NCBI GenBank assembly: GCA_965217675.1
Contig: OZ244559.1
Span: 2,243,216-2,307,215 of the forward strand
Direction: 5' to 3'
Origin: Dehalococcoidia bacterium
GTDB taxonomy: Bacteria; Chloroflexota; Dehalococcoidia; Lucifugimonadales; UBA1127
DNA: 64,000 nucleotides
Below the pieces are notes generated by a model, which was not told where the DNA came from, did not search any database, and saw only the letters and a list, made by a program, of their open reading frames with translations. The position numbers and the translations under genes were made by a program. Shown piece by piece: positions 1-64,000 of the stretch. Numbering within the stretch: position 1 is the stretch's first letter; each line of letters begins with the position of its first letter.

Positions 1-158
1 GACGGATCGCGGTCCAAGCCGATGACAACGCAGTCCGGTGCGGCGTTGAGGATGGCGACCGTGTGGCCACCCTCGCCCACCGTGCAATCGATATACGCGC
101 CGCCTGGGACCACCTCCAGCGCGTCCAAGACCTCTTTGACAAGGACAGGCGTATGCAC
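1..158 (-). CDS. rsmH: 16S rRNA (cytosine1402-N4)-methyltransferase RsmH, N-terminal 52 codons only (gene continues left of the window)
   Basis: Not in the ORF track (partial and short). My reverse-strand translation from GTG at 158 is [52 protein letters not shown]. This matches the conserved RsmH/MraW N-terminus, including the T-x-G-x-GGH SAM-binding motif and GxDRDP. Confidence 0.75.
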
Positions 159-236
159 TGGCTGGGCTCCAGCGTTCTGTGGCGTCACTTTTTAATGTCC
201 CAACTACGAAATCCCCTAGCCTCAGGGCGTGAGGCC

Positions 237-265
237 ATTAAATACCTAGTCGCCAAGCTTGTCAA
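237..265 (-). promoter_or_regulatory. Candidate sigma70-type promoter for rsmH
   Basis: The minus strand reads TTGACA (265-260), a 17-nt spacer, then TTTAAT (242-237). It sits in a low-GC intergenic region upstream of the rsmH start. Confidence 0.35.
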
Positions 266-506
266 CCCCTTTTAAAACTTTTTTAGAAATTGTCTCAAAA
301 CTTCACAGAATGTTTCTTCTGGTCCATGTTTAGCTACAAATACTCCTCCTAAACCTGCTCAATTGGACAGGTCCATCCTCCAGTAGAGGCCTTTTATGCG
401 TAATAGCTCTGGCCAAGAACCCTTTTCGCATGGCGTCTTGCGGCACCCCTGACAGTGCCAAATGTCGAACAGTCCGACCTATCGACTTCGGGGCGGGCAG
501 GCCCTG

Positions 507-515
507 TGCTATGAT
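507..515 (+). promoter_or_regulatory. Candidate extended -10 promoter (TGcTATGAT) for mogA
   Basis: TG at 507-508 and TATGAT at 510-515, about 19 nt upstream of the ATG at 534. Confidence 0.35.
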
Positions 516-533
516 GGGGACAACCGTCTTAGG

Positions 534-1040
534 ATGGAGGGACAACCCTTGTACACTGTAGCTATTCTGACATCAAGTGACGCTGGATCGCAAGGGCAAC
601 GTGACGACACAAGCGGGCAGTCCGCCTCCGAAATGGCTACGGCTGCGGGGTTCAATGTCACAATTCGCGAGGTCGTGCCCGACGACTATGAAACCATCGT
701 CGACCGGCTGACGCGGTGGTCGGAGCAGGTCAACGTCATCCTGACGACGGGCGGCACGGGGTTCGGACCTCGCGACGTAACACCGGAGGCGACGCGGGCA
801 GTGGTCGAGCGGCTGGCCCCGGGACTCTCCGAGATCATGCGGTACAAGACGTCGGAGTTCACCACGCTCTCCTACCTGAGCCGCGGGGTGTCCGGCACGC
901 GAGGGGGGTGTCTCATCGTCAACCTACCCGGCAGTCCCCGCGGGGTCCAACAGTGCCTGGACATCCTGCTGCCGCTGTTGCCTCACGCGCTGCAGACCAT
1001 GGAGGGCCCGACGCAGCAGCACCCGACAGGGTCCTTGTAG
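534..1040 (+). CDS. mog: MogA/MoaB-family molybdenum cofactor biosynthesis protein (molybdopterin adenylyltransferase)
   Basis: ORF 462..1040. It carries the family signatures ILTTGGTGFGPRDVTPEA and GSPRG. I place the start at the internal ATG 534 (MEGQPLYTVAILTSSD) because the candidate promoter lies inside the longer ORF. Confidence 0.85.
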   Translation: MEGQPLYTVAILTSSDAGSQGQRDDTSGQSASEMATAAGFNVTIREVVPDDYETIVDRLTRWSEQVNVILTTGGTGFGPRDVTPEATRAVVERLAPGLSEIMRYKTSEFTTLSYLSRGVSGTRGGCLIVNLPGSPRGVQQCLDILLPLLPHALQTMEGPTQQHPTGSL

Positions 1041-1184
1041 CCTCTCCGGACTGACAGACGCCGCGTCGCACGGCACAATCGTATGTGCGGACGCCCATAG
1101 CGCGCCCTTCTGGCGCCGGGATGGCCTGGAGGCCTGCCGAGCAGCGCAAACCCCCGCTTTTAAACGCGGTAAAAACGGAGTTTC

Positions 1185-1952
1185 ATGGACATCTCCATCC
1201 TGACCCTCTTCCCTGGCATGTTCGCCGGCCCGCTGGACCAGAGCATTCTGGGTCGCGCGCGTGAGCGCGGGCTCGTCTCCATTTCGCTCCACAACATCCG
1301 CGACCACGCGCTGGACAGGCACCACGTCGTCGACGACTCGCCCTTCGGCGGCGGGCCCGGCATGGTGATGAAGCCGGAGCCGCTGTTCCTCGCCGCGGAG
1401 GCCGTGAAGACCGAGCTCGCCGCACGCCGCGGGGCGTCGGTCGCGGACGCCGCGCCTGTCATCCTGCTCTCGCCGCAGGGGAGGCCGTTCACCCAGGCCG
1501 TCGCGCGGGAGCTGGCGGCGCACACGGCTCTCGTCTTCATCTGTGGGCGCTACGAGGGCGTGGACGCCCGCGTCGAGGAGGCGCTGGCAACCGACGTCAT
1601 CTCCATCGGCGACTACGTCCTCACCGGAGGCGAAATTCCGGCGATGGCAGTCATCGACGCAGTGGTGCGGCTGTTGCCGGGGGTGCTCGGCGACGACACC
1701 TCGGCGGACGACGAGTCCTTCTCCGAGGGACTGCTGGAGGGGCCGACGTACACGCGCCCGGCGGAGTACCGGGGCATGGCCGTCCCCGAAATCCTCCTTT
1801 CCGGCGACCACGGGGCCGTCGCGCGATGGCGTCGGCGGCAGGCGCTGCTGCGCACGTACCTTCGCCGCCCGGACCTGCTCGCGAGCGCGGACCTCACGGA
1901 CGCGGACCGCGCCTACCTGCGTGAGCTGGAACAGGGCGGGGCGCAGCAGTAA
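1185..1952 (+). CDS. trmD: tRNA (guanine37-N1)-methyltransferase
   Basis: ORF 1185..1952. [13 protein letters not shown]...[17 protein letters not shown]...[12 protein letters not shown] is a canonical TrmD sequence. An ACGGAG RBS lies upstream. Confidence 0.95.
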
Positions 1953-2007
1953 GGACGCGGCAACCCGCCCGCCTTCCGCGTAGAATCCCCCACCGCCACG
2001 GGGTATC

Positions 2008-4734
2008 ATGCACGCAATCCCCTCCAAAGGACGATGCTGGGCGTATATGGCGCGTTCACCAAGCAAGCAGCGCAGTAATAAGGCTGAGGACGCCGTCAAC
2101 GGCGACAGTGCTGCTGCGCCTGCCGTGACCCCCCTGCGCCGGCAGTACCTCGAGGTGAAGGCGCGCCACCCGGACGCCATCGTCCTCTTCCGCCTCGGCG
2201 ACTTTTACGAAACCTTCGACGAGGACGCGCGCACGGCAGCGGCGGAGCTCGACATCGTGCTGACGGGCCGGGACATGGGCAAGGGACAGCGGGTGCCGAT
2301 GGCCGGCGTGCCTGCGCACTCGCTGGAGGGGTACTTGGCACGACTCATCCGGCGCGGCTACAAGGTGGCCATCTGCGAGCAGGTCAGCGAGCCCGTGGCC
2401 GGCGGCGGATTGGTGGACCGCGACGTGGTGCGCGTGGTCACCCCCGGGACGGTGGTGGAGCCGGGCCTGCTGGACGAGCGGGCCAACAACTTCATCGCGG
2501 CTGTGGCGCTGCAGGGGGACCTCGCCGGGCTGGCCTACGCCGACATCACCACGGCCGAGTTCGCCACGGCGCAGGTGCCGCTGCTCACCCTGCCGCTGGA
2601 GCTGGAGCGCCTCGGCCCCGCGGAGCTGCTGGTCCCGGAGGAGCTGGACGCCGAGAGCATCCTCGGGTCGCTGAAGCGGCCGCAGGGCGACGATGGCGGT
2701 CCCACCGTCACGCCAATCGCTGATGCGCTGTCCCGGCTCGCGACGGCGCGGCGCACGCTGCTGGAGCACTTCGGCGTCACCTCACTGGAGGCCTACGGCT
2801 GCGAGGGCATGCCGCTGGCGGTCCGGGCTGCGGGCGCACTGCTTGCCTACCTGCAGGACACGCAAAAGGGCAACGTCGGGCAGATCACGGCGCTCCGCAC
2901 CTACTCGCCGGAACGGTACATGGTGCTGGACTACCAAACGCGCCGAAACCTGGAACTGTTCCGGGCAGGCCGCTTCGGGGGCGGCACTGCGCTGCTGGAC
3001 GTGCTCGACTACACGAAAACGCCCATGGGCGGGCGCCTCCTGCGGCGGTGGATGGGACAGCCGCTGCTGAACCGCGACGAACTGGAGCGCCGGCTCGACG
3101 CCGTGGCGTGGTTCCACGCGAGCAGCATCAGGAGGGAAAACACCGCGGCGCTGCTCGGCGGCATGAGCGACCTGGAGCGGCTGGTGAACCGGGTGACCGC
3201 CGGCAACGCGACTCCCCGCGAGGTGGTGTCGATGCGCCGCAGCTTGGAGGCGGTGCCCGCCATGCTCGACCTGCTGGCGGAGGGCGAAGCCGCCGTCGGC
3301 TGGCTGCGCGGCGACATGCACCCGTGCGAGGACGTCGTCGCGGTCATCGCGCAGGCCGTGAACGACGACGCGGTGTCGATGAGCGGCCACGAGGGCGTCG
3401 TGCGGCCCGGGTTCTCGGAGGAGCTGGACAACCTGCGAACGGCGTCGCGGGACGCGAAGGAGTACATCGCCGGACTGGAGCGGCAGGAGCGCGAGCGGTC
3501 GGGCATCGGGTCGCTCAAGGTGGGCTACAACAAGGTCTTCGGCTACTACCTGGAGGTGTCCAACTCGAACCTCGCGCGGGTGCCTGAGGAGTACATCCGG
3601 CGGCAGACGCTGGTAAACGCCGAGCGGTACATCACGCCGGAACTCAAGGAGTTCGAGGCGCTGATCCTGAACGCGGAGGAGCGGCTGGAGGAGCTGGAGA
3701 GCGCCATCTTCCGACAGGTGTGCCGTCAGGTGGCGAACGAGGCTTCCCGCATCCTGCAGACGGCGTCGGCGGTGGCGCAGGTGGACCTCTTCCGCGGCCT
3801 GGCGGAGGCGGCTTCGCGCAACGGCTACGTCCGCCCGGAGTTCGCGGAGGACGGTGTGCTGGAGATCACGGCGGGCCGGCACCCGGTGGTCGAGCACGTT
3901 GTCGGCGCGGGGGCCTTCGTGCCCAACGACACGTCGCTGGGTCAGGCGGGAGCGTCGCTGATGGTGCTGACGGGGCCCAACATGGCGGGGAAGTCGACGT
4001 ACATCAGGCAGGTGGCGCTCATCGTGCTGATGGCGCAGGTGGGCAGCTTTGTGCCGGCGGACGCGGCGCGCATGGGCATCGTCGACCGCATCTTCACCCG
4101 CGTCGGGCTGCAGGACGACCTGGCGACGGGGCAGTCGACGTTCATGGTCGAGATGGTGGAGACCGCCGCCATCCTGCACCACGCGACGTCGCAGTCGCTT
4201 GTTGTGCTGGACGAGATTGGCCGGGGCACGAGCACCTACGACGGGCTGGCCATCGCCCGCGCTGTCGCCGAGTACCTGCACAGCCACCCTCGGCTGGGGT
4301 GCAAGACGCTCTTCGCGACGCACTACCACGAGCTGACGGCGCTGGCCGACTACCTGCCCAACGTCGTGAACTACAACGTCTCCGCCGTGGAGGCCGACGG
4401 GCAGGTGACGTTCCTGCACCGCATCGTGCCGGGGGGTGCGGACCGCAGCTACGGCGTATACGTGGCGAGGCTCGCGGGGCTGCCGCAGCCTCTGGTGAAC
4501 CGTGCCCGCGAGCTGCTGGCGGAGCTGGAGGCGGACGACGCACCTCATCGCGGGGGGCGCGCGCGGGCGTCGACGACCCCGTCCGCGCAGCTCTCGCTGC
4601 TGCCGCCGCCGGACGACGGCCTCCGCGACGCGGTGCTCGGGCTGGACATCACGGAGATGACGCCGCTGGAGGCGCTGAACAAGCTGTACGCGTTGCAGCA
4701 GCAGGCGCGGGAGTCGCGCGACGGTTCACCGTAG
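2008..4734 (+). CDS. mutS: DNA mismatch repair protein MutS
   Basis: ORF 2008..4734 (908 aa). TPLRRQYLEVKARHPDAIVLFRLGDFYETF is the mismatch-binding domain, GPNMAGKSTY is the Walker A motif, and STFMVEM and DEIGRGTSTYDG are also present. An alternative start exists at ATG 2047. Confidence 0.95.
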   Translation: MHAIPSKGRCWAYMARSPSKQRSNKAEDAVNGDSAAAPAVTPLRRQYLEVKARHPDAIVLFRLGDFYETFDEDARTAAAELDIVLTGRDMGKGQRVPMAGVPAHSLEGYLARLIRRGYKVAICEQVSEPVAGGGLVDRDVVRVVTPGTVVEPGLLDERANNFIAAVALQGDLAGLAYADITTAEFATAQVPLLTLPLELERLGPAELLVPEELDAESILGSLKRPQGDDGGPTVTPIADALSRLATARRTLLEHFGVTSLEAYGCEGMPLAVRAAGALLAYLQDTQKGNVGQITALRTYSPERYMVLDYQTRRNLELFRAGRFGGGTALLDVLDYTKTPMGGRLLRRWMGQPLLNRDELERRLDAVAWFHASSIRRENTAALLGGMSDLERLVNRVTAGNATPREVVSMRRSLEAVPAMLDLLAEGEAAVGWLRGDMHPCEDVVAVIAQAVNDDAVSMSGHEGVVRPGFSEELDNLRTASRDAKEYIAGLERQERERSGIGSLKVGYNKVFGYYLEVSNSNLARVPEEYIRRQTLVNAERYITPELKEFEALILNAEERLEELESAIFRQVCRQVANEASRILQTASAVAQVDLFRGLAEAASRNGYVRPEFAEDGVLEITAGRHPVVEHVVGAGAFVPNDTSLGQAGASLMVLTGPNMAGKSTYIRQVALIVLMAQVGSFVPADAARMGIVDRIFTRVGLQDDLATGQSTFMVEMVETAAILHHATSQSLVVLDEIGRGTSTYDGLAIARAVAEYLHSHPRLGCKTLFATHYHELTALADYLPNVVNYNVSAVEADGQVTFLHRIVPGGADRSYGVYVARLAGLPQPLVNRARELLAELEADDAPHRGGRARASTTPSAQLSLLPPPDDGLRDAVLGLDITEMTPLEALNKLYALQQQARESRDGSP

Positions 4735-4736
4735 GT

Positions 4737-4752
4737 GCGATTCGCGAATCGC
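4737..4752. repeat. Dispersed repeat family C: perfect 16-nt palindrome GCGATTCGCGAATCGC
   Basis: It lies directly after the mutS stop. The same palindrome recurs at 48766-48781, and with one change at 49043-49058. Confidence 0.8.
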
Positions 4753-4821
4753 CTGCTCCCGCCCTTGCCCTCGCTATTGCGACCATTGAACATGTCTGGG
4801 AAAACGTAGAAGGAGAAAGCC

Positions 4822-5256
4822 ATGACGCAGTACATACCTTCACCCACGGACTGGGTGCGCGAGCAAGTGGAGCTCTATGAAGGCAGCGGCGGCAAGGAAG
4901 GCACGACGCTGCGGGAAACGGGCATGCCGGTCATCATCGTCACGAACGTCGGGAACAAGACCGGCGGCATCCGCAAGACCCCGCTCATGCGCGTCAAGGA
5001 TGGCGACAACTACGTCCTCGTAGGCTCGCGGGGCGGCGCGCCGAAACACCCGGTGTGGGTCTACAACCTGCGCGCCAACGGCGACGTCGAAATCCGGGAC
5101 ATGGCCGAGGTCCAAAGCATGCGCGTCCGTGAAGTCGATGACGACGCGGAACGGTCGCAGCTATGGGCGCTCGCCGTGGAGGCCTACCCGCCCTATGCGG
5201 AGTACCAGACCAGGACGTCGCGGCTGATACCGGTGTTCCTCGCGGAGCCTGCGTAG
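4822..5256 (+). CDS. Deazaflavin (F420)-dependent nitroreductase family protein (DDN/DUF385-like)
   Basis: ORF 4822..5256. The pattern IIVTNVGNKTGGIRKTPLMRVKDGDNYVLVGSRGGAPKHPVWVYNLRANGDVEI is typical of the DDN/PNPOx-like family. A GAAGGAGA RBS is present. Confidence 0.8.
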   Translation: MTQYIPSPTDWVREQVELYEGSGGKEGTTLRETGMPVIIVTNVGNKTGGIRKTPLMRVKDGDNYVLVGSRGGAPKHPVWVYNLRANGDVEIRDMAEVQSMRVREVDDDAERSQLWALAVEAYPPYAEYQTRTSRLIPVFLAEPA

Positions 5257-5375
5257 GGGAGTGGCTGGCAGACTAGATGTAGGGACGACGGAGAACCGGC
5301 CGTTCCCCTCCTTCTGCAGCCTCAGGACAGGCCTCGATTTCCCTCAGGCCGTACGGGGCTGTTGACGGAAGGCAA

Positions 5376-5384
5376 TGGTATAAT
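5376..5384 (+). promoter_or_regulatory. Candidate extended -10 promoter (TGgTATAAT) for glpX
   Basis: TG at 5376-5377 and TATAAT at 5379-5384, about 30 nt upstream of ATG 5416. Confidence 0.4.
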
Positions 5385-5415
5385 CCCTCGTGCCCTACTC
5401 AACCGGAGGTGTGCT

Positions 5416-6411
5416 ATGGCAACCCAGCGTTCCCGTCAACCCATCGAGCGCAACTTGGCCATGGAATTGGCCCGCGTGACGGAGGCCGCCGCTATGGCCG
5501 CCGTCCGCCACATGGGCATGGGCGACAAGGAGCTGGTGGACCAAGCCGCCGTGGACGCGATGCGCTACACCCTGGGCTATGTGCCGATGGACGGCGTGGT
5601 GGTCATCGGCGAGGGCGAGAAGGACGAGGCCCCCATGCTCTTCAACGGCGAGCACATCGGCAACGGGCTGCCGCCGGAGGTGGACATCGCGGTTGACCCC
5701 ATCGACGGCACGACGCTGCTGTCCAAGGGCCTGCCGGGGGCCATCGCCGTGGTAGCCCTATCGGCTCGCGGCACGATGAACGTGCCGGGCAACGTCTTCT
5801 ACATGAACAAGATCGCCGTGGGGCCCGACGCCCGCGACGCCATCGACGTCGAGGCAGGTGTGACCGACAACCTGCGCAACGTGGCGGAGGCCAAGGGGTG
5901 CAACGTCACGGACCTGACGGTGGTGATGCTGGACCGCCCTCGCCACGCGGAGATCCTGGCGGAGGTCCGTGCGGCAGGCGCGCACGTCAAGATGATCTCG
6001 GACGGCGACATTGTCGCGGGCATCCAGGCGGCGCTGCCGGGCACCGGCGTCGACATGCTGCTGGGCATCGGCGGGTCGCCGGAGGCGGTGCTGACGGCCG
6101 CGGCTATCCGGTGCATCGGCGGCAGAATCCTCTGCAAGGCGTGGCCCCGGGACGAGGCCGAGCGGGAACAGGCCATTGCCGACGGCGTGGACCTGGAGAA
6201 GGTGTACGACACCTACGACCTGGTGGGCGGCGAGGATGTCTTCTTCTCGGCGACGGGGGCCAGCACCGGCGACCTGCTCAAGGGCGTGAGGTTCGGCGAC
6301 GGCGGCGCGCAAACGCAATCGCTGGTGATGCGCTCGCGCTCCGGCACCGTCCGGTGGATAGACTCCATCCACGACTTCTCGCGGCTGGACAAGATCCGGT
6401 TTGAGGACTAG
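5416..6411 (+). CDS. glpX: Class II fructose-1,6-bisphosphatase (GlpX type)
   Basis: ORF 5362..6411. LAMELARVTEAAAMAAVRHMGMGDKELVDQAAVDAMR...DIAVDPIDGTT matches GlpX. I place the start at ATG 5416 (MATQRS), downstream of the candidate promoter. Confidence 0.9.
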   Translation: MATQRSRQPIERNLAMELARVTEAAAMAAVRHMGMGDKELVDQAAVDAMRYTLGYVPMDGVVVIGEGEKDEAPMLFNGEHIGNGLPPEVDIAVDPIDGTTLLSKGLPGAIAVVALSARGTMNVPGNVFYMNKIAVGPDARDAIDVEAGVTDNLRNVAEAKGCNVTDLTVVMLDRPRHAEILAEVRAAGAHVKMISDGDIVAGIQAALPGTGVDMLLGIGGSPEAVLTAAAIRCIGGRILCKAWPRDEAEREQAIADGVDLEKVYDTYDLVGGEDVFFSATGASTGDLLKGVRFGDGGAQTQSLVMRSRSGTVRWIDSIHDFSRLDKIRFED

Positions 6412-6420
6412 GGGAGCGCT

Positions 6421-6446
6421 CGTCATTCCGGAGAAAGCCGGAATCC
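6421..6446. repeat. Dispersed repeat family D hairpin (CGTCATTCCGGAGAAAGCCGGAATCC)
   Basis: The inverted repeat ATTCCGG...CCGGAAT has the same architecture as GGATTCCTGCCTTCGCAGGAATGACG at 48859 and 49136, and as related copies at 31147, 31272 and 56500. Confidence 0.7.
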
Positions 6447-6478
6447 AAGGAGTCAGTGCAACCTGAAATAGCTAGAAA

Positions 6479-6514
6479 GAGAAGCGGGCCGCGCATTGCG
6501 GCCCGCTTCTTTTT
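6479..6514 (+). terminator. Rho-independent terminator between convergent glpX and fba
   Basis: A 13-bp perfect stem (AGAAGCGGGCCGC / GCGGCCCGCTTCT) closes the loop GCATT and is followed by TTTTT. Confidence 0.65.
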
Positions 6515-6537
6515 GTGCCTCAGTAAGCCCTTCCCCC

Positions 6538-7575
6538 TTACACGGCGGCGGGTTGGCCCTCCATGGCGGGGCTGTACTTGCCCTGCTGGGCGGCGCTGGT
6601 GAGCTGGGCGCGGTGGTGGAAGGCCGCCTGCGCGGCACCGACGTTCGCCGCCTGGCCGGCCCACGCCTTCAGCGGCGCGCTCTGCAGCCCGCGGCCGAAG
6701 GAGTAGCTGATGGTCCACGGCGCACTGACCTTAGCGGCGTAGACGTTGATGGCGTTCAGGTTCACTGTCGCCTCGTCGTCGCTCTGGCCGCCGGAGAGGA
6801 AGACAATGCCCGGCATCATCGCGGGAATGGTGCGCTTGAAGCAGTCGACGGTCATCTCCCCGACGACCTCTGCGGGTGCGCGGTTCTCGGCGGAGGCGCC
6901 GGAGAGCACCATGTTTGGCTTGAGCAGCATGCACTCCAACTCGACGCCCTGGCGTTCGAGCTGCGCGAAGGTCTCGAGCAGCGTCGCCCTGGTGGCGGCG
7001 TAGCAGGCGTCGATGTCGTGGGTGCCGTCCATGAGGACCTCAGGCTCGACGATGGGCACTAGACCGGCGTCCTGGCTCAGGGCGGCGTAGCGGGCCAGCG
7101 CATGGGCATTGACCTCGATGCAGCGGGCCGTCGGGATGCCCGGGCCGACATTGATGACGGCGCGCCACTTGGCGAAGCGGGCGCCCAACTCGCGGTACTC
7201 GGCGAGTCGAGGGGCCAGGCCGTCGAGGCCCTCGGTCACGAGCTCGTTGGGCGAGCCGACCACGGGCTGTGTGCCCTTGTCGACCTTGATGCCGGGGATG
7301 ATGCCGCGGCTGGAGAGCACCTGCACCAGCGGGGTGCCGTCGGCGCCGTTCTGCCGGATGGTCTCGTCGTAGAGGATGACACCGCTGACATAGGCGTCGA
7401 CGCCGATCGTGCGGAAGAGCATCTCGCGGTAGTCGCGGCGGTTCTCCTCGGTGCTCTCGGCGTTGATGGAGTCGAATCGACGCTTGATTGTGCCGGAGCT
7501 TTCGTCGGCGGCGAGGATGCCCTTGCCGGGGGCGACGAGGGCCTTGGCGGTGGCGGCAAGCTTGGCGATGTCCAT
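6538..7575 (-). CDS. fba: Class I fructose-bisphosphate aldolase (eukaryotic-type glycolytic aldolase family)
   Basis: ORF 6538..7575 (345 aa). GKGILAADESSGTIKRRF and the LKPNMV region with the active-site Lys are present. An AGGAGG RBS is present. Confidence 0.9.
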   Translation of the reverse strand: MDIAKLAATAKALVAPGKGILAADESSGTIKRRFDSINAESTEENRRDYREMLFRTIGVDAYVSGVILYDETIRQNGADGTPLVQVLSSRGIIPGIKVDKGTQPVVGSPNELVTEGLDGLAPRLAEYRELGARFAKWRAVINVGPGIPTARCIEVNAHALARYAALSQDAGLVPIVEPEVLMDGTHDIDACYAATRATLLETFAQLERQGVELECMLLKPNMVLSGASAENRAPAEVVGEMTVDCFKRTIPAMMPGIVFLSGGQSDDEATVNLNAINVYAAKVSAPWTISYSFGRGLQSAPLKAWAGQAANVGAAQAAFHHRAQLTSAAQQGKYSPAMEGQPAAV

Positions 7576-7754
7576 GTTCAGCCTCCTTTGCGACGCTTAC
7601 GCGCGAATAGACAACGGGATGGAAGTCGCCCCTATCATACCCCAAAATCTCCTGGGTGCGTTGGCGCAGCGACGAGATATTTCAGTGGTGGGTGCGCCCG
7701 CGCGAGGTGTAAGGCGTGATACGCTGACTGCAGCCCATCGAGAACGGAGGCCCC

Positions 7755-8291
7755 ATGACGACCAGAGAGGAAACCCTCTACTTGCACCGCTACGAGAGCC
7801 CGCTGGGGGTCTACATCCTGGTGAGCTCCGATGAGGGCCTTGCGTGCGTGAAGCCGGAGGAACAGTCCTTCCCGGACCTCGACAAGTGGGAGCGGCAGGG
7901 CGCGCGATTCGAGGAGGGCGGCGCATACAACGCGCAGGCCGCCGCGCGGCTCGACGCCTACTTTGCGGGCGATCTGACGGAGTTCGACGTACCGCTGGAC
8001 ATGCGCGGGACACCCTTTCAGCGCCGCGTGTGGCAGGAGCTGACGACCATCCCCTACGGCCAAACGCGCTCCTACGGCGAGGTGGCGGCCGGCATCGGGA
8101 TGCCCACGGCGAGCCGGGCCGTGGGGAGCGCCAACGGCAGCAACCCGGTCTCGATCATCGTGCCGTGCCACCGGGTCATCGGCTCGAGCGGCAAGCTCGT
8201 GGGCTACGGCGGCGGGCTGCACCGCAAGGATGCGCTGCTGTCGCTGGAGACACGCGGCAACGGCAAAACGCTGGCGATGCCGGGGCTCTAG
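7755..8291 (+). CDS. ogt: Methylated-DNA--protein-cysteine methyltransferase
   Basis: ORF 7755..8291. It contains the active-site motif IIVPCHRVIGSSG and TPFQRRVWQEL. Confidence 0.9.
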   Translation: MTTREETLYLHRYESPLGVYILVSSDEGLACVKPEEQSFPDLDKWERQGARFEEGGAYNAQAAARLDAYFAGDLTEFDVPLDMRGTPFQRRVWQELTTIPYGQTRSYGEVAAGIGMPTASRAVGSANGSNPVSIIVPCHRVIGSSGKLVGYGGGLHRKDALLSLETRGNGKTLAMPGL

Positions 8292-8305
8292 GGGGCGCGG
8301 ATCCA

Positions 8306-9259
8306 CTAGCTCGGCAGCCGCGCACCGACGAAGTCCGTGTGCCCTCGCAGGAACGACGCAGCATCGGCGGCCCGCCGACCCTCAAGCTGCAGGTTCAGCA
8401 GGCCCAGCACGCCGTCGCCCGTGACGACCCCGATGGGCGCCGGCGCATGCTCCAGCGCGACGACCGTGCCCGGCGGCGCCCCGCCCCCCTCTGCGCTCGC
8501 TAGCAGCGCAATCGAGCGGAGCACCTTGAGCGTCGCGCCGTGCCACGTCGTGAACGCGCCCGGCCACGGGTCCATCGCCCGCACTAGGTTGTGGAGTTGC
8601 GCAGCGGAGCGGGTGAAGTCGAGCGCCCCGTCGGCCTTCTCCAGCTTCCGGCTGTACGTCGCCCTGCTCTCGTCCTGCGGCTCCGCGTCGATGCGACCGT
8701 CGGCCCACGCCGGCAGGATGCTCGCCAGCAGCTCACCGCCGCGTTCAAACAGGCGCGCCGTGAGGGCGCCGGCGGTGTCGTCGTCCGGGATAACGTGTTC
8801 CTCCTGCGCCACCACGGGGCCGGTGTCGGTGCCCTCGTCCAGCAGCATGACGCTGACCCCGGTGACGGCGTCGCCCTGCAGGATTGCCTCGGCGACGGGC
8901 GAGGGGCCTCGGTGGCGGGGCAGCAGCGAGGGGTGGACGTTCAGGCACCCGTGGGGCGCCACGTTCAGCAGCAGCGGCGGCAGGATACGGCCGTAGGACG
9001 CGACAACCATCGCGTCGGGCGCGAAGAGGGCGAGCTGCTCGGCAATCTCCGGCGTGCGCAGCGACGGGGGTTGGAGCACGGGGACGCCGTGCTCGCGCGC
9101 CCAGAGGGCTATTGGCGGCGAGGACAAGCCCCGGCCGCGGCCGGCGGGGCGGTCAGGTTGCGTGACCACCGACGCGACCTCATAACCTGCGCCAAAGAGG
9201 GTTGACAACACCGGCACGGCATAACCAGGCGTCCCGAGGAAAACTAATCGCACGGTCAT
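8306..9259 (-). CDS. fmt: Methionyl-tRNA formyltransferase
   Basis: ORF 8306..9268. MTVRLVFLGTPGYAVP..., HPSLLPRHRGPSP and a C-terminal Fmt domain are present. I prefer the ATG at 9259 over the TTG at 9268. Confidence 0.9.
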   Translation of the reverse strand: MTVRLVFLGTPGYAVPVLSTLFGAGYEVASVVTQPDRPAGRGRGLSSPPIALWAREHGVPVLQPPSLRTPEIAEQLALFAPDAMVVASYGRILPPLLLNVAPHGCLNVHPSLLPRHRGPSPVAEAILQGDAVTGVSVMLLDEGTDTGPVVAQEEHVIPDDDTAGALTARLFERGGELLASILPAWADGRIDAEPQDESRATYSRKLEKADGALDFTRSAAQLHNLVRAMDPWPGAFTTWHGATLKVLRSIALLASAEGGGAPPGTVVALEHAPAPIGVVTGDGVLGLLNLQLEGRRAADAASFLRGHTDFVGARLPS

Positions 9260-9268
9260 TTCCACCAA

Positions 9269-9623
9269 AACGCATTTTTGGGGCCAAGGTATGCGCCATC
9301 CAAGGCCAGAGGCAAGACTCCGGCCACAAATATCATCCTAGCTTGAATGTGTCTGCAAATACACACTATTGCCTCTCATTCCCATACGGCTTCTCTACAA
9401 TAGTTCCTATATTGTTGATTCACCTATGTAACAAATACAGTCCGTATTCTGCAAAATATATGTTTTGGACAGGTGCAGAACAGCGCCGCACCTACGCCTA
9501 GAACACATGCAGGCCGTCAAAATCGACAAAAACCGTGAAACATTATCCTAGAACGGCCCTCCGTCCGACTGGTACATTCGATGCTCTAGCCCAACTGTCG
9601 CATTCGCGCATTCGGCCTGTGCC
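9269..9623. other. Candidate chromosomal replication origin (oriC), or at least the dnaA promoter region
   Basis: A 355-bp non-coding stretch lies immediately upstream of dnaA and is visibly AT-rich against the GC-rich background. Only degenerate DnaA-box-like 9-mers are present: TTATCCTAG at 9543-9551, ATTTCCACC at 9259-9267, and GGTGAATCA on the reverse strand at about 9416-9424. AT-rich tracts lie at 9395-9465. Confidence 0.35.
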
Positions 9624-11039
9624 ATGGGCCGCGTGCTCGCCAGGGAGACGACTAGCGTGAGCTCCAGGGAACCCCGAAAGCTATGGGAAGCTGTGCTCGG
9701 CGACCTGCAGGTGCAGGTTGCCAGGCCAAGCTATGATACCTTCCTGAAGCAAACCGTGGGTATCGCCATAGCCGAGGACTGCCTCGTGGTTGCGGCGCCG
9801 AGCGCCTTCGCGGCGGAGTACCTCGGCAAGCGCATGAAGGGCGTTGTGCAGCGGGCGATCGAGCGCGTGTCGCGCGTTCCGATGGACGTGCGCTTCGAGG
9901 TGCAAGCGGCGAGCGCGATGGCGGCGTCGCCGGCGGCTGGGGCCACGGCTGTCGACGAAGTCGAGCCAGCCGGACCGTTGCCGGCGCCGAGGGTTGTCGG
10001 GCCGGGGGCTGCCCAGCTCCCGCTCGACCCACGCTACGTCTTCGGCCGCTTCACCGTCGGGGCGTCCAACGAGCTCGCCGTGGCGGCGGCGAAGGCGGCG
10101 GCGGAGTTTCCGGGCGAAAAGTACAACCCCGTCTTCCTCTACTCGCCGCCGGGGCTCGGGAAGACGCACCTGCTGCACGCCGTCGGGCACCGGGCGCGCG
10201 AGCGGGGGTTGCAGGCGCTCTATGTCAGCAGCGATCGCTTTGTGACGGAGTTCGTGACCTCCATCCGCGAGGGCAAGGCGGCGGAGTTTCGGGAGCGCTA
10301 CCGCCGCCCCGACGTGCTGCTGATGGACGACGTGCAGTTCCTCAGCGGCAAGGAGCAGACCCAGGAGGGACTGTTCCACATCTTCAACGAGCTTCACCAC
10401 TCGGGCCGGCAGGTGGTGCTGGCCTCCGACCGGCCGCCCCGCGCGCTGAAGCCGCTGGACGACCGGCTGCGGTCGCGCTTCGAGTGGGGGCTCATCGCCG
10501 ACATTCAGCCACCGGACCTGGAAACGCGGCTCGCGATCCTGCGGGCCAAGGCGGCGTCGCTCGACGTCGATGTGCCTGCCGACGTGATGGAGTCGCTGGG
10601 ACGGCGGGCAAGCCACAGCGTCCGCGAGCTCGAGGGATGCCTGAACCGGATCTCGGCGTACGCCGAGATGACGGGGCGCCCCGTGACCATTGACCTCGTG
10701 GAGCAGGCGCTCGGCGGTCTGGAAACGCGCTCCGAGCCGGTGGTGCACACCGCGGACGGGGTGATCGAGCAGGCGGCGCGGCTGTTCGCCACGACGGCGG
10801 CGGCCCTGAAGGGGCCCAAGCGCGAGCGGACCGTCTCGCACGCGCGGCATCTTGCCATGTACGTCATGCGAGAGGACATGGGGCTCGCGCTGACGGAGAT
10901 CGGCCGGGCCCTCGGCGGCCGCGACCACAGCACCGTCTTTCAGGCCGTCGGCAAGATTGCGGAGCGGCTGAAGGGCGACGCGTCGCTGCAACGTGACCTC
11001 GCCGCCCTGCGGGGCCGGGTGGGAAGCCGCGCGGCGTAG
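9624..11039 (+). CDS. dnaA: Chromosomal replication initiator protein DnaA
   Basis: ORF 9624..11039 (471 aa). YNPVFLYSPPGLGKTHLLHAVG is the Walker A motif, VLLMDDVQFL is the Walker B motif, VLASDRPP is present, and the C-terminal DNA-binding domain carries DHSTV. Confidence 0.95.
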   Translation: MGRVLARETTSVSSREPRKLWEAVLGDLQVQVARPSYDTFLKQTVGIAIAEDCLVVAAPSAFAAEYLGKRMKGVVQRAIERVSRVPMDVRFEVQAASAMAASPAAGATAVDEVEPAGPLPAPRVVGPGAAQLPLDPRYVFGRFTVGASNELAVAAAKAAAEFPGEKYNPVFLYSPPGLGKTHLLHAVGHRARERGLQALYVSSDRFVTEFVTSIREGKAAEFRERYRRPDVLLMDDVQFLSGKEQTQEGLFHIFNELHHSGRQVVLASDRPPRALKPLDDRLRSRFEWGLIADIQPPDLETRLAILRAKAASLDVDVPADVMESLGRRASHSVRELEGCLNRISAYAEMTGRPVTIDLVEQALGGLETRSEPVVHTADGVIEQAARLFATTAAALKGPKRERTVSHARHLAMYVMREDMGLALTEIGRALGGRDHSTVFQAVGKIAERLKGDASLQRDLAALRGRVGSRAA

Positions 11040-11173
11040 CCCCAGCCTCCAAACCCTTCCCACCTCCCCCCAACCCTTGCCCCGGCCCACCCCCTCCGGT
11101 ACAGTGTTTCCGGCCCGCCTGCCAGAAGCGTCGGCGTGTGCCGCCCATTCTACACTCGAATGGAGGACCAGGC

Positions 11174-11956
11174 ATGATTGGGACCAACACCCTGAAGGCA
11201 AAGCTGCGCAACGGCGAGGGCGTCATCGGCGCGTTCAACTCGATCCCGTCGCCAGACGCCGTGGAGATCCTGGGCTTCCTGGGCATGGACTTTGTCATCA
11301 TCGACGCGGAACACGGTGTGTCCGACCTGGAGTCGTGCGAGCACCAGGTGCGGGCGGCAGAGTCCGTCGGCATCTCCACCATGTGCCGCATCGCGCTGAA
11401 CCTGCCTCAGAACATCCTTCGCTACCTGGACACCGGCGTCATGGGCGCGCAGATCCCGCAGGTGAACTCCGCCGCGGAGGCGCGGTCCACCGTCGACGCG
11501 GTGCGCTACCCGCCGGTGGGGGTGCGCGGTCTGGCCGGCGTCCGCGCCGGGGGCTACGGCATCGGCATGGCCCTGGGCGACTACTTGAAGCTGGCCAACG
11601 AGGAGCTCATCCTGTGCGTGCAGATTGAGACGACGCAGGCCGTGGAGCAGGCGGCGGAGATCGTGGCGACGGAGGGCGTCGACCTGGTCTTCATCGGTCC
11701 GACGGACCTGTCCATCTCGATGGGCTATCCCGGCCAGCCGACGCACCCCGCGGTGATGGAGGCCATTGAGCACGTGGGGGTGGCCGCCGTCGCCGCTGGC
11801 AAGTGGGCCGGCACCATCGCCCGAGACGCCGACGCCTACGAGCACTGGCGCAACGTGGGCTACCAGTACCTGGCGACGGGCACACCCGCCTTCCTGGCAC
11901 AGGGGGCCCGCCAATACATCGAGAGCTGCCGGGAGCGCGAGAAGGCCGGAGCGTAG
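11174..11956 (+). CDS. HpcH/HpaI-family 2-keto-3-deoxyacid aldolase (GarL/HpaI-like)
   Basis: ORF 11138..11956. VIGAFNSIPSPDAVEILGFLGMDFVIIDAEHG...VRYPPVGVRG matches the family. I place the start at ATG 11174, which has a GGAGGA RBS. Confidence 0.85.
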   Translation: MIGTNTLKAKLRNGEGVIGAFNSIPSPDAVEILGFLGMDFVIIDAEHGVSDLESCEHQVRAAESVGISTMCRIALNLPQNILRYLDTGVMGAQIPQVNSAAEARSTVDAVRYPPVGVRGLAGVRAGGYGIGMALGDYLKLANEELILCVQIETTQAVEQAAEIVATEGVDLVFIGPTDLSISMGYPGQPTHPAVMEAIEHVGVAAVAAGKWAGTIARDADAYEHWRNVGYQYLATGTPAFLAQGARQYIESCREREKAGA

Positions 11957-11978
11957 GCATTTCCACAGCCGCGGGAGT

Positions 11979-12051
11979 CCGTTCGCCCTGAGCCCGTCGA
12001 GGGGTCGCTTGAACGCCACGGGAGTCCGTTCGCCCTGAGCCTGTCGAAGGG
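11979..12051 (-). repeat. Two copies of dispersed repeat family A (reverse orientation) between the aldolase and dehydrogenase genes
   Basis: CCGTTCGCCCTGAGCCCGTCGAGGGG lies at 11979-12004 and CCGTTCGCCCTGAGCCTGTCGAAGGG at 12026-12051. Both are preceded by GGGAGT, and the period is 47 bp. Confidence 0.85.
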
Positions 12052-12099
12052 TCTCCCGTAGAGGCGTCTGCAGGCAAGCTGGATTGAGGAGACAAGGCC

Positions 12100-12993
12100 A
12101 TGCACGTGGGATTTGTTGGACTGGGGCTGATGGGCGCCCCAATGAGCCGAAACCTGTTGAAGGCCGGGCACTCCGTCCGCGCCTGGAACCGCACAGCCTC
12201 CAAGGTGGACGCCTTCGTCTCGGACGGCGGCGAGGCGGCATCGTCGCCGCAGGACGCAGCCGCGGGCGCGGAGGTTGTGATCACGATGGTCACGGACTCC
12301 CCTGACGTGGAGGCGGTGATTCTGGGCGAGGGCGGCGTCATCCATGGCGCCGAGGCGGGGACGGTGGTCATCGACATGAGCACCATCTCGCCGGAGGTGA
12401 CCCGCACCGTCGGCGCGGCGCTGGCGGAACGGGGCGTGCCGATGTTGGACGCGCCCGTCAGCGGTGGCGTGCTTGGGGCGCAGAACGCCGCCCTCTCCAT
12501 CATGCTCGGCGGCGACCGGGAGGTTTTCGAGAGCGTGCGGCCCGTGCTGGAAGCGATGGGCACGCGCATCACCTACTGCGGCGAACTCGGCATGGGGCAG
12601 GTGACCAAGCTGGTGAACCAGGTCATCGTCGCCGGCACCATGGCGGCGGTGTCCGAGGGGCTGCTCTTCGGCGCGGCGGCGGGCGCTGACCTGCAGGCGG
12701 TGTTCTCGGCGGTCACCGGCGGCGCGGCCAACTCATGGCAACTCGAGAACCTGGGCGCGCGCCTGCTCAAGGACGACTTCGCACCTGGCTTCATGGTCCG
12801 CCTTCAGCAGAAGGACCTGCGGCTCATCATGGAGGCGGCACAGCAGATGAACCTGCCGTTGTTCACCACGCCGCTGGTGCACCACCTCTACCGGTCCGTC
12901 GAGGGGCAGGGCCACGGCGACGAGGGGACGCAGGCGTACATCAAGGCGCTGGAAGCCCTCGCCGGCGTGCAGGCCCGCTTCCCGGACGCATAG
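12100..12993 (+). CDS. NAD(P)-dependent beta-hydroxyacid dehydrogenase (tartronate semialdehyde / 3-hydroxyisobutyrate reductase family)
   Basis: ORF 12100..12993. It has the N-terminal Rossmann motif VGFVGLGLMGAPMSRNL and a family-typical length. Pairing with an HpcH aldolase resembles garL-garR. Confidence 0.85.
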   Translation: MHVGFVGLGLMGAPMSRNLLKAGHSVRAWNRTASKVDAFVSDGGEAASSPQDAAAGAEVVITMVTDSPDVEAVILGEGGVIHGAEAGTVVIDMSTISPEVTRTVGAALAERGVPMLDAPVSGGVLGAQNAALSIMLGGDREVFESVRPVLEAMGTRITYCGELGMGQVTKLVNQVIVAGTMAAVSEGLLFGAAAGADLQAVFSAVTGGAANSWQLENLGARLLKDDFAPGFMVRLQQKDLRLIMEAAQQMNLPLFTTPLVHHLYRSVEGQGHGDEGTQAYIKALEALAGVQARFPDA

Positions 12994-13010
12994 GGCGAGG
13001 GCAATCCACG

Positions 13011-13481
13011 GTGAAGCTCAGCTTCCACTGCAACATTCCCGCTCCCATCGAGGAGGTCTACGAGTACGTCACCGCCATGGGGCCGACGGGGACGATCGAC
13101 CAGGCGCTCTTCGTGCAGAAGTACGGCGAGCCGGTGCAGGAAGTCGACGGCGCCGTGCTCACCCGCGATACGGAGGACGACGCCGAAGCGCTGTGGCGCT
13201 GCACCTTCACCTACCCGGAACGACGCACCATGGAGGCCATAGATTCCTCATGGTCGGACCGGGAGGACGTCTTTGAGAGGGTGAAGGACGGCACCCGCTG
13301 GACGGTCACCTTCAACCCCAAGTCTCGCGCCCTCCACGGACTGGTGCAGTGGCTCTACTTCCTGGCCGTCGGCAAGTACCGGGTGGGCGTCCCGGTGCTC
13401 TCGCCGGTGGTGCAGCACTTCCGGCGGAAGGCGCGTGAGGCGGCCGAGTCAGGCGAGGAGCCGCCGGTCGTGGAGGAGTAG
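13011..13481 (+). CDS. Hypothetical protein, possibly SRPBCC/START-like
   Basis: This is the in-frame part of ORF 12735..13481, which overlaps the preceding gene. I place the start at GTG 13011 (VKLSFHCNIPAPIEEVYEYV...), just after the upstream stop. The fold assignment is a weak pattern-level guess. Confidence 0.45.
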   Translation: MKLSFHCNIPAPIEEVYEYVTAMGPTGTIDQALFVQKYGEPVQEVDGAVLTRDTEDDAEALWRCTFTYPERRTMEAIDSSWSDREDVFERVKDGTRWTVTFNPKSRALHGLVQWLYFLAVGKYRVGVPVLSPVVQHFRRKAREAAESGEEPPVVEE

Positions 13482-14056
13482 GGGCAATGCGCGTTCCGGT
13501 CACCCTGAGGCGCTCGAAACCTCTCCTGAGAGCCCACGGAGAGGGCGGCGCCCCGGGAGCGGGTGCCTCCACTCCCTGACACCGTCCCATTGCCCACACG
13601 CGTCGCCCGCCGCTACCCTCTCCCCATGAATGACTTCCTTTCTGGGCCAACAACCTCGTCGAGGTCACCAATTGTTTCGTTGCCGGTGCCCGTCGCGTCC
13701 GAGCCCGGGCCGGGTGCGGCACGCGTCGAGGGAGGTGGGCTCTCGCGCGCGTAAAACTTCGTACCAACGCAATTTATATCTGGGGAACGAATGCGCCAGC
13801 TACGATCACTCTCGGGAAAACAACCTCCCGCGGCTACCCATTTTAGCTACGACGAGGCGGAAAACTATTATTTCGGTGACCGCTCACCCACCGGGAAGAG
13901 AGAGGGCAACCTGAAGTGGCATGAGGCGATCGGGAGACCACGCCGTCGGACTGCGGACTTGGAAGGCCCGCGCCGCCTGCCGGGCGACGCCGGTTTCGCA
14001 GCGGTCTCCCTTCGCAGGGGCGACGAAAGGGGCGTCGGGAGGGACTACGCGATCTC

Positions 14057-14893
14057 CTACCCCAGCAGCGTAACGTTGTCGATGAGGCGGGTCTGCCCGA
14101 AACGCACCGCCAGCGACGACAGCGCAGGCCCGCTGACCGTGTCTAGCTCCACGAGCGACTCCGCATCCGCGATGCTGACGTAGTCGATGTTCGCCAGCGG
14201 CTCCTCAGCGATGCACTCTCGCATGGCGTCACGTATGGCTGCAGCGTCCCGCTCGCCCTCCGCCGCCATCTCCAGGGCGACGGTGAGGGCACCGGACACG
14301 ACGCGCGCAGCCTTGCGCTCCTCTCGGCTGAGGTTGCCGTTGCGGCTGGACATTGCGAGCCCGTCGCGCTCCCGCACCGTCGGCACCGCGACGATCTCGA
14401 CGGGCAGGCCAAGATCGGCCGCCATCTTGCGGATAACGAGCGCCTGCTGCGCGTCCTTCTGCCCAAAGTAGCTGCGGTCCGGCCCGAGGATGTTGAAGAG
14501 CTTGAGCACGACGGTGCAGACGCCGCGGAAGTGGCCGGGACGGTGCTCGCCCTCCAACCGCGCGGCGATGTCGCCCGGCTCCACCCACGTGCCGAAGCCC
14601 TCGGGGTACATCTCCGCGTCGGAGGGGACAACGACGACGTCCACGCCCTCGCGCTCCAGGACGCGCAGGTCATCGTGGACGGGGCGGGGGTAGGCGGCCA
14701 GGTCGCGCGTGTCCCCGAACTGTGTGGGGTTGACGTAGATGGTGGCTGCGACGGTTTTGCACTCGGCCCTAGCGCGCCTTACCAACGCCAGGTGGCCTGC
14801 GTGCAGGGCGCCCATGGTGAGCACCGCGCCCAGGGGCCGCTCCACGTCCTGCAGCGCCTCACGGGCCTCGGCGATGGTGGCGCAGACCTTCAT
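14057..14893 (-). CDS. panC: Pantoate--beta-alanine ligase
   Basis: ORF 14057..14893. TMGALHAGHLALVRRA and YVNPTQFG are present. Confidence 0.95.
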   Translation of the reverse strand: MKVCATIAEAREALQDVERPLGAVLTMGALHAGHLALVRRARAECKTVAATIYVNPTQFGDTRDLAAYPRPVHDDLRVLEREGVDVVVVPSDAEMYPEGFGTWVEPGDIAARLEGEHRPGHFRGVCTVVLKLFNILGPDRSYFGQKDAQQALVIRKMAADLGLPVEIVAVPTVRERDGLAMSSRNGNLSREERKAARVVSGALTVALEMAAEGERDAAAIRDAMRECIAEEPLANIDYVSIADAESLVELDTVSGPALSSLAVRFGQTRLIDNVTLLG

Positions 14894-14901
14894 GGGGTCG
14901 G

Positions 14902-15690
14902 CTAGCCCTCTCCGGGACGGAAGGCGTCCGCCCTGACGTCGGCGGCGTACTGGGCCACGGCGCCGCTGATGGTCTCCCCCACGTCCGCGTAGCGCTTGGC
15001 GTGCTTGGGGATGTAGGACGTGTTGTAGCCGAGGAGGTCGTGGATGACCTGCACCTGCCCATCGCAGTGCGGGCCGGCGCCGATGCCGATGGTGGGAATG
15101 GTCAGTCGCTCCGTGACGGCGCCCGCCACATCGTCGGGCACCAGCTCCAGGACGACGCTGAACGCGCCGGCCTGCTGGAGGGCAAGGGCATCCTGCAACA
15201 GTGCCTCTGCAGCCGCCTCGCCTTTGCCCTGCACGCGGTACCCGCCGAGCTGGTTCACAGACTGCGGGGTGAGTCCGACGTGGCCCATGACCGGAATGCC
15301 GGCCTCGGTGATGCGATGCACCGCCTCCGCGACGCGGACGCCGCCCTCCAGCTTCACCGACTGCGCGCCGGCATCCTGCAGGAAGCGTCCAGCATTCTGG
15401 AGGGCCTGCTCAGTGCTGAGATTGTAGGAGAGGAACGGCATGTCGGCGACTACCATTGCGCGCTCGGTGCCGCGCACCACCGCCGCCGTGTGGTGCAGCA
15501 TCACTTCCATTGTCACCGGGATGGTGGAGCTGTAACCCAGCACGACCTGCCCAAGACTGTCGCCGACGAGGATGACCGGCATCCCAGCCTCCTCCACCAG
15601 CTTGGCGGTGGGGTAGTCGTAGGCGGTCAGGACGGGAAACCGTTCCCCTCGCGACTTGAATCGCTGCACCTCGAGCGTCGTTATGCGCAT
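14902..15690 (-). CDS. panB: 3-methyl-2-oxobutanoate hydroxymethyltransferase
   Basis: ORF 14902..15690. FPVLTAYDYPTAKLVEEAGMPVILVGDSLG and GHVGLTPQS are present. Confidence 0.95.
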   Translation of the reverse strand: MRITTLEVQRFKSRGERFPVLTAYDYPTAKLVEEAGMPVILVGDSLGQVVLGYSSTIPVTMEVMLHHTAAVVRGTERAMVVADMPFLSYNLSTEQALQNAGRFLQDAGAQSVKLEGGVRVAEAVHRITEAGIPVMGHVGLTPQSVNQLGGYRVQGKGEAAAEALLQDALALQQAGAFSVVLELVPDDVAGAVTERLTIPTIGIGAGPHCDGQVQVIHDLLGYNTSYIPKHAKRYADVGETISGAVAQYAADVRADAFRPGEG

Positions 15691-16598
15691 GGCGCTCCCT
15701 CGTGTTCAGAGTTGGCATCGGCAACGGAAGCAGACAGCAGCTCGCGCAGCAGCGCTTCCTGCGGTCCGGTGAGCGTCCCCTTCTCCCGGGCGATGGGGAG
15801 AGAGGCCATCGAAAGGGCGGCGTACAGCGGCAGGAAGGCGGGCGCCCGGTCCGCGAGCGCGTCGAGGTGCATACGGACGACGCCGACGTCGCCGCGGGCC
15901 GCGGGGCCGGTCAGCGCCGCCGGCAGCCCCTGTAGCTCGATGTTGTTGAGGGTGCTGCGGGTCAGCGGCAACAGGGCTCGCATCCCCTGCTCCTCCAGCC
16001 CGGGCAAGCCGCTCCAAAGATCACCGGCCTGCTTCAGCAGCGTTGCGATGAGGCCGCACGCGGCGATGGCGCTGGCGTGGTACAACGCCCGGTCTTCGGA
16101 CGACAGCGCGATGGGCCACCCGCCTAGTCGCGACACCAGCTCGTCCAATGCCCCGCGCAATGGCGCCGGGGCCTCGATGGCGCAGGCAATGCCCTGGAAG
16201 GCCGTGGCCGGGTCAACGCCGGCCGTGAAGGTCTGCAGCGGATGCATCGCGCCGGCAAGTGCGCCGGAATCGGTGACCGGCGACAGCGCTTCGAGAGGGA
16301 GCGCTCCGGAGCAATGGATAGCCGCCTGCCCGGCGCGCCATCGGAGGGAAGCGGCGACGGCGTCGATGGCATCGTCCGGGACGGTGAGGAAGACGGTATC
16401 GCAGCGGTCCGCCACATCCTGCGGCGAGGCGGCATCGCAGCCGGCAATCTCGGCGGCGAGGTGTTCGGCAGAGGCGGCAGTACGGCTTGCGACAGCGCGG
16501 ACGCTGTAGCCGCATCGGTGCATCGCCTGCGCAAGGGTGGCGCCAAGAGCACCCGCGCCGATGAAGCCGACGTTGCCGAGGAGTTGAGCGGTGGTCAT
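15681..16598 (-). CDS. Rossmann-fold NAD(P)-binding oxidoreductase (ProC/DUF2520-like), candidate ketopantoate reductase of the pan operon
   Basis: This is the C-terminal 305 codons of ORF 15681..17126. I place the start at ATG 16598 (MTTAQLLGNVGFIGAGALGATLAQ), which includes a GxGxxG motif. Its stop overlaps the panB start by 10 nt. The N-terminal 176 codons of the track ORF look like non-coding read-through. Confidence 0.7.
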   Translation of the reverse strand: MTTAQLLGNVGFIGAGALGATLAQAMHRCGYSVRAVASRTAASAEHLAAEIAGCDAASPQDVADRCDTVFLTVPDDAIDAVAASLRWRAGQAAIHCSGALPLEALSPVTDSGALAGAMHPLQTFTAGVDPATAFQGIACAIEAPAPLRGALDELVSRLGGWPIALSSEDRALYHASAIAACGLIATLLKQAGDLWSGLPGLEEQGMRALLPLTRSTLNNIELQGLPAALTGPAARGDVGVVRMHLDALADRAPAFLPLYAALSMASLPIAREKGTLTGPQEALLRELLSASVADANSEHEGAPCA

Positions 16599-16765
16599 GT
16601 CTCTCGTCCCGGTCTGCAGGCAGCGGGACTCGGCGGGCACACGCGGCTGGCGTTCGAGGGAAACGCGAGTCTGAGAGGCGCCGTCGCGGTCATGCTGATC
16701 CCCGCGGCCAAAGATTGGGGTTGCCGGAACCCATTCGCCACCTGAGTCAGGTTGGCGTTGCCACA

Positions 16766-16793
16766 ATGATACCGCACGGGGCAAGCGTGTCAA
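16766..16793 (-). promoter_or_regulatory. Candidate promoter of the pan operon
   Basis: The minus strand reads TTGACA (16793-16788), a 16-nt spacer, then TATCAT (16771-16766). This would give a leader of about 160 nt. Confidence 0.35.
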
Positions 16794-16819
16794 CGGGACG
16801 GGGGAATTGGGGGAGGTTT

Positions 16820-17323
16820 CTACCGCTGATGGTCCATCATCTGTACCCATTGGGCGATGATCCGGTCGTCTTGGGGGAAGGCCAGGGGCGGGAGGTCGTC
16901 GACGGAGAAATAGCCCGCGCCGTCGATCTCCCAGGACTCCGTCGTGAGGCCGCCGCCGATAGCCTGGGCGCCGTAGGCTGCGACCACGATGGGGCGGCCA
17001 GAGACGGAGAAGAGCCCAACGAGGCCGGTGATGGTCACCTTCAGCCCGGTCTCCTCGAGGGCCTCGCGGGCGGCGGCTTCCTCGACGACCTCGCCCTGCT
17101 CCACATAGCCCCCGGGGAGGGCCCAACGGCCCTTCTCCTCGCCGTAACTTCGCTGCACCATGAGCAGTTTAGAGGAGTCTCCGACCAACACGGTGGCGAC
17201 CAGCTTCGGGCCGAGCTGCAGGATGACCTGGCACTGCGGGCAATAGGGCCGCCATTGGCCGTCCACGGTGCGGACGGTCACCGCGCTCCGACAGGTCGGA
17301 CAGCTTTCGAAATTCGTGAACAT
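16820..17323 (-). CDS. NUDIX hydrolase with N-terminal zinc-ribbon
   Basis: This is the C-terminal 167 codons of ORF 16820..17578, with the start at ATG 17323 (MFTNFESCPTCRS...CPQC). The Nudix box is GGYVEQGEVVEEAAAREALEETG. Confidence 0.85.
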   Translation of the reverse strand: MFTNFESCPTCRSAVTVRTVDGQWRPYCPQCQVILQLGPKLVATVLVGDSSKLLMVQRSYGEEKGRWALPGGYVEQGEVVEEAAAREALEETGLKVTITGLVGLFSVSGRPIVVAAYGAQAIGGGLTTESWEIDGAGYFSVDDLPPLAFPQDDRIIAQWVQMMDHQR

Positions 17324-17349
17324 CGTCACCCCTCGGCCAAATGGGGGTA

Positions 17350-17358
17350 TGCTATATG
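17350..17358 (+). promoter_or_regulatory. Candidate extended -10 promoter (TGcTATATG) for the MmgE/PrpD gene
   Basis: TG at 17350-17351 and TATATG at 17353-17358, in the divergent intergenic region. Confidence 0.3.
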
Positions 17359-17414
17359 CCGCCCTTTTGGCTGAACGCCCGTATGGTACACCACCGGAGG
17401 AGGTTCCCCAACAC

Positions 17415-18809
17415 ATGACCACGCTGACAGGCGCCATCACCCAGGAAACGGCTCGGTTCATTGTGGAGACGACGTATGACGACCTGCCGGATGCCCTCCG
17501 TGCGGAGTCGCTGCGCTGCATCGTGGACGGGATCGGGGTGATGCTGGCTGGCGTGCCCGAGGAGTGCACGCGGATCATCCACCGCTATGTGGAATCGTTG
17601 GGCGTGACCGGCGCGGCGCGTGTCCCCGGCGTCGCGGTGTCCTATCCGGCGGAGTTTGCGGCGCTGGCCGCGGGCGTGAGCGGCCATGCCCACGACTTCG
17701 ACGACACGCAGCTCGCATCGACGCCGGACCGGGTCTACGGGCTGCTGACCCACCCGACGGTACCCGCGCTCTCGGCGGCACTGGCGGTCGGGCAAGAGAC
17801 GGCTGCGACGGGGAAGGACCTTGTCCGCGCATTCAACATCGGCCTGGAGGTGGAATGCAAGCTGGCCGAGGCCGTCAACCCGCAGCACTACCAGCGGGGC
17901 TTCCACAGCACGGGTACGCTGGGGGTCTTCGCGTCAGCGGCCGCCACGGCGTCGCTGATGGGCCTTGACCACGAGCACACGCGGACGGCGCTGAGCATCG
18001 CGGGGTCCAAGAGCGCGGGGCTGCGGTGCAACTTCGGCACCATGACCAAGCCGTACCACTCGGGCGCGGCGGCGCAGAACGGCGTCGTCGCGGCCAAGCT
18101 GGCGTCGCTGGGCTACAGCGCCGACCCGTCAGGGCTGGACGGACCGTGGGGCTTCTTCGCGGTGGCGGGCGGTGGCGTCGACGAGGAATACGTGCTCGGC
18201 AAGCTGGGCAGTCCGTGGGCGCTTCTGGACCCCGGCGTATCCGTCAAGCCCTACCCGTGCGGGTCGCTGCTGCACCCGGCCATGGACGCGCTGCGGGGCC
18301 TGCTCATCGAGCATGACGTCGACCCCAACCGCATCAAGGAGGTGCGGCTTGGCACGGCATCGAACGTGTTGAACGCGCTGCGGTATGCGGTGCCGGAGAA
18401 CGCGCTGCAGGCCAAGTTCAGCGTGCAGTTCATGCTGGGCGTGCTGGCGCTCCGACGACGCGCGGGAATTGCCGAGTTCCGCGACGAGGTGGTGCAGAGC
18501 CCGGAGGTGCGGGCCATGATGCAAAGGGTGAAGCCGTACTTGGACGAGGGCATCGAGGCGCAGGGCTTCGAGCGCATTCGCAGCCGCGTCGAGGTGGAGC
18601 TAAGCGACGGCGCTGTGCTGACCCGGGAAGCCTCCGCGTCGCGCGGCACGCCGGAGTGGCCGATGTCGCGGGAGGACCTGGCGGAGAAGTTCACGGACTG
18701 TGCGGCGGGCGTGCTGTCGGCAGCTGCCATCCCCGCAGCGATCGCGGCAGCGTGGGGCGTAGAGGGGCTTGGCAGCGTGGGGGAGTTGCTGGACGCGGTG
18801 CAGGGGTAG
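17415..18809 (+). CDS. MmgE/PrpD family protein (2-methylcitrate dehydratase-like)
   Basis: ORF 17268..18809. I place the start at ATG 17415, which has a GGAGGA RBS. TARFIVETTYDDLPDALRAESLRCIVDGIGVMLAG and HAHDFDDT are typical of the family. Confidence 0.85.
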   Translation: MTTLTGAITQETARFIVETTYDDLPDALRAESLRCIVDGIGVMLAGVPEECTRIIHRYVESLGVTGAARVPGVAVSYPAEFAALAAGVSGHAHDFDDTQLASTPDRVYGLLTHPTVPALSAALAVGQETAATGKDLVRAFNIGLEVECKLAEAVNPQHYQRGFHSTGTLGVFASAAATASLMGLDHEHTRTALSIAGSKSAGLRCNFGTMTKPYHSGAAAQNGVVAAKLASLGYSADPSGLDGPWGFFAVAGGGVDEEYVLGKLGSPWALLDPGVSVKPYPCGSLLHPAMDALRGLLIEHDVDPNRIKEVRLGTASNVLNALRYAVPENALQAKFSVQFMLGVLALRRRAGIAEFRDEVVQSPEVRAMMQRVKPYLDEGIEAQGFERIRSRVEVELSDGAVLTREASASRGTPEWPMSREDLAEKFTDCAAGVLSAAAIPAAIAAAWGVEGLGSVGELLDAVQG

Positions 18810-18818
18810 GAGCAAAGC

Positions 18819-19078
18819 ATGGTCAGATACCCTGCTCTCATAGACGGTGAACCTGGGGCCTTTGGTGTGGTGTTTCCGGACATCGACGGGATTGGCGCAA
18901 TGGGCCAACGGTCGAGGAGGCCCTGGCAAACGCTAGGGCCGTGCTCTCGGATTACGCAATTGAAATGCAGCGGGACGGGACTGAAGTAGTGACGCCCAGC
19001 CCCTTGGATTCCATCGAAGTGCCAGACGGGGCACAACTGACCACCGTGCCACTCCACTTCGCTCCCACAGCAACCTAG
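18819..19078 (+). pseudogene. HicB-like antitoxin gene with a single-base frameshift
   Basis: It is not in the ORF track because both halves are under 60 aa. ATG 18819 follows a TAGGAG RBS and gives MVRYPALIDGEPGAFGVVFPDIDGIGAMG. The reading frame then shifts near 18904-18910. The next frame reads TVEEALANARAVLSDYAIEMQRDGTEVVTPSPLDSIEVPDGAQLTTVPLHFAPTAT, ending at TAG 19076-19078. The total length of 260 nt is one short of a multiple of 3. Confidence 0.65.
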
Positions 19079-19096
19079 GTCCGTTCCCCCTTCCCG

Positions 19097-19125
19097 TTGA
19101 CACCCCCATAGGCCCCGCCTACAAT
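19097..19125 (+). promoter_or_regulatory. Near-consensus sigma70 promoter of the rplU-rpmA operon
   Basis: TTGACA at 19097-19102, a 17-nt spacer, then TACAAT at 19120-19125, about 40 nt upstream of the rplU GTG. Confidence 0.55.
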
Positions 19126-19165
19126 AGTTATTTGCCGCGCATTCCCTTGAAAGGCGTTAACCATC

Positions 19166-19783
19166 GTGTCCAGCTACGCAGTAATCCAGACCGGCGGGAA
19201 GCAGTACCGGGTCCAGCCCGGCGACGTCATTGACGTTGAGAAGCTCGAGGAAGAGGTGGGCGCGCGGGTAGCGCTGTCCGACGTGCTGCTTGTCGGCGAA
19301 GACGATGCGGTTTCCGTGGGAACGCCCACCGTGGACGGGGCCCAGGTGACGGCAGAGGTCGCCGATCAGTTCCGCGGTCCGAAGATCATCGTTTACAAAT
19401 ACAAAGCCAAGACCCGCTACCGCCGCAAGAACGGCCATCGCCAGAGCTACACGCGGCTGCGCATCAGGCATATCCTGACCGGCGGCGCCGAGGAGCCCGA
19501 AGAAGTGGTGGCGGAGCCCGTCGCTGAAGAGACGGTAGAGGAAGCCGCACCGGCCCCGGCCCCTCGACGCAGGCGCCGCACGGCACAGCCCGCCGCGGCA
19601 ACCGAGGAGCAGGCGGCGGAAGCGGTCGCTGAGGAGCCCGTCGCGTCTGCTGAAGAAGCTGAGGCGGTGGAAGCTGTGGCAGAGGAGCCCGTTGCCTCTT
19701 CAGAAGAGCCTGAGGCCGCAGAAACTGGCGAAGCAGATTCCCAAGCGGAGGAACCCTCCGAGGGCGAAAAGAAGGCAGAGTAA
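19166..19783 (+). CDS. rplU: 50S ribosomal protein L21 with a C-terminal acidic Ala/Glu/Pro-rich extension of about 100 residues
   Basis: ORF 19166..19783 (GTG start). The N-terminal roughly 103 aa ([13 protein letters not shown]...[28 protein letters not shown]) are canonical L21. The remainder is low-complexity and contains a tandem 17-codon repeat. Confidence 0.9.
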
Positions 19784-19825
19784 CCGCTCCGCTTAACCGG
19801 GGCGAGGGAACCAGGGAGTAGAACA

Positions 19826-20083
19826 ATGGCCCATAAGAAGGGTGGCGGTTCCAGCCGGAACGGCAGAGACAGCAAGGGGCAGCGCCTCGGCGTCAAGGTG
19901 TACGGCGGCCAGGTGGTGCGCACCGGAGCGGTTCTGGTTCGGCAGCGCGGCACACGCATCTACCCCGGCAAGAACGTTGGGCTTGGACGCGACTTCACTC
20001 TGTTCGCACTCGCGGACGGCGAGGTGAAGTATGAGTGGGCGCTGAAGGACCGCAAGATGGCCAGCGTCTACCCGCAGGGGTAG
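19826..20083 (+). CDS. rpmA: 50S ribosomal protein L27
   Basis: ORF 19826..20083. [29 protein letters not shown] is present. Confidence 0.95.
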
Positions 20084-20122
20084 CTTAAAGGCTGCATCGT
20101 CGGGTTCAGGAGTGACTAGGCA

Positions 20123-20326
20123 ATGAAGACAGCGATACATCCACAGTGGCACGCAGAAGCAGTGGTACACTGCGTGTGCGGCAACACCTTCACCACCGGC
20201 TCAACGAAGCCGGAGTTGCGCGTGGAGATCTGCAACCGATGCCACCCGTACTTCACGGGTGAGCAGCGAATTGTGGACACCGAGGGCCGGGTCGAGCGCA
20301 TCAAGCGGAGGTACAACCTCAAGTAG
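20123..20326 (+). CDS. rpmE: 50S ribosomal protein L31 (Zn-ribbon type)
   Basis: ORF 20123..20326. MKTAIHPQW...CVCGNTF...[10 protein letters not shown] is present. Confidence 0.95.
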
Positions 20327-20338
20327 CGCGGACCGGAT

Positions 20339-20372
20339 CTCGGGGTGGTGCAAGCCACCCCGAGTTCTTTTT
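20339..20372 (+). terminator. Rho-independent terminator after rpmE
   Basis: A 10-bp stem (CTCGGGGTGG / CCACCCCGAG) closes the loop TGCAAG and is followed by TTCTTTTT. Confidence 0.7.
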
Positions 20373-20515
20373 CAGGGCAATTGGCGATTCCCAGTCCAGT
20401 TGGACATTGGACAGGCCCAGGCAAACGGAATGGGCGGGGCCGCCAGGGGAGAGGTTCCCGTATTCGCGGGAACGGCGTGAAGCAAGCGCAGGGAAGGCAA
20501 CGGGAGGACAACAGG

Positions 20516-21526
20516 ATGCCGCAGCCGTTCTACTACGGTGGTCAGGCCCTGATAGAGGGTGTGCTCATCAGGGGGCAGCGGAACGTGCGCATGGCCGTAC
20601 GCCGTCCCGATGGAGGCATCTGGACTGGGCCGCTCCCACTGAACCCCATCACGAGCGGCCGGCTTCGCCGCATTCCGCTGGTGCGGGGTGTGCTGGTGCT
20701 GGCCGAGGCACTGCTCATGGGCATGCGCGGATTGAACCGTTCGGCAGAAATTGCGATGGCGGACCCCGACGCGCCGCCTGTTCCCGACGGCGAGCAGCCG
20801 AAGGTCGGCAAGGCAGAGCGGGTCAGCATGGCGTTCACCATGGCGATCGCGCTTGTCTTCGGCATCGGCATCTTCTTCCTGCTGCCGCTGTTTGGCGCTC
20901 GCTCGCTCGACAGCGTTATCGAATCGTCCGTCGTGAGCAACTTGCTGGAGGGTGTCATCCGGTTGGCGATGCTGGTGGGGTACATCTGGCTCATCGGGCA
21001 CCTGAGGGACGTCAAACGCGTCTTTGCCTACCACGGCGCGGAGCACATGACCATCCACGCATACGAGCACGGGAGGCCTCTGGAGCCGGAGGAAATCGAG
21101 CAATTCCCGACGGCACACCCGCGCTGCGGCACGGCCTTCCTGCTGACCGTGGTGCTGGTGTCCGTGCTGGTATTTACGCTTGTGGGCCGCCCTTCCCTGG
21201 TATGGGCTGTGGTTTCCCGCATCGCGCTGGTGCCGGTAATCGCCGCTGTGAGCTACGAATTCCTGCGGTTCAGCGGGGCACACAGCGAGCGCGCTTGGGC
21301 GCAGATGCTGGCGTTCCCCGGCCTCATGCTGCAACGGCTCACCACGCGCTGGCCCGACCGCTCCCAGATTGAGGTGGCGGTAGCTGCGATGAACAGCACC
21401 CTGGCCGCGGACGGGGTCATCCCGGCGGGCAGGCCCTCAGACGACGCGTCGCCGGTCGAGGACGGCCCCTTGCGACAAGATTCAACGCAGGAGGGGCAGG
21501 CAGCCTCTGAGGGTGAAGCCAGATAG
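20516..21526 (+). CDS. DUF1385 family membrane protein (YqhQ-like)
   Basis: ORF 20345..21526. I place the start at ATG 20516 (MPQPFYYGGQALIEGVLIRG), downstream of the terminator. YHGAEHMTIHAYE is present. The position after rpmE is common for this family. Confidence 0.85.
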   Translation: MPQPFYYGGQALIEGVLIRGQRNVRMAVRRPDGGIWTGPLPLNPITSGRLRRIPLVRGVLVLAEALLMGMRGLNRSAEIAMADPDAPPVPDGEQPKVGKAERVSMAFTMAIALVFGIGIFFLLPLFGARSLDSVIESSVVSNLLEGVIRLAMLVGYIWLIGHLRDVKRVFAYHGAEHMTIHAYEHGRPLEPEEIEQFPTAHPRCGTAFLLTVVLVSVLVFTLVGRPSLVWAVVSRIALVPVIAAVSYEFLRFSGAHSERAWAQMLAFPGLMLQRLTTRWPDRSQIEVAVAAMNSTLAADGVIPAGRPSDDASPVEDGPLRQDSTQEGQAASEGEAR

Positions 21527-21532
21527 GGCTTG

Positions 21533-21541
21533 TGCTATACT
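21533..21541 (+). promoter_or_regulatory. Candidate extended -10 promoter (TGcTATACT) of the arginine operon
   Basis: TG at 21533-21534 and TATACT at 21536-21541, about 98 nt upstream of argJ. Confidence 0.35.
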
Positions 21542-21639
21542 CCTAGGGTTGTTTGCCAGAGGCCTCCACAACGGAATTTCCACCTATCCAGCCCTAATCG
21601 TTGTGCGCTGGAATAGACAACCAACCGTAGGAGACACCA

Positions 21640-22854
21640 ATGACACATGAAATAGCTGTTGTCCCGGACGGGTCTGTCACGACCCCGCTGGGATTCACCG
21701 CAGGGGGGACGTACGCTGGAATTCGCACGTACGCCCCGGGCAAAGTCGACCTAGGCATGCTCTTCTCAGACAGTCCGGCTACGGCCGCCGGGACCTACAG
21801 CCTGAACAAAATCCTCTCGCCTTCCGTGACTGTCAGCAGGCGGAACGTCGCTAGAGGCTATTCCCGCGGTGTGATTGTGAACAGCGGTTGCGCCAACTGC
21901 TCCGTCGGCGATCAGGGCCTGAAGGATGCCGAGGAGATGGCGTCGCTGGCCGCGGGCGTGGTCGGCGTGGCCGCCGAGGACATGGCTGTCAGCAGCACCG
22001 GGCTCATCGGCGTCGAGCTGCCCATGGGCCTCATCCGGAACGCCGTCGGCAATATCGAGCTCACCCGGGACGGCGGGCACGATTTCGCCCGGTCCATCAT
22101 GACCACGGACACGGTCAGCAAGGAGATTGCGGTCGCCTTCTCCGTAGGCGACGTCACCGTGACCGTTGCGGGCTGCTGCAAGGGCTCCGGCATGATCCAC
22201 CCCAACATGGCCACGATGCTTGCCTACCTGACCACCGACGCCGAGGTGGGCGCTGCCTTCCTGCAGGAGACCCTGAGCGAGGTGGTAGACGCCACATTCA
22301 ACATGGTGGACATTGACGGCGACACAAGCACGAACGACACCGTGCTGCTGTTCGCCAACGGCGCATCGGGCGCGGCAGCTGCCAAGGGGACACCGCAGGG
22401 CGAGGCTTTCGCCGCAGCTCTCTTGCAGGTGTGCACCCACCTGTCGCGGGAGATGGTGAAGGACGGCGAGGGCGCCACCAAGCTCATCGAAGTAACGGTG
22501 GACGGCGCGGAAAGCGTCGAGGATGCGCGGCTGGCGGCCCGTTCCGTGGCGAGCTCAATTCTGGTGAAGACAGCCATCCACGGAAACGACCCCAACTGGG
22601 GGCGCATCATGATGGCTGTTGGCAAGAGCGGCGCGGAGGTTGTTGAGAACAAGATCACCCTCCATGTGAACGACATCTGCATCATGGAGGCGGGTCTGCC
22701 CGTGCCGTACCTGCGGGAGTCGCTGGTGGCGTCCATGCACGGCGACGAGGTCCGCATCCGCGTAAGCCTTAACCTCGGCAACGGCGTGGCAGTCGGCTGG
22801 GGCTGCAATATGAGCGAGGAATTCGTCACCTTCAACAGCGCGTATACCACGTAG
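21640..22854 (+). CDS. argJ: Bifunctional glutamate N-acetyltransferase / amino-acid acetyltransferase
   Basis: ORF 21640..22854 (404 aa). It contains the autoprocessing region KGSGMIHPNMATMLAY and the C-terminal NSAYTT. Confidence 0.95.
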   Translation: MTHEIAVVPDGSVTTPLGFTAGGTYAGIRTYAPGKVDLGMLFSDSPATAAGTYSLNKILSPSVTVSRRNVARGYSRGVIVNSGCANCSVGDQGLKDAEEMASLAAGVVGVAAEDMAVSSTGLIGVELPMGLIRNAVGNIELTRDGGHDFARSIMTTDTVSKEIAVAFSVGDVTVTVAGCCKGSGMIHPNMATMLAYLTTDAEVGAAFLQETLSEVVDATFNMVDIDGDTSTNDTVLLFANGASGAAAAKGTPQGEAFAAALLQVCTHLSREMVKDGEGATKLIEVTVDGAESVEDARLAARSVASSILVKTAIHGNDPNWGRIMMAVGKSGAEVVENKITLHVNDICIMEAGLPVPYLRESLVASMHGDEVRIRVSLNLGNGVAVGWGCNMSEEFVTFNSAYTT

Positions 22855-22859
22855 AGAAG

Positions 22860-22897
22860 AGCGCCGCGTCCGGCAATCGGGCGCGGCGCTTTCAATT
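22860..22897 (+). terminator. Strong GC hairpin with a weak U tract between argJ and argB (possible partial terminator or processing site)
   Basis: A 13-bp stem (AGCGCCGCGTCCG / CGGGCGCGGCGCT, with one G-U pair) closes the loop GCAAT and is followed by TTCAATT. Confidence 0.3.
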
Positions 22898-22915
22898 GAG
22901 GCAACAGAGGAAACG

Positions 22916-23704
22916 GTGAGCGCAGCCAGACAACAGAAGCCCATCGTCATCAAGATTGGCGGCAGCACCCTGGGGAGCGGGGACACGACGCTGGAGGATG
23001 TTGTCGCCATGCAGCGGCGGGGGCTCGCGCCCGTCGTCGTCCACGGCGGCGGTCAGGTCATCAGCCGATGGATGGAGAAGACGGGCGCGGCGCCGCATTT
23101 TGTGCGAGGCATGCGGGTGACGGACGAGGCGGCGCTGGACATTGTGCTGGCCGTCCTCACGGGGCTGGTGAACAAACAGCTGGTGGCCTCTGTCCTGGCG
23201 CACGGCGGCAAGGCGATGGGATTCAGCGGGGCCGACGGGGGCATCCTGCAGGCGAAGACGCTGGACCCGGACCTGGGCTATGTGGGGGACATTACGAAGG
23301 TTGACGCGTCGCCGATCCAGGAGATGGTGGCGATGGGGTGGATCCCCGTCATTGCGCCGATCGCGGTGGGCCTGAACGGCGGGCCCGGAGCAACGCTGTA
23401 CAACATCAACGGTGACGTGGCCGCGGGTGAGTTGGCGGCGGCGTTGGAGGCGGAGCGGCTCATCTATCTGACGGACGTCGACGGCGTGATGGACGCAGGA
23501 AAGCGGACGGTGCCGCGGCTGCTGCCAGAGCAGGCAGAGTCGCTCATCGAGAGCGGCGTTGCCGCGGGGGGCATGATCCCCAAGCTGGAGGCATGCCTGA
23601 AGGCGCTACCCAAAGTGGGCACAGCGCAAATTTTGGACGGCAGAGAGCCCCACGCGCTCCTGGAGTGCCTGGAGGGCAGGGGTAAAGGCACACGCATTGG
23701 CTAA
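22916..23704 (+). CDS. argB: Acetylglutamate kinase
   Basis: ORF 22916..23704 (GTG start). IVIKIGGS...VVVHGGG...NINGDVAAGELAAAL is present. Confidence 0.9.
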   Translation: MSAARQQKPIVIKIGGSTLGSGDTTLEDVVAMQRRGLAPVVVHGGGQVISRWMEKTGAAPHFVRGMRVTDEAALDIVLAVLTGLVNKQLVASVLAHGGKAMGFSGADGGILQAKTLDPDLGYVGDITKVDASPIQEMVAMGWIPVIAPIAVGLNGGPGATLYNINGDVAAGELAAALEAERLIYLTDVDGVMDAGKRTVPRLLPEQAESLIESGVAAGGMIPKLEACLKALPKVGTAQILDGREPHALLECLEGRGKGTRIG

Positions 23705-23719
23705 GGCAAGGAGACGCTA

Positions 23720-26503
23720 ATGGCAGGCAATTTTGGCGGCGGTTTCGGCGGCGGCTTCCCAAACTTCGGTCAGCCGGGGCAAATTGGGACGCCGGAGATT
23801 CCGTGGCGGGGGTTGGTCCTGTGGGGCGGCGGCATTGCTCTGGTGATAGGGCTGTTCCTATTGGCCTTCTGGCTGCTGGACGTGTACACCAACTTCCTCT
23901 GGTTCGGTAACCTGGGGTTTGAGGGCGTGTACCGCACGATCCTGGTCCAACGCATCTGGCTCTTCTTCACCGGCACGCTCCTCTTCGCGATTATCTCATC
24001 GATCAGCGTTTGGCTTACATACCGCTACGGGCGGGGACCACAGGTGACGCCCGTGCCGGAAGAGACGCTGGAGTTGCTGAGGCCGCTTACGCTGGCTGGT
24101 GTGATCTTCGTCATTGCCATTGCCTCACTCATCTTCGGCGGCGTAGCGGGCGGCGGCTGGAACGTGGTGTTGGGCTACATCCACTCCACGAGTTTCGGCG
24201 TGTCGGACGCGCAGTTCGGCCAGGACGTCTCGTTCTTCGTCTTCACGCTGCCGTTGCACCAGCTGGTGCAGGGGTGGCTGCTGGGCGCGTTCATCGTGAC
24301 GTTGCTAATGAGCCTGGGCATGTACTTCGTTCACTTCAGCCTGCGGGGGGCCGTCTTTTCCTTGACGCCGCCCGTTCGGACGCACCTTTCGGTCTTGGGC
24401 GCGCTGTTGCTCTTCACCTTTGGGTACGGCTACTGGATCGACATCTACAACCTCGTTTTCTCGAACAACGGGGCGGTAGTGGGCGCCACGTACGCGGACG
24501 TCAACGCACGCATCCCGGGCCTGACGGTGCTCATCTTCATCGTCTCTGCGGGGGGCCTGCTTATGCTGCTCAACGCCTTCTGGCTGCGGGGCACACGGCT
24601 CATGGTGGGCATTGGGCTGCTGTGGGTGGGCGCGCTGATAATACTGCAGTTCGCGTGGCCCAACGCGGTGCAGCGGTTCCAAGTCATCCCGTCCGAGTTG
24701 GAGCGGGAGCGGCAGTTCATAGGCAGGAACATTGAGGCCACACGGGACGCCTTCGGGCTGAACCGCATCGCCGAGTCGTCGTACCCGATTCGGGAGAATC
24801 CCCGGGTGACCAAGGATATCGTCGAAGCGAACCCAGGGATCATCTCGAATCTGCGGCTGTGGGACCACCGGCCGTTCCTTGACACGTTGAACCAGATCCA
24901 GTTCATCCGGCTGTACTACGACTTCCAGGACGTAGACGTGGACCGGTACACGCTGGACGGCGAATATACGCAGCTCATGATAAGCGCGCGGGAGCTCTCT
25001 CCGGAGCGGCTGCCGCAGGAAGCCCAGAACTGGGTGAACCGGACGCTCCAGTTCACCCATGGCTTTGGCGTGGTCGCGGCGCCGGTGACGGAGTTCGCGG
25101 ACGACGGCAAGCCGGAATTCGTGCTGCAGGACGTGCCGCCCACGGGCAAGATCCCGGTGACCCGCCCGGAGGTCTACTACGGCGAAAACACGCGGGACTA
25201 CGTCGTCGCCAACTCCGGGGTGGAGGAGTTTTCCTACCCCACGGAGACGGACATTCCCGTTTACGAGCGGTATCAGGGCCATGGCGGCGTCCTCGTGAGC
25301 GGGTTCTTGCGACGGCTTGCCTACGCTTGGAAGTTCCGGGACCTGAACCTGCTGATCAGCGAGAACATCACGCCTGGCAGCCGAATCCAGTACAACCGGA
25401 ACATCCAGGAGCGAGTGGCGGACGTCGCCCCATTCCTGGTGATGGACAGTGATCCGTACGTGGTCGTGGTCAACGGCGAGTTGCAGTGGATTCAGGACGC
25501 GTACACGGTCACAAGCCGGTACCCGTACTCGACGCCGTTCTCCGGAGAATTGGGCGATTTCAACTACATTCGCAACAGCGTCAAGGTCGTCATGAGCGCG
25601 TACCAGGGCGACTTGACCTTCTACGTGATTGAGCCAACGGATCCGCTTGTCCAGACGTACCAGAAGGTGTTCCCCAAGCTCTTCACGCCCATTGACGAGA
25701 TCGACACCCGGCATCCGGGGCTCCGGGAGCACATCCGCTACCCGGAGGGCCTCTTTGAGGCGCAGGCGCAGCAGTACCTTCAGTACCACATGACGGATAC
25801 CACGGTCTTCTTCAACAAAGAGGACCAATGGAGCATCCCACAGGAGGAGTTCTTTAGTGCTCCGGAGATGATGCAGCCGTACTACCTCATCATGAAGCTG
25901 CCGGACTCCGTTCAAGAGGAGTTTGTGCTGCTGCTGCCGTTCACGCCTGCCGAACGCCCGAACATGGTGTCGTGGCTGGCGGCGCGCAACGACGGCGAGC
26001 GGTATGGCGAGCTGGTGAACTTCGTGTTCCCGCGGGGCAAGCAGCTGGACGGGCCACTGCAGGTCGAGGCCCGTATCGACAACGACCCGGATATCTCGCA
26101 GCAATTCACGCTGTGGGGGCAAGTCGGGTCACAGGTGCTTCGTGGGAACCTGCTTGTGGTCCCGATTGACAACACCATCCTGTATGTGGAGCCGGTGTTC
26201 CTGCAGGCGGAGAACCTCGCCTTCCCGGAACTCAAGCAAGTCATTGTCGCGGACGCGGGTGAGGTCGTGATGCGGCCAACGCTGCAGGCGGCCCTCGACG
26301 CGCTTACGGGCTCGAGCACACCTGCTCCATCGCTGGATACGCCGGTCCCCGTTGCGGACGCAGCGCCGCCCGCAGAGGCGGGGTCGCTGCAGGAAGCGCT
26401 GGGCGACGCGTCGGACGCCATCGAATCCCTGGATTTGGCGTTTGAAGAGTTGAGGCGATCCCTTGAGGAACTAAACCGGCTTGCGGAGGAGCAGCAACGA
26501 TGA
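23720..26503 (+). CDS. UPF0182 family large integral membrane protein
   Basis: ORF 23720..26503 (927 aa). It has multiple N-terminal TM helices followed by a large soluble domain. LWFGNLGFEGVYRTIL, GATYADVNARIP and NLLVVPIDNTILYVEPVFLQ are typical of UPF0182. An AAGGAGA RBS is present. Its stop overlaps the argD start (ATGA). Confidence 0.85.
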   Translation: MAGNFGGGFGGGFPNFGQPGQIGTPEIPWRGLVLWGGGIALVIGLFLLAFWLLDVYTNFLWFGNLGFEGVYRTILVQRIWLFFTGTLLFAIISSISVWLTYRYGRGPQVTPVPEETLELLRPLTLAGVIFVIAIASLIFGGVAGGGWNVVLGYIHSTSFGVSDAQFGQDVSFFVFTLPLHQLVQGWLLGAFIVTLLMSLGMYFVHFSLRGAVFSLTPPVRTHLSVLGALLLFTFGYGYWIDIYNLVFSNNGAVVGATYADVNARIPGLTVLIFIVSAGGLLMLLNAFWLRGTRLMVGIGLLWVGALIILQFAWPNAVQRFQVIPSELERERQFIGRNIEATRDAFGLNRIAESSYPIRENPRVTKDIVEANPGIISNLRLWDHRPFLDTLNQIQFIRLYYDFQDVDVDRYTLDGEYTQLMISARELSPERLPQEAQNWVNRTLQFTHGFGVVAAPVTEFADDGKPEFVLQDVPPTGKIPVTRPEVYYGENTRDYVVANSGVEEFSYPTETDIPVYERYQGHGGVLVSGFLRRLAYAWKFRDLNLLISENITPGSRIQYNRNIQERVADVAPFLVMDSDPYVVVVNGELQWIQDAYTVTSRYPYSTPFSGELGDFNYIRNSVKVVMSAYQGDLTFYVIEPTDPLVQTYQKVFPKLFTPIDEIDTRHPGLREHIRYPEGLFEAQAQQYLQYHMTDTTVFFNKEDQWSIPQEEFFSAPEMMQPYYLIMKLPDSVQEEFVLLLPFTPAERPNMVSWLAARNDGERYGELVNFVFPRGKQLDGPLQVEARIDNDPDISQQFTLWGQVGSQVLRGNLLVVPIDNTILYVEPVFLQAENLAFPELKQVIVADAGEVVMRPTLQAALDALTGSSTPAPSLDTPVPVADAAPPAEAGSLQEALGDASDAIESLDLAFEELRRSLEELNRLAEEQQR

Positions 26504-27708
26504 ACCAGTACATTGAGATGGAAAAGCAGTACTACATGGGCACGGTGCGCCGTCAGCCCGTCGTCATCGAACGGGGCCAGGGGTCGCGCGTCTGGGACAC
26601 GGACGGCAAGGAGTACCTAGACTTCACTGCGGGCTGGGCGGTCGATTGCCTCGGCCATTGCCCGCCGGTGATGGTGCAGGCCATCGCGGAGCAGGCCTCC
26701 ACACTCATCCAGACGTCCAACCAGTTCTACACGCTGCCGCAGCTCGACCTAGTGAAGATCCTCGTAGAGAACAGCTGCCTGGACAAGGTCTTCCTGTGCA
26801 ACAGCGGCGCGGAGGCCAACGAGGGCGCCATCAAGCTGGCCCGCAAGTACGGCCGCGAGAACCGGAACGGCGCCGTCGAAATCATTACGGCCGTAGATTC
26901 CTTCCATGGACGCACTCTTGGGGCGCTGGCGGCGACGGGCAACCCCAACTACCAGGCAAACTTCCTGCCGCTGATGACCGGATTCGTGAATGTCCCCTTC
27001 GGCGACATCGAGGCGATCAAAGCGGCAACGAACCCCGGCACCTGCGCCGTCATGCTCGAGCCGGTACAGGGCGAGGGCGGCGTCAATGTGCCCCCGGCAG
27101 ACTACCTCAAAGGCGTCCGCGAGTGGTGCGACGCGAACGGCCTGTTGCTCATTCTTGACGAGATCCAGACGGGCATCGGCCGGCTTGGCACGCTCTTTGG
27201 GTATGAGCAGTTCGACGTGGAGCCGGATGTCATGACGCTGGCCAAGGCAATGGGCGGCGGCGTGCCCATCGGCGCCTTTATGTGCAAGGACTCCTGCGAC
27301 GTGCTTCGCCCCGGCGACCACGGCAGCACCTACGGCGGCAACGCCCTCACCACCGCGGCGGCCTACGCCGTCGTCAAGGAGGTCATCGACGGCGGCTGGG
27401 TGGAGCACGGCCGCGTGATGGGTGAGCGGCTGAAGGCCGGACTCGAGCGGGTGAATGCCGCGCACGAGAACTCCGTCAAGGAGGTGCGCGGCATGGGCCT
27501 GCTGCTGGCCGTCGAGTTCCACGAGGCCATCGCGGGGGAAGTTGTCACGTCGTGCAATGCCGGCGGGCTGTTGCTGAACCCCGTGCGGCCGACTGCGGTG
27601 CGCTTCATGCCGGCGCTGAACGTCTCCGATGCCGAGGTGGACATTGCAGTGGACCGCTTCGAGCGCTCGCTGGTGGAAACGGTGGAGCGCGTCGGCAAGG
27701 CATCGTAG
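26500..27708 (+). CDS. argD: Acetylornithine aminotransferase
   Basis: ORF 26500..27708. LCNSGAEANEGAIKLAR, ILDEIQTGIGRLG and TLAKAMGGGVPIGA (the PLP Lys region) are present. Confidence 0.9.
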   Translation: MNQYIEMEKQYYMGTVRRQPVVIERGQGSRVWDTDGKEYLDFTAGWAVDCLGHCPPVMVQAIAEQASTLIQTSNQFYTLPQLDLVKILVENSCLDKVFLCNSGAEANEGAIKLARKYGRENRNGAVEIITAVDSFHGRTLGALAATGNPNYQANFLPLMTGFVNVPFGDIEAIKAATNPGTCAVMLEPVQGEGGVNVPPADYLKGVREWCDANGLLLILDEIQTGIGRLGTLFGYEQFDVEPDVMTLAKAMGGGVPIGAFMCKDSCDVLRPGDHGSTYGGNALTTAAAYAVVKEVIDGGWVEHGRVMGERLKAGLERVNAAHENSVKEVRGMGLLLAVEFHEAIAGEVVTSCNAGGLLLNPVRPTAVRFMPALNVSDAEVDIAVDRFERSLVETVERVGKAS

Positions 27709-27749
27709 GCATTCAACAGACACTCAATCGCACACTTGAAGGACGGGAG

Positions 27750-28952
27750 ATGGCAAAGCAGAAGGTGGTCTTGGCTTACAGTGGCGGTCTGGACACATCG
27801 GTGGCCATACCGTGGATAAAGGAGCACTACGACGCCGAGGTCATCACAGTGACAGCGGAGCTTGGGCAAGGCCGCGACCTTGAAGAGGTGAGGCTGAAGG
27901 CCCTGGCAACCGGCGCAGAGAAGGCCATTGTCCTGGACGGCCAGGACGCCTTCGTCGAGCGCTTTGTGTGGCCGGCCCTGCGCGCCGGCGCCATCTACGA
28001 GGCGCAGTACCCGCTGGCGACCGCCCTTGCGCGTCCGCTCATTGCGGAGTACCTGGCCAACGTTGCACTGGAAGAGGGAGCGGAGTTCGTCGCGCACGGC
28101 TGCACCGGCAAGGGCAATGACCAAGTGCGATTCGACGTGAGCGTGGGCGCGCTGGCGCCGCACCTGCAGGTCATCGCGCCAGCCCGCGAGTGGGGCATGA
28201 GCCGTGACGAGGAGATGGTCTACGCGGCCCAGCACAATGTTCCCGTCCCCAACACCAAGGACAGCCCCTTTTCCGTCGACGAAAACCTGTGGGGCCGCTC
28301 CATCGAGGCGGGGGTGCTGGAGGACCCGTGGAATGAGCCACCCGAGGAGATCTACGCATGGACCCGCTCCATGGCGGAGACGCCGGACGCTCCCCTGTAC
28401 CTGGAAATCGGATTTGAGCGTGGCATTCCGTTCTCGGTCAACGGCGAGACGCTGGGCGGCAAAGCGTTGGTGCTGCACCTGAACGCGCTGGCAGGCGAGC
28501 ATGGTGTGGGCCGCATCGACCACCTGGAGAACCGGCTGGTGGGCATCAAGTCGCGGGAGATCTATGAAGCTCCGGCGGGCGTCGTGCTACACGCGGCACA
28601 CCGGTCGCTGGAGACGCTGACACTGAGCCGTGACCAGATGCGGTTTCGGGAGCTGGTAGCGCAGCAATACGCCGAACTGGTGTACAACGGACTCTGGTTC
28701 TCTCGGCACCGGGAGGACTTGGACGCCTACGTGGACAGCATCCAGGACTTCGTGTCGGGCACGGTCCGGGTGCGGTTGCACAAGGGCACGTGCTCCGTCG
28801 TTGGTCGGCAGTCGCCACACGCGCTGTACGACTACGGCCTCGCAACGTACGACGAGGCGGACCAGTTTGACCACCAGGCGTCGGTGGGGTTCATCAAGGT
28901 ATTCGGGCTGCCGGTACGCACACAGGCCAAGCGGCAGCCGCGGCAATCGTAG
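27750..28952 (+). CDS. argG: Argininosuccinate synthase
   Basis: This is the in-frame part of ORF 27552..28952, with the start at ATG 27750 (MAKQKVVLAYSGGLDTSV). HGCTGKGNDQVRF is present. Confidence 0.95.
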   Translation: MAKQKVVLAYSGGLDTSVAIPWIKEHYDAEVITVTAELGQGRDLEEVRLKALATGAEKAIVLDGQDAFVERFVWPALRAGAIYEAQYPLATALARPLIAEYLANVALEEGAEFVAHGCTGKGNDQVRFDVSVGALAPHLQVIAPAREWGMSRDEEMVYAAQHNVPVPNTKDSPFSVDENLWGRSIEAGVLEDPWNEPPEEIYAWTRSMAETPDAPLYLEIGFERGIPFSVNGETLGGKALVLHLNALAGEHGVGRIDHLENRLVGIKSREIYEAPAGVVLHAAHRSLETLTLSRDQMRFRELVAQQYAELVYNGLWFSRHREDLDAYVDSIQDFVSGTVRVRLHKGTCSVVGRQSPHALYDYGLATYDEADQFDHQASVGFIKVFGLPVRTQAKRQPRQS

Positions 28953-28968
28953 GCAACCGGAGGGCGAC

Positions 28969-29277
28969 ATGGCAGACAAGTATGTGTACATCGCGGCAAT
29001 GGACGTGGACTCGGACAAGGAAGCCGACTTCAACGATTGCTATGACAATGAGCACGTACCCGCGCTGTTGAAGGTGCCGGGCGTGCTGAGCGCGAACCGC
29101 TATTGTGCGGAGGAGGGCTCGCCGAAGTACATTGCCGTGTACGAGATCGAGAGCCCGGACGTCGTGACGAGCGACGCGTGGGTGGCCGCGGCGGACTCAG
29201 GGCGCTGGCCAACGGAGATCCGGCCGTTCTGCCGGAACCGCAATCGAATCGTCTACAAGGCAATCGGCGGCGAGTAG
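28969..29277 (+). CDS. Small dimeric alpha/beta-barrel-like protein (EthD/DUF4286-like), function unknown
   Basis: This is the in-frame part of ORF 28801..29277, with the start at ATG 28969 (MADKYVYIAAMDVDSDKEADFNDCYDNEHVPALLKVPGVLSANRY...). The family assignment is pattern-level only. Confidence 0.55.
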   Translation: MADKYVYIAAMDVDSDKEADFNDCYDNEHVPALLKVPGVLSANRYCAEEGSPKYIAVYEIESPDVVTSDAWVAAADSGRWPTEIRPFCRNRNRIVYKAIGGE

Positions 29278-29314
29278 GGCGAGACCCCTCGGCGCGGGGA
29301 CGGCAGGCGGCACG

Positions 29315-29785
29315 ATGATCCACGACGGCAAGGACCGCTACGGGCGCTACCTGGAGGACTTCCAGGTGGGCGACGTCTACCGCCACTGGCCGGGCAAGAC
29401 CATCACAGAGAGCGACAACAACCTCTTTTGCCTGCTCACCATGAACCACAACCCCCTCCACCTGGACGAGAACGTCATGAAGGACCACCAGCACGGGCGC
29501 ATACTAGTTGCGGGCCCGCTGGTGCTCAGCGTGGCCGTCGGCATGAGCGTGATCGACACCTCGGGCCGGGCCATCGCCAACCTCGAGTACGAGAAGGTGG
29601 TGCACGACGGCCCGGTGTTCGCCGGCGACACCATCTACGCCGAAAGCGAAGTGCTGGAGGTGCGGGAGTCGGCGTCGCGGCCGGACCGGGGCGTCGTGTA
29701 CATCGAGACGCGCGTGCACAACCAGCGCCAAGAGCGGGTGCTGACCTACCGCCGCAGGTTCCTCGCCCCCAAGAGGCCGGCGTAA
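29315..29785 (+). CDS. MaoC-like (hot-dog fold) dehydratase / enoyl-CoA hydratase
   Basis: ORF 29315..29785 (156 aa). NNLFCLLTMNHNPLHLDE and GDTIYAESEVLEVRES are typical of MaoC dehydratase domains. The stop TAA overlaps the argH ATG (TAATG). Confidence 0.85.
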   Translation: MIHDGKDRYGRYLEDFQVGDVYRHWPGKTITESDNNLFCLLTMNHNPLHLDENVMKDHQHGRILVAGPLVLSVAVGMSVIDTSGRAIANLEYEKVVHDGPVFAGDTIYAESEVLEVRESASRPDRGVVYIETRVHNQRQERVLTYRRRFLAPKRPA

Positions 29786-31143
29786 TGGCGGACGAATATT
29801 CATCGCTGGACTACACGGCGTCGCTGCACTACGACTGGCGGCTCTACCGGGAGGACATCAGCGGTTCCCAGGCCCACGCCCGAATGCTCGCCCGCCAGGG
29901 CATCATCTCCGCTGACGAAGCCAATGGCATCTGCGCGGGCCTCGACGCCATCCGCCAAGAGATAGAGGACGGGTTTTTTCCGTGGCGGAAGGAGCTGGAA
30001 GACCTTCACATGAACGTGGAGGCGCGCCTCCACGACCTCATCGGCGAGACGGCCGGCAAGCTGCATACGGCCCGCTCCCGCAACGACCAGGTGGCGACGG
30101 ACATGCGGCTCTACGTGCGGCGCACGGCGGCGGAGACGGCCGACGCGCTGCGCGGGCTGCAGCGCGCACTGGCATCGGTGGCCGGCGAGCACGTGAACAC
30201 CGCCATGCCTGGTTACACGCACCTGCAGCGGGCGCAACCCGTGGTGCTTGCCCATCATCTTTTGGCCTATGTGGAGATGCTGGAGCGCGACGTGGAGCGG
30301 TTCCAACAGGCCGGCGCACGCGCCAACGTGATGCCGCTCGGCAGCGGCGCGCTGGCGGGGTCGCCGTACCCTCTCGACCGGGAGTCCGTCGCGGAGGAGC
30401 TCGGCTTCGACGGGGTCACGGCCAACAGCATGGACGCCGTGGCGGACCGGGACTTCGTGCTGGACTACCTATACGCCGCCTCGGCGTGCATGGCTCATCT
30501 CTCCCGCATGGGGGAGGAGTTCGTGCTGTGGTCGTCGGAGGAGTTTGGGTTCCTGCGGCTGGCGGATGATGACACCACCGGCAGCAGCATCATGCCGCAG
30601 AAGCGCAACCCTGACCTGGCCGAGCTTGCGCGCGGACGCACGGGGCGCGTCTACGGTCACCTCATGGGCATGCTCACGACTGTGAAGGGCCTGCCGCTCA
30701 CCTACAACCGCGACCTGCAGGAGGACAAGGAGGCGTTGTTCGACACGGTGGACACGCTCTTGCCGACGGTCTCGGCGTTCACACGGATGCTCGGCGGCGC
30801 GACCTTCAACCGCAAGCGCATGGCACAGGCAGCGGAGGGCGGCGGCTACAGCCTCGCGACGGACCTGGCCGACTACCTGGTGCGCAAGGGGCTGCCCTTC
30901 CGGAAGGCCCACGGCGTGGTGGCGCAGCTCACGCGCTACGCCGAGGACCGCGGCGCAGGGTTCGAAGACCTGTCGCTGGAGGACTACCGCTCGTTCTCGC
31001 CACTGTTTGACGAGGACGTGTTAAGCACGACGGTCGCGTCGGCACTGGATTCGCGAAACGTGCCGGGCGGGACGGCGCCGTCCCAAGTGGCGGCGGCGCT
31101 CCGGCGCGTGCGGGAACGGCTTGGCATGGAGCAGGAACCGTAG
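29785..31143 (+). CDS. argH: Argininosuccinate lyase
   Basis: This is the in-frame part of ORF 29428..31143, with the start at ATG 29785 (MADEYSSLDYTASLHYDWRLYREDISGSQAHARML). The GSSIMPQKRNPD signature is present. Confidence 0.9.
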   Translation: MADEYSSLDYTASLHYDWRLYREDISGSQAHARMLARQGIISADEANGICAGLDAIRQEIEDGFFPWRKELEDLHMNVEARLHDLIGETAGKLHTARSRNDQVATDMRLYVRRTAAETADALRGLQRALASVAGEHVNTAMPGYTHLQRAQPVVLAHHLLAYVEMLERDVERFQQAGARANVMPLGSGALAGSPYPLDRESVAEELGFDGVTANSMDAVADRDFVLDYLYAASACMAHLSRMGEEFVLWSSEEFGFLRLADDDTTGSSIMPQKRNPDLAELARGRTGRVYGHLMGMLTTVKGLPLTYNRDLQEDKEALFDTVDTLLPTVSAFTRMLGGATFNRKRMAQAAEGGGYSLATDLADYLVRKGLPFRKAHGVVAQLTRYAEDRGAGFEDLSLEDYRSFSPLFDEDVLSTTVASALDSRNVPGGTAPSQVAAALRRVRERLGMEQEP

Positions 31144-31146
31144 CCC

Positions 31147-31297
31147 CGTCCTTCCCGCGAAAGCGGGAATCCTGAGGGGGGTCGGGCTACGGGTTGGCTC
31201 TGGCCAATTGCAGAGCAGGCCCGCTAGAGAAGGCGTAGGCTGAACGGTTGGAGCACATCCCTCCCCTGCGTGGATTTCGGCTTTCGCCGGAAAGACG
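31147..31297. repeat. Inverted pair of family D hairpin repeats downstream of argH
   Basis: CGTCCTTCCCGCGAAAGCGGGAATCC at 31147-31172 and GGATTTCGGCTTTCGCCGGAAAGACG at 31272-31297 lie in opposite orientation, about 100 bp apart. Confidence 0.6.
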
Positions 31298-31337
31298 ATG
31301 GGCGGGGGCAGCAATCCATGAAGGACAGTAAGGCGCT

Positions 31338-32663
31338 TTGGCACTCTTAACGCCGAACATAGTCAAGCGGAACACCAACAAGGTGTTCTTCGGCTGGTGG
31401 ATTGTCGCCGGGGCCATCGGCATTCAGTTCCTGCATGGCGGACTGCTATTCCAGGCCTTTGGCGCCTACTTCGTGCGGCTGCAAGAGGAATTCGGCTGGA
31501 GCCGCGCCACCCTCTCCTGGTCGTTCTCCCTGCTGCGCGTCGAGAGCGGGCTGCTGGGGCCGCTGCAGGGCTGGCTCATCGATCGCTTTGGGCCGCGGTC
31601 GGTGCTGATTATCGGGCTGATCATCTTTGCGATCGGGTTCATGTTGCTTAGCCGGATAGACTCGCTATTGACCTTCTACCTCGCCTTTGTCGTCATCGCG
31701 ATTGGCAGCGGGCTCGGTGGGTTCCTCACCCTCTTCGTTAGCGTCTCCGCCTGGTTCCGGCGCCGGCGGGCAACGGCGCTGGCGCTCTCGCAGATTGGGG
31801 GAAGCATCGGCGGGATTTTCGTTCCTCTTGTTGCGCTGGCCCTGATCAACTTCGGGTGGCGGGATACTGCATTCGCCTCCGGCATCATCATCTTGGTGGT
31901 GGGCTTGCCGCTGACGCCGCTGATGCGAGCGAGGCCGGAAAAATACGGGATGCTGCCGGACGGCGGCCAGCGTTTCGAGCGAAGAACGGTGGAGACGCGG
32001 GCGCCGATTGATCCCGAGCGGGAGTTCACGGCGCGGGAGGCGATGCGGACGCCGGCCTTCTGGTTCATCTCGATGGGGCACGGGAGCGCGTTGTTTGTGG
32101 TGGGCGCCCTGATGGTGCACCTGATCCCGCACCTGGTACAGAAGCTGGGCGTCTCGCTTGAATCGGCGGCGGCTGTGGTGACGGTGATCACGACGGCGCA
32201 GATTGTCGGACTGGTGAGCGGCGGGGTCCTGGGCGATCGGATGGACAAGCGGCTCATCGCGGCGGCGTGCATGGTGGGCCATACGGTGGCGCTGATTGGC
32301 ATAGCCTATGCGGGGTCCCTGTGGCTGGTATACGCCTTCGCCGTAATTCACGGGCTGGCGTGGGGCGCCCGCGGTCCGCTGATGGGGGCGATACGCGCCG
32401 ATTACTTCGGGGTAAAGGCGATTGGGACGATCATGGGGTTTTCGTCGCTCATCGTGACCGTCGGCAACGTGTTTGGGCCGGTATTCGCGGGATGGATGGC
32501 GGACGTGCGGGGCGACTACGAGACGGGGTTTGTAATACTGGCGGCGATGACCGGCGTCGGGACGGTGTTCTTCCTCGCGTCCAAGCGGCCGTCGCGGCCC
32601 GAGAGCACGTGGGCACGGGGCCGTCGGCTTGTCATGCAGCGGCGCGCGAGGGAGCGGGACTAG
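31338..32663 (+). CDS. MFS transporter (oxalate/formate antiporter-like subfamily)
   Basis: ORF 31338..32663 (TTG start as given by the track; the start is uncertain). It has about 12 predicted hydrophobic segments and the motif GWLIDRFGPR. Confidence 0.8.
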   Translation: MALLTPNIVKRNTNKVFFGWWIVAGAIGIQFLHGGLLFQAFGAYFVRLQEEFGWSRATLSWSFSLLRVESGLLGPLQGWLIDRFGPRSVLIIGLIIFAIGFMLLSRIDSLLTFYLAFVVIAIGSGLGGFLTLFVSVSAWFRRRRATALALSQIGGSIGGIFVPLVALALINFGWRDTAFASGIIILVVGLPLTPLMRARPEKYGMLPDGGQRFERRTVETRAPIDPEREFTAREAMRTPAFWFISMGHGSALFVVGALMVHLIPHLVQKLGVSLESAAAVVTVITTAQIVGLVSGGVLGDRMDKRLIAAACMVGHTVALIGIAYAGSLWLVYAFAVIHGLAWGARGPLMGAIRADYFGVKAIGTIMGFSSLIVTVGNVFGPVFAGWMADVRGDYETGFVILAAMTGVGTVFFLASKRPSRPESTWARGRRLVMQRRARERD

Positions 32664-32765
32664 CGACACGGTCACAGCGCTCTCGCAACTCGATCCCGGC
32701 CGCGACCCGCGGGTCCAAGGGGCGTTAAGCAACAACGTCGAGGGTCAGCGGGCGAACTATGCATC

Positions 32766-34151
32766 ATGCCTTCGCGTTCTAGGAGAGTGGGAATTTCGGG
32801 TTTGACTACTCCGGACATACTTAAGAGGAACGCCAACCGCCTGTTCTATGGGTGGTGGATTGTCGCCGCGGCAATCGTCATTCAAGGTCTGCAGGGCGGC
32901 CTGTTGCTGCAGTCGTTTGGCGCCTACTTTCTGCGGCTGCAGGAAGAATTTGGGTGGAGCAGCGCAGCCCTTGCGTGGTCCTTCTCCATCCTGCAGCTGC
33001 AGAACGGTCTACTTGGCCCGGTGCAAGGCCTGCTTGTCGACCGGTTCGGTCCAAGGGTCGTGCTGACAGTTGGGGTAATCGTCCTTGCACTGGGATTTCT
33101 TATGCTCAGCCAAATCCAATCACTCTTGACGTTCTACCTGGCCTTTGTGGTCCTGTCGGTGGGATTTGGCCTGAGTGGGTACCTGACGCTCATCGTCGCC
33201 GTAGCAAACTGGTTTCAGCGCCGTCGTTCACTGGCGCTAGCGCTTTCCACGACGGGCTTGGGAATTGGCGGCATGCTGGTGCCCCTCGTGGCCATTTCCC
33301 TGAACTCCTTTGGATGGCGCAACACGGCCATCGCTTCATGCGCCATCATCCTCGCCGTGGGGCTGCCGTTGATGCCGATCATTCGCGGCAGACCCGAACG
33401 CTACGGCTTGCGACCGGATGGCGGTCCAGACCCGAGGGCAACCACCAACACCTCGCGGGCGGTGCAGACCGGACGGGACTTCACCGTAGGTGAGGCGATT
33501 CGCACGCCGGCGTTCTGGCTAATCTCCCTTGGTCACGGCAGCGCGTTGCTGGTGGTCGGCGCAATCATGGTTCACCTCATCCCCCACTTGGTGCACCGCC
33601 TGGACATGTCGCTGGAATCCGCGGCCCTCGTTGTCACGGTGATGACCATGACCTCCATGGTGGGACAGATCGGCGGAGGGCTCCTGGGCGACAGAATCGA
33701 CAAGCGGCTCATATGCGCGGCGGGAATGGTGGCGCATTGCGTGGCGCTCCTGGGAATCACGTTCGCCACGTCACTGGGCCTGGTCTACTTCTTTGCAATT
33801 CTCCATGGGTTGGCGTGGGGCGGCCGGGGACCACTCATGGGCGCGATTCGGGCCGACTACTTCGGGCGGCGGGCGCTGGGGACGATCATGGGGTTGTCTT
33901 CGGTCATTGTCACAATTGGAATCATGTTCGGACCGGTGTTTGCGGGGTGGATGGCGGATCTAAGGGGCGACTATCAGCTGGGTTTCGTTGTGCTGGCCAG
34001 CATGACAGGGCTGGCGTCAGTGTTCTTCCTGGCTGCGAAGAGGCCGCCACCGCCCACGCGCAGGTTGGCGGATATGCGAAGACGAGTCCTAGCGCGGCGG
34101 GAGCGGGAATCCGAACGGTGGGCGGAGGCCCGGAGCCGGGGGCAAGGCTAG
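32766..34151 (+). CDS. MFS transporter, tandem paralog of 31338..32663
   Basis: ORF 32766..34151. It is collinear with the upstream paralog from LTTPDILKRNANRLFYGWWIV onward. The true start may be TTG 32802. Confidence 0.8.
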   Translation: MPSRSRRVGISGLTTPDILKRNANRLFYGWWIVAAAIVIQGLQGGLLLQSFGAYFLRLQEEFGWSSAALAWSFSILQLQNGLLGPVQGLLVDRFGPRVVLTVGVIVLALGFLMLSQIQSLLTFYLAFVVLSVGFGLSGYLTLIVAVANWFQRRRSLALALSTTGLGIGGMLVPLVAISLNSFGWRNTAIASCAIILAVGLPLMPIIRGRPERYGLRPDGGPDPRATTNTSRAVQTGRDFTVGEAIRTPAFWLISLGHGSALLVVGAIMVHLIPHLVHRLDMSLESAALVVTVMTMTSMVGQIGGGLLGDRIDKRLICAAGMVAHCVALLGITFATSLGLVYFFAILHGLAWGGRGPLMGAIRADYFGRRALGTIMGLSSVIVTIGIMFGPVFAGWMADLRGDYQLGFVVLASMTGLASVFFLAAKRPPPPTRRLADMRRRVLARRERESERWAEARSRGQG

Positions 34152-34186
34152 CCTCGATTGCCGGCCCGCCCCCGCGCGCTGAAGAG

Positions 34187-34384
34187 CTAGGTGGGCGTCC
34201 CCGACATGACGCCGGATTCGATGTAGGCCTCACCCATGCTCTTGTAGGTGGAAGTCGTGCCGCCGAAGTCGACCTCGTACCTGGGCTGCGCCTGGCCGGG
34301 GCTGACCACCTCGTACAGGGCAGCGCTGCCGTTGGGGCCATCGATGGTGTGGAGCAAGGTGCGGGTGCTGTTGCCAGTGGTCAT
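34187..34384 (-). CDS. Small hypothetical protein (65 aa)
   Basis: ORF 34187..34384. A strong RBS (CAGGAGGTAGGT) lies directly upstream of the ATG. I recognise no family. Confidence 0.45.
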   Translation of the reverse strand: MTTGNSTRTLLHTIDGPNGSAALYEVVSPGQAQPRYEVDFGGTTSTYKSMGEAYIESGVMSGTPT

Positions 34385-34567
34385 ACCTACCTCCTGAAAG
34401 TCTTGTAGTCAGGCAAGGATACCGAAAGTTCTTCGCCTGTTCAATAGGTCAGAGCAGGCGGCCTGAACTGAGCTCCTAGGAGGGGGCGTCGTTGGCTACG
34501 GCAGGCTACGCGCCTACTATATGACGCCCAAGTCGATGCCGAGACCGGCACATTGGAGAGGGGTCGC

Positions 34568-34936
34568 ATGATTTCGAAGATCGCCACGCAAGCAGTGTAT
34601 GTGGACGACCAGCCGGCAGCCGTCCGGTTCTGGACCGAGCGGGTGGGCTTCGAGCTGCGCTTCGAGGCGGATATGGGGCCTGATGCCAAGTGGATCGAGG
34701 TCGGACCGCCGGGCGCTGAGTCAAACCTCGTGATCTATCCAAAGTCAATAATGGAGGACTGGGCGGAGCGCAAACCCTCCATCGTTTTTGTTTGCGAGGA
34801 CATCTACGCGACCCATCGGGAGATGGCCGCACACGGCGTAACGTTCACCCAAGAGCCGCAGGCGATGCCGTGGGGCCACTTCGGCATCTTCATTGACGAG
34901 GACGGCAACTGGTACGGCCTCAGACAGAGTGGGTAG
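34568..34936 (+). CDS. VOC (glyoxalase/bleomycin-resistance/dioxygenase) family protein
   Basis: ORF 34553..34936, with a probable start at ATG 34568 (MISKIATQAVYVDDQPAAVRFWTERVGFE). The C-terminal WGHFGIFIDEDGNWYGL is typical of the family. Confidence 0.8.
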   Translation: MISKIATQAVYVDDQPAAVRFWTERVGFELRFEADMGPDAKWIEVGPPGAESNLVIYPKSIMEDWAERKPSIVFVCEDIYATHREMAAHGVTFTQEPQAMPWGHFGIFIDEDGNWYGLRQSG

Positions 34937-34975
34937 ACGCATCTCGCTCAGGTGGCGGCAAGGGACACCTGCCCA

Positions 34976-36202
34976 CTAACGTTGGCGTCCCAACAGCCGA
35001 GACAGCTCTGCCAAAGCCGGGTGACTGGCGCCCGCCGCCGAGGGCATTTTCTCATACCGCTCAAGCAGCTCCGACTCTGAAAATTGCTGGGGCCAGTCCA
35101 AGTTGACGGAAATCCGGTCACCCTGCATTTCCAGGACGGAGAGATTGAATAGGCCTGCTATGTCACGCCCATACGCCTTTGCGGGATGCTTGAGACTCGA
35201 ATAGTACGGCATCGACTGTAGTACCCAGTCTTCTGGGCTGAGAGGTCCTGCGTTCAGCAGTAGATTAAGAGTCAGCAATTGCCGTTCGGCCAACGCCCGA
35301 CGGCGAGGGCTACGGAGCTTGCTGAACAACGACTGGGCAAACTCCCGGAAAAGCAGGCGCTTTGTGTGCGTCGTGACCTCCTGGACCAGTGCGCTGCAAC
35401 GCTGCGTCACCGCTGGGAGGCTGAAAGTCAAGAACGGCGTGAGGTCGTGGCCTCTCCTTCGCGACTCATATAGAGCTGCAAGATATGCACCCTGGTTCTC
35501 GTAATAGTAGTTGGAGAGGCTAACCATCACCATGTCATTGACCCCCGCCTCCCGCAGCATGAACGCCTCCAAGGCACGGGCAGTGCGGCCATTGCCGTCA
35601 TCAAATGGATGCATAGCGCCGATGTGATAGTGGGCAGCCATTGCCTGGATGATGCGGTCGTGTCCGCGGAATTCCCCAGCAATAGCCTGACAGAGCGCCT
35701 CAAGAACTGCAGCAGTCTCATCTCCACCCTCCGCACCACGGCAGAGAGGGGACCCGAAGGTGACGTTGGACCCGGTGCGACGCAGTTCGCCGGGCACGCA
35801 GTGATCATCGTCGCAGCCGGTAACTATGCGACGGTGGATGTCGAGTACCAACTGCGCGGTCACCGGAAGGTCATTGGGGAGGGAACGCAGCCAACGGTAG
35901 GTCGCATCGGCTGAGCGGAGCTGCCGTTGAGAGTGGTTGAGATTGGCAATTACAGCAGTTGGGTCCAGAGCTTGGGCTTGCTCCTGCGGTGTGAATGCCG
36001 CTCCCTCGATCCGTGTCGTGCCCACCACCTCCAACCGTAGCTGCTCCTCATGGACTTGTTCGATCCATTGAGGCAAATAGGGCATCTGTTTCAGAACGCC
36101 CGCCGCAGTCTTAGCTTCAATCAGCAACCGAGCTATAGCCATGACGTCGTAGCGGACCCAAGGATCCGGCTGCACGTAGAGACTTGCACTTAGCGTTGTC
36201 AT
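34976..36202 (-). CDS. Fic/DOC (Fido) family protein, probable AMP-transferase with an intramolecular inhibitory helix
   Basis: ORF 34976..36202 (408 aa). It has the canonical Fic motif HPFDDGNGRTARAL and an upstream TTRIEG matching the [ST]xxxE[GN] inhibitory motif. The gene is visibly less GC-rich than its neighbours. Confidence 0.9.
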   Translation of the reverse strand: MTTLSASLYVQPDPWVRYDVMAIARLLIEAKTAAGVLKQMPYLPQWIEQVHEEQLRLEVVGTTRIEGAAFTPQEQAQALDPTAVIANLNHSQRQLRSADATYRWLRSLPNDLPVTAQLVLDIHRRIVTGCDDDHCVPGELRRTGSNVTFGSPLCRGAEGGDETAAVLEALCQAIAGEFRGHDRIIQAMAAHYHIGAMHPFDDGNGRTARALEAFMLREAGVNDMVMVSLSNYYYENQGAYLAALYESRRRGHDLTPFLTFSLPAVTQRCSALVQEVTTHTKRLLFREFAQSLFSKLRSPRRRALAERQLLTLNLLLNAGPLSPEDWVLQSMPYYSSLKHPAKAYGRDIAGLFNLSVLEMQGDRISVNLDWPQQFSESELLERYEKMPSAAGASHPALAELSRLLGRQR

Positions 36203-36420
36203 GTATAGCTCATTTCCAGTTCATTTCCAAATCACCGCATCTATTTTGTATATACCATGGTAAGAGTAGACCCGTTTCATTTCAACTTCATGTCTCATCC
36301 ATTTCCGGCTCATTGTCTTGGGAAACGACCCTTGGCGCCCAACTGAAACTTGCCTCAACCACAAGAAGAGGGCCCTCCCACGCGGGAAGCCCCTCTCCAT
36401 TCGTTCCGATTCGTTTGCGG

Positions 36421-37344
36421 CTAGGCCTTAGCGGGGGCTAGCTGCCCCAGGATCTGCCCCGCGTTGTGGTGGGACATCGTTTCGATCTCGGTCGGTGTGA
36501 AACCATTGTCCAGCAGGTTCTCAATGAACATGCCGAGACCCTCCTCCACCCACGGTGCCGTGCTCTGGCCCAGGTCGGTGGACAGGATGGTGGAGCTGGG
36601 GCCGAGGGTGCGGATGTTGTCGTACACGGTGGACCACTCCACCTTCTTGGTGTAGGGCTGCGTGAAGCAGCGCTCGAACATGACGTCGTGCTGGGCCAGC
36701 GCGCGCTGTTGGTCCTGGTCAAGGTAGGTCGCCGGGAACTCGGGGTGGGTGATGACGACGCGGTTAACCTTGGCCTCGAGAGCAGCCTTGACCACGGGGA
36801 GCATCTCTTCGGGCGCGATGTGGCCGGTGGCGAGGATCATGTCGTACTCGGCGATGACCTCCATGCACTGCCGGGCCGCGTCGGTGACCTTGCCGTCGAC
36901 AACAACCTTGACGGGGTCGCCGGCGATGCCCTTTTCCCGCATGGCCCGGGCGATGGTCATCCAGTAGGGCTGCGGCTTGCCATCGACGTTCTCGCCGGTG
37001 ATGTTCTTGACTTCGTTTTCCGCGTCGACGGTGGGGAACCAAACGACCTTGTTGCCGAGCCGGCCCGCGACGTCGACGGCCAACGGATTCATGCCGCCCA
37101 TGGAGTTGTTGAGGACGAGGCCGCCAAAGGCTCGGATCTGCGGGAACATCTGGTTGATGAGGCTGGCCCGGTCCGCAGTGCAAATGTAGTGGGACTTGAG
37201 CACCACGCCGGCCATGCCGGCCTCTATGGCGTGCTCGGCCAAAACGATGTCGTTGAACTTGCGCGGGAGCACGTCGGGCTCACTGTGGATGTGCATGTCG
37301 TACGCGCCGCGAATTAACTCCTTGACTGCTGCCTCGTCGGCCAT
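36421..37344 (-). CDS. DUF6282-like amidohydrolase-fold (TIM-barrel metal hydrolase-like) protein
   Basis: ORF 36421..37344 (307 aa). The N-terminal DMHIHSEPD (HxH) and AGMAGVVLKSHY...GGLVLNNSMGGMNP fit the family pattern. The assignment is pattern-level only. Confidence 0.6.
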   Translation of the reverse strand: MADEAAVKELIRGAYDMHIHSEPDVLPRKFNDIVLAEHAIEAGMAGVVLKSHYICTADRASLINQMFPQIRAFGGLVLNNSMGGMNPLAVDVAGRLGNKVVWFPTVDAENEVKNITGENVDGKPQPYWMTIARAMREKGIAGDPVKVVVDGKVTDAARQCMEVIAEYDMILATGHIAPEEMLPVVKAALEAKVNRVVITHPEFPATYLDQDQQRALAQHDVMFERCFTQPYTKKVEWSTVYDNIRTLGPSSTILSTDLGQSTAPWVEEGLGMFIENLLDNGFTPTEIETMSHHNAGQILGQLAPAKA

Positions 37345-37481
37345 GGCCTTCTCCTCTCAAATGCGCAGCCACCGCTGCAATGAATGTAGGGCGATGGTAG
37401 CCAGTGGGCAGTTGCGCTGTCAACAGCGAGGTGTCAGCACAGCAGCCCGGCGTGGGTGTTATGCTTGCCGCGGAGGCCTCC

Positions 37482-38999
37482 ATGAACGCTGACGACGCCG
37501 CCCAAGCGATACTGGACTACCACCGGCAAACCAACCACTCCGTGGAGAGTGTGCGGGCCGGCAATATCTCGCTAGACTTCTCCAACCTGCCGCGGCTGTA
37601 CAAGCTCTATCGACGAGCGGAGACCGTGCCGCTGCCGGAAGAGTCTGCGCCCTCGGGCGTGCCCGCGCTCGAAGCTATTTCGGGGGACGCGCCCACTCGA
37701 GACGGCGCGCCAACGCTGGAGGATGTGGCCGCGCTGCTCAAGCTCTCGGCGGGCATCACCAAATGGCTCAAGGTGCCCAACGGCCAGATGGCCTTTCGCG
37801 CGGCGTCCTGCACCGGCGCGCTCTATCACATCGAACTGTACCTGGTGTGCGAGGACCTACCGGGCTTGCCCGCCGGGGTGTACCAGTACGGAGCGCAGGA
37901 CAACGCGCTCCGTCGTGTGCGGTCGGGGGACTACCGTGGTGCGCTGGCGGCGGCGACGGCGGGCCACCCGGCGGTGGCATCCGCGCCGGTGACCATCGTG
38001 TACACGAGCGTCTTCTGGCGGAACGCGTGGAAGTACCAGAGCCGCGCCTACCGCCACGCCTACTGGGACTGCGGCACCATTCTTGCGAATACGCTGTCGG
38101 TGGCGTCGTCGCGGGGGCTGCCGGCACGGGTAGTCACGGGATTCGCGGACGACGCAGTGAACAAGGTCCTCGACGTCGACGGCGTGCGAGAGGCGGCCGT
38201 GGCTATCGTGCCCGTGGGCGGCGGAAGCACGCCCGTCACACCGACGCCCGCGCCTGAGCGGGTGAACCTCGAGACGATGCCCTACTCTCCAAAGGAGATT
38301 GACTACCCAATCATCCGCGCGACGCACACTGCCACGTCGCTGGACGAGGCGGGCGCGGCTGCGTGGCGGGCCATCGAGGGGAGCGCGCAAGCGGCGTCGA
38401 GTGCGCCGCTGACTGTCGAGGCGGGGGCAGAGTCCGTTGAGCGGGTGATCCTCCGGCGCGGGTCCACGCGACAGTTTCAGTTGGCGTCCATCGACGCCGA
38501 GGCCCTCCGCACGATGCTGGCCGCCGCCATGCGGCCGGTGCCGGGCGACTGGCCCTCACTCGACGGGGTCCCCGTCAACGGTCTGTACCTCATCGTAAAC
38601 AACGTCGACGGTTTGGCGCCGGGCGGGTACGTCTACCACGCGGAGGCAGGCGAGCTTGAGATGCTGCACTCCGGCGACCACCGCTTTATAGCGGGGCATC
38701 TGGGGCTGAACCAGGCGCTGGCCCACGACGCCGCGGTCAACTGCTACTTCCTCACCGACCTCGACGCCGTGACCGCCGCCATGGGCGCTCGCGGCTACCG
38801 CGCGGCGCAGCTTGACGCGAGCATTCGCGCGGGACGCCTCTACCTCTCCGCGTACTCGATGGGCCTAGGCGCGACGGGCCTCACCTTCTTCGACGACGAG
38901 GTGACGCAGTTCTTCTCGCCCCACGCGGCGGGCAAAAGCGTCATGTTCCTCACGCTGCTGGGCGTGCCGCAGAAGCGCTCGCGGGTCATGCCTGAGTAG
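37482..38999 (+). CDS. SagB/ThcOx-type nitroreductase-fold dehydrogenase, two tandem domains
   Basis: ORF 37404..38999. I place the start at ATG 37482, which has a GGAGG RBS (MNADDAAQAILDYHRQTNHS...LDFSNLPRLYKLY). The SagB-type N-terminal signature is followed by a second nitroreductase-like half (RRGSTRQF...). Confidence 0.75.
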   Translation: MNADDAAQAILDYHRQTNHSVESVRAGNISLDFSNLPRLYKLYRRAETVPLPEESAPSGVPALEAISGDAPTRDGAPTLEDVAALLKLSAGITKWLKVPNGQMAFRAASCTGALYHIELYLVCEDLPGLPAGVYQYGAQDNALRRVRSGDYRGALAAATAGHPAVASAPVTIVYTSVFWRNAWKYQSRAYRHAYWDCGTILANTLSVASSRGLPARVVTGFADDAVNKVLDVDGVREAAVAIVPVGGGSTPVTPTPAPERVNLETMPYSPKEIDYPIIRATHTATSLDEAGAAAWRAIEGSAQAASSAPLTVEAGAESVERVILRRGSTRQFQLASIDAEALRTMLAAAMRPVPGDWPSLDGVPVNGLYLIVNNVDGLAPGGYVYHAEAGELEMLHSGDHRFIAGHLGLNQALAHDAAVNCYFLTDLDAVTAAMGARGYRAAQLDASIRAGRLYLSAYSMGLGATGLTFFDDEVTQFFSPHAAGKSVMFLTLLGVPQKRSRVMPE

Positions 39000-39121
39000 G
39001 GGCCGACGCTGTGCGGGGACGTGCGGGAGGCCAACAAAGTGTCCAGCGCAGACCGGCGCCCAAAATGCTGACGAGAGTAGTGTAGTCTTTGCCTGGATGA
39101 GAGCAGAGGCGGAGGAGGCCC

Positions 39122-40855
39122 GTGGCAACGGCACAGACAAACCCTGACTTGCTCTATCAGCCGGATGAGCAGCCTCCCCATTTGGCGTCGCTCGGCCTGG
39201 GCTTTCAGAGCGTCATGGGCCGGCTGGCGGCGATGGCGGCGACCGCATCCATCATAGCCGCGGCAGGAGGGCAGTCCGACAGCTACCTGTCATGGATCTT
39301 CTTTTCGGCGTTGGTCGTTTGTGGGCTGGGCACCAGCCTCCAGATTTACCGGATTTGGCGGTTCGGGTCAGGGTACGCGCTCAGCATAGTCTCCGGTACT
39401 GCGTTTATCGCGGTCTGCACCAGCGCGCTGTTGGAGGGCGGGCCGGCGATGCTGTCCAGCCTCATCGTCGTGTCAGCGGTGATCCAGTTCTTCCTGATCT
39501 CGCGGCTCTCGTTATTACGCCGGATTCTCACGCCGGTGGTGGCCGGCACGGTACTCATGCTGCTGGCGGCCACGAACTTGACGGTGGTGATGGGCAGGCT
39601 GTCGGACGTGCCGGAGGGGGCGTCGCTTGCCAGCGCTCCCATCGTCGCCGGCGTCACGTTGGTTGCTCTGTTGTCGCTGAGGCTGTTCGCCTCGGCGAAG
39701 CTGCAGCAATGGGCCCCGATCATCGCGATCCTTTTGGGCGGCGCGTTGGCAGTCCCGTTGGGTCTGTACGACCTGAGCAACGTCGCGGCGGCGGCCTGGG
39801 TCGGGATCCCCGAAGTCACTTGGGCCGGGTTCGACCTCAGCTTTGGCGCGTCGTTCTGGGCGTTACTGCCGGGGTTCGTCATCGTCAACCTCGCGTTGGC
39901 CGTCAACTCCACCAGCGACAGCGTCATCATTCAACAAATAGCGTGGCGCAGGCCGCGGGCCACTGATTTTCGGATGGTCCAGGGGGGACACTTTCTCGGC
40001 GTGCTGACCAATTTGCTCGCCGCCCTCGTGGGGACGCTGCCGAACAATATCGGCGCAGCCAGTTCGGCGCGGGTCGTCCTCACCGGGGTCGCCGCCCGGC
40101 GCGTCGGCCTGTACGGCGGCGCCATTCTGATAGCCGTGGCGTTTTCACCCAAGCTGGTAGCCCTCCTCATCGCCATTCCCCGTCCTGCGCTGGTGGCCTA
40201 CATGCTGTTCATGCTGTCTCTGCTCTTTGTGCAGGGCATGAGCACCGTTACCCGTGAGGGGTTGAGCGGGCGGAGGGCATCTGTAGTGGGAATCTCCCTC
40301 TGGATAGGACTGGGCATTCAGAATGATCTGATCTTCCCGGACCTTCTTACCGGTACGCTTGGGACATTTCTCGGCAGCGGCATGACCATGGGCGCCCTCT
40401 CGATCCTTCTGCTCAATATGTTGATGGAGGGGACCTCTTCCCGGGCCAAGCGTCTGAAGGTGGCGATGGGCCCCTCCGCCCTGCCCGAGATCGACGCGTT
40501 CCTGCAGGAGTATGCAACACAGACCGGATGGAACGACGAGTCCACCGACAGACTGCGTGCGGTAGGTGAGGAGACTGTGTCGAGTCTGCTGCCGGACGGC
40601 GACCTCGCGGCAAGCGATCGGCGAAACCTGACGCTCAGCGTGCGCCGCTCCGACGACAAGCTTGAACTGGAGTTCATGACCACTTCCGACGAGGAGAATC
40701 TGGAAGACCGATTGGCGTATCTGAGCGATCAGCCCGAGATCGGCATCGAGCGGGAAGTCTCATACCGCCTGCTGCAACACTATGCGTCGTCAGTCCAGCA
40801 CCGCAAGTACCACAACATCGACATCGTCACCGTGGAGGTCAAGGGAAGTCGCTGA
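39122..40855 (+). CDS. NCS2 (nucleobase:cation symporter-2 / xanthine-uracil permease) family transporter with an extra cytoplasmic C-terminal domain of about 140 aa
   Basis: ORF 39122..40855 (GTG start, 577 aa). About 430 aa of polytopic permease come first. A soluble tail follows (KRLKVAMGPSALPEIDAFLQEY...RLRAVGEETVSSLL...LTLSVRRSDDKLELEFMTTSDE...IVTVEV). Its secondary-structure pattern resembles RsbW/SpoIIAB-type GHKL domains, but it lacks their N and G boxes. Confidence 0.75.
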   Translation: MATAQTNPDLLYQPDEQPPHLASLGLGFQSVMGRLAAMAATASIIAAAGGQSDSYLSWIFFSALVVCGLGTSLQIYRIWRFGSGYALSIVSGTAFIAVCTSALLEGGPAMLSSLIVVSAVIQFFLISRLSLLRRILTPVVAGTVLMLLAATNLTVVMGRLSDVPEGASLASAPIVAGVTLVALLSLRLFASAKLQQWAPIIAILLGGALAVPLGLYDLSNVAAAAWVGIPEVTWAGFDLSFGASFWALLPGFVIVNLALAVNSTSDSVIIQQIAWRRPRATDFRMVQGGHFLGVLTNLLAALVGTLPNNIGAASSARVVLTGVAARRVGLYGGAILIAVAFSPKLVALLIAIPRPALVAYMLFMLSLLFVQGMSTVTREGLSGRRASVVGISLWIGLGIQNDLIFPDLLTGTLGTFLGSGMTMGALSILLLNMLMEGTSSRAKRLKVAMGPSALPEIDAFLQEYATQTGWNDESTDRLRAVGEETVSSLLPDGDLAASDRRNLTLSVRRSDDKLELEFMTTSDEENLEDRLAYLSDQPEIGIEREVSYRLLQHYASSVQHRKYHNIDIVTVEVKGSR

Positions 40856-41830
40856 TGTGCTGGCGTGAGTGTTTGCAGCAGTGCCCCTCGTGCCTATCGC
40901 GGGCCGCCGCCCTGACTCCACCCTGCTCAGCCCCGAGATGAAATTCTGCGCCGCTTGCGACAACGGCCTGCCTCGAAGGGTTACCACACCGGCAATCTCC
41001 TCCGCCAGAAGGTTCGGAAGCAGCAGGATGTCCAACTCCGCGGCGTCGCCGGGAGAGATGGCGATTTCCGGGAGAACGGAGATGCCCGCGCCGCCCGTCA
41101 TGTACTGCTTGATGGCCTCCATGCTGTCGGTTTCCACCGCGAGATCGTAGCTGATGCCCCGCTTGCGGAAGGCGTCGTCCAGCAGGTTGCGAGTGCGGGA
41201 AGCGGCTCTGAGCATGACCAGGGGCCACCGGGCAAGCGTGCTGTAGGAGATCTCCCGCTGGTCGGTTACCGGGTGACCCTTGGGCGCCGCCAGCACCCTG
41301 CGAATCGTGAACAGGGGAGCGAAGTCAAAGCCGACGGGGATGTCGGCGGTGGGCACGATGCCGAGGTCCGCCTCGCCCGACGCCACCTTCGCGAGGATGT
41401 CGGCCTCGCCCACGGACCAGAGGCGGAGCAGCGTGTCGGGGTACTTCTGGCGAAAGTTTCGCACGGGCCTGGGCAGCACCTGCGCGATGAGGGCGGAGGT
41501 GGTAACGGCGGTCACGGGACTCGTCTGCTCCAGGTCGAACCGGAAGGATTCCAGCGCGCCCATACCCTCCACCAGCGGGCCGGCCATCTCGAGCAGCACG
41601 GCACCGGCCGTCGTGAGTTGGACGGGCCGCTTCCCGCGAATGAGCATCTCCATGCCAACCTCCTCCTCCAGCCTCTTCAGGCGCTTGGTTGCCGCGGGCT
41701 GCCCCAGATTGAGGGCGCGCGCCGCCCCGGATATGCTGCCCAGTTTGGCGACAGCACAAAAGGTCCGCAGTTCCCGAAAGTCCAAATCTTCCCTCCGGAT
41801 GTATTCCCGATTGGAATTGACCATAGACAT
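40790..41830 (-). CDS. LysR-family transcriptional regulator
   Basis: This is part of ORF 40790..41935, with the start at ATG 41830 (MSMVNSNREYIRREDLDFRELRTFCAVAKLGSISGAARALNLGQPAATKRLKRLEEEVG). Its 3' end overlaps the convergent permease gene by 66 nt. Confidence 0.9.
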   Translation of the reverse strand: MSMVNSNREYIRREDLDFRELRTFCAVAKLGSISGAARALNLGQPAATKRLKRLEEEVGMEMLIRGKRPVQLTTAGAVLLEMAGPLVEGMGALESFRFDLEQTSPVTAVTTSALIAQVLPRPVRNFRQKYPDTLLRLWSVGEADILAKVASGEADLGIVPTADIPVGFDFAPLFTIRRVLAAPKGHPVTDQREISYSTLARWPLVMLRAASRTRNLLDDAFRKRGISYDLAVETDSMEAIKQYMTGGAGISVLPEIAISPGDAAELDILLLPNLLAEEIAGVVTLRGRPLSQAAQNFISGLSRVESGRRPAIGTRGTAANTHASTSATSLDLHGDDVDVVVLAVLD

Positions 41831-41839
41831 CGCTATGCA

Positions 41840-41869
41840 TTGACAACTAGCCGAATCAAAGGCGATACT
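41840..41869 (+). promoter_or_regulatory. Candidate promoter of the LysR-divergent operon
   Basis: TTGACA at 41840-41845, an 18-nt spacer, then GATACT at 41864-41869. The -35 lies 10 bp from the LysR start codon, which is the typical LysR divergent layout. Confidence 0.35.
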
Positions 41870-41915
41870 CCCCACTAACCAGTAGAATTGTGTGCACCGC
41901 GAAGGGAGGACTACC

Positions 41916-42797
41916 ATGGCAAAGTTCAGAATCATGCCCCACAGCCGCCTGCAGGAGTGGGTGGCCGAGGAGAAGGGGTACTTTACCGACGAGGGGTTGG
42001 ACTACGAGTTTATCCGTGGCCGGCAATTGTCCGCGCAGCCCTCTGTCACGTCCACGGACCAAGCGCCCGTCGAGGTCAAGCGGGGCGCATTTGAGGGGAT
42101 GTCCGAGGGCCGCGCGTGCGAGATCAGCTCCGCGTGCCACTGGGCCGTCAACATGGCCGCCCACGGACAGAGCGGCCGCATGTGGGGCCACGCCTACTCC
42201 GTGACGCCCTCCGGCATCTGGGTCGCCCCCGAGTCCGACATCCGGGAGCCCGAAGAGTTGGCCGGCGTGCCGGTGGCCGTCGGCTACCACTCCGGCAGCC
42301 ACTTCTCGGCAATCCAGGCGCTGGAGCCCTTCCTGTCCAAGGAAGACATCAACCTGCAGTTTGTCGGCGGGCCGGTGGACCGCGCCCAGCTCTCGCTGGA
42401 CCGCAGGGTGCAGGCCGCCAACGTCTTCGGCACGCCTTCGTACGTGCTGGAGCAGCAGGGTTTCCGCAAGGTTGTGGACACCAGCTTCATGATCGGCTTC
42501 CTGATCAACGGCGACGCCACCGACGAGCAGCTCTGGGCATATTTCAACGCCCTGCAGCGCGCGCAGCGGGAGATTGACGTTGCCAAGGAGAAGTACCAGC
42601 ACTACTTCCTCACGGAGATCCCGGAGAAGTTCAAGCCGTACTTCAACTACCGCAAGGCCGGCATCGGCGAGCGGCTGGTCTTCGAGCCGTACACGCAGGA
42701 GACCTTCGAGCGGACGCACCGGTGGATGGTCGAGTGGGGCATCTTCGGCGAGGACCAGGTGGGCCACGCCTCGTACGCAGAGGCGGTCCACGCCTAA
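41916..42797 (+). CDS. Cytoplasmic NMT1/THI5-like (type 2 periplasmic-binding-protein fold) protein, function unknown
   Basis: ORF 41892..42797. I place the start at ATG 41916, which has a GGGAGGA RBS (MAKFRIMPHSRLQEWVAEEKGYFTDEGLDYEF). There is no signal peptide. The family call is pattern-level only. Confidence 0.55.
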   Translation: MAKFRIMPHSRLQEWVAEEKGYFTDEGLDYEFIRGRQLSAQPSVTSTDQAPVEVKRGAFEGMSEGRACEISSACHWAVNMAAHGQSGRMWGHAYSVTPSGIWVAPESDIREPEELAGVPVAVGYHSGSHFSAIQALEPFLSKEDINLQFVGGPVDRAQLSLDRRVQAANVFGTPSYVLEQQGFRKVVDTSFMIGFLINGDATDEQLWAYFNALQRAQREIDVAKEKYQHYFLTEIPEKFKPYFNYRKAGIGERLVFEPYTQETFERTHRWMVEWGIFGEDQVGHASYAEAVHA

Positions 42798-42981
42798 GCC
42801 AGCGCCTTGGATTGTACGAAGAGGGCTCCGGCAAGACCGGGGCCCTTTTCTTTTTCGGCGCGCGGTGGCGCGGGTCACTGGCGTCCAGTAGACTGCGGCT
42901 GCAACGGAGGCGGTCGGCGCCGCTTGCCTCGCTTCGAGGCTGCAAGAGCGGACCGCAAATCGACAACAGGAGGCGTGGACC

Positions 42982-43938
42982 ATGAGCGAGAGTGCAAGCG
43001 TCAGGCTCCGAAGGTCAATCAACGACACCAAGCTACTCCTAATGCCCGGCGGATTCAGCCCGCTGGCCGCTCGGATGGCGGAATCGCTGGGATTCGAGTC
43101 GTTCTTCCTGGCGGGATCGCAGGTGAACGCGCACATGTACGGCAAGCCGGACATCGGGCTGCTGGGACTCAAGGAGATGGCGGACGGCGTCCGCAACATC
43201 GCAGCGGTGTCGTCGATTCCGGTGCTGGTGGACTCGGACACGGGGTACGGCAACGCGGTCAACGTCTACCACGCTACGGAGGGCTTCATTCGCGCGGGCG
43301 CGGCCGGCCTGCACCTCGAGGACCAGCTGGCCCCCAAGCTCTCCGGCACGGCCGCCGGCAAGCGGTGCATCCCCGTCGAGGAGGCCGTGGGCAAGTACAA
43401 GGCGGCGGTGGCGGCGCGGGACTCCATCGACCCGGACTTCGTCATCTGCGCGCGGTGCGACTTCATCGGCGCGGAGGGCGGCGATTTCGAGGGCGCGGTG
43501 GAACGGTGCATCAGGTACAAGGAGGAGGCCGGCGTCGACCTCATCTGGCTGAACAACGTCCAGCAGAAGGAGGAAGTGCGCGCGGCGTCGGAGCGCATCC
43601 CCGGCGCGGTCATGCCCTCCTTCGGCGGCCCGCCGCCCGGGCCGACGCTGGAGGAGCTGCAGGAGTGGGGCGCCGCAGTCGCCATCTTCCCGGCGCTGAC
43701 CAGCTCCGTCGGCCTGCAGGCGGTGTGGGATCTGCTGAACGACTTCAAGGAGCGCGGCCTCGTGGCCATGGATGAGCGGCGTCAGCAGGCGGCGGCCGGC
43801 AAGTGGGGCGCCGTTCGCCTCCACGACTTCGTGCACCCCGGCGACGCACTGGTGCGGGGGATTGAGGACGAGTACCTGCCGCAGGAATCGAAGCGGGACT
43901 ACGACTCCACCTTCGGGCACTACACACCGCCGACGTAG
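42982..43938 (+). CDS. Isocitrate lyase / PEP mutase superfamily enzyme (methylisocitrate lyase / oxaloacetate decarboxylase-like)
   Basis: ORF 42982..43938. PGGFSPLAARMAESLGFESFFLAGS, VLVDSDTGYGNA and GAAGLHLEDQ are superfamily hallmarks. The catalytic-loop region reads KLSGTAAGKRCIP rather than the KKCGH of true lyases. Confidence 0.8.
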   Translation: MSESASVRLRRSINDTKLLLMPGGFSPLAARMAESLGFESFFLAGSQVNAHMYGKPDIGLLGLKEMADGVRNIAAVSSIPVLVDSDTGYGNAVNVYHATEGFIRAGAAGLHLEDQLAPKLSGTAAGKRCIPVEEAVGKYKAAVAARDSIDPDFVICARCDFIGAEGGDFEGAVERCIRYKEEAGVDLIWLNNVQQKEEVRAASERIPGAVMPSFGGPPPGPTLEELQEWGAAVAIFPALTSSVGLQAVWDLLNDFKERGLVAMDERRQQAAAGKWGAVRLHDFVHPGDALVRGIEDEYLPQESKRDYDSTFGHYTPPT

Positions 43939-43983
43939 AGAGTTGGCCGGTCCATTAACGCCCGAACGGGGAAGTCCGCGCAA

Positions 43984-43992
43984 TGCTATAAT
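43984..43992 (+). promoter_or_regulatory. Consensus extended -10 promoter (TGcTATAAT) upstream of the hydrolase-his operon
   Basis: TG at 43984-43985 and TATAAT at 43987-43992, about 48 nt upstream of ATG 44041. Confidence 0.5.
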
Positions 43993-44040
43993 GTCAGCTA
44001 CGGTCGTGATTTCTGTCACGTAGCCGCAAACCCTGGCTGC

Positions 44041-44781
44041 ATGAGGTCTCGCACGATGCAACCCCGGCGTTTCACGCTACGTTTTCTGGGCTTTTCGCTT
44101 GCCATCGCCTGCTTGGCGATTGTGGCGTTTGCCGCCTGCTCTAGCGAGGAGGAGGCGCCGCCTCTGGGGCCCGGCGAGGTGGAGTTCACGTCGACGGACG
44201 GGGTCACGCTGCGGGGCCGCCACTACGGCAATGGCGACGTCACCGTGGTGCTCGCACACATGCGCCCGTCCGACCAGGAGAGCTGGAGGCCCTTTGCGGA
44301 GTCCCTGGCGGCCCAAGGGTATTCGGCCTTCACCTTTAACTTCCGAGGCTACTCGCCTTCGGGGGGAGACAAGGACATTGGCCTGATTGACCTGGACCTC
44401 GGGGGCGCCCTGGACTATCTGGCCACCCAAGGGGTGCAGCAGCCGGTGCTCGTCGGGGCGAGCATGGGGGGCACCGCTGCCGTCAAGGTGGCGGCGAACC
44501 GCGACGTGGGCGGGATCTTCGTCATTTCAGCGCCCGCAGCTATAGACGGGCTGTCCGCGGCCGACTATGTCGCCAACGTGAAGGAGCCCAAGTTCTTCAT
44601 GGTCGCCGAGGACGACCTCAGCGCAAGGACGGACGGCGCGGCGCTCTACGACGCCTCCAGCGGCGAGCGGTTCTACGAGGTCTTCACGGGCGGCGAGCAC
44701 GGCTCGGACCTGGTCTACGGCCGGCACAGCGAGCTGGTGCAGGGCAGGATCGTGGAGTTTCTGGAGCAATTCACACAATGA
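44041..44781 (+). CDS. Secreted/lipoprotein alpha/beta-hydrolase
   Basis: ORF 44041..44781. It has an N-terminal signal with Cys (LAIVAFAAC-SSEEE) and the nucleophile elbow GASMGG. The stop overlaps the hisH start (ATGA). Confidence 0.75.
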   Translation: MRSRTMQPRRFTLRFLGFSLAIACLAIVAFAACSSEEEAPPLGPGEVEFTSTDGVTLRGRHYGNGDVTVVLAHMRPSDQESWRPFAESLAAQGYSAFTFNFRGYSPSGGDKDIGLIDLDLGGALDYLATQGVQQPVLVGASMGGTAAVKVAANRDVGGIFVISAPAAIDGLSAADYVANVKEPKFFMVAEDDLSARTDGAALYDASSGERFYEVFTGGEHGSDLVYGRHSELVQGRIVEFLEQFTQ

Positions 44782-45404
44782 GCGCACCCAATATCGCCCT
44801 CATAAACTATGGCGCAGGCAACCTTCGGAGCGTCTCCAAGGCGCTGGAGAGCCTGGGCGCCAACGTGCTCGTGACCTCGGACCCGGCGGAGATCGGCGCG
44901 GCCGACGGCCTGGTGCTGCCGGGGCAGGGGGCATGCGATACGGCGATGGTGGCGCTGGAGGCGCACAGCCTCACGGAGTCGGTGCGACAGGCCATCGCGG
45001 ACGAGAAGCCGTTCTTCGGCGTGTGCCTTGGGCTGCAATTGCTCTTCGACTACACGGAGGAGAAGGACGCCAAGTGCCTCGGCGTCATCCCCGGCCGGGT
45101 GCGGAAGTTCCCGACGGGGCTAAAGGTCCCGCACATGGGCTGGAACACCGTCGAACTGCTGCAGCCGGAGCACCCGGTGTTTGAAGACGTGCCGCAGAAC
45201 AGCCACTTCTACTTCGTTCACAGCTACTATCCGGACCCGGAGTCCTCCGATGCAACGGCCGCGGTCACTGACTACGGGCTGCGGTTCTGTTGCGCCGTCG
45301 CGCAGGGAAACGTCGTGGCCACGCAATTCCACCCGGAGAAGAGCGGTCCGGTGGGACTACGGCTATACGGCAACTTCTTGCGCATGGTACGGTCTATAGC
45401 GTAA
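44778..45404 (+). CDS. hisH: Imidazole glycerol phosphate synthase, glutamine amidotransferase subunit
   Basis: ORF 44778..45404. NYGAGNLRSV, GVCLGLQLLF and FHPEKSG are present. Confidence 0.95.
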   Translation: MSAPNIALINYGAGNLRSVSKALESLGANVLVTSDPAEIGAADGLVLPGQGACDTAMVALEAHSLTESVRQAIADEKPFFGVCLGLQLLFDYTEEKDAKCLGVIPGRVRKFPTGLKVPHMGWNTVELLQPEHPVFEDVPQNSHFYFVHSYYPDPESSDATAAVTDYGLRFCCAVAQGNVVATQFHPEKSGPVGLRLYGNFLRMVRSIA

Positions 45405-45445
45405 CCTCTGGCAACGAAGCAACCGGCATCGATGGAGGTCGACCC

Positions 45446-45661
45446 ATGGGCAAGTTTCAGAAGGGGGACATGGTACAGGTCCCCAGCACCATTCGAGGCA
45501 TACAGGAACAGATCATTGGCCAGCGGGGCCGCATAATTACGGAGGTCCCGGAGCGCACGATGCCCTCCACCTACGGCGAGGGCGACGCGGTGTACCTCAT
45601 CCGCTTTGATGGAGTGACCGACTCCTACTTTGTGGAAGAGCACAATCTGGAATCGGCGTAG
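45446..45661 (+). CDS. Small hypothetical protein (71 aa) inserted between hisH and hisA
   Basis: This is the in-frame part of ORF 45290..45661, with ATG 45446 preceded by a GGAGG RBS. The sequence MGKFQKGDMVQVPSTIRG... gives an SH3/KOW-like impression only. Confidence 0.5.
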   Translation: MGKFQKGDMVQVPSTIRGIQEQIIGQRGRIITEVPERTMPSTYGEGDAVYLIRFDGVTDSYFVEEHNLESA

Positions 45662-45724
45662 CTTCCGGGGCCACACCCGCATGAGGGCGGTGGGAGCCCA
45701 TCCCATTCCAAGGGCGGTCTCACA

Positions 45725-46471
45725 ATGGACGTCATCCCGGCAATAGACCTGCGGGGAGGCCGTTGCGTCCGTCTTTACCAAGGTGACTACGCGCAGGAAG
45801 AAGTCTTTGGCACTGACCCCGTGGCCCTGGCGCTGCGATGGCAGGCAGAAGGCGCAACGTTCCTGCACGTCGTCGACCTGGACGGCGCAGCATCCGGCGA
45901 GCCCGCGAACCTTGACGCCATCCGCGCCATCGTCGAAGCCGTGAACGTTCCGGTGGAAGTCGGCGGCGGGATCCGGGACATGAAGAAGGCCGACACCCTG
46001 GCGGAATACGGCGTGAGCCGGCTGGTGCTGGGCACGTCCGCCGTTGAGAACCCGGACTTCTTGGCCGCGATGCTGGAGCGATACGGCGCTGAGCGGGTTG
46101 CGGTCTCCGTCGACGCACGGGACGGCTGGGCGGCCGTTCGAGGGTGGCTGCAGCCCTCCCACCTGCGGGCGCTGGACCTGATGAAGCAGATGGCGGCGAT
46201 GGGCGTGGATTGCCTGGAGTACACGGACATCAGCCGTGACGGCACCCTGACGGAACCCAACTTTGAAGGGGTGATGGAGGCGGTGAACAACGTATCCGCC
46301 CACATCATCGCCGCGGGGGGCGTCGCGAGCGCGCGGCACCTGGAGCGGCTGGCGGGGCTCGGCGTAGACGGCGCGATCGTCGGGACGGCGCTGTACACGG
46401 GCGCAGTCGACCTGCGGGAGGCGCTGCAACTGGTCGCCGACTCGCCCGCGGCGGGGAATCGACCGGCATAA
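45725..46471 (+). CDS. hisA: ProFAR isomerase
   Basis: ORF 45725..46471. MDVIPAIDLRGGRCVRLYQGDY and GGGIRD are present. Confidence 0.95.
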   Translation: MDVIPAIDLRGGRCVRLYQGDYAQEEVFGTDPVALALRWQAEGATFLHVVDLDGAASGEPANLDAIRAIVEAVNVPVEVGGGIRDMKKADTLAEYGVSRLVLGTSAVENPDFLAAMLERYGAERVAVSVDARDGWAAVRGWLQPSHLRALDLMKQMAAMGVDCLEYTDISRDGTLTEPNFEGVMEAVNNVSAHIIAAGGVASARHLERLAGLGVDGAIVGTALYTGAVDLREALQLVADSPAAGNRPA

Positions 46472-46521
46472 CCCAAGCCTGAGACAGCGGCCCGAACTGC
46501 GGCCGCCGGTAAACGTTCGAC

Positions 46522-47097
46522 ATGGAAAGGACCACCATGACCCAGAAGTCTGACCAATCGGTGCCATCACAGACCCTGTCCGAGCAGATCGATCCCCTGC
46601 GCATCCTGGCGCAGTTGCCACTTCGGCCATACCAGCAGCTTGGCGACTTCCGTTGCGGCAAGGGCGCGCTGACGATCCCTCTTGCGAAGCACACCTTTGA
46701 CGGCAAGGTCTATGCCACGGATGAGTCCGAAGCCGCCCGGGATGTGCTGACGACAAAGCTGGCGCAGACGCGCCTCTCCAACACGGTGGTCTATGACCCG
46801 AAAGACGAGGACTCCGTAGTGGAGGCGGACCTGCTGGATGGGGCGCTGGTGGCGCTGAGCCTTTCCACCATCAAGACGAGCAAGCCGGCGATGCTGAAGC
46901 GCGTCGCGAAGGCCCTGAAGCGCGGCGGCTGGGCTGCCATCATCGAGTGGACGAAGTCGGACGCCGACGAGGGGCCCGCGCTGGACAAGCGGCTGACGGA
47001 GGCGGAGCTCGTCGACTTCGGCAAGCAGGCGGGGTTCCGCTTCGCCGAAAAGCGCGACCTGTCGAGCCGCTACTTCATGGTGCTGCTGAGGAAATAG
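46522..47097 (+). CDS. Class I SAM-dependent methyltransferase-like protein inserted between hisA and hisF
   Basis: ORF 46522..47097 (alternative start ATG 46537). It has a degenerate motif I (LGDFRCGKGALT) and LKRGGWAAIIEW (post-II/III region). Confidence 0.65.
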   Translation: MERTTMTQKSDQSVPSQTLSEQIDPLRILAQLPLRPYQQLGDFRCGKGALTIPLAKHTFDGKVYATDESEAARDVLTTKLAQTRLSNTVVYDPKDEDSVVEADLLDGALVALSLSTIKTSKPAMLKRVAKALKRGGWAAIIEWTKSDADEGPALDKRLTEAELVDFGKQAGFRFAEKRDLSSRYFMVLLRK

Positions 47098-47148
47098 CCG
47101 CGACCGGGGGGCCGAGCGCCTTCCGACGAACGGGCGGCTGAACACACC

Positions 47149-47928
47149 ATGCTGACGAAACGCATCATCCCCTGCCTTGACGTGAAGCGCGGACGCGTTG
47201 TGAAGGGCGTCCGCTTCCTTGACCACCGCGACGCCGGCGACCCCGTGGAGATGGCGTCCCTCTACAACGAGGCGGGGGCCGACGAGCTGGTCTTCTACGA
47301 CATCACCGCATCGGCAGAGGGCCGCTCCATCATGCTGGACGTGGTCTCGCAGGTGGCGGAGCAGGTCTTCATCCCCCTAGCCGTCGGCGGTGGGCTGCGC
47401 TCCGTGAAGGACATGCACACCATGCTGCTTGCGGGCGCGGACAAGGTCTCCATCAACACGGCGGCGGTGGAGAACCCGGACCTCATCCGCGAGGGGGCGG
47501 ACCAATTCGGCTCTCAGTGCATCGTGCTGGGGCTCGACGCGATGCGCTTGCCCGACACCGACCCCGTTCGCTGGGAGGTCCGGACGCGCACCGGCGTTGG
47601 CGGCGGGCAGACCTCGGGGCTCGACGCCATCGAGTGGGCGGCGCGAGCCGTCGAGCTGGGCGCGGGCGAGATCGTCGTGAACAGCATGGACGCCGACGGC
47701 ACACAGGCGGGGTATGACATCGAACTGCTGCGAAAGCTGTCGGAGGTGGTGACGGTGCCCGTCGTCGCGAGCGGCGGCGCGGGGAGCCCGGAGCACATGC
47801 TGCACGCGCTGCAGGAGGGCCGCGCCGACGCGGGGCTGGCGGCGAGCATCTTCCACTACGGCACATACTCCATCGCCGAGGTGAAGGCGTACCTCTCGGA
47901 GCACGGCGTGCCCATCCGGCCGATCTAG
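47149..47928 (+). CDS. hisF: Imidazole glycerol phosphate synthase, cyclase subunit
   Basis: ORF 47149..47928. [20 protein letters not shown] and [12 protein letters not shown] are present. Confidence 0.95.
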
Positions 47929-48114
47929 GGCCGCTGAGCGCCCCTTCGGCGAATCCTCAGGCTTCCACACGCTCAAATCAAACCTTCACGCTGGGGGACT
48001 CGTTTTGCGTCCCGCGTCGCTGCGCCGACTCGTCTTGCAGATAGGGGGTCGTAGCTGACCGGAGGACTCGGCCACGAGACCGCGTTTCAAGAATTTCAAA
48101 ACGAGTCCCATCCG

Positions 48115-48558
48115 TTACGAGCCATATCGAATCCGCTGTTCAATGCGGACCATGCGGGACAGGGTCCCCATGGCGCGCACGACGAGATTAAAGTCCACGC
48201 CGTCTTCTGCCAAGTGAGCGGCGAGCTTGAGGCGCATGACGGCGATTTCATGGTTGAGAAATTGCATTTTCAGGGTGTCGGGGAATTCATCCTGCTGTTC
48301 CGGGGTCAGGGCTTTGGCGTAGAGGCCGTGCTTGACGGCGTTCCGGTTGCCGGGCTGGCCCCCGGTCTTCTTGCGAGATGGGTCATCTACCCCCTCTGCA
48401 CCTGCGCCCTCTATGGCGGAATCCTCCACGGAAGGGTCATTCATGGCGGGGAGCTCCAAGGCGTCATCGTTGAGGACGCCATTCCCTGGGGAGTTCTTCA
48501 CGGCGATACGGATGATGTTGGTGATGTCCTTTTCGAGGTCCTTGAATGGGTCTTCCAT
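48115..48558 (-). CDS. Hypothetical protein (147 aa) with a GNxNAxKHG motif
   Basis: This is part of ORF 48115..48669. I place the start at ATG 48558, which has a GGAAGGTGA RBS (MEDPFKDLEKD...). GGQPGNRNAVKHGLYAKALTPEQ is a motif I associate with small phage/plasmid-borne proteins. The region has lower GC. Confidence 0.5.
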   Translation of the reverse strand: MEDPFKDLEKDITNIIRIAVKNSPGNGVLNDDALELPAMNDPSVEDSAIEGAGAEGVDDPSRKKTGGQPGNRNAVKHGLYAKALTPEQQDEFPDTLKMQFLNHEIAVMRLKLAAHLAEDGVDFNLVVRAMGTLSRMVRIEQRIRYGS

Positions 48559-48692
48559 GGTCACCTTCCTTGCATGTGGTGTTTGTCCCAGAGGGTAGCG
48601 GGGGCTGCGGCTTCGGCGCGAGGGGTTCGTGTCAGGGTAGAGGGCATACAGGTCGCGCTCTTGCGGCAACAGATGAGGGCGCAGGCGATGCG

Positions 48693-49244
48693 CCCTTCGA
48701 CAGGCTCAGGGCGAACGGGGCGAGGGGGGGGGCTGTGGGGTGAGGTTCCCGCTGCTGCGGGACGGGCGATTCGCGAATCGCCCCTACGGACTGGGTTGGC
48801 GTTCGGGGTTTCGCGACGGCGGTGGTAGTGGGGTTGCCCCTCTTTGCCCCGCCCCTCTGGATTCCTGCCTTCGCAGGAATGACGAGAGGGGGCGCAGGAA
48901 TGACGATGGGGGGGCAGGAATGACGAGAGCGGGGCGCGGGAATGACGACGCGGGGGGGCAGGGAGGCCCTTCGACAGGCTCAGGGCGAACGGGCGGGGGG
49001 GGGGGGGGGCTGAGGGGTGAGGTTCCCGCTGCTGCGGGACGGGCGATTCGTGAATCGCCCCTACGGACTGGGTTGGCGTTCGGGGTTTCGCGACGGCGGT
49101 GGTAGTGGGGTTGCCCCTCTTTGCCCCGCCCCTCTGGATTCCTGCCTTCGCAGGAATGACGAGAGTGGGGCAGGGATGGCGATAGCGGGGCACGAATGAC
49201 GATGCGGTGGTGGCGAGGATGATGATGAGGTGGTCGCGGGGCGG
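48693..49244 (+). repeat. Two tandem copies (about 274 and 278 bp) of a composite unit built from repeat families A, B, C and D
   Basis: Unit 1 spans 48693-48966 and unit 2 spans 48967-49244. Each starts with CCCTTCGACAGGCTCAGGGCGAACGG, followed by a G-run. Next come GAGGTTCCCGCTGCTGCGGGAC and GGGCGATTCG(C/T)GAATCGCCCCTACGG. Each ends with ...CCCCTCTGGATTCCTGCCTTCGCAGGAATGACGA. Unit 1 ends with 3 extra GC(A/G)GGAATGACGA half-repeats. Confidence 0.9.
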
Positions 49245-49428
49245 CCCTTCGACAGGCTCAGGGCGAACGGGGCGCGGGGGCGCGGGTATGGCGGGGGCGG
49301 CCCTTCGACAGGCTCAGGGCGAACGGGGGCGGGGGCGCGGGTATGGCGCGGCGCGGCCCTTCGACAGGCTCAGGGCGAACGGCAGGCGGGGGCGCGGGGA
49401 GGCCCTTCGACAGGCTCAGGGCGAACGG
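49245..49428 (+). repeat. Array of four family A repeats at 56/56/46-bp spacing
   Basis: Core 26-mers lie at 49245, 49301, 49357 and 49403. The intervening G-rich segments are themselves near-identical (GGCGCGGGGGCGCGGGTATGGCG...). Confidence 0.9.
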
Positions 49429-49466
49429 GGCGGCGGGGGCGCACCATGACGGATGCGTATGTGGGA

Positions 49467-49475
49467 TGCTATTAT
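49467..49475 (+). promoter_or_regulatory. Candidate extended -10 promoter (TGcTATTAT) of leuCD
   Basis: TG at 49467-49468 and TATTAT at 49470-49475, about 47 nt upstream of leuC. Confidence 0.4.
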
Positions 49476-49522
49476 GGCATCGCCCCAATTTTGGATACCT
49501 TTAGTTTGAAGAGGTTGTAGCT

Positions 49523-50929
49523 ATGCCTGGAAAGACCATGTTTGAGAAGATCTGGGACTCGCACGTAGTGGCGGAGGAGCCGGGGAAGCCCGCGTTGCTC
49601 TACGTCGACCTGCACCTGGTGCACGAGGTGACGTCGCCGCAGGCCTTCGACGGGCTGCGGATGGCGGGTCGGCGGGTGCGCCGGCCGGACCTGACGGTCG
49701 CCACCGCAGACCACGACGTCCCGACGACGGACCGCTCGCAGCCCATCGAGGACCCCATCGCGGTGCAGCAGTTGGAGCACCTGTCCAACGACGCCCGGGA
49801 ATTCAACATCCCGCTGGCGGACATCCACAGCCCGCTGCAGGGCATCGTCCACATCATCGGGCCGGAGCAGGGGTACACGCAGCCGGGCAAGGTCATCGTC
49901 TGCGGCGACAGCCACACGGCGACGCATGGCGCGTTCGGCGCGTTCGCGCTGGGCGTGGGCACGTCGGAGGTGGAGCACGTGCTGGCCACGCAGACGCTGC
50001 GGCAGGCCAAGCAAAAGACGATGCAGGTGGACGTGAACGGCCCGCTGCCATACGGCGTGACGGCCAAGGACCTCATTCTCGCCATCATCGGGCAGATCGG
50101 CATTGACGGCGGCACGGGCCACGTCATCGAGTACACCGGTCAGGGCATCCGCGACCTCTCGATGGCCGGGCGCATGACGGTCTGCAACATGTCCATCGAG
50201 GGCGGCGCGAGGGCCGGGATGGTCGCGCCGGACGAGACGACGTTCGACTACCTTCGCGGCAGGGCGAACGCGCCCCAGGGCGACGCCTTCGACGAGGCGG
50301 TCGAGCGGTGGAAGCAGCTTCCGACGGACCCCGACGCCGTCTACGACGCGACGGTCGTCATCGAGGCGGCGGAGCTGTCGCCGATGGTGTCGTGGGGCAC
50401 CAACCCCGGGCAGGTGACGATGGTCACGAGCCGAGTGCCGGACCCAGCCAGCTTCGCCCACCCCGCGGACCGCGAGAGCGCGGAGCGGGCGCTGCGGTAC
50501 ATGGGGCTGGAGCCTAACACGCCCATCGAGGACATCCCGATTGACCGCGTATTCATCGGCTCCTGCACCAACTCGCGCATCGAGGACCTGCGGGACGCCG
50601 CGGCGGTGGTGAAGGGGCTCACGGTGAGCTCACGCGTCGGCGCGATGGTGGTGCCGGGCTCGTACGCGATCAAGCAGCAGGCGGAGGCCGAGGGCCTGGA
50701 CCGCATCTTCCTGGACGCGGGCTTCGAGTGGCGCAACGCGGGTTGCTCCATGTGCCTCGCGATGAACCCGGACCAGCTCCTACCCCAGGAGCGGTGCGCA
50801 TCGACGTCCAACCGCAACTTCGAGGGTCGGCAGGGCAAGGACGGACGCACACACCTGGTGAGCCCGCAGATGGCGGCCGCAGCGGCGATTGCGGGGCACT
50901 TTGTGGACATACGAGAGTGGAACAACTAG
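49523..50929 (+). CDS. leuC: 3-isopropylmalate dehydratase large subunit
   Basis: ORF 49523..50929. [18 protein letters not shown] and the cluster-ligand motifs [11 protein letters not shown] and NAGCSMCL are present. Confidence 0.95.
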
Positions 50930-50976
50930 GGGCGGGCACAGACATCGAAGCCGCCCAACACCCAAGGAGGACAGCA

Positions 50977-51564
50977 ATGGACGCATTCACGGCGCACACC
51001 GGTGTGGTGTTGCCAATGGACCGTGTGAACGTGGACACGGACCAGATCATTCCGAAGCAGTTCCTGAAGCGGGTTGAGCGCACGGGGTACGAGGACTTCT
51101 TGTTCTTCGACTGGCGCTTCAACGCGGACGGGTCGCCGAACGAGGACTTTGTGCTGAACTTCCCGGGGTACAAGGACGCCTCGGTGCTGGTGGCGGGCCG
51201 CAACTTCGGGTGCGGGTCGTCGCGGGAGCACGCGCCGTGGGCGCTGCAGCAGTACGGGTTCCGGACGATCATCGCATCGAGCTTCGCCGACATCTTCTAC
51301 AACAACTGCCTGCAGAACGGGCTGCTGCCCGTGCGCCTCAACGAGAAGGACGTGGACCACATCATGATCCAGTCCAAGGAGGCGCCGGGCTACCAGGTGA
51401 CCGTCGACCTGGAGAACTGCACGGTGTCGGACGGGCACGGGTTCAGCGCATCCTTCGACATGGACGAGTTCCGTCGCTTCTGCATGCAGAACGGCCTCGA
51501 CGACATCGGCCTGACGATGCAGGACGAGGACGCCATCAGCGCCTTCGAGGCGCAGCAGGCGTAG
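50977..51564 (+). CDS. leuD: 3-isopropylmalate dehydratase small subunit
   Basis: This is the in-frame part of ORF 50728..51564, with ATG 50977 after an AGGAGG RBS. VDTDQIIPKQFLK and GRNFGCGSSREHAPWAL are present. Confidence 0.95.
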   Translation: MDAFTAHTGVVLPMDRVNVDTDQIIPKQFLKRVERTGYEDFLFFDWRFNADGSPNEDFVLNFPGYKDASVLVAGRNFGCGSSREHAPWALQQYGFRTIIASSFADIFYNNCLQNGLLPVRLNEKDVDHIMIQSKEAPGYQVTVDLENCTVSDGHGFSASFDMDEFRRFCMQNGLDDIGLTMQDEDAISAFEAQQA

Positions 51565-51585
51565 GTCTCAGTAGTCGCACACAGC

Positions 51586-51646
51586 GAGGCCCCATCCGGC
51601 CTTGGGTCCTTCGGGGACCTGGTTACGGACGGGGCCTCTGCGTTTT
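51586..51646. terminator. Compound hairpin between convergent leuD and VOC genes
   Basis: The outer stem GAGGCCCC (51586-51593) / GGGGCCTC (51631-51638) encloses an inner GGTCC-TTCG-GGGACC hairpin. It is followed by TGCGTTTTG. Confidence 0.45.
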
Positions 51647-51655
51647 GCTGGGACG

Positions 51656-52015
51656 TTAGCCCTTCACGAGGCCGATGCAGTTGCCGTCGGGGTCCGCGAA
51701 CATGGCGACGACGATGTCCATGCCGGGCACCTGCATTGCGCCGAGAATCACCGTGGCCCCCAGCGACACGGCCTTGTCCAGGTAGGCCTGCGGGTCGTCG
51801 ACCTGTGCATACACGGACACGTAGACGCCCCCGCCCTGGTCGGCGCCGCCGATGCCGCCGTTGATGCCAAGGCCGCCCTCGTCCTGGGTGAGGGCAAGGC
51901 CGTAGCCCGCGGGGTTGTTGCTGTCTATGGTCCATCCAAAGAGGCTCGAGTAGAAGGACTGCGTCTTTGAGGTGTCTGACCCCATGATCTCAAAGTGCAC
52001 GATTGGGTTTGGCAT
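51656..52015 (-). CDS. VOC (glyoxalase) family protein
   Basis: This is part of ORF 51656..52051, with the start at ATG 52015 after a GGAGGA RBS (MPNPIVHFEIMGSD...FADPDGNCIGLVKG). Confidence 0.8.
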   Translation of the reverse strand: MPNPIVHFEIMGSDTSKTQSFYSSLFGWTIDSNNPAGYGLALTQDEGGLGINGGIGGADQGGGVYVSVYAQVDDPQAYLDKAVSLGATVILGAMQVPGMDIVVAMFADPDGNCIGLVKG

Positions 52016-52182
52016 GCCATCCTCCGGTTTTGTTGTTGCCGCCCTTCGCATGGGCGCGGTTCATGTTGCGTAGGCATCGCGCGGGGTGTCAAGCGATGCG
52101 TGGCAGGTAACGCTGCGACATTCCCTTGACGCGCATACCCTCCGCTTCCTATGCTGCCGGTGACTCTAAGGAGGTGCACACC

Positions 52183-52551
52183 ATGGCAGACGATGTTCGA
52201 GAGATCTTGACTATGGGAGAGCTGGTGGACATCACCACCACCGGGCGCAAGTCGGGGGAGGCCCGGCGAATCGAAATACGGCTCCACGTGCTGGACGGCC
52301 GGTTCTACCTCTCGGGTCGACCGGGGATGCCTCGCAGCTGGCTGGCAAACATGGCCGCGCACCCGGAGATGACGCTGCACCTCAAGCAGGCGATCGTGCA
52401 GGACGTGCCCTTGACGGCGACCGTGATCTCGGATGCGGACGAACGCAAGCGGGTCTTCGCGCTGATGCTGGAGCGCGAGGAGCGGATGTCGCACGTCGAC
52501 GTGGATGTTTGGGCGGCGACGGCCCCGCTGGTCGAGCTGATGCCGGTGTAG
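52183..52551 (+). CDS. Deazaflavin-dependent nitroreductase (DDN/DUF385-like) family protein, second copy in window
   Basis: This is part of ORF 52126..52551, with ATG 52183 after an AAGGAGGTG RBS. ITTTGRKSGEARRIEIRLHVLDGRFYLSGRPG...WLANMAAHPEMTLH is present. Confidence 0.75.
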   Translation: MADDVREILTMGELVDITTTGRKSGEARRIEIRLHVLDGRFYLSGRPGMPRSWLANMAAHPEMTLHLKQAIVQDVPLTATVISDADERKRVFALMLEREERMSHVDVDVWAATAPLVELMPV

Positions 52552-52585
52552 GCGTCGCGCTACAGGCGCATAGGGAGAACCCTGG

Positions 52586-52879
52586 ATGGTTGCAAAACCC
52601 CTGCCGGACGGGCTGGTTCCCAGCGGAAGCTCACCGGCATTCACCGCTGCCACCATGCCAGACGCGCTCCGGCGGGAGCACGCGTTGGGCACTGGACATT
52701 GGGGATTGCTGCACGTGCTCGAGGGTAGCGTCACATTTGTTGACATGGGCGCAGGCAGCGAGCAACTGGTCTCGGCGCCTGGGACCGTTCCCATCCACCC
52801 TCAGTCGCCGCACCGGCTGATTGTCAGCGGTCCCGTGAGGGTTCGAATCGACTTCTTTGTCGAACAGAACCCCGCCTGA
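52586..52879 (+). CDS. DUF1971 (YeaR / TehB N-terminal-like) cupin-type protein
   Basis: ORF 52586..52879. MPDALRREHALGTGHWGLLHVLEGSVTF and the C-terminal RIDFFV match the DUF1971 pattern. Confidence 0.65.
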   Translation: MVAKPLPDGLVPSGSSPAFTAATMPDALRREHALGTGHWGLLHVLEGSVTFVDMGAGSEQLVSAPGTVPIHPQSPHRLIVSGPVRVRIDFFVEQNPA

Positions 52880-52903
52880 GAACGGCCGCCGTTCCGCCCT
52901 CGA

Positions 52904-53161
52904 CTAGAACAAGCTGCCCGTCGTCGCGAAGGCCGAGCCTGCCGGCAGCGTGGCGACCTCGAGCGAAATGCGGGCGCCACGCTCGCGGCCGCGACTGTAG
53001 AGCTGGCCCACCATGCGAGCGGCCTCCTCCGCGTCGACGCAGAGCGACTTGCCGCTAGCCACGCCGGTGCCCTCGTCGAGGACGCTGACGCGCAGCTGGT
53101 CCTCAAAGCCCTCGAGCCGCTGGAGCTTGATCTGGATGCGCTCTTCCGTCATGGTTGCCAT
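52904..53161 (-). CDS. Small hypothetical protein (85 aa)
   Basis: This is part of ORF 52904..53227. I place the start at ATG 53161, which has a GGAGG RBS 9 nt upstream (MATMTEERIQIKLQRLEGFEDQL...). The longer start at 53227 would lie upstream of the predicted promoter. Confidence 0.45.
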   Translation of the reverse strand: MATMTEERIQIKLQRLEGFEDQLRVSVLDEGTGVASGKSLCVDAEEAARMVGQLYSRGRERGARISLEVATLPAGSAFATTGSLF

Positions 53162-53193
53162 TTCGCTTGCCTCCGTTCGGAATGTCTGGAGGT

Positions 53194-53234
53194 ATTTTAG
53201 AACATAGTTTCTTAGTTTGTCAAACATGTGTTCT
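53194..53234 (-). promoter_or_regulatory. Near-consensus promoter overlapped by two LexA (GAAC-N4-GTTC)-like dyads
   Basis: The minus strand reads TTGACA (53223-53218), an 18-nt spacer, then TAAAAT (53199-53194). The dyads are AGAACATAGTTTCT (53199-53212) and CAAACATGTGTTCT (53221-53234). Each has one half-site mismatch, and their centres are 22 bp apart. Confidence 0.4.
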
Positions 53235-53240
53235 GAAACG

Positions 53241-53501
53241 AAGGGGCGGCGGGGCTTGGGAAGGGCCTCGATAGCAGGAGGCGAGGTTCCCGCCTGCGCG
53301 GGAACGACGGGGTAGGCGTACGCGGGGGTGCGCGGGGGCTGGTGGTGAAGGGAGACCCTTCGACAGGCTCAGGGCCAACGGATTCGCGAAACGGGCCTGT
53401 AACGGATTGGGTTAGGTCGTCTTGCGTCGCGATACGGTCTGCAGGGACGGCACGAGGGACTTGAAGTACTCGTAGGCGTGGGAGGCGCGGCGCTCCCAGT
53501 C
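53241..53501. repeat. Left copy of a direct repeat of about 230-260 bp flanking the S51 peptidase gene
   Basis: It aligns with 54364-54585 through AAGGGGCG..., GAGGTTCCCGCCTGCGCGGGAAC, family A (53356-53381) and GGATTGGGTTAGGTCGTCTTGCG...CGCTCCCAGTC. This left copy carries an extra insert of about 40 bp. Confidence 0.85.
53412..53501 (-). pseudogene. Duplicated 3' fragment (29 codons + stop) of the class II aldolase gene
   Basis: The reverse translation is DWERRASHAYEYFKSLVPSLQTVSRRKTT*. The aldolase C-terminus is DWERRASHAYEYFRSLVPSLQTVARRKTT*. It has no start codon and lies 3 nt from the S51 stop codon. Confidence 0.75.
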
Positions 53502-53504
53502 TCG

Positions 53505-54206
53505 CTATTTGATCTGTTGCGCATTCAGAGGAGTTTCCACTACCTGTCCCCCTGTCAGCTCGACACGGTAGGCTGCCGCTCCAACCCTCCCGCTGACCAC
53601 TTCAGACACCTCGGTCCCCGTGAAGTGTATCGCGGCATCATCGTCAATGGCATATCCGGGTGGGAACCCTTCAGAAATGAGGCTGTGGTAGAGGGGCCGG
53701 CGCTGCTCTTCGCCATCGTAGTGGGGGCAGTGGGAGCCTGGAAGGAATCCCAAACCGTCGTACAGAGACTTGAGTTCGTTCACGTCGAAGGAGTCAGTGG
53801 TGCCGCATTCAAACCAGCAAAGGGACCCTGCGCTTCCACCGCACAGCACAATGCCGGCGTCCCAGGCCTCCTTCAACGCCAGGTCGACGCCGTGGGCCCG
53901 CCATACGGCCAGTAGGTTGGCTGTGTTGCCGCCCAATACGAGGATGACGTCCTGGCTGAGGAGATAGTCTCGGATGTCTCGCACCGTGCGGCTGAACAGC
54001 TCCAAGTGGGAGGGCTCGCAGCGAGAGGCCGGAAAGTTGCTGTAAAACCGGAGGAGATTGGCTGGGGAGTCACCGGTGGCGGTGGGAATGCAGCATACCC
54101 TGGGCCGGTCCTTGCCCGCTAGAGACAGGACATAGTTGTGTAGCGGGTGCATCCCGACCGCGACCGGTCTGGTTCCTCCGAATGCGACAATGTGCTTTCC
54201 TTCCAT
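53505..54206 (-). CDS. Peptidase S51 family (dipeptidase E / cyanophycinase-like) protein
   Basis: This is part of ORF 53505..54269, with the start at ATG 54206 (MEGKHIVAFGG...). VILVLGGNTANLL and CGGSAGSLCWFE (nucleophile Ser region) are present. Confidence 0.8.
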   Translation of the reverse strand: MEGKHIVAFGGTRPVAVGMHPLHNYVLSLAGKDRPRVCCIPTATGDSPANLLRFYSNFPASRCEPSHLELFSRTVRDIRDYLLSQDVILVLGGNTANLLAVWRAHGVDLALKEAWDAGIVLCGGSAGSLCWFECGTTDSFDVNELKSLYDGLGFLPGSHCPHYDGEEQRRPLYHSLISEGFPPGYAIDDDAAIHFTGTEVSEVVSGRVGAAAYRVELTGGQVVETPLNAQQIK

Positions 54207-54363
54207 GCTCTCCCCACTTCGCAAGCCAAGCAGCCAATCGGTGTGCAGCCAACGGAGAATACCATACAACTTGAACCTACGGGCTGAGGGCAGCGCCGGA
54301 CTGCAGGTCCAGCACGAACCTCAACGCGAGGTCTCCTGGTTTGGCAGGCATTCGTTTTGAATC

Positions 54364-54585
54364 AAGGGGCGTGGTGGGTCTTGCAAAGGGCCTCGATGGC
54401 GGAGGGCGAGGTTCCCTCCTGCGCGGGAACGACGGGTAGGGCGCCCAATCCGTTTGTATGCGCCCCTTCGACAGGCTCAGGGCGAACGGATTGGGTTAGG
54501 TCGTCTTGCGGCGGGCGACGGTCTGAAGGGACGGAACGAGGGAGCGGAAGTACTCGTAGGCGTGGGAGGCGCGGCGCTCCCAGTC
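54364..54585. repeat. Right copy of the direct repeat flanking the S51 peptidase gene (includes the authentic aldolase 3' end)
   Basis: See 53241-53501. This copy contains family B (54408-54430) and family A (54464-54489). Confidence 0.85.
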
Positions 54586-55257
54586 GGGGCCGAACTCGGC
54601 GACGTACTCGTCGGTGAGCGGGACGGGCGTGCCGACAATGCTGGCGACGACCTGCATGATGGCCGCGCGCTCGAGGTAGATCGTGTTGCTGACGGAGTGG
54701 TCGACGGTCTGGCCGACGACCACGACGCCGTGGCCTCGCAGGAGGGCGGCGGTGCGGTCGCCAAGGCAGTCGGCGACGGCCTTCCCGTCCTCCCACGAGG
54801 TGATGAGGCGCGGGTGCGGGAAGATGGGCGTCTCCGGCGCGAAGGGGAGCGCCTGGTTGTAGAGGGGTTTGATGGGCACGTTGCCCGCGCCGATGGACGT
54901 GGCGATGAGCTGGTGGGTGTGGACGACGGAGCCGACGTCGGGGCGGGCGAGCATGATGGCGACGTGCAGCATTGTTTCACGGGGCGGCACCGGCGCGTCG
55001 ATGACTCGGCCGCTCTGCTTGCTGGGGTCCCACTGGCTGCCGGTCCCCGCGGCGTAGGCATCGAGGTCGACCTCTACGAGGTCACGGGCGGTGACTTGGT
55101 TGTGGGCCTTCAGGACGGGCTTGATGATCATCCTGTTGGCGCCGGGAATACGGGCGCTGACGTGACCGTGGAAGTCGACGAGACCCTGGTGGTCGAGGAT
55201 GTGCGAGCTCTCGGCGACCTGCTGCTTGAGGCGTCGGATCTCGGCTTGGGAGGGCAT
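54496..55257 (-). CDS. Class II aldolase/adducin family protein
   Basis: ORF 54496..55257. DFHGHVSARIPG, the metal-ligand region VVHTHQLIATS, and LLRGHGVVVVGQT are present. Confidence 0.85.
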   Translation of the reverse strand: MPSQAEIRRLKQQVAESSHILDHQGLVDFHGHVSARIPGANRMIIKPVLKAHNQVTARDLVEVDLDAYAAGTGSQWDPSKQSGRVIDAPVPPRETMLHVAIMLARPDVGSVVHTHQLIATSIGAGNVPIKPLYNQALPFAPETPIFPHPRLITSWEDGKAVADCLGDRTAALLRGHGVVVVGQTVDHSVSNTIYLERAAIMQVVASIVGTPVPLTDEYVAEFGPDWERRASHAYEYFRSLVPSLQTVARRKTT

Positions 55258-55324
55258 GGCGGTCCTTTCTGCGTTGGTGTGTCGGGGTGTAGGTTACCGC
55301 ATTTTTGCGGAGGTTGTGGAACGT

Positions 55325-55786
55325 TCAGCGATTGCCGCCGCGCGCTTCCTTGCCGACTCTGTAGAGGTAGTGGCCGAGGAGGAGCACGAAGGTGGCGAGG
55401 ACGACGTGGAAGAGGGCGGGCAGGCTTCGTGCGAACCACTCTACGTCGGTCAGGAACGTGAGCCCGGCGACGAGTCGAATCGCCATGACGGCGAAGTAGG
55501 CGCCGCCGAGGATGAAGCAGGCGTTGTGCTTCCACGATGCGGGTCGCACGGCGTCCGCTCGCACGAGGAAGAGCACCCGGGCAAGCAGTGCGATGATTGC
55601 CACCTGCGTCGCGAGGAGCAGGGGGTAGGGCAGGGCGGAACCTTGCCAAGCGTCGAAAGAGGGCAGGAACGGGACAGGGCCCACCCACTGCACCACCTGC
55701 GCCAGCACTCGCAGGACGAACAGCACTGTGAGCGCGGCCATCCAGGGCAGGTAGCGGCTATGGATGGGGGTCGTGTCTTTGTTCAT
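55325..55786 (-). CDS. Hypothetical integral membrane protein (about 4 TM)
   Basis: ORF 55325..55786. It has four long hydrophobic segments. I recognise no family. Confidence 0.5.
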   Translation of the reverse strand: MNKDTTPIHSRYLPWMAALTVLFVLRVLAQVVQWVGPVPFLPSFDAWQGSALPYPLLLATQVAIIALLARVLFLVRADAVRPASWKHNACFILGGAYFAVMAIRLVAGLTFLTDVEWFARSLPALFHVVLATFVLLLGHYLYRVGKEARGGNR

Positions 55787-55890
55787 CAGTGCGAGACCAG
55801 GTCAGCGTACCAGACGAAAGCGCCACGATTGAGAGCAGGTTACACTATTGGGCGCACTGGCAAGTCGCCGTTCTAACAGGGAAGTGTGAT

Positions 55891-56462
55891 GTGAAACGTG
55901 AGCCTCCGTTGTGGTTAATCGTGACGGGCCCGCCCGCCGCCGGAAAGACTACCCTGGCCAGAAGACTTGCAATGGACCTAGATATACCTCTGTATGAAAA
56001 GGATGTCTTCAAGGACACCCTCTTTCAAACTCTGGGCTCTGGCGATAAAGCTTGGTCTCAGCAAGTTGGCATGGCCGCGATTCGCTTGTTGTTTCTCGTT
56101 GCCGACCGGATGTTACGCACAGGGGCATCGCTAACCACCGAATGCAACTTCGCCACACGGCTGTCCTCCGAGCAAGTTGGCGAGATTGCGGAAGGCGCTC
56201 GAGCAAGCGTCATTCAAGTCCATTGCTCGGCCCCCCAGATATCTTGGTGGAGCGAAACGCGGCGCGGTTGGCGCCGCCCAACTTGCGCCCCGGTCACCAC
56301 GTCATGACCAGCGAGGAATTGCTAGAGGGTGTCCGCTCTGGAGTCTGGGAGCCGCTTGAGGTTTCTTCAAAGATCGTTCGCGTGGATACCTCTGGCTCTT
56401 TCAACTATGCGAGCGTCCTACGGGACATTGTCCAAGATGCGCCGCATCCAAGCCGCGACTGA
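55891..56462 (+). pseudogene. P-loop kinase-like (AAA_33 / zeta-toxin-like) ATP-binding protein, frameshifted in a C6 run
   Basis: GTG 55891 gives VKREPPLWLIVTGPPAAGKTTLARRLA... in the frame of ORF 55789..56307. The homologous C-terminus (PDILVERNAARL...VRVDTSGSF...) continues in the frame of ORF 56052..56462. The switch occurs at CCCCCC 56231-56236, and one extra C would restore a single ORF. Confidence 0.65.
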
Positions 56463-56499
56463 TAGCGCAGGGCATCCCGCTCCACATCCCCGCCCCTCT

Positions 56500-56525
56500 G
56501 GATCCCGGCCTCCGCCGGGATGACG
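56500..56525 (+). repeat. Family D hairpin repeat (GGATCCCGGCCTCCGCCGGGATGACG)
   Basis: It is preceded by CCGCCCCTCT, as in the copies at 48859 and 49136. Confidence 0.7.
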
Positions 56526-56533
56526 AACGGAGG

Positions 56534-59251
56534 TTAGCCGGCGGCGGGGATTTCCTCGGGTTCCGTGACCTTGACGACCTTGACGGCGCAGGCCTTGAAC
56601 TCGGCTGTCTCCGTTACCGGGTCGTGGGCGTCTGTGGTGAGGATGTTGGTCAGCACGCCCTCCGGGAAGTGGAAGGTCATGAAGACGACGCCCTCTGGCG
56701 ACTTGTCGGTGATGATGACGTTCAGTTGCAGGCTGCCTCGGCGCGAAGAGATTTCCACGAGGTCGCCGTCCACGATGCCAAGCGCAGCCGCGTCGTCGGG
56801 GTGGACCTCCAGGCCCTCCCGAGGGACCAGCAACTCGAAGCCTTCGACGCGGCCCGTCTGGGTGCCTGTGTGGTAGGTGGCGCGACGGCGACCCGTCGTC
56901 AGGATGAGCGGGTACTCCTCGTCCGGCGGCTCCGCCAGGTCGACGTGGGGCACGGGCTGGAAGTAGCCCTTCTCCGAGAAGAACTCCTCCTTGTGCAGGT
57001 ACGGCGTGCCGGGGTGGTCTGTGGTGGGGCACGGCCACTGGATGCCCTGCAGCCGGATGCGGTCGTAGTTGATGCCCGCCAGGATGGGCGAGTTCCGCGC
57101 CTGCTCGTCCCAGACCTCGCTGGCGTGGTTGTAGTGGAGCGGGTAGCCCATGCGGTTGATGATTTCGAGGAAGATCTCCCAGTCGGAGCGGGCCTCGCCG
57201 GGGGGCTCGACAGCCTTGTTGAGGAGCTGCACGCGGCGCTCGGTGTTCGAGAAGGTGCCGTCCACCTCGGCGAAGGCGGCTGCGGGCAGGACGATGTCCG
57301 CCATCTTGGCGGTGTCGGTCAGGAACATGTCCTGCACGACGAGGAACTCGACCCTGTCCAGCGCCGCGCGGGTCTTGAGCACGTTGGCGTCGGACACGGC
57401 GGTGTTCTCACCCATGATGTACACGACGCGGACCTTGTCCTCGAGTATTTCGTCGAGAATGGAGATCTTGGTCTTGCCGGGGTTGGGGTCGATGGGGACG
57501 CCCCACTCGCGCTCCCATGCCTCGCGCGCCTCAGTGTTGCTGATGCGCTGGTAGCCGGGCAGGTAGTTGGGGGTGCACCCGGCGTCGCCGGCGCCCTGCA
57601 CGTTGTTCTGGCCACGCAGGGGGTTCACGCCGGCGCTCTCCATGCCGAAGTAGCCGCACAGCAGCCCGAGGTTGGCCAGCGACTGCACGTTGTGGACGCC
57701 GCAGGAGTGCTCCGTGATGCCTAGGGTGTAGATGATGGCAGCATTGCCGGCGGTGGCGTACTCGCGGGCGGTGTCGATGATGTCCTGCGCGGGGACGCCG
57801 GAGATCTTCTCCGCGACCTGCGGGGTGTAGCCCTTCACGAACTCCGCCAGCTCCTCGATCCCCTCGGTGCGGCGCTCCACGTATTCCTTGTTGTAGAGCC
57901 CCTCCTTGATGATGACGTGGGCCATGGCGTTGTAAAGGGGAATGTCAGTGCCGATGCGCAGGCGCAGCCAGCGGTCGGCCAGGCCGGTGAGCTCGATGCG
58001 GCGCGGGTCCGCGACGATGAGCCTCGCGCCCTTGGAGACGGCCCGCTTCACGCGGAGCGCCAGCACGGGGTGGGTTTCCGTGGTGTTGGTGCCCGTGGCG
58101 AAGATGAGCTTGGCGTTCTCCAACTCGGCGATGGAGTTGGTCATCGCGCCGCGCCCGACCATGACCGCCATACCGGCGATCGTGGGGGCGTGTCAGGTGC
58201 GCGAACAGTTGTCGATGTTGTTGGTGCCGATGACGGCGCGGGCCAGCTTCTGCATGAGAAAGTTGCCCTCGCTGGGGGCGCGGGCCGAACTCCACAGGGC
58301 GAAGGCGTTGGGGCCGGACTCGGCCTTCACGGTCTGGAACTTGTCGACGAGCAGGCTCAGGGCCTCCTCCCACGTCGCGGGCTGCAGGACGCCGTCCCGA
58401 CGAATGAGCGGGGTCTTGAGGCGGTCGGGGCTTCGAATGAAGTCGATGCCGAACTGGCCCTTGACGCAGAGCGAACCGGCGCTGGCGGGGGCGTCCCAAT
58501 CGGGCGTCACGCCGATGAACTCGCCGTGGGCGACGTTCAGCTCGATGCCGCAACCGGTGCCGCAGAAGGGGCAGATGGAGCGCACCTTGGTGACGTCCTC
58601 CGCCACTGCCTTGCCGAGCATCTTCCGGTCCATGAGCGCGCCCGTGGGGCACGTCTGGATGCACTGGCCGCAGAAGGTGCAGTTGCTGCCCAAGAGGCTC
58701 TCGTGGAAGGGCGCGACGATGTTCGTGCCGAAGCCGCGGCCCTCCGGGATGATGGCGTGGGCCTGCTCCAGCTCGTTGCAGACGCGGGTGCAGCGGTAGC
58801 ACAGGATGCACTGGGAGTAGTCGCGGGCGATGAAGGGGTTGGTGTCCTCCGGGATGCGGCCGCTGATGGCGCCGTCGTAGTAGTCCGTCGCGACGCCGTA
58901 GTCACCCGCCAGCGAGTGGAGCTCGCAGGGGCCGCGCTCGATGCAGGAGCGGCACTCCTCCGTGGGGTTCTCGGAAAGGACGAGCTTGAGGATGGTCTTC
59001 CGGTTCTCCTCCAGCTCGTCGTCGCTGGTGGTTACGTTCATGTCGGCCTGCAGGGCGTGGGCGCAGGACGCGACGGGCAGCCGTCGGCCATCCACCTTCA
59101 CGACGCACAGGCGGCAGCTCGCGGAGGGGTCGACGCGGGAGTCGTAGCAGAGGGTCGGGACATCCGCGCCGCAACGCCGGGCGGCTTCGAGGATGGTCTC
59201 GCCGTCCTGCAGCTCGACCTTGTTTCCGTCTATGGTTGCCGTGACACTCAT
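56534..59251 (-). CDS. fdhA: NAD-type formate dehydrogenase alpha subunit (2Fe-2S / 4Fe-4S / molybdopterin domains) with an in-frame UGA read as selenocysteine
   Basis: ORFs 58193..59251 and 56534..58171 are in the same frame. They are separated only by TGA (58195-58193) plus 7 sense codons. The junction reads NNIDNCSRT-U-HAPTIAGMAVMVGRGAMTNS, aligning with the active-site (C/U)H of formate dehydrogenases. The N-terminus has NuoG-like Fe-S motifs, and the C-terminus has the molybdopterin-binding beta-barrel. Confidence 0.85.
58159..58195 (-). promoter_or_regulatory. UGA codon plus candidate bacterial SECIS hairpin
   Basis: The mRNA reads UGA CACGCCCCCAC GAUCGCC GGUAU GGCGGUC AUGG. A 7-bp stem starts 11 nt after the UGA. 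It can be extended by A-U, C-G and C-G after one mismatch. The loop contains GGU, at the same codon position as the GGU in the loop of the E. coli fdhF SECIS. Confidence 0.6.
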
Positions 59252-59313
59252 TGCCGTCTCCCCGCTTCCCTAGCCGACTGTGCGCCGCTGGGAGAAGGAT
59301 GATACACCCTCTG

Positions 59314-60969
59314 TTAGATAAAGTGGCAGACGCCAGCCGGGCAGACACCCTGACGGTGGGCTTCCAACTCCTCGCCGAAGAATCGCACCAGACCGTGCAA
59401 GACGAGCGGCGCCGCCTGCCCAAGCCCGCATGCGGAGTTGGCCGACATGGCCGCGCCGATCTCGTTGAACTCGTCCATCATGCTCGGCGACGGCTCTGCG
59501 CGGCCGGTGAGGGCGTCGAGGCGCTCTCGGAGGCGGACGGTGCCGACTCGACAGGGGAAGCACTTGCCGCAGCTTTCGGCCTCGTAGAAGAGCATGCAGG
59601 TGCGCACGAGGTCGACCACGCAGCAGGCGTCGTCGAACACCACGACGCCGCCGGAGCCGAGCGCAAAGCCGTGCTGCCGAGGCGCGGCGTAGTCAAGGGG
59701 CATGTCCAGGTGCTCGGCCGCCAACAGGCCGCCGGAGATGCCGCCGAGGGTGTATCCCTTTACCCTGCGGCCGGGCAGCGCGCCGCCGCCCGCGCCCTCG
59801 ATGAGCTCACGGGCCGTGACGCCGAGAGGGAGCTCGTAGGGGCCGGGGCGGGCCACGCGGCCGCTGACGGAGTAGAGCTTGGTGCCGGCGTTATCGTCCC
59901 GCCCCAGCGACCGGTACCAGTCTGCGCCGCGCTCCAGGATAGATGGCACGGAGCAGAACGTCTCGACGTTGTTGATGACGGTGGGCAGACCCCACAACCC
60001 CTTCTGCGTCGGGAAGGGCGGGCGCTCACGGGGCCAGGGCACGAGGCCCTCCAGCGAGTTCAGCAGCGACGTCTCCTCGCCGCACACGTAGGAGCCAAGA
60101 CCCCGCGCGACCTGCAGGTCGAAGTTGAACGCGCCGCCGAGGGCGCCGTCGCCTATGAGCCCGGCGGCCTCCGCCTCCGCGATGGCCTCGTTGAGGACGT
60201 CGCAGGCCTCCGGGTACTCGTAGCGGAGGTAGATGACGCCCGCCGTGGCGCCGACGACGTGGCCGGCGATGGCCATGGATTCGATCAGGAGGTGGGGATT
60301 GAGGTGGAGCAGCGGACGGTCCTTGAAGGTGCCCGGCTCGCCCTCGTCGGCGTTGCAGACCACGTACTTCTGGTCGCCGGGGGTCTCGCGGACGGCCTGC
60401 CACTTGGCGGCGAGGGGGAAGCCCGCGCCGCCGCGGCCTAGGAGGCCGCCAGCACGCAGCGTTTCGAGCGCGTCGGCGTCGGCGTCCTGCTCGACCAGGC
60501 GGCGAAGCTGCGCGTAACCGCCGTTGGCGCGGTAGACGTCAAGGTTGCGGAGGCCGGGCGTGCGTATGTCGCGAAAGAGGACCTCCTCCACGCCGTCGAC
60601 AGCGTCGGCGGGCGGTGGCGGCGGCAGGAACGGGTCGGCGGCTGTGCCACGGAAGCGGCCATCGGCGAGCGTCGCGGGGGCCTGGTCGCACAGGCCGGGG
60701 CAGGCGATGCCCTCGCCGGGCGTGCCGCGTCCCACGCCGACCCCAGGGAGGCAGCAGGCGGGGCCGCCGCACGTGCCCTCTCGCAGCAAGTGGTCCTTGC
60801 CGAGGTTGGAGTAGTGGTAGAAGGAGGCAGCCTGGTGGACATAGGCCGGGGAAATCTTGAGGGCCTTTGCGATGCCGTTCAGGGTCTCCTCTGACATCAT
60901 GCCGGGTTGCTCCATGGCGTCATGGAGCATCGGAAGGAACGGCGCATGGGCCCTGGTGCTGTCTGCCAT
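59314..60969 (-). CDS. Formate dehydrogenase beta / NADH dehydrogenase subunit (fused NuoE-like + NuoF-like, FMN and NAD binding, 4Fe-4S)
   Basis: This is part of ORF 59314..61005, with a probable start at ATG 60969. GLLGRGGAGFPLAAKW, CNADEGEPGTFKDR and ESCGKCFPCRVGT are present. Confidence 0.85.
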   Translation of the reverse strand: MADSTRAHAPFLPMLHDAMEQPGMMSEETLNGIAKALKISPAYVHQAASFYHYSNLGKDHLLREGTCGGPACCLPGVGVGRGTPGEGIACPGLCDQAPATLADGRFRGTAADPFLPPPPPADAVDGVEEVLFRDIRTPGLRNLDVYRANGGYAQLRRLVEQDADADALETLRAGGLLGRGGAGFPLAAKWQAVRETPGDQKYVVCNADEGEPGTFKDRPLLHLNPHLLIESMAIAGHVVGATAGVIYLRYEYPEACDVLNEAIAEAEAAGLIGDGALGGAFNFDLQVARGLGSYVCGEETSLLNSLEGLVPWPRERPPFPTQKGLWGLPTVINNVETFCSVPSILERGADWYRSLGRDDNAGTKLYSVSGRVARPGPYELPLGVTARELIEGAGGGALPGRRVKGYTLGGISGGLLAAEHLDMPLDYAAPRQHGFALGSGGVVVFDDACCVVDLVRTCMLFYEAESCGKCFPCRVGTVRLRERLDALTGRAEPSPSMMDEFNEIGAAMSANSACGLGQAAPLVLHGLVRFFGEELEAHRQGVCPAGVCHFI

Positions 60970-61046
60970 AACTCCATTGTACGTACGGGCAATGAATATC
61001 CACAATCAACAATGGGTGCGTTGGGATTATTCTATGTGCGAATAAC

Positions 61047-61080
61047 AGAATAGGCCCCGCCAGTGGCGGGGCCTATTCTG
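61047..61080 (-). terminator. Terminator hairpin after the vWA gene
   Basis: A perfect 15-bp stem (AGAATAGGCCCCGCC / GGCGGGGCCTATTCT) closes a 4-nt loop and is followed on the minus strand by GTTATT. Confidence 0.6.
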
Positions 61081-61092
61081 GGGTGGGATTCC

Positions 61093-62892
61093 CTATCTGC
61101 TGTAGCCCGACCCACTCTCCGAGTAGCTGGGCAGCCCGCCGTTCAGGCGCTCCAACAGGAAGACGAAGTCCCGGTAAGCGTCCAGGTTGCCAAGCTGCTG
61201 GTCGAGGGGCAGCAGCCGGTGGTACAGGTCCGCAAGGTCTCGCTGGACGTAGCCGGCGCCGTTGCTGTCCACGTTGGGCAGGCTGGCGTAGCGGTCCGCC
61301 GCCAGCGCGACCAGCGCGCCGAAGTCGAGCAGCGCAGCGGCCTGGGCGTCGTTTGGCTGGCCCGCCCGGCTGGCCAGTGTCTCCGTCTGGCGGTTGGAAA
61401 GCCCGGTGCCGGGGGTGACCCAGCGGAGCTGCACGTCGCCGAGGTGCTCAGTAACCGTGGGGTTCACCTGCGCGCTGGGGCGGAGCCGCACCTCGTAGAA
61501 CACGGTGGTGGCTGTGCCCATCGGGATCTCCGCGAACTCCTTGCGGTCCTGGGTGAAGGACTCGTCGGAGGTGACGCGGTTCTCGTAGCCCACCAGCCGC
61601 CAGTTCTCGACGACCGCGGGGTTCCAGCGCACCTGGGCTCGCGTCTGGTCGGCGAAGGGGATCGAAAGCGGGAGCCAGCTGTCGCGACTGAAGGTGGCGC
61701 GCGCCTGATTGACGTCGCTCAGGTAGCGGTACCAGCCGTTGCCGTGCTGGGCCAGTTGCTCCAGCAGCTCGTCGTTGTAGTTCTCAATGCCCACGCCGAT
61801 GGTGATGAGGCGCAGGGGGTTCCGGCTGTTGCGGTCGTAGGCGGACTCCAGGATGGCGAAGGGGTCCGTGGCGTCGACGTTGGCCACGCCGTCCGACATG
61901 AGGATGACGTAGTTGTGGGCGTCGGGCCGGTCGCGGCGGGCGCGGTCCGCGAGCCGCACACCCAGGTCCAGGCCGGCCTGCACGTTTGTCGACCCGCGGG
62001 GGCGCAGGCGGTCTATCGAGCTGCGGACGTCACGGTCATCGGGACCGGTGTGTTCAACCGTGAGGTTGCGAACCACGTTATCGGTGAAGTGCACAACGGC
62101 GATGCGGTCGTCGCTCTGGAGGCTGCGCCGGATGGACTCCGCGGCCTGCTGAGCGATGTCGACGCGGTTGCCCGAGCCCATGGAGCCGGAGGCGTCGAGG
62201 ACGAGTGTCACGTTGAGGGGCGCGTTGTCCTGGAACTCAGGCGCCTGGAAGCCGATGCGCACCAGGTGCATTTCGCCATTGAGGGGGTGCGGGATGGCGT
62301 CCGTGGTGATGGCGAAGCTGTCCTCGTGTGCCGGGAGCTCATAGCCGTAGTTGAAGGCGTTGACCCACTCCTCGGCGCGGACGGAGTCGGGGTCCACCTG
62401 GTGGCCGGCCTGGGCCCAGTTCAGGGCGAGCTGGTAGGACGTGCGGTCCGTGTCGAGGCTGAAGGTCGACACGGCGTCGTTCACGGTGGCGACGAACCCG
62501 GACTGCCGGTAGTCCTGGAAGTTGGTCGCGGACGGGGGCGACGGCTGGTACAGCGGAGGGGCCCCGGCAATGGCGGCGGAACCCTGCGAGCCGGAGCCAC
62601 GCAAGAAGGCGTCGCCGCTTGCGGGTGCGCTGGATGGGGCCAGCGGCATTGAGGCCGCAGATGGCTGGCTGTTGGCGCTGCTTGCTGCCGGCATTGCTGT
62701 CGGCGCAGCCGCCGCTGGTGCGGGCTGTTGCGGCTCGCGGCTAGTCGTTGTCGTTGTGGACGACGAGGCGCTGTCTTCAGCGTAGAATCGCCCACCGTCG
62801 TCACCGCCGCAGGCCACTGCGCCGAGCAGGAGCGCGGAAGCGCAGGCCGCCATCGCGGCCAGCTGTATTTTCTTGGCAAATGACTTCTTCAT
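61093..62892 (-). CDS. von Willebrand factor type A (vWA) domain lipoprotein (YfbK/DUF3520-like)
   Basis: This is part of ORF 61093..63222, with the start at ATG 62892 (MKKSFAKKIQLAAMAACASALLLGAVAC). A Ser/Ala/Pro/Thr-rich linker follows. The MIDAS motif is VLDASGSM, and MSDGVAN is present. Confidence 0.85.
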   Translation of the reverse strand: MKKSFAKKIQLAAMAACASALLLGAVACGGDDGGRFYAEDSASSSTTTTTSREPQQPAPAAAAPTAMPAASSANSQPSAASMPLAPSSAPASGDAFLRGSGSQGSAAIAGAPPLYQPSPPSATNFQDYRQSGFVATVNDAVSTFSLDTDRTSYQLALNWAQAGHQVDPDSVRAEEWVNAFNYGYELPAHEDSFAITTDAIPHPLNGEMHLVRIGFQAPEFQDNAPLNVTLVLDASGSMGSGNRVDIAQQAAESIRRSLQSDDRIAVVHFTDNVVRNLTVEHTGPDDRDVRSSIDRLRPRGSTNVQAGLDLGVRLADRARRDRPDAHNYVILMSDGVANVDATDPFAILESAYDRNSRNPLRLITIGVGIENYNDELLEQLAQHGNGWYRYLSDVNQARATFSRDSWLPLSIPFADQTRAQVRWNPAVVENWRLVGYENRVTSDESFTQDRKEFAEIPMGTATTVFYEVRLRPSAQVNPTVTEHLGDVQLRWVTPGTGLSNRQTETLASRAGQPNDAQAAALLDFGALVALAADRYASLPNVDSNGAGYVQRDLADLYHRLLPLDQQLGNLDAYRDFVFLLERLNGGLPSYSESGSGYSR

Positions 62893-63395
62893 GGAACCCC
62901 ACCTCTCTCTTCGTTCTAGAGCGGGACCGACACCCCTGGTCCCCCGAGGCCTCCGCGGCGCTAGCAACCGCGTCACATGCTTATACGCTTCCTCGGGCGG
63001 AACGGTTCCCAGCGGATTGGGCTGCAGGGGGTGGCATGGAAGCTGGCGCAAATATGGCGAGATTGGGGGCGAAAGGCCGTGAATTTGATGGTTTTCCGGG
63101 GTGAAGAGGTGGTTGTGTCGGGACGACGTGAGTCCGAGGCGGGGTGTCGCGGATGTGGCCGGAGGGGGTTGTCTTGGCAATGGATTTTTAGCGGGCTTGC
63201 CGCTGATTGGGTATAAATCCAAAAAGTTTTTTCATGCCCCCCCGCTGTCGGGGCCGAATCCGCACGATCCTCGAGACCGAATGTGCGGGCGAGGAGCGCC
63301 GCGACGCGAGAGTGGAGGCGATGTGCTGGTCCATGGGGGAGGGTAGCAGGGGCGTCGGCGTTGGCGCGAGGGGTTGGTGTCAGGGTGGGGGTACC

Positions 63396-63520
63396 CCCTT
63401 CGACAGGCTCAGGGCGAACGGACTTGGGAAGCGCGCGTGCGGTGGGGAGTGGCGCGCGAGGGCGGGGGTGATGCGGCGGCTGCTGGTGGAAGGCCCTTCG
63501 ACAGGCTCAGGGCGAACGGA
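63396..63520 (+). repeat. Two family A repeats (63396-63421, 63495-63520) in the vWA / OCD intergenic region
   Basis: Both copies match CCCTTCGACAGGCTCAGGGCGAACGG exactly. A degenerate family D element follows at about 63533-63565. Confidence 0.85.
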
Positions 63521-63586
63521 CGCCACTGTCACTCTGGATTCCGTCCCTGCTCCCGCGGGCAAGACGTGCGGCGCGGCGCAAGCCCG

Positions 63587-64000
63587 CTACCAGCGGGGCA
63601 GGGACTCTCCGGTTAGGGCGAATGTGGAGCCGAGGCCTTGGGAGACGGCCCACTCGTAGCCCCAGGTGGCGACGAAGAGGTCGTGGACGTTGCCGCCGGT
63701 GAGGTCGTAGATGACGCGGTCGTCAGGCGACCGGCGCGGGTCGGCAACCCCGTCCATGATGGGGCCGAGCTCGGTGACGTCGTCGCGGGAGAAGAGGCCC
63801 TTCTCGATGAGGCCATCGTAGGGCGGGCGCGGCACGGGCTCGTGGACCAGGGCGTTCCAGTTCACCGTGGCGACGTGGCAGGCCAGCACAAACTCCTCCG
63901 TGAGCTGCTTGGCCGCCATGGAGATGACCAGAGCGCCCGGCTTGACCCACTCGAGGTCCACCAGCGGCTCATGGACGTCGAAGTGGCCGGGGGCGCAGAG
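63587..64000 (-). CDS. Ornithine cyclodeaminase / mu-crystallin family protein, C-terminal part (gene continues right of the window)
   Basis: ORF 63587..63961 stays open to the window edge (…GHFDVHEPLVDLEWVKPGALVISMAAKQ…DLTGGNVHDLFVA). The pattern fits OCD/mu-crystallin C-terminal regions. Confidence 0.7.
   Translation of the reverse strand, partial: LCAPGHFDVHEPLVDLEWVKPGALVISMAAKQLTEEFVLACHVATVNWNALVHEPVPRPPYDGLIEKGLFSRDDVTELGPIMDGVADPRRSPDDRVIYDLTGGNVHDLFVATWGYEWAVSQGLGSTFALTGESLPRW

Follow-up and report, generated by a model that had tools for sequence, protein, structure and literature searches.

Two open reading frames on the minus strand of the 64-kb stretch of Dehalococcoidia DNA analysed here (the window) are very probably one gene, fdhA, which encodes the catalytic alpha subunit of a cytoplasmic Mo-/W-bis-pyranopterin formate dehydrogenase and in which UGA-353 is decoded as selenocysteine (Table 1). 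Among bacterial selenoproteins, formate dehydrogenase alpha is the classic case and the most widespread, and a UGA-containing gene with a downstream hairpin is its textbook arrangement; ordinary gene callers split such genes.

Table 1. Features of the fdhA region, in window coordinates
Feature	Position	Strand	Evidence
fdhA, probable single CDS of 905 codons plus TAA stop	56534..59251	minus	Translation with one internal TGA
In-frame UGA, residue 353, predicted Mo/W ligand, probably read as selenocysteine	58193..58195	minus	Alignment to SeCys140, TGA conservation
Putative SECIS apical hairpin, GAUCGCC / loop GGUAU / GGCGGUC	58163..58181	minus	Covariation, invariant contacts
Extent of the Rfam SECIS_3 (RF01989) match, lower stem included	58140..58198	minus	52.6 bits, E = 2.6e-11
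fdhB-like NuoE/NuoF fusion (2Fe-2S, FMN/NAD(P)H-binding, 4Fe-4S)	59314..60969	minus	Pfam and NCBIfam

Reading frame and identity of fdhA

The ORFs at 58193-59251 (352 aa) and 56534-58171 lie in a common frame with a single TGA (58195-58193) between them, after which 552 codons remain open. GC3 is 0.93 for both halves of the gene, and this is the one in-frame TGA in the 64-kb window that is flanked on both sides by coding composition. Conceptual translation around it reads ...NIDNCSRT-[UGA]-HAPTIAGM...GAMTNS. The preliminary description of this DNA had joined the two ORFs into one gene and placed the UGA at the Mo/W-ligating position; its coordinates and sequences were all correct on re-check, and both proposals held, the first through the shared frame, the lone TGA and the 905-residue joined product, and the second through alignment of the UGA with SeCys140 of E. 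coli FdhH.

The joined product contains the Pfam domains Fer2_4, NADH-G_4Fe-4S_3, Fer4_Nqo3, Molybdop_Fe4S4, Molybdopterin and Molydop_binding, so that its N-terminus corresponds to a NuoG-like Fe-S module. With U353 entered as C, it scored 791.2 bits against the NCBIfam Fdh-alpha equivalog TIGR01591, for which the cut-off is 666.25. In pairwise alignment with E. coli FdhH, residues U353, H354, R546 and K264 of FdhA fall on U140, H141, R333 and K44, and the 4Fe-4S cysteines C8/11/15/42 of FdhH are matched by C227/230/234/262. The top matches among solved structures were all formate dehydrogenases, namely HDCR FdhF (7qv7), Rhodobacter capsulatus FdsA (6tg9), Methylobacterium extorquens W-FDH (7vw6) and E. 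coli FdhH (1aa6).

Conservation of the UGA and its hairpin

A scan of species-representative genomes gave 80 homologous loci, and one more locus, L084, was found separately. Relatives within the Dehalococcoidia included L001-L004, which are species-level relatives with 92-98% protein identity (three of them complete chromosomes), and L084, a metagenome contig that is 83% identical and has a GC content of 57%. TGA was kept at the same codon in all five of these sequences (83-98% identical). Among the 80 homologous loci, codon 353 was TGA in 57 and TGT/TGC in 24, counts that sum to one above 80. When the window gene was compared with L001-L004, dN/dS was 0.05-0.17 before the UGA and 0.06-0.14 after it, with dS at 0.15-0.40. 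Judged by these ratios, both halves of the gene are under purifying selection in the comparisons with L001-L004, and the low downstream values indicate that the 552 codons past the UGA are maintained as protein.

Nucleotide conservation was most extended at the UGA itself: the longest invariant run in the 2718-nt gene across the window and L001-L004 was 41 nt (gene positions 1054-1094), spanning from 3 nt 5' of the UGA to 5 nt beyond the hairpin, in a gene in which 38% of third-codon positions vary over its whole length. L084 carries five synonymous changes around the hairpin; within the hairpin it has A16 to G alone, which keeps the pairing with U32.

These comparisons bear on whether a nonsense mutation or a sequencing error converted a Cys codon (TGC/TGT) to TGA and left the gene dead or truncated. 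TGA is indeed one substitution from the Cys codons of the 24 Cys-type homologues, and sel genes went unseen in the window (see below). Against such an event, the identical TGA is found in five independently assembled relatives, the 552 open codons that follow it combine a dN/dS of 0.06-0.14 with a GC3 of 0.93, and a SECIS hairpin accompanies it. The preliminary description had specified beforehand that relatives with a Cys codon and no hairpin would point to a nonsense mutation; instead, the close relatives (83-98% identical) all have both TGA and the hairpin. At the level of sequence, conservation of the UGA together with purifying selection downstream of it effectively refutes a pseudogene, which we consider extremely improbable.

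The hairpin begins after a spacer of exactly 11 nt from the UGA (CACGCCCCCAC) and consists of GAUCGCC (58181-58175), the loop GGUAU (58174-58170) and GGCGGUC (58169-58163), which form seven pairs including one U-G wobble. When nucleotides are numbered from the U of the UGA, U17 is at 58179, G23 at 58173 and U24 at 58172. The GGU of the loop is codon +7 past the UGA, just as it is in E. coli fdhF (UGA CAC GGC CCA UCG GUU GCA GGU). A 7-bp stem 11 nt past the UGA, with its GGU loop in the codon register of the E. coli fdhF SECIS, had been predicted from the sequence beforehand; the stem was recovered exactly, at 58181-58163, and the register agreed with the fdhF sequence.

Covariation was assessed in an ungapped alignment of 55 UGA-type homologues from many phyla, each represented by its UGA and the 51 nt that follow. 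In columns 15-21 x 27-33, 94.9% of cells were paired, the six inner pairs being paired in 100%, and compensatory changes on both sides were seen at 6/7 hairpin pairs. None of 500 shuffles matched the observed values on any of five measures, and registers shifted by 1-3 columns scored much lower. Pair 18-30 was C-G in 33 homologues, G-C in 17 and unpaired in none. Since columns 18 and 30 are both synonymous third-codon positions (GUC/GUG and GCG/GCC) and are never unpaired, these swaps go beyond what protein constraint would explain. U17, G23 and U24 were invariant in all 55 homologues. The same columns were only 39.9% paired in the 24 Cys-type (TGT/TGC) homologues, 0/24 of which had G23-U24, so the hairpin is confined to the UGA-type genes. 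An alignment of orthologues, as the preliminary description had suggested, thus found the UGA kept in close relatives and the hairpin covarying over the 55 UGA-type homologues. Taken together, these comparisons identify the hairpin as a real, selected RNA element that accompanies the UGA.

The significance of the hairpin was drawn from comparison because folding energy alone is uninformative at such GC: relative to shuffles, the hairpin had z = -0.79 in 66-70% GC sequence, a stability that is not unusual for its GC. The predicted fold pairs U17 with G31 in the window and with A31 elsewhere. At gathering thresholds, Rfam returned nothing in the window and recovered no SECIS from 14 related loci. 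Since the SECIS_3 gathering threshold is too strict for such elements, Rfam was run in E-value mode, in which the window match covered model positions 1-59 and, at 52.6 bits, fell under the gathering score of 63. This was the highest score among the formate dehydrogenase loci tested (L033 and L006 scored 41.3 and 39.5 bits, respectively), and 0/12 other UGA-type formate dehydrogenase loci scanned reached the gathering threshold. An extended lower stem, present in the MFE fold and in the Rfam model, was rejected because most of its pairs are unpaired in other homologues, and the bulged-U register of the SECIS_3 model had no support among the homologues.

The hairpin also bears on whether the region encodes two proteins, with the UGA terminating a 352-residue Fe-S protein and AUG 58171 re-initiating a 545-residue molybdopterin protein. 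Public protein sets do hold fragments only (P0001, 545 aa; P0002, 536 aa; and a 352-aa call in L084), and an AUG lies 8 codons past the UGA. Such a split would nevertheless fall within the Pfam Molybdopterin domain (residues 277-699) and leave both products without the metal ligand, the AUG sits in the hairpin loop and lacks an upstream Shine-Dalgarno sequence, and the 21 nt from UGA to AUG are conserved as coding sequence. Moreover, the start is not conserved, because most UGA-type homologues have CUG in place of this AUG. We regard separate translation of the two ORFs as highly improbable and a single product read through UGA-353 as the far better account.

Partner gene, related enzymes and proposed mechanism

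The gene upstream of fdhA, separated from it by 62 nt, contains the Pfam domains 2Fe-2S_thioredx, Complex1_51K, SLBB and NADH_4Fe-4S and matches NCBIfam nuoF_fam with E = 2e-130; a GGAG lies before its ATG at 60969. Because all four domains are present, it is a NuoE/NuoF fusion, as had been suggested for the gene directly upstream. The same gene order recurs in L084, and fdhA and the fusion gene probably form a two-gene operon. Exact-sequence look-ups returned no record for the 352-aa fragment or the NuoEF protein.

The NuoG-like N-terminal module of FdhA and the adjacent NuoF/NuoE-type diaphorase are the features of an FdsABG-like enzyme, on the evidence of Pfam and the 6tg9 match. FdsA of the NAD-dependent FdsABG complex of Rhodobacter capsulatus and Cupriavidus necator aligns end to end with the window protein (window residues 3-898 against 25-937), and FdsABG likewise combines the NuoG-like module with NuoF- and NuoE-type partners. 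Unlike the window gene, FdsA has Cys (motif CARVCHSPT) and neither UGA nor hairpin, in which it resembles the 24 Cys-type loci, and its partners FdsB and FdsG are made as two polypeptides instead of the single fused one of the window. By analogy with such enzymes, the formate dehydrogenase is probably NAD(P)-linked; we infer the identity of its metal (Mo or W) and of its electron acceptor.

E. coli FdhH (fdhF; 1aa6) is 42% identical to FdhA over 673 aligned residues, and its SECIS shares the 11-nt spacing, the GGU at codon +7 and U17/G23/U24 with the window. In contrast with the window protein, FdhH lacks the 220-residue NuoG-like N-terminal module and its partner is hydrogenase 3 rather than NuoE/F. 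The SECIS elements also differ, in that the fdhF loop is GGUC and its U17 is bulged, while the window has the loop GGUAU and a U17 that is predicted to be paired.

Two further enzymes were likened to the window system by description. The NADP-dependent W/Se formate dehydrogenase of Moorella thermoacetica (FdhA/FdhB) has a selenocysteine-containing alpha subunit with N-terminal Fe-S domains and a NuoE/NuoF-like beta subunit, and by description, not sequence, it shares the two-subunit plan of the window genes. DEALK_19115 of Dehalogenimonas alkenigignens is a selenocysteine-containing formate dehydrogenase for which an in-frame UGA and a putative SECIS have been reported (PMC4918011). By description it comes from the same bacterial class as the window gene, which belongs to a high-GC uncultured Dehalococcoidia lineage.

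In the E. coli SECIS, U17, G23 and U24 contact SelB, and the 17-nt upper stem-loop lies 11 nt from the UGA (PMC8659212). By analogy, SelB would bind the window hairpin and selenium would be inserted at UGA-353. We propose a SelB-dependent recoding of UGA-353 modelled on E. coli fdhF, in which the SelB C-terminal domain would contact U17 and the apical GGU loop (G23, U24) of the hairpin as the ribosome nears the UGA. SelB, loaded with GTP and Sec-tRNA(Sec), would compete with release factor 2 and bring selenocysteine to the A site. In the finished enzyme, selenocysteine-353 would ligate Mo or W beside His354 and Arg546, and electrons would leave the 4Fe-4S cluster along the NuoG-like Fe-S chain and reach the fused NuoE/NuoF partner, which would hold the flavin and the nicotinamide site.

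Selenocysteine machinery, stop codons and annotation

Searches with E. coli SelA, SelB and SelD (tblastn) found no match in the window, which is 64 kb of a ~2.7-Mb genome, or in the related loci. ARAGORN found no tRNA gene, tRNA-Sec included, in the window or in six related Dehalococcoidia loci (L001-L004, L084 and L085). An NCBIfam scan of 30 window ORFs likewise found no sel genes and identified housekeeping genes instead, among them mutS, glpX, fmt, dnaA, panB, argJ, argD, argG, argH and leuC. A LysR regulator at 40790-41935 was considered as the selenium metabolism-associated LysR, but it scored 128 bits against a cut-off of 250 and was taken as a generic LysR. The lack of sel genes in the window is uninformative because only 64 kb of the ~2.7-Mb genome were sampled. 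Dehalogenimonas alkenigignens has selC, selA, selB and selD along with its selenocysteine-containing formate dehydrogenase (PMC4918011), and BSepDB places Dehalococcoidia MAGs with the bacteria that are richest in selenoproteins (PMC13326102). From these published data and from selection on the UGA and SECIS, we infer that the sel machinery is present in the genome.

Stop codon usage in the window was unusual in its own right. The 34 compositionally supported window ORFs end in TAG (20), TAA (9) and TGA (5), whereas in high-GC loci of other phyla, analysed with the same script, TGA accounted for 154 stops (75%), TAG for 39 and TAA for 13. By arithmetic from these counts, at most 5 TGA among 34 stops would have a binomial probability of the order of 1e-13 if p = 0.75. 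L084, at 57% GC, uses a TGA stop in 1/13 genes, so TGA is avoided as a stop in this lineage despite a GC content of 57-66%. It is conceivable, although we think it doubtful, that this avoidance reflects termination having adapted across the genome to heavy decoding of UGA as selenocysteine, through a large selenoproteome and/or weak RF2 activity. Some Dehalococcoidia MAGs have been reported with 46-49 selenoproteins, and literature searches turned up nothing relevant that connects selenocysteine with the choice of stop codons in Chloroflexota. If the adaptation were real, the clade would be a natural case of UGA partly withdrawn from termination.

The scarcity of TGA stops (5/34 ORFs against 75% in the other high-GC loci) and the sel genes unobserved in the window could also be taken to suggest that UGA is read in some other way, either through genome-wide reassignment to Trp or Gly or through SECIS-independent read-through inserting Cys or Trp. 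With reassignment or unaided read-through, however, the 64-kb window would be hard to reconcile, as it contains just one in-frame TGA lying between two stretches of coding composition, and beyond the TGA stops at 44779 and 55325 the composition is non-coding. The UGA is, furthermore, at the one site where formate dehydrogenases carry selenocysteine or Cys, and it is followed by a SelB-type hairpin with invariant G23-U24 that is under selection. Such readings are very unlikely.

The formate dehydrogenase and its SECIS are conventional, in that the SECIS obeys the E. coli rules and Dehalococcoidia are already known to use selenocysteine, and nothing new is learned from them on selenocysteine decoding itself. 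The sole new point about the formate dehydrogenase is that the gene of this lineage is present publicly as fragments only, P0001 (545 aa) having 105 members and P0002 (536 aa) standing beside a 352-aa call. The practical worth of the finding thus lies in the annotation of the Dehalococcoidia formate dehydrogenase: because public sets list fragments only, metabolic reconstructions would miss a functional formate dehydrogenase/CO2 reductase in an organism that this gene marks as a probable selenium user.

Fragmentation of fdhA in public gene calls

In public gene calls, the formate dehydrogenase (FDH) alpha-subunit gene of this lineage, fdhA, is cut at its in-frame UGA; it is on record only as a 545-aa fragment (P0001) and as a 352 + 536-aa pair (P0002 being the 536-aa member). 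Among the entries listed, the closest full-length ones share only ~46-52% identity. Neither of the two ORFs downstream of fdhA matched Pfam or NCBIfam, and the gene calls of L085, a related Dehalococcoidia locus, include a 149-aa homologue of the 158-aa ORF.

Features in the window and in two related loci
Feature	Location	Strand	Details
dnaA	window 9552-11039	+	TIGR00362, E = 2e-131
argJ, argD, argG, argH	window 21631-31143	+	arginine biosynthesis
Two tandem MFS transporters	window 31338-32663, 32766-34151	+	L-lactate / oxalate-formate antiporter type
SagB-family peptide dehydrogenase domain	window 37404-38999	+	TIGR03605, E = 8e-51
ORF, 154 aa	window 52904-53368	-	coding composition; downstream of fdhA, same strand
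ORF, 158 aa	window 55325-55801	-	coding composition; directly after fdhA, same strand
P0001	L085 351-1988		545-aa fdhA fragment; cluster of 105 members, ENA
P0002 and 352-aa call	L084 3570-6287		fdhA as 352 + 536-aa pair; NCBI metagenome GCA_041294365.1

Stop-codon usage

We observed that the lineage of the window (66% GC) strongly avoids terminating its ORFs with TGA: of the 34 supported ORFs in the whole window, 20 end in TAG, 9 in TAA and 5 in TGA, compared with 75% TGA stops returned by the same script for other high-GC loci. In L084 (1-16287), a metagenome contig from a relative with 57% GC, TGA accounted for 1 of 13 real stops. The scarcity of TGA does not reflect reassignment, since no in-frame TGA in the window other than that of FDH is flanked by coding signal both before and after it.

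Genomic surroundings of the FDH operon

The presence of dnaA places the window beside the origin of chromosome replication. A monotonic rise in cumulative GC skew spans the window, and FDH lies 64-74 kb from the record start in the chromosome of a relative (OX638292.1). The arginine biosynthesis run is broken at 23705-26503, where a conserved membrane protein of 932 aa and unknown function is encoded, with matches to PRK02509 and PRK00068. The SagB-family domain hints that its gene is a RiPP or nitroreductase-like maturation gene. A possible role of the tandem MFS transporters, which lie ~23 kb away from the FDH operon, is the supply or export of formate or other monocarboxylates.
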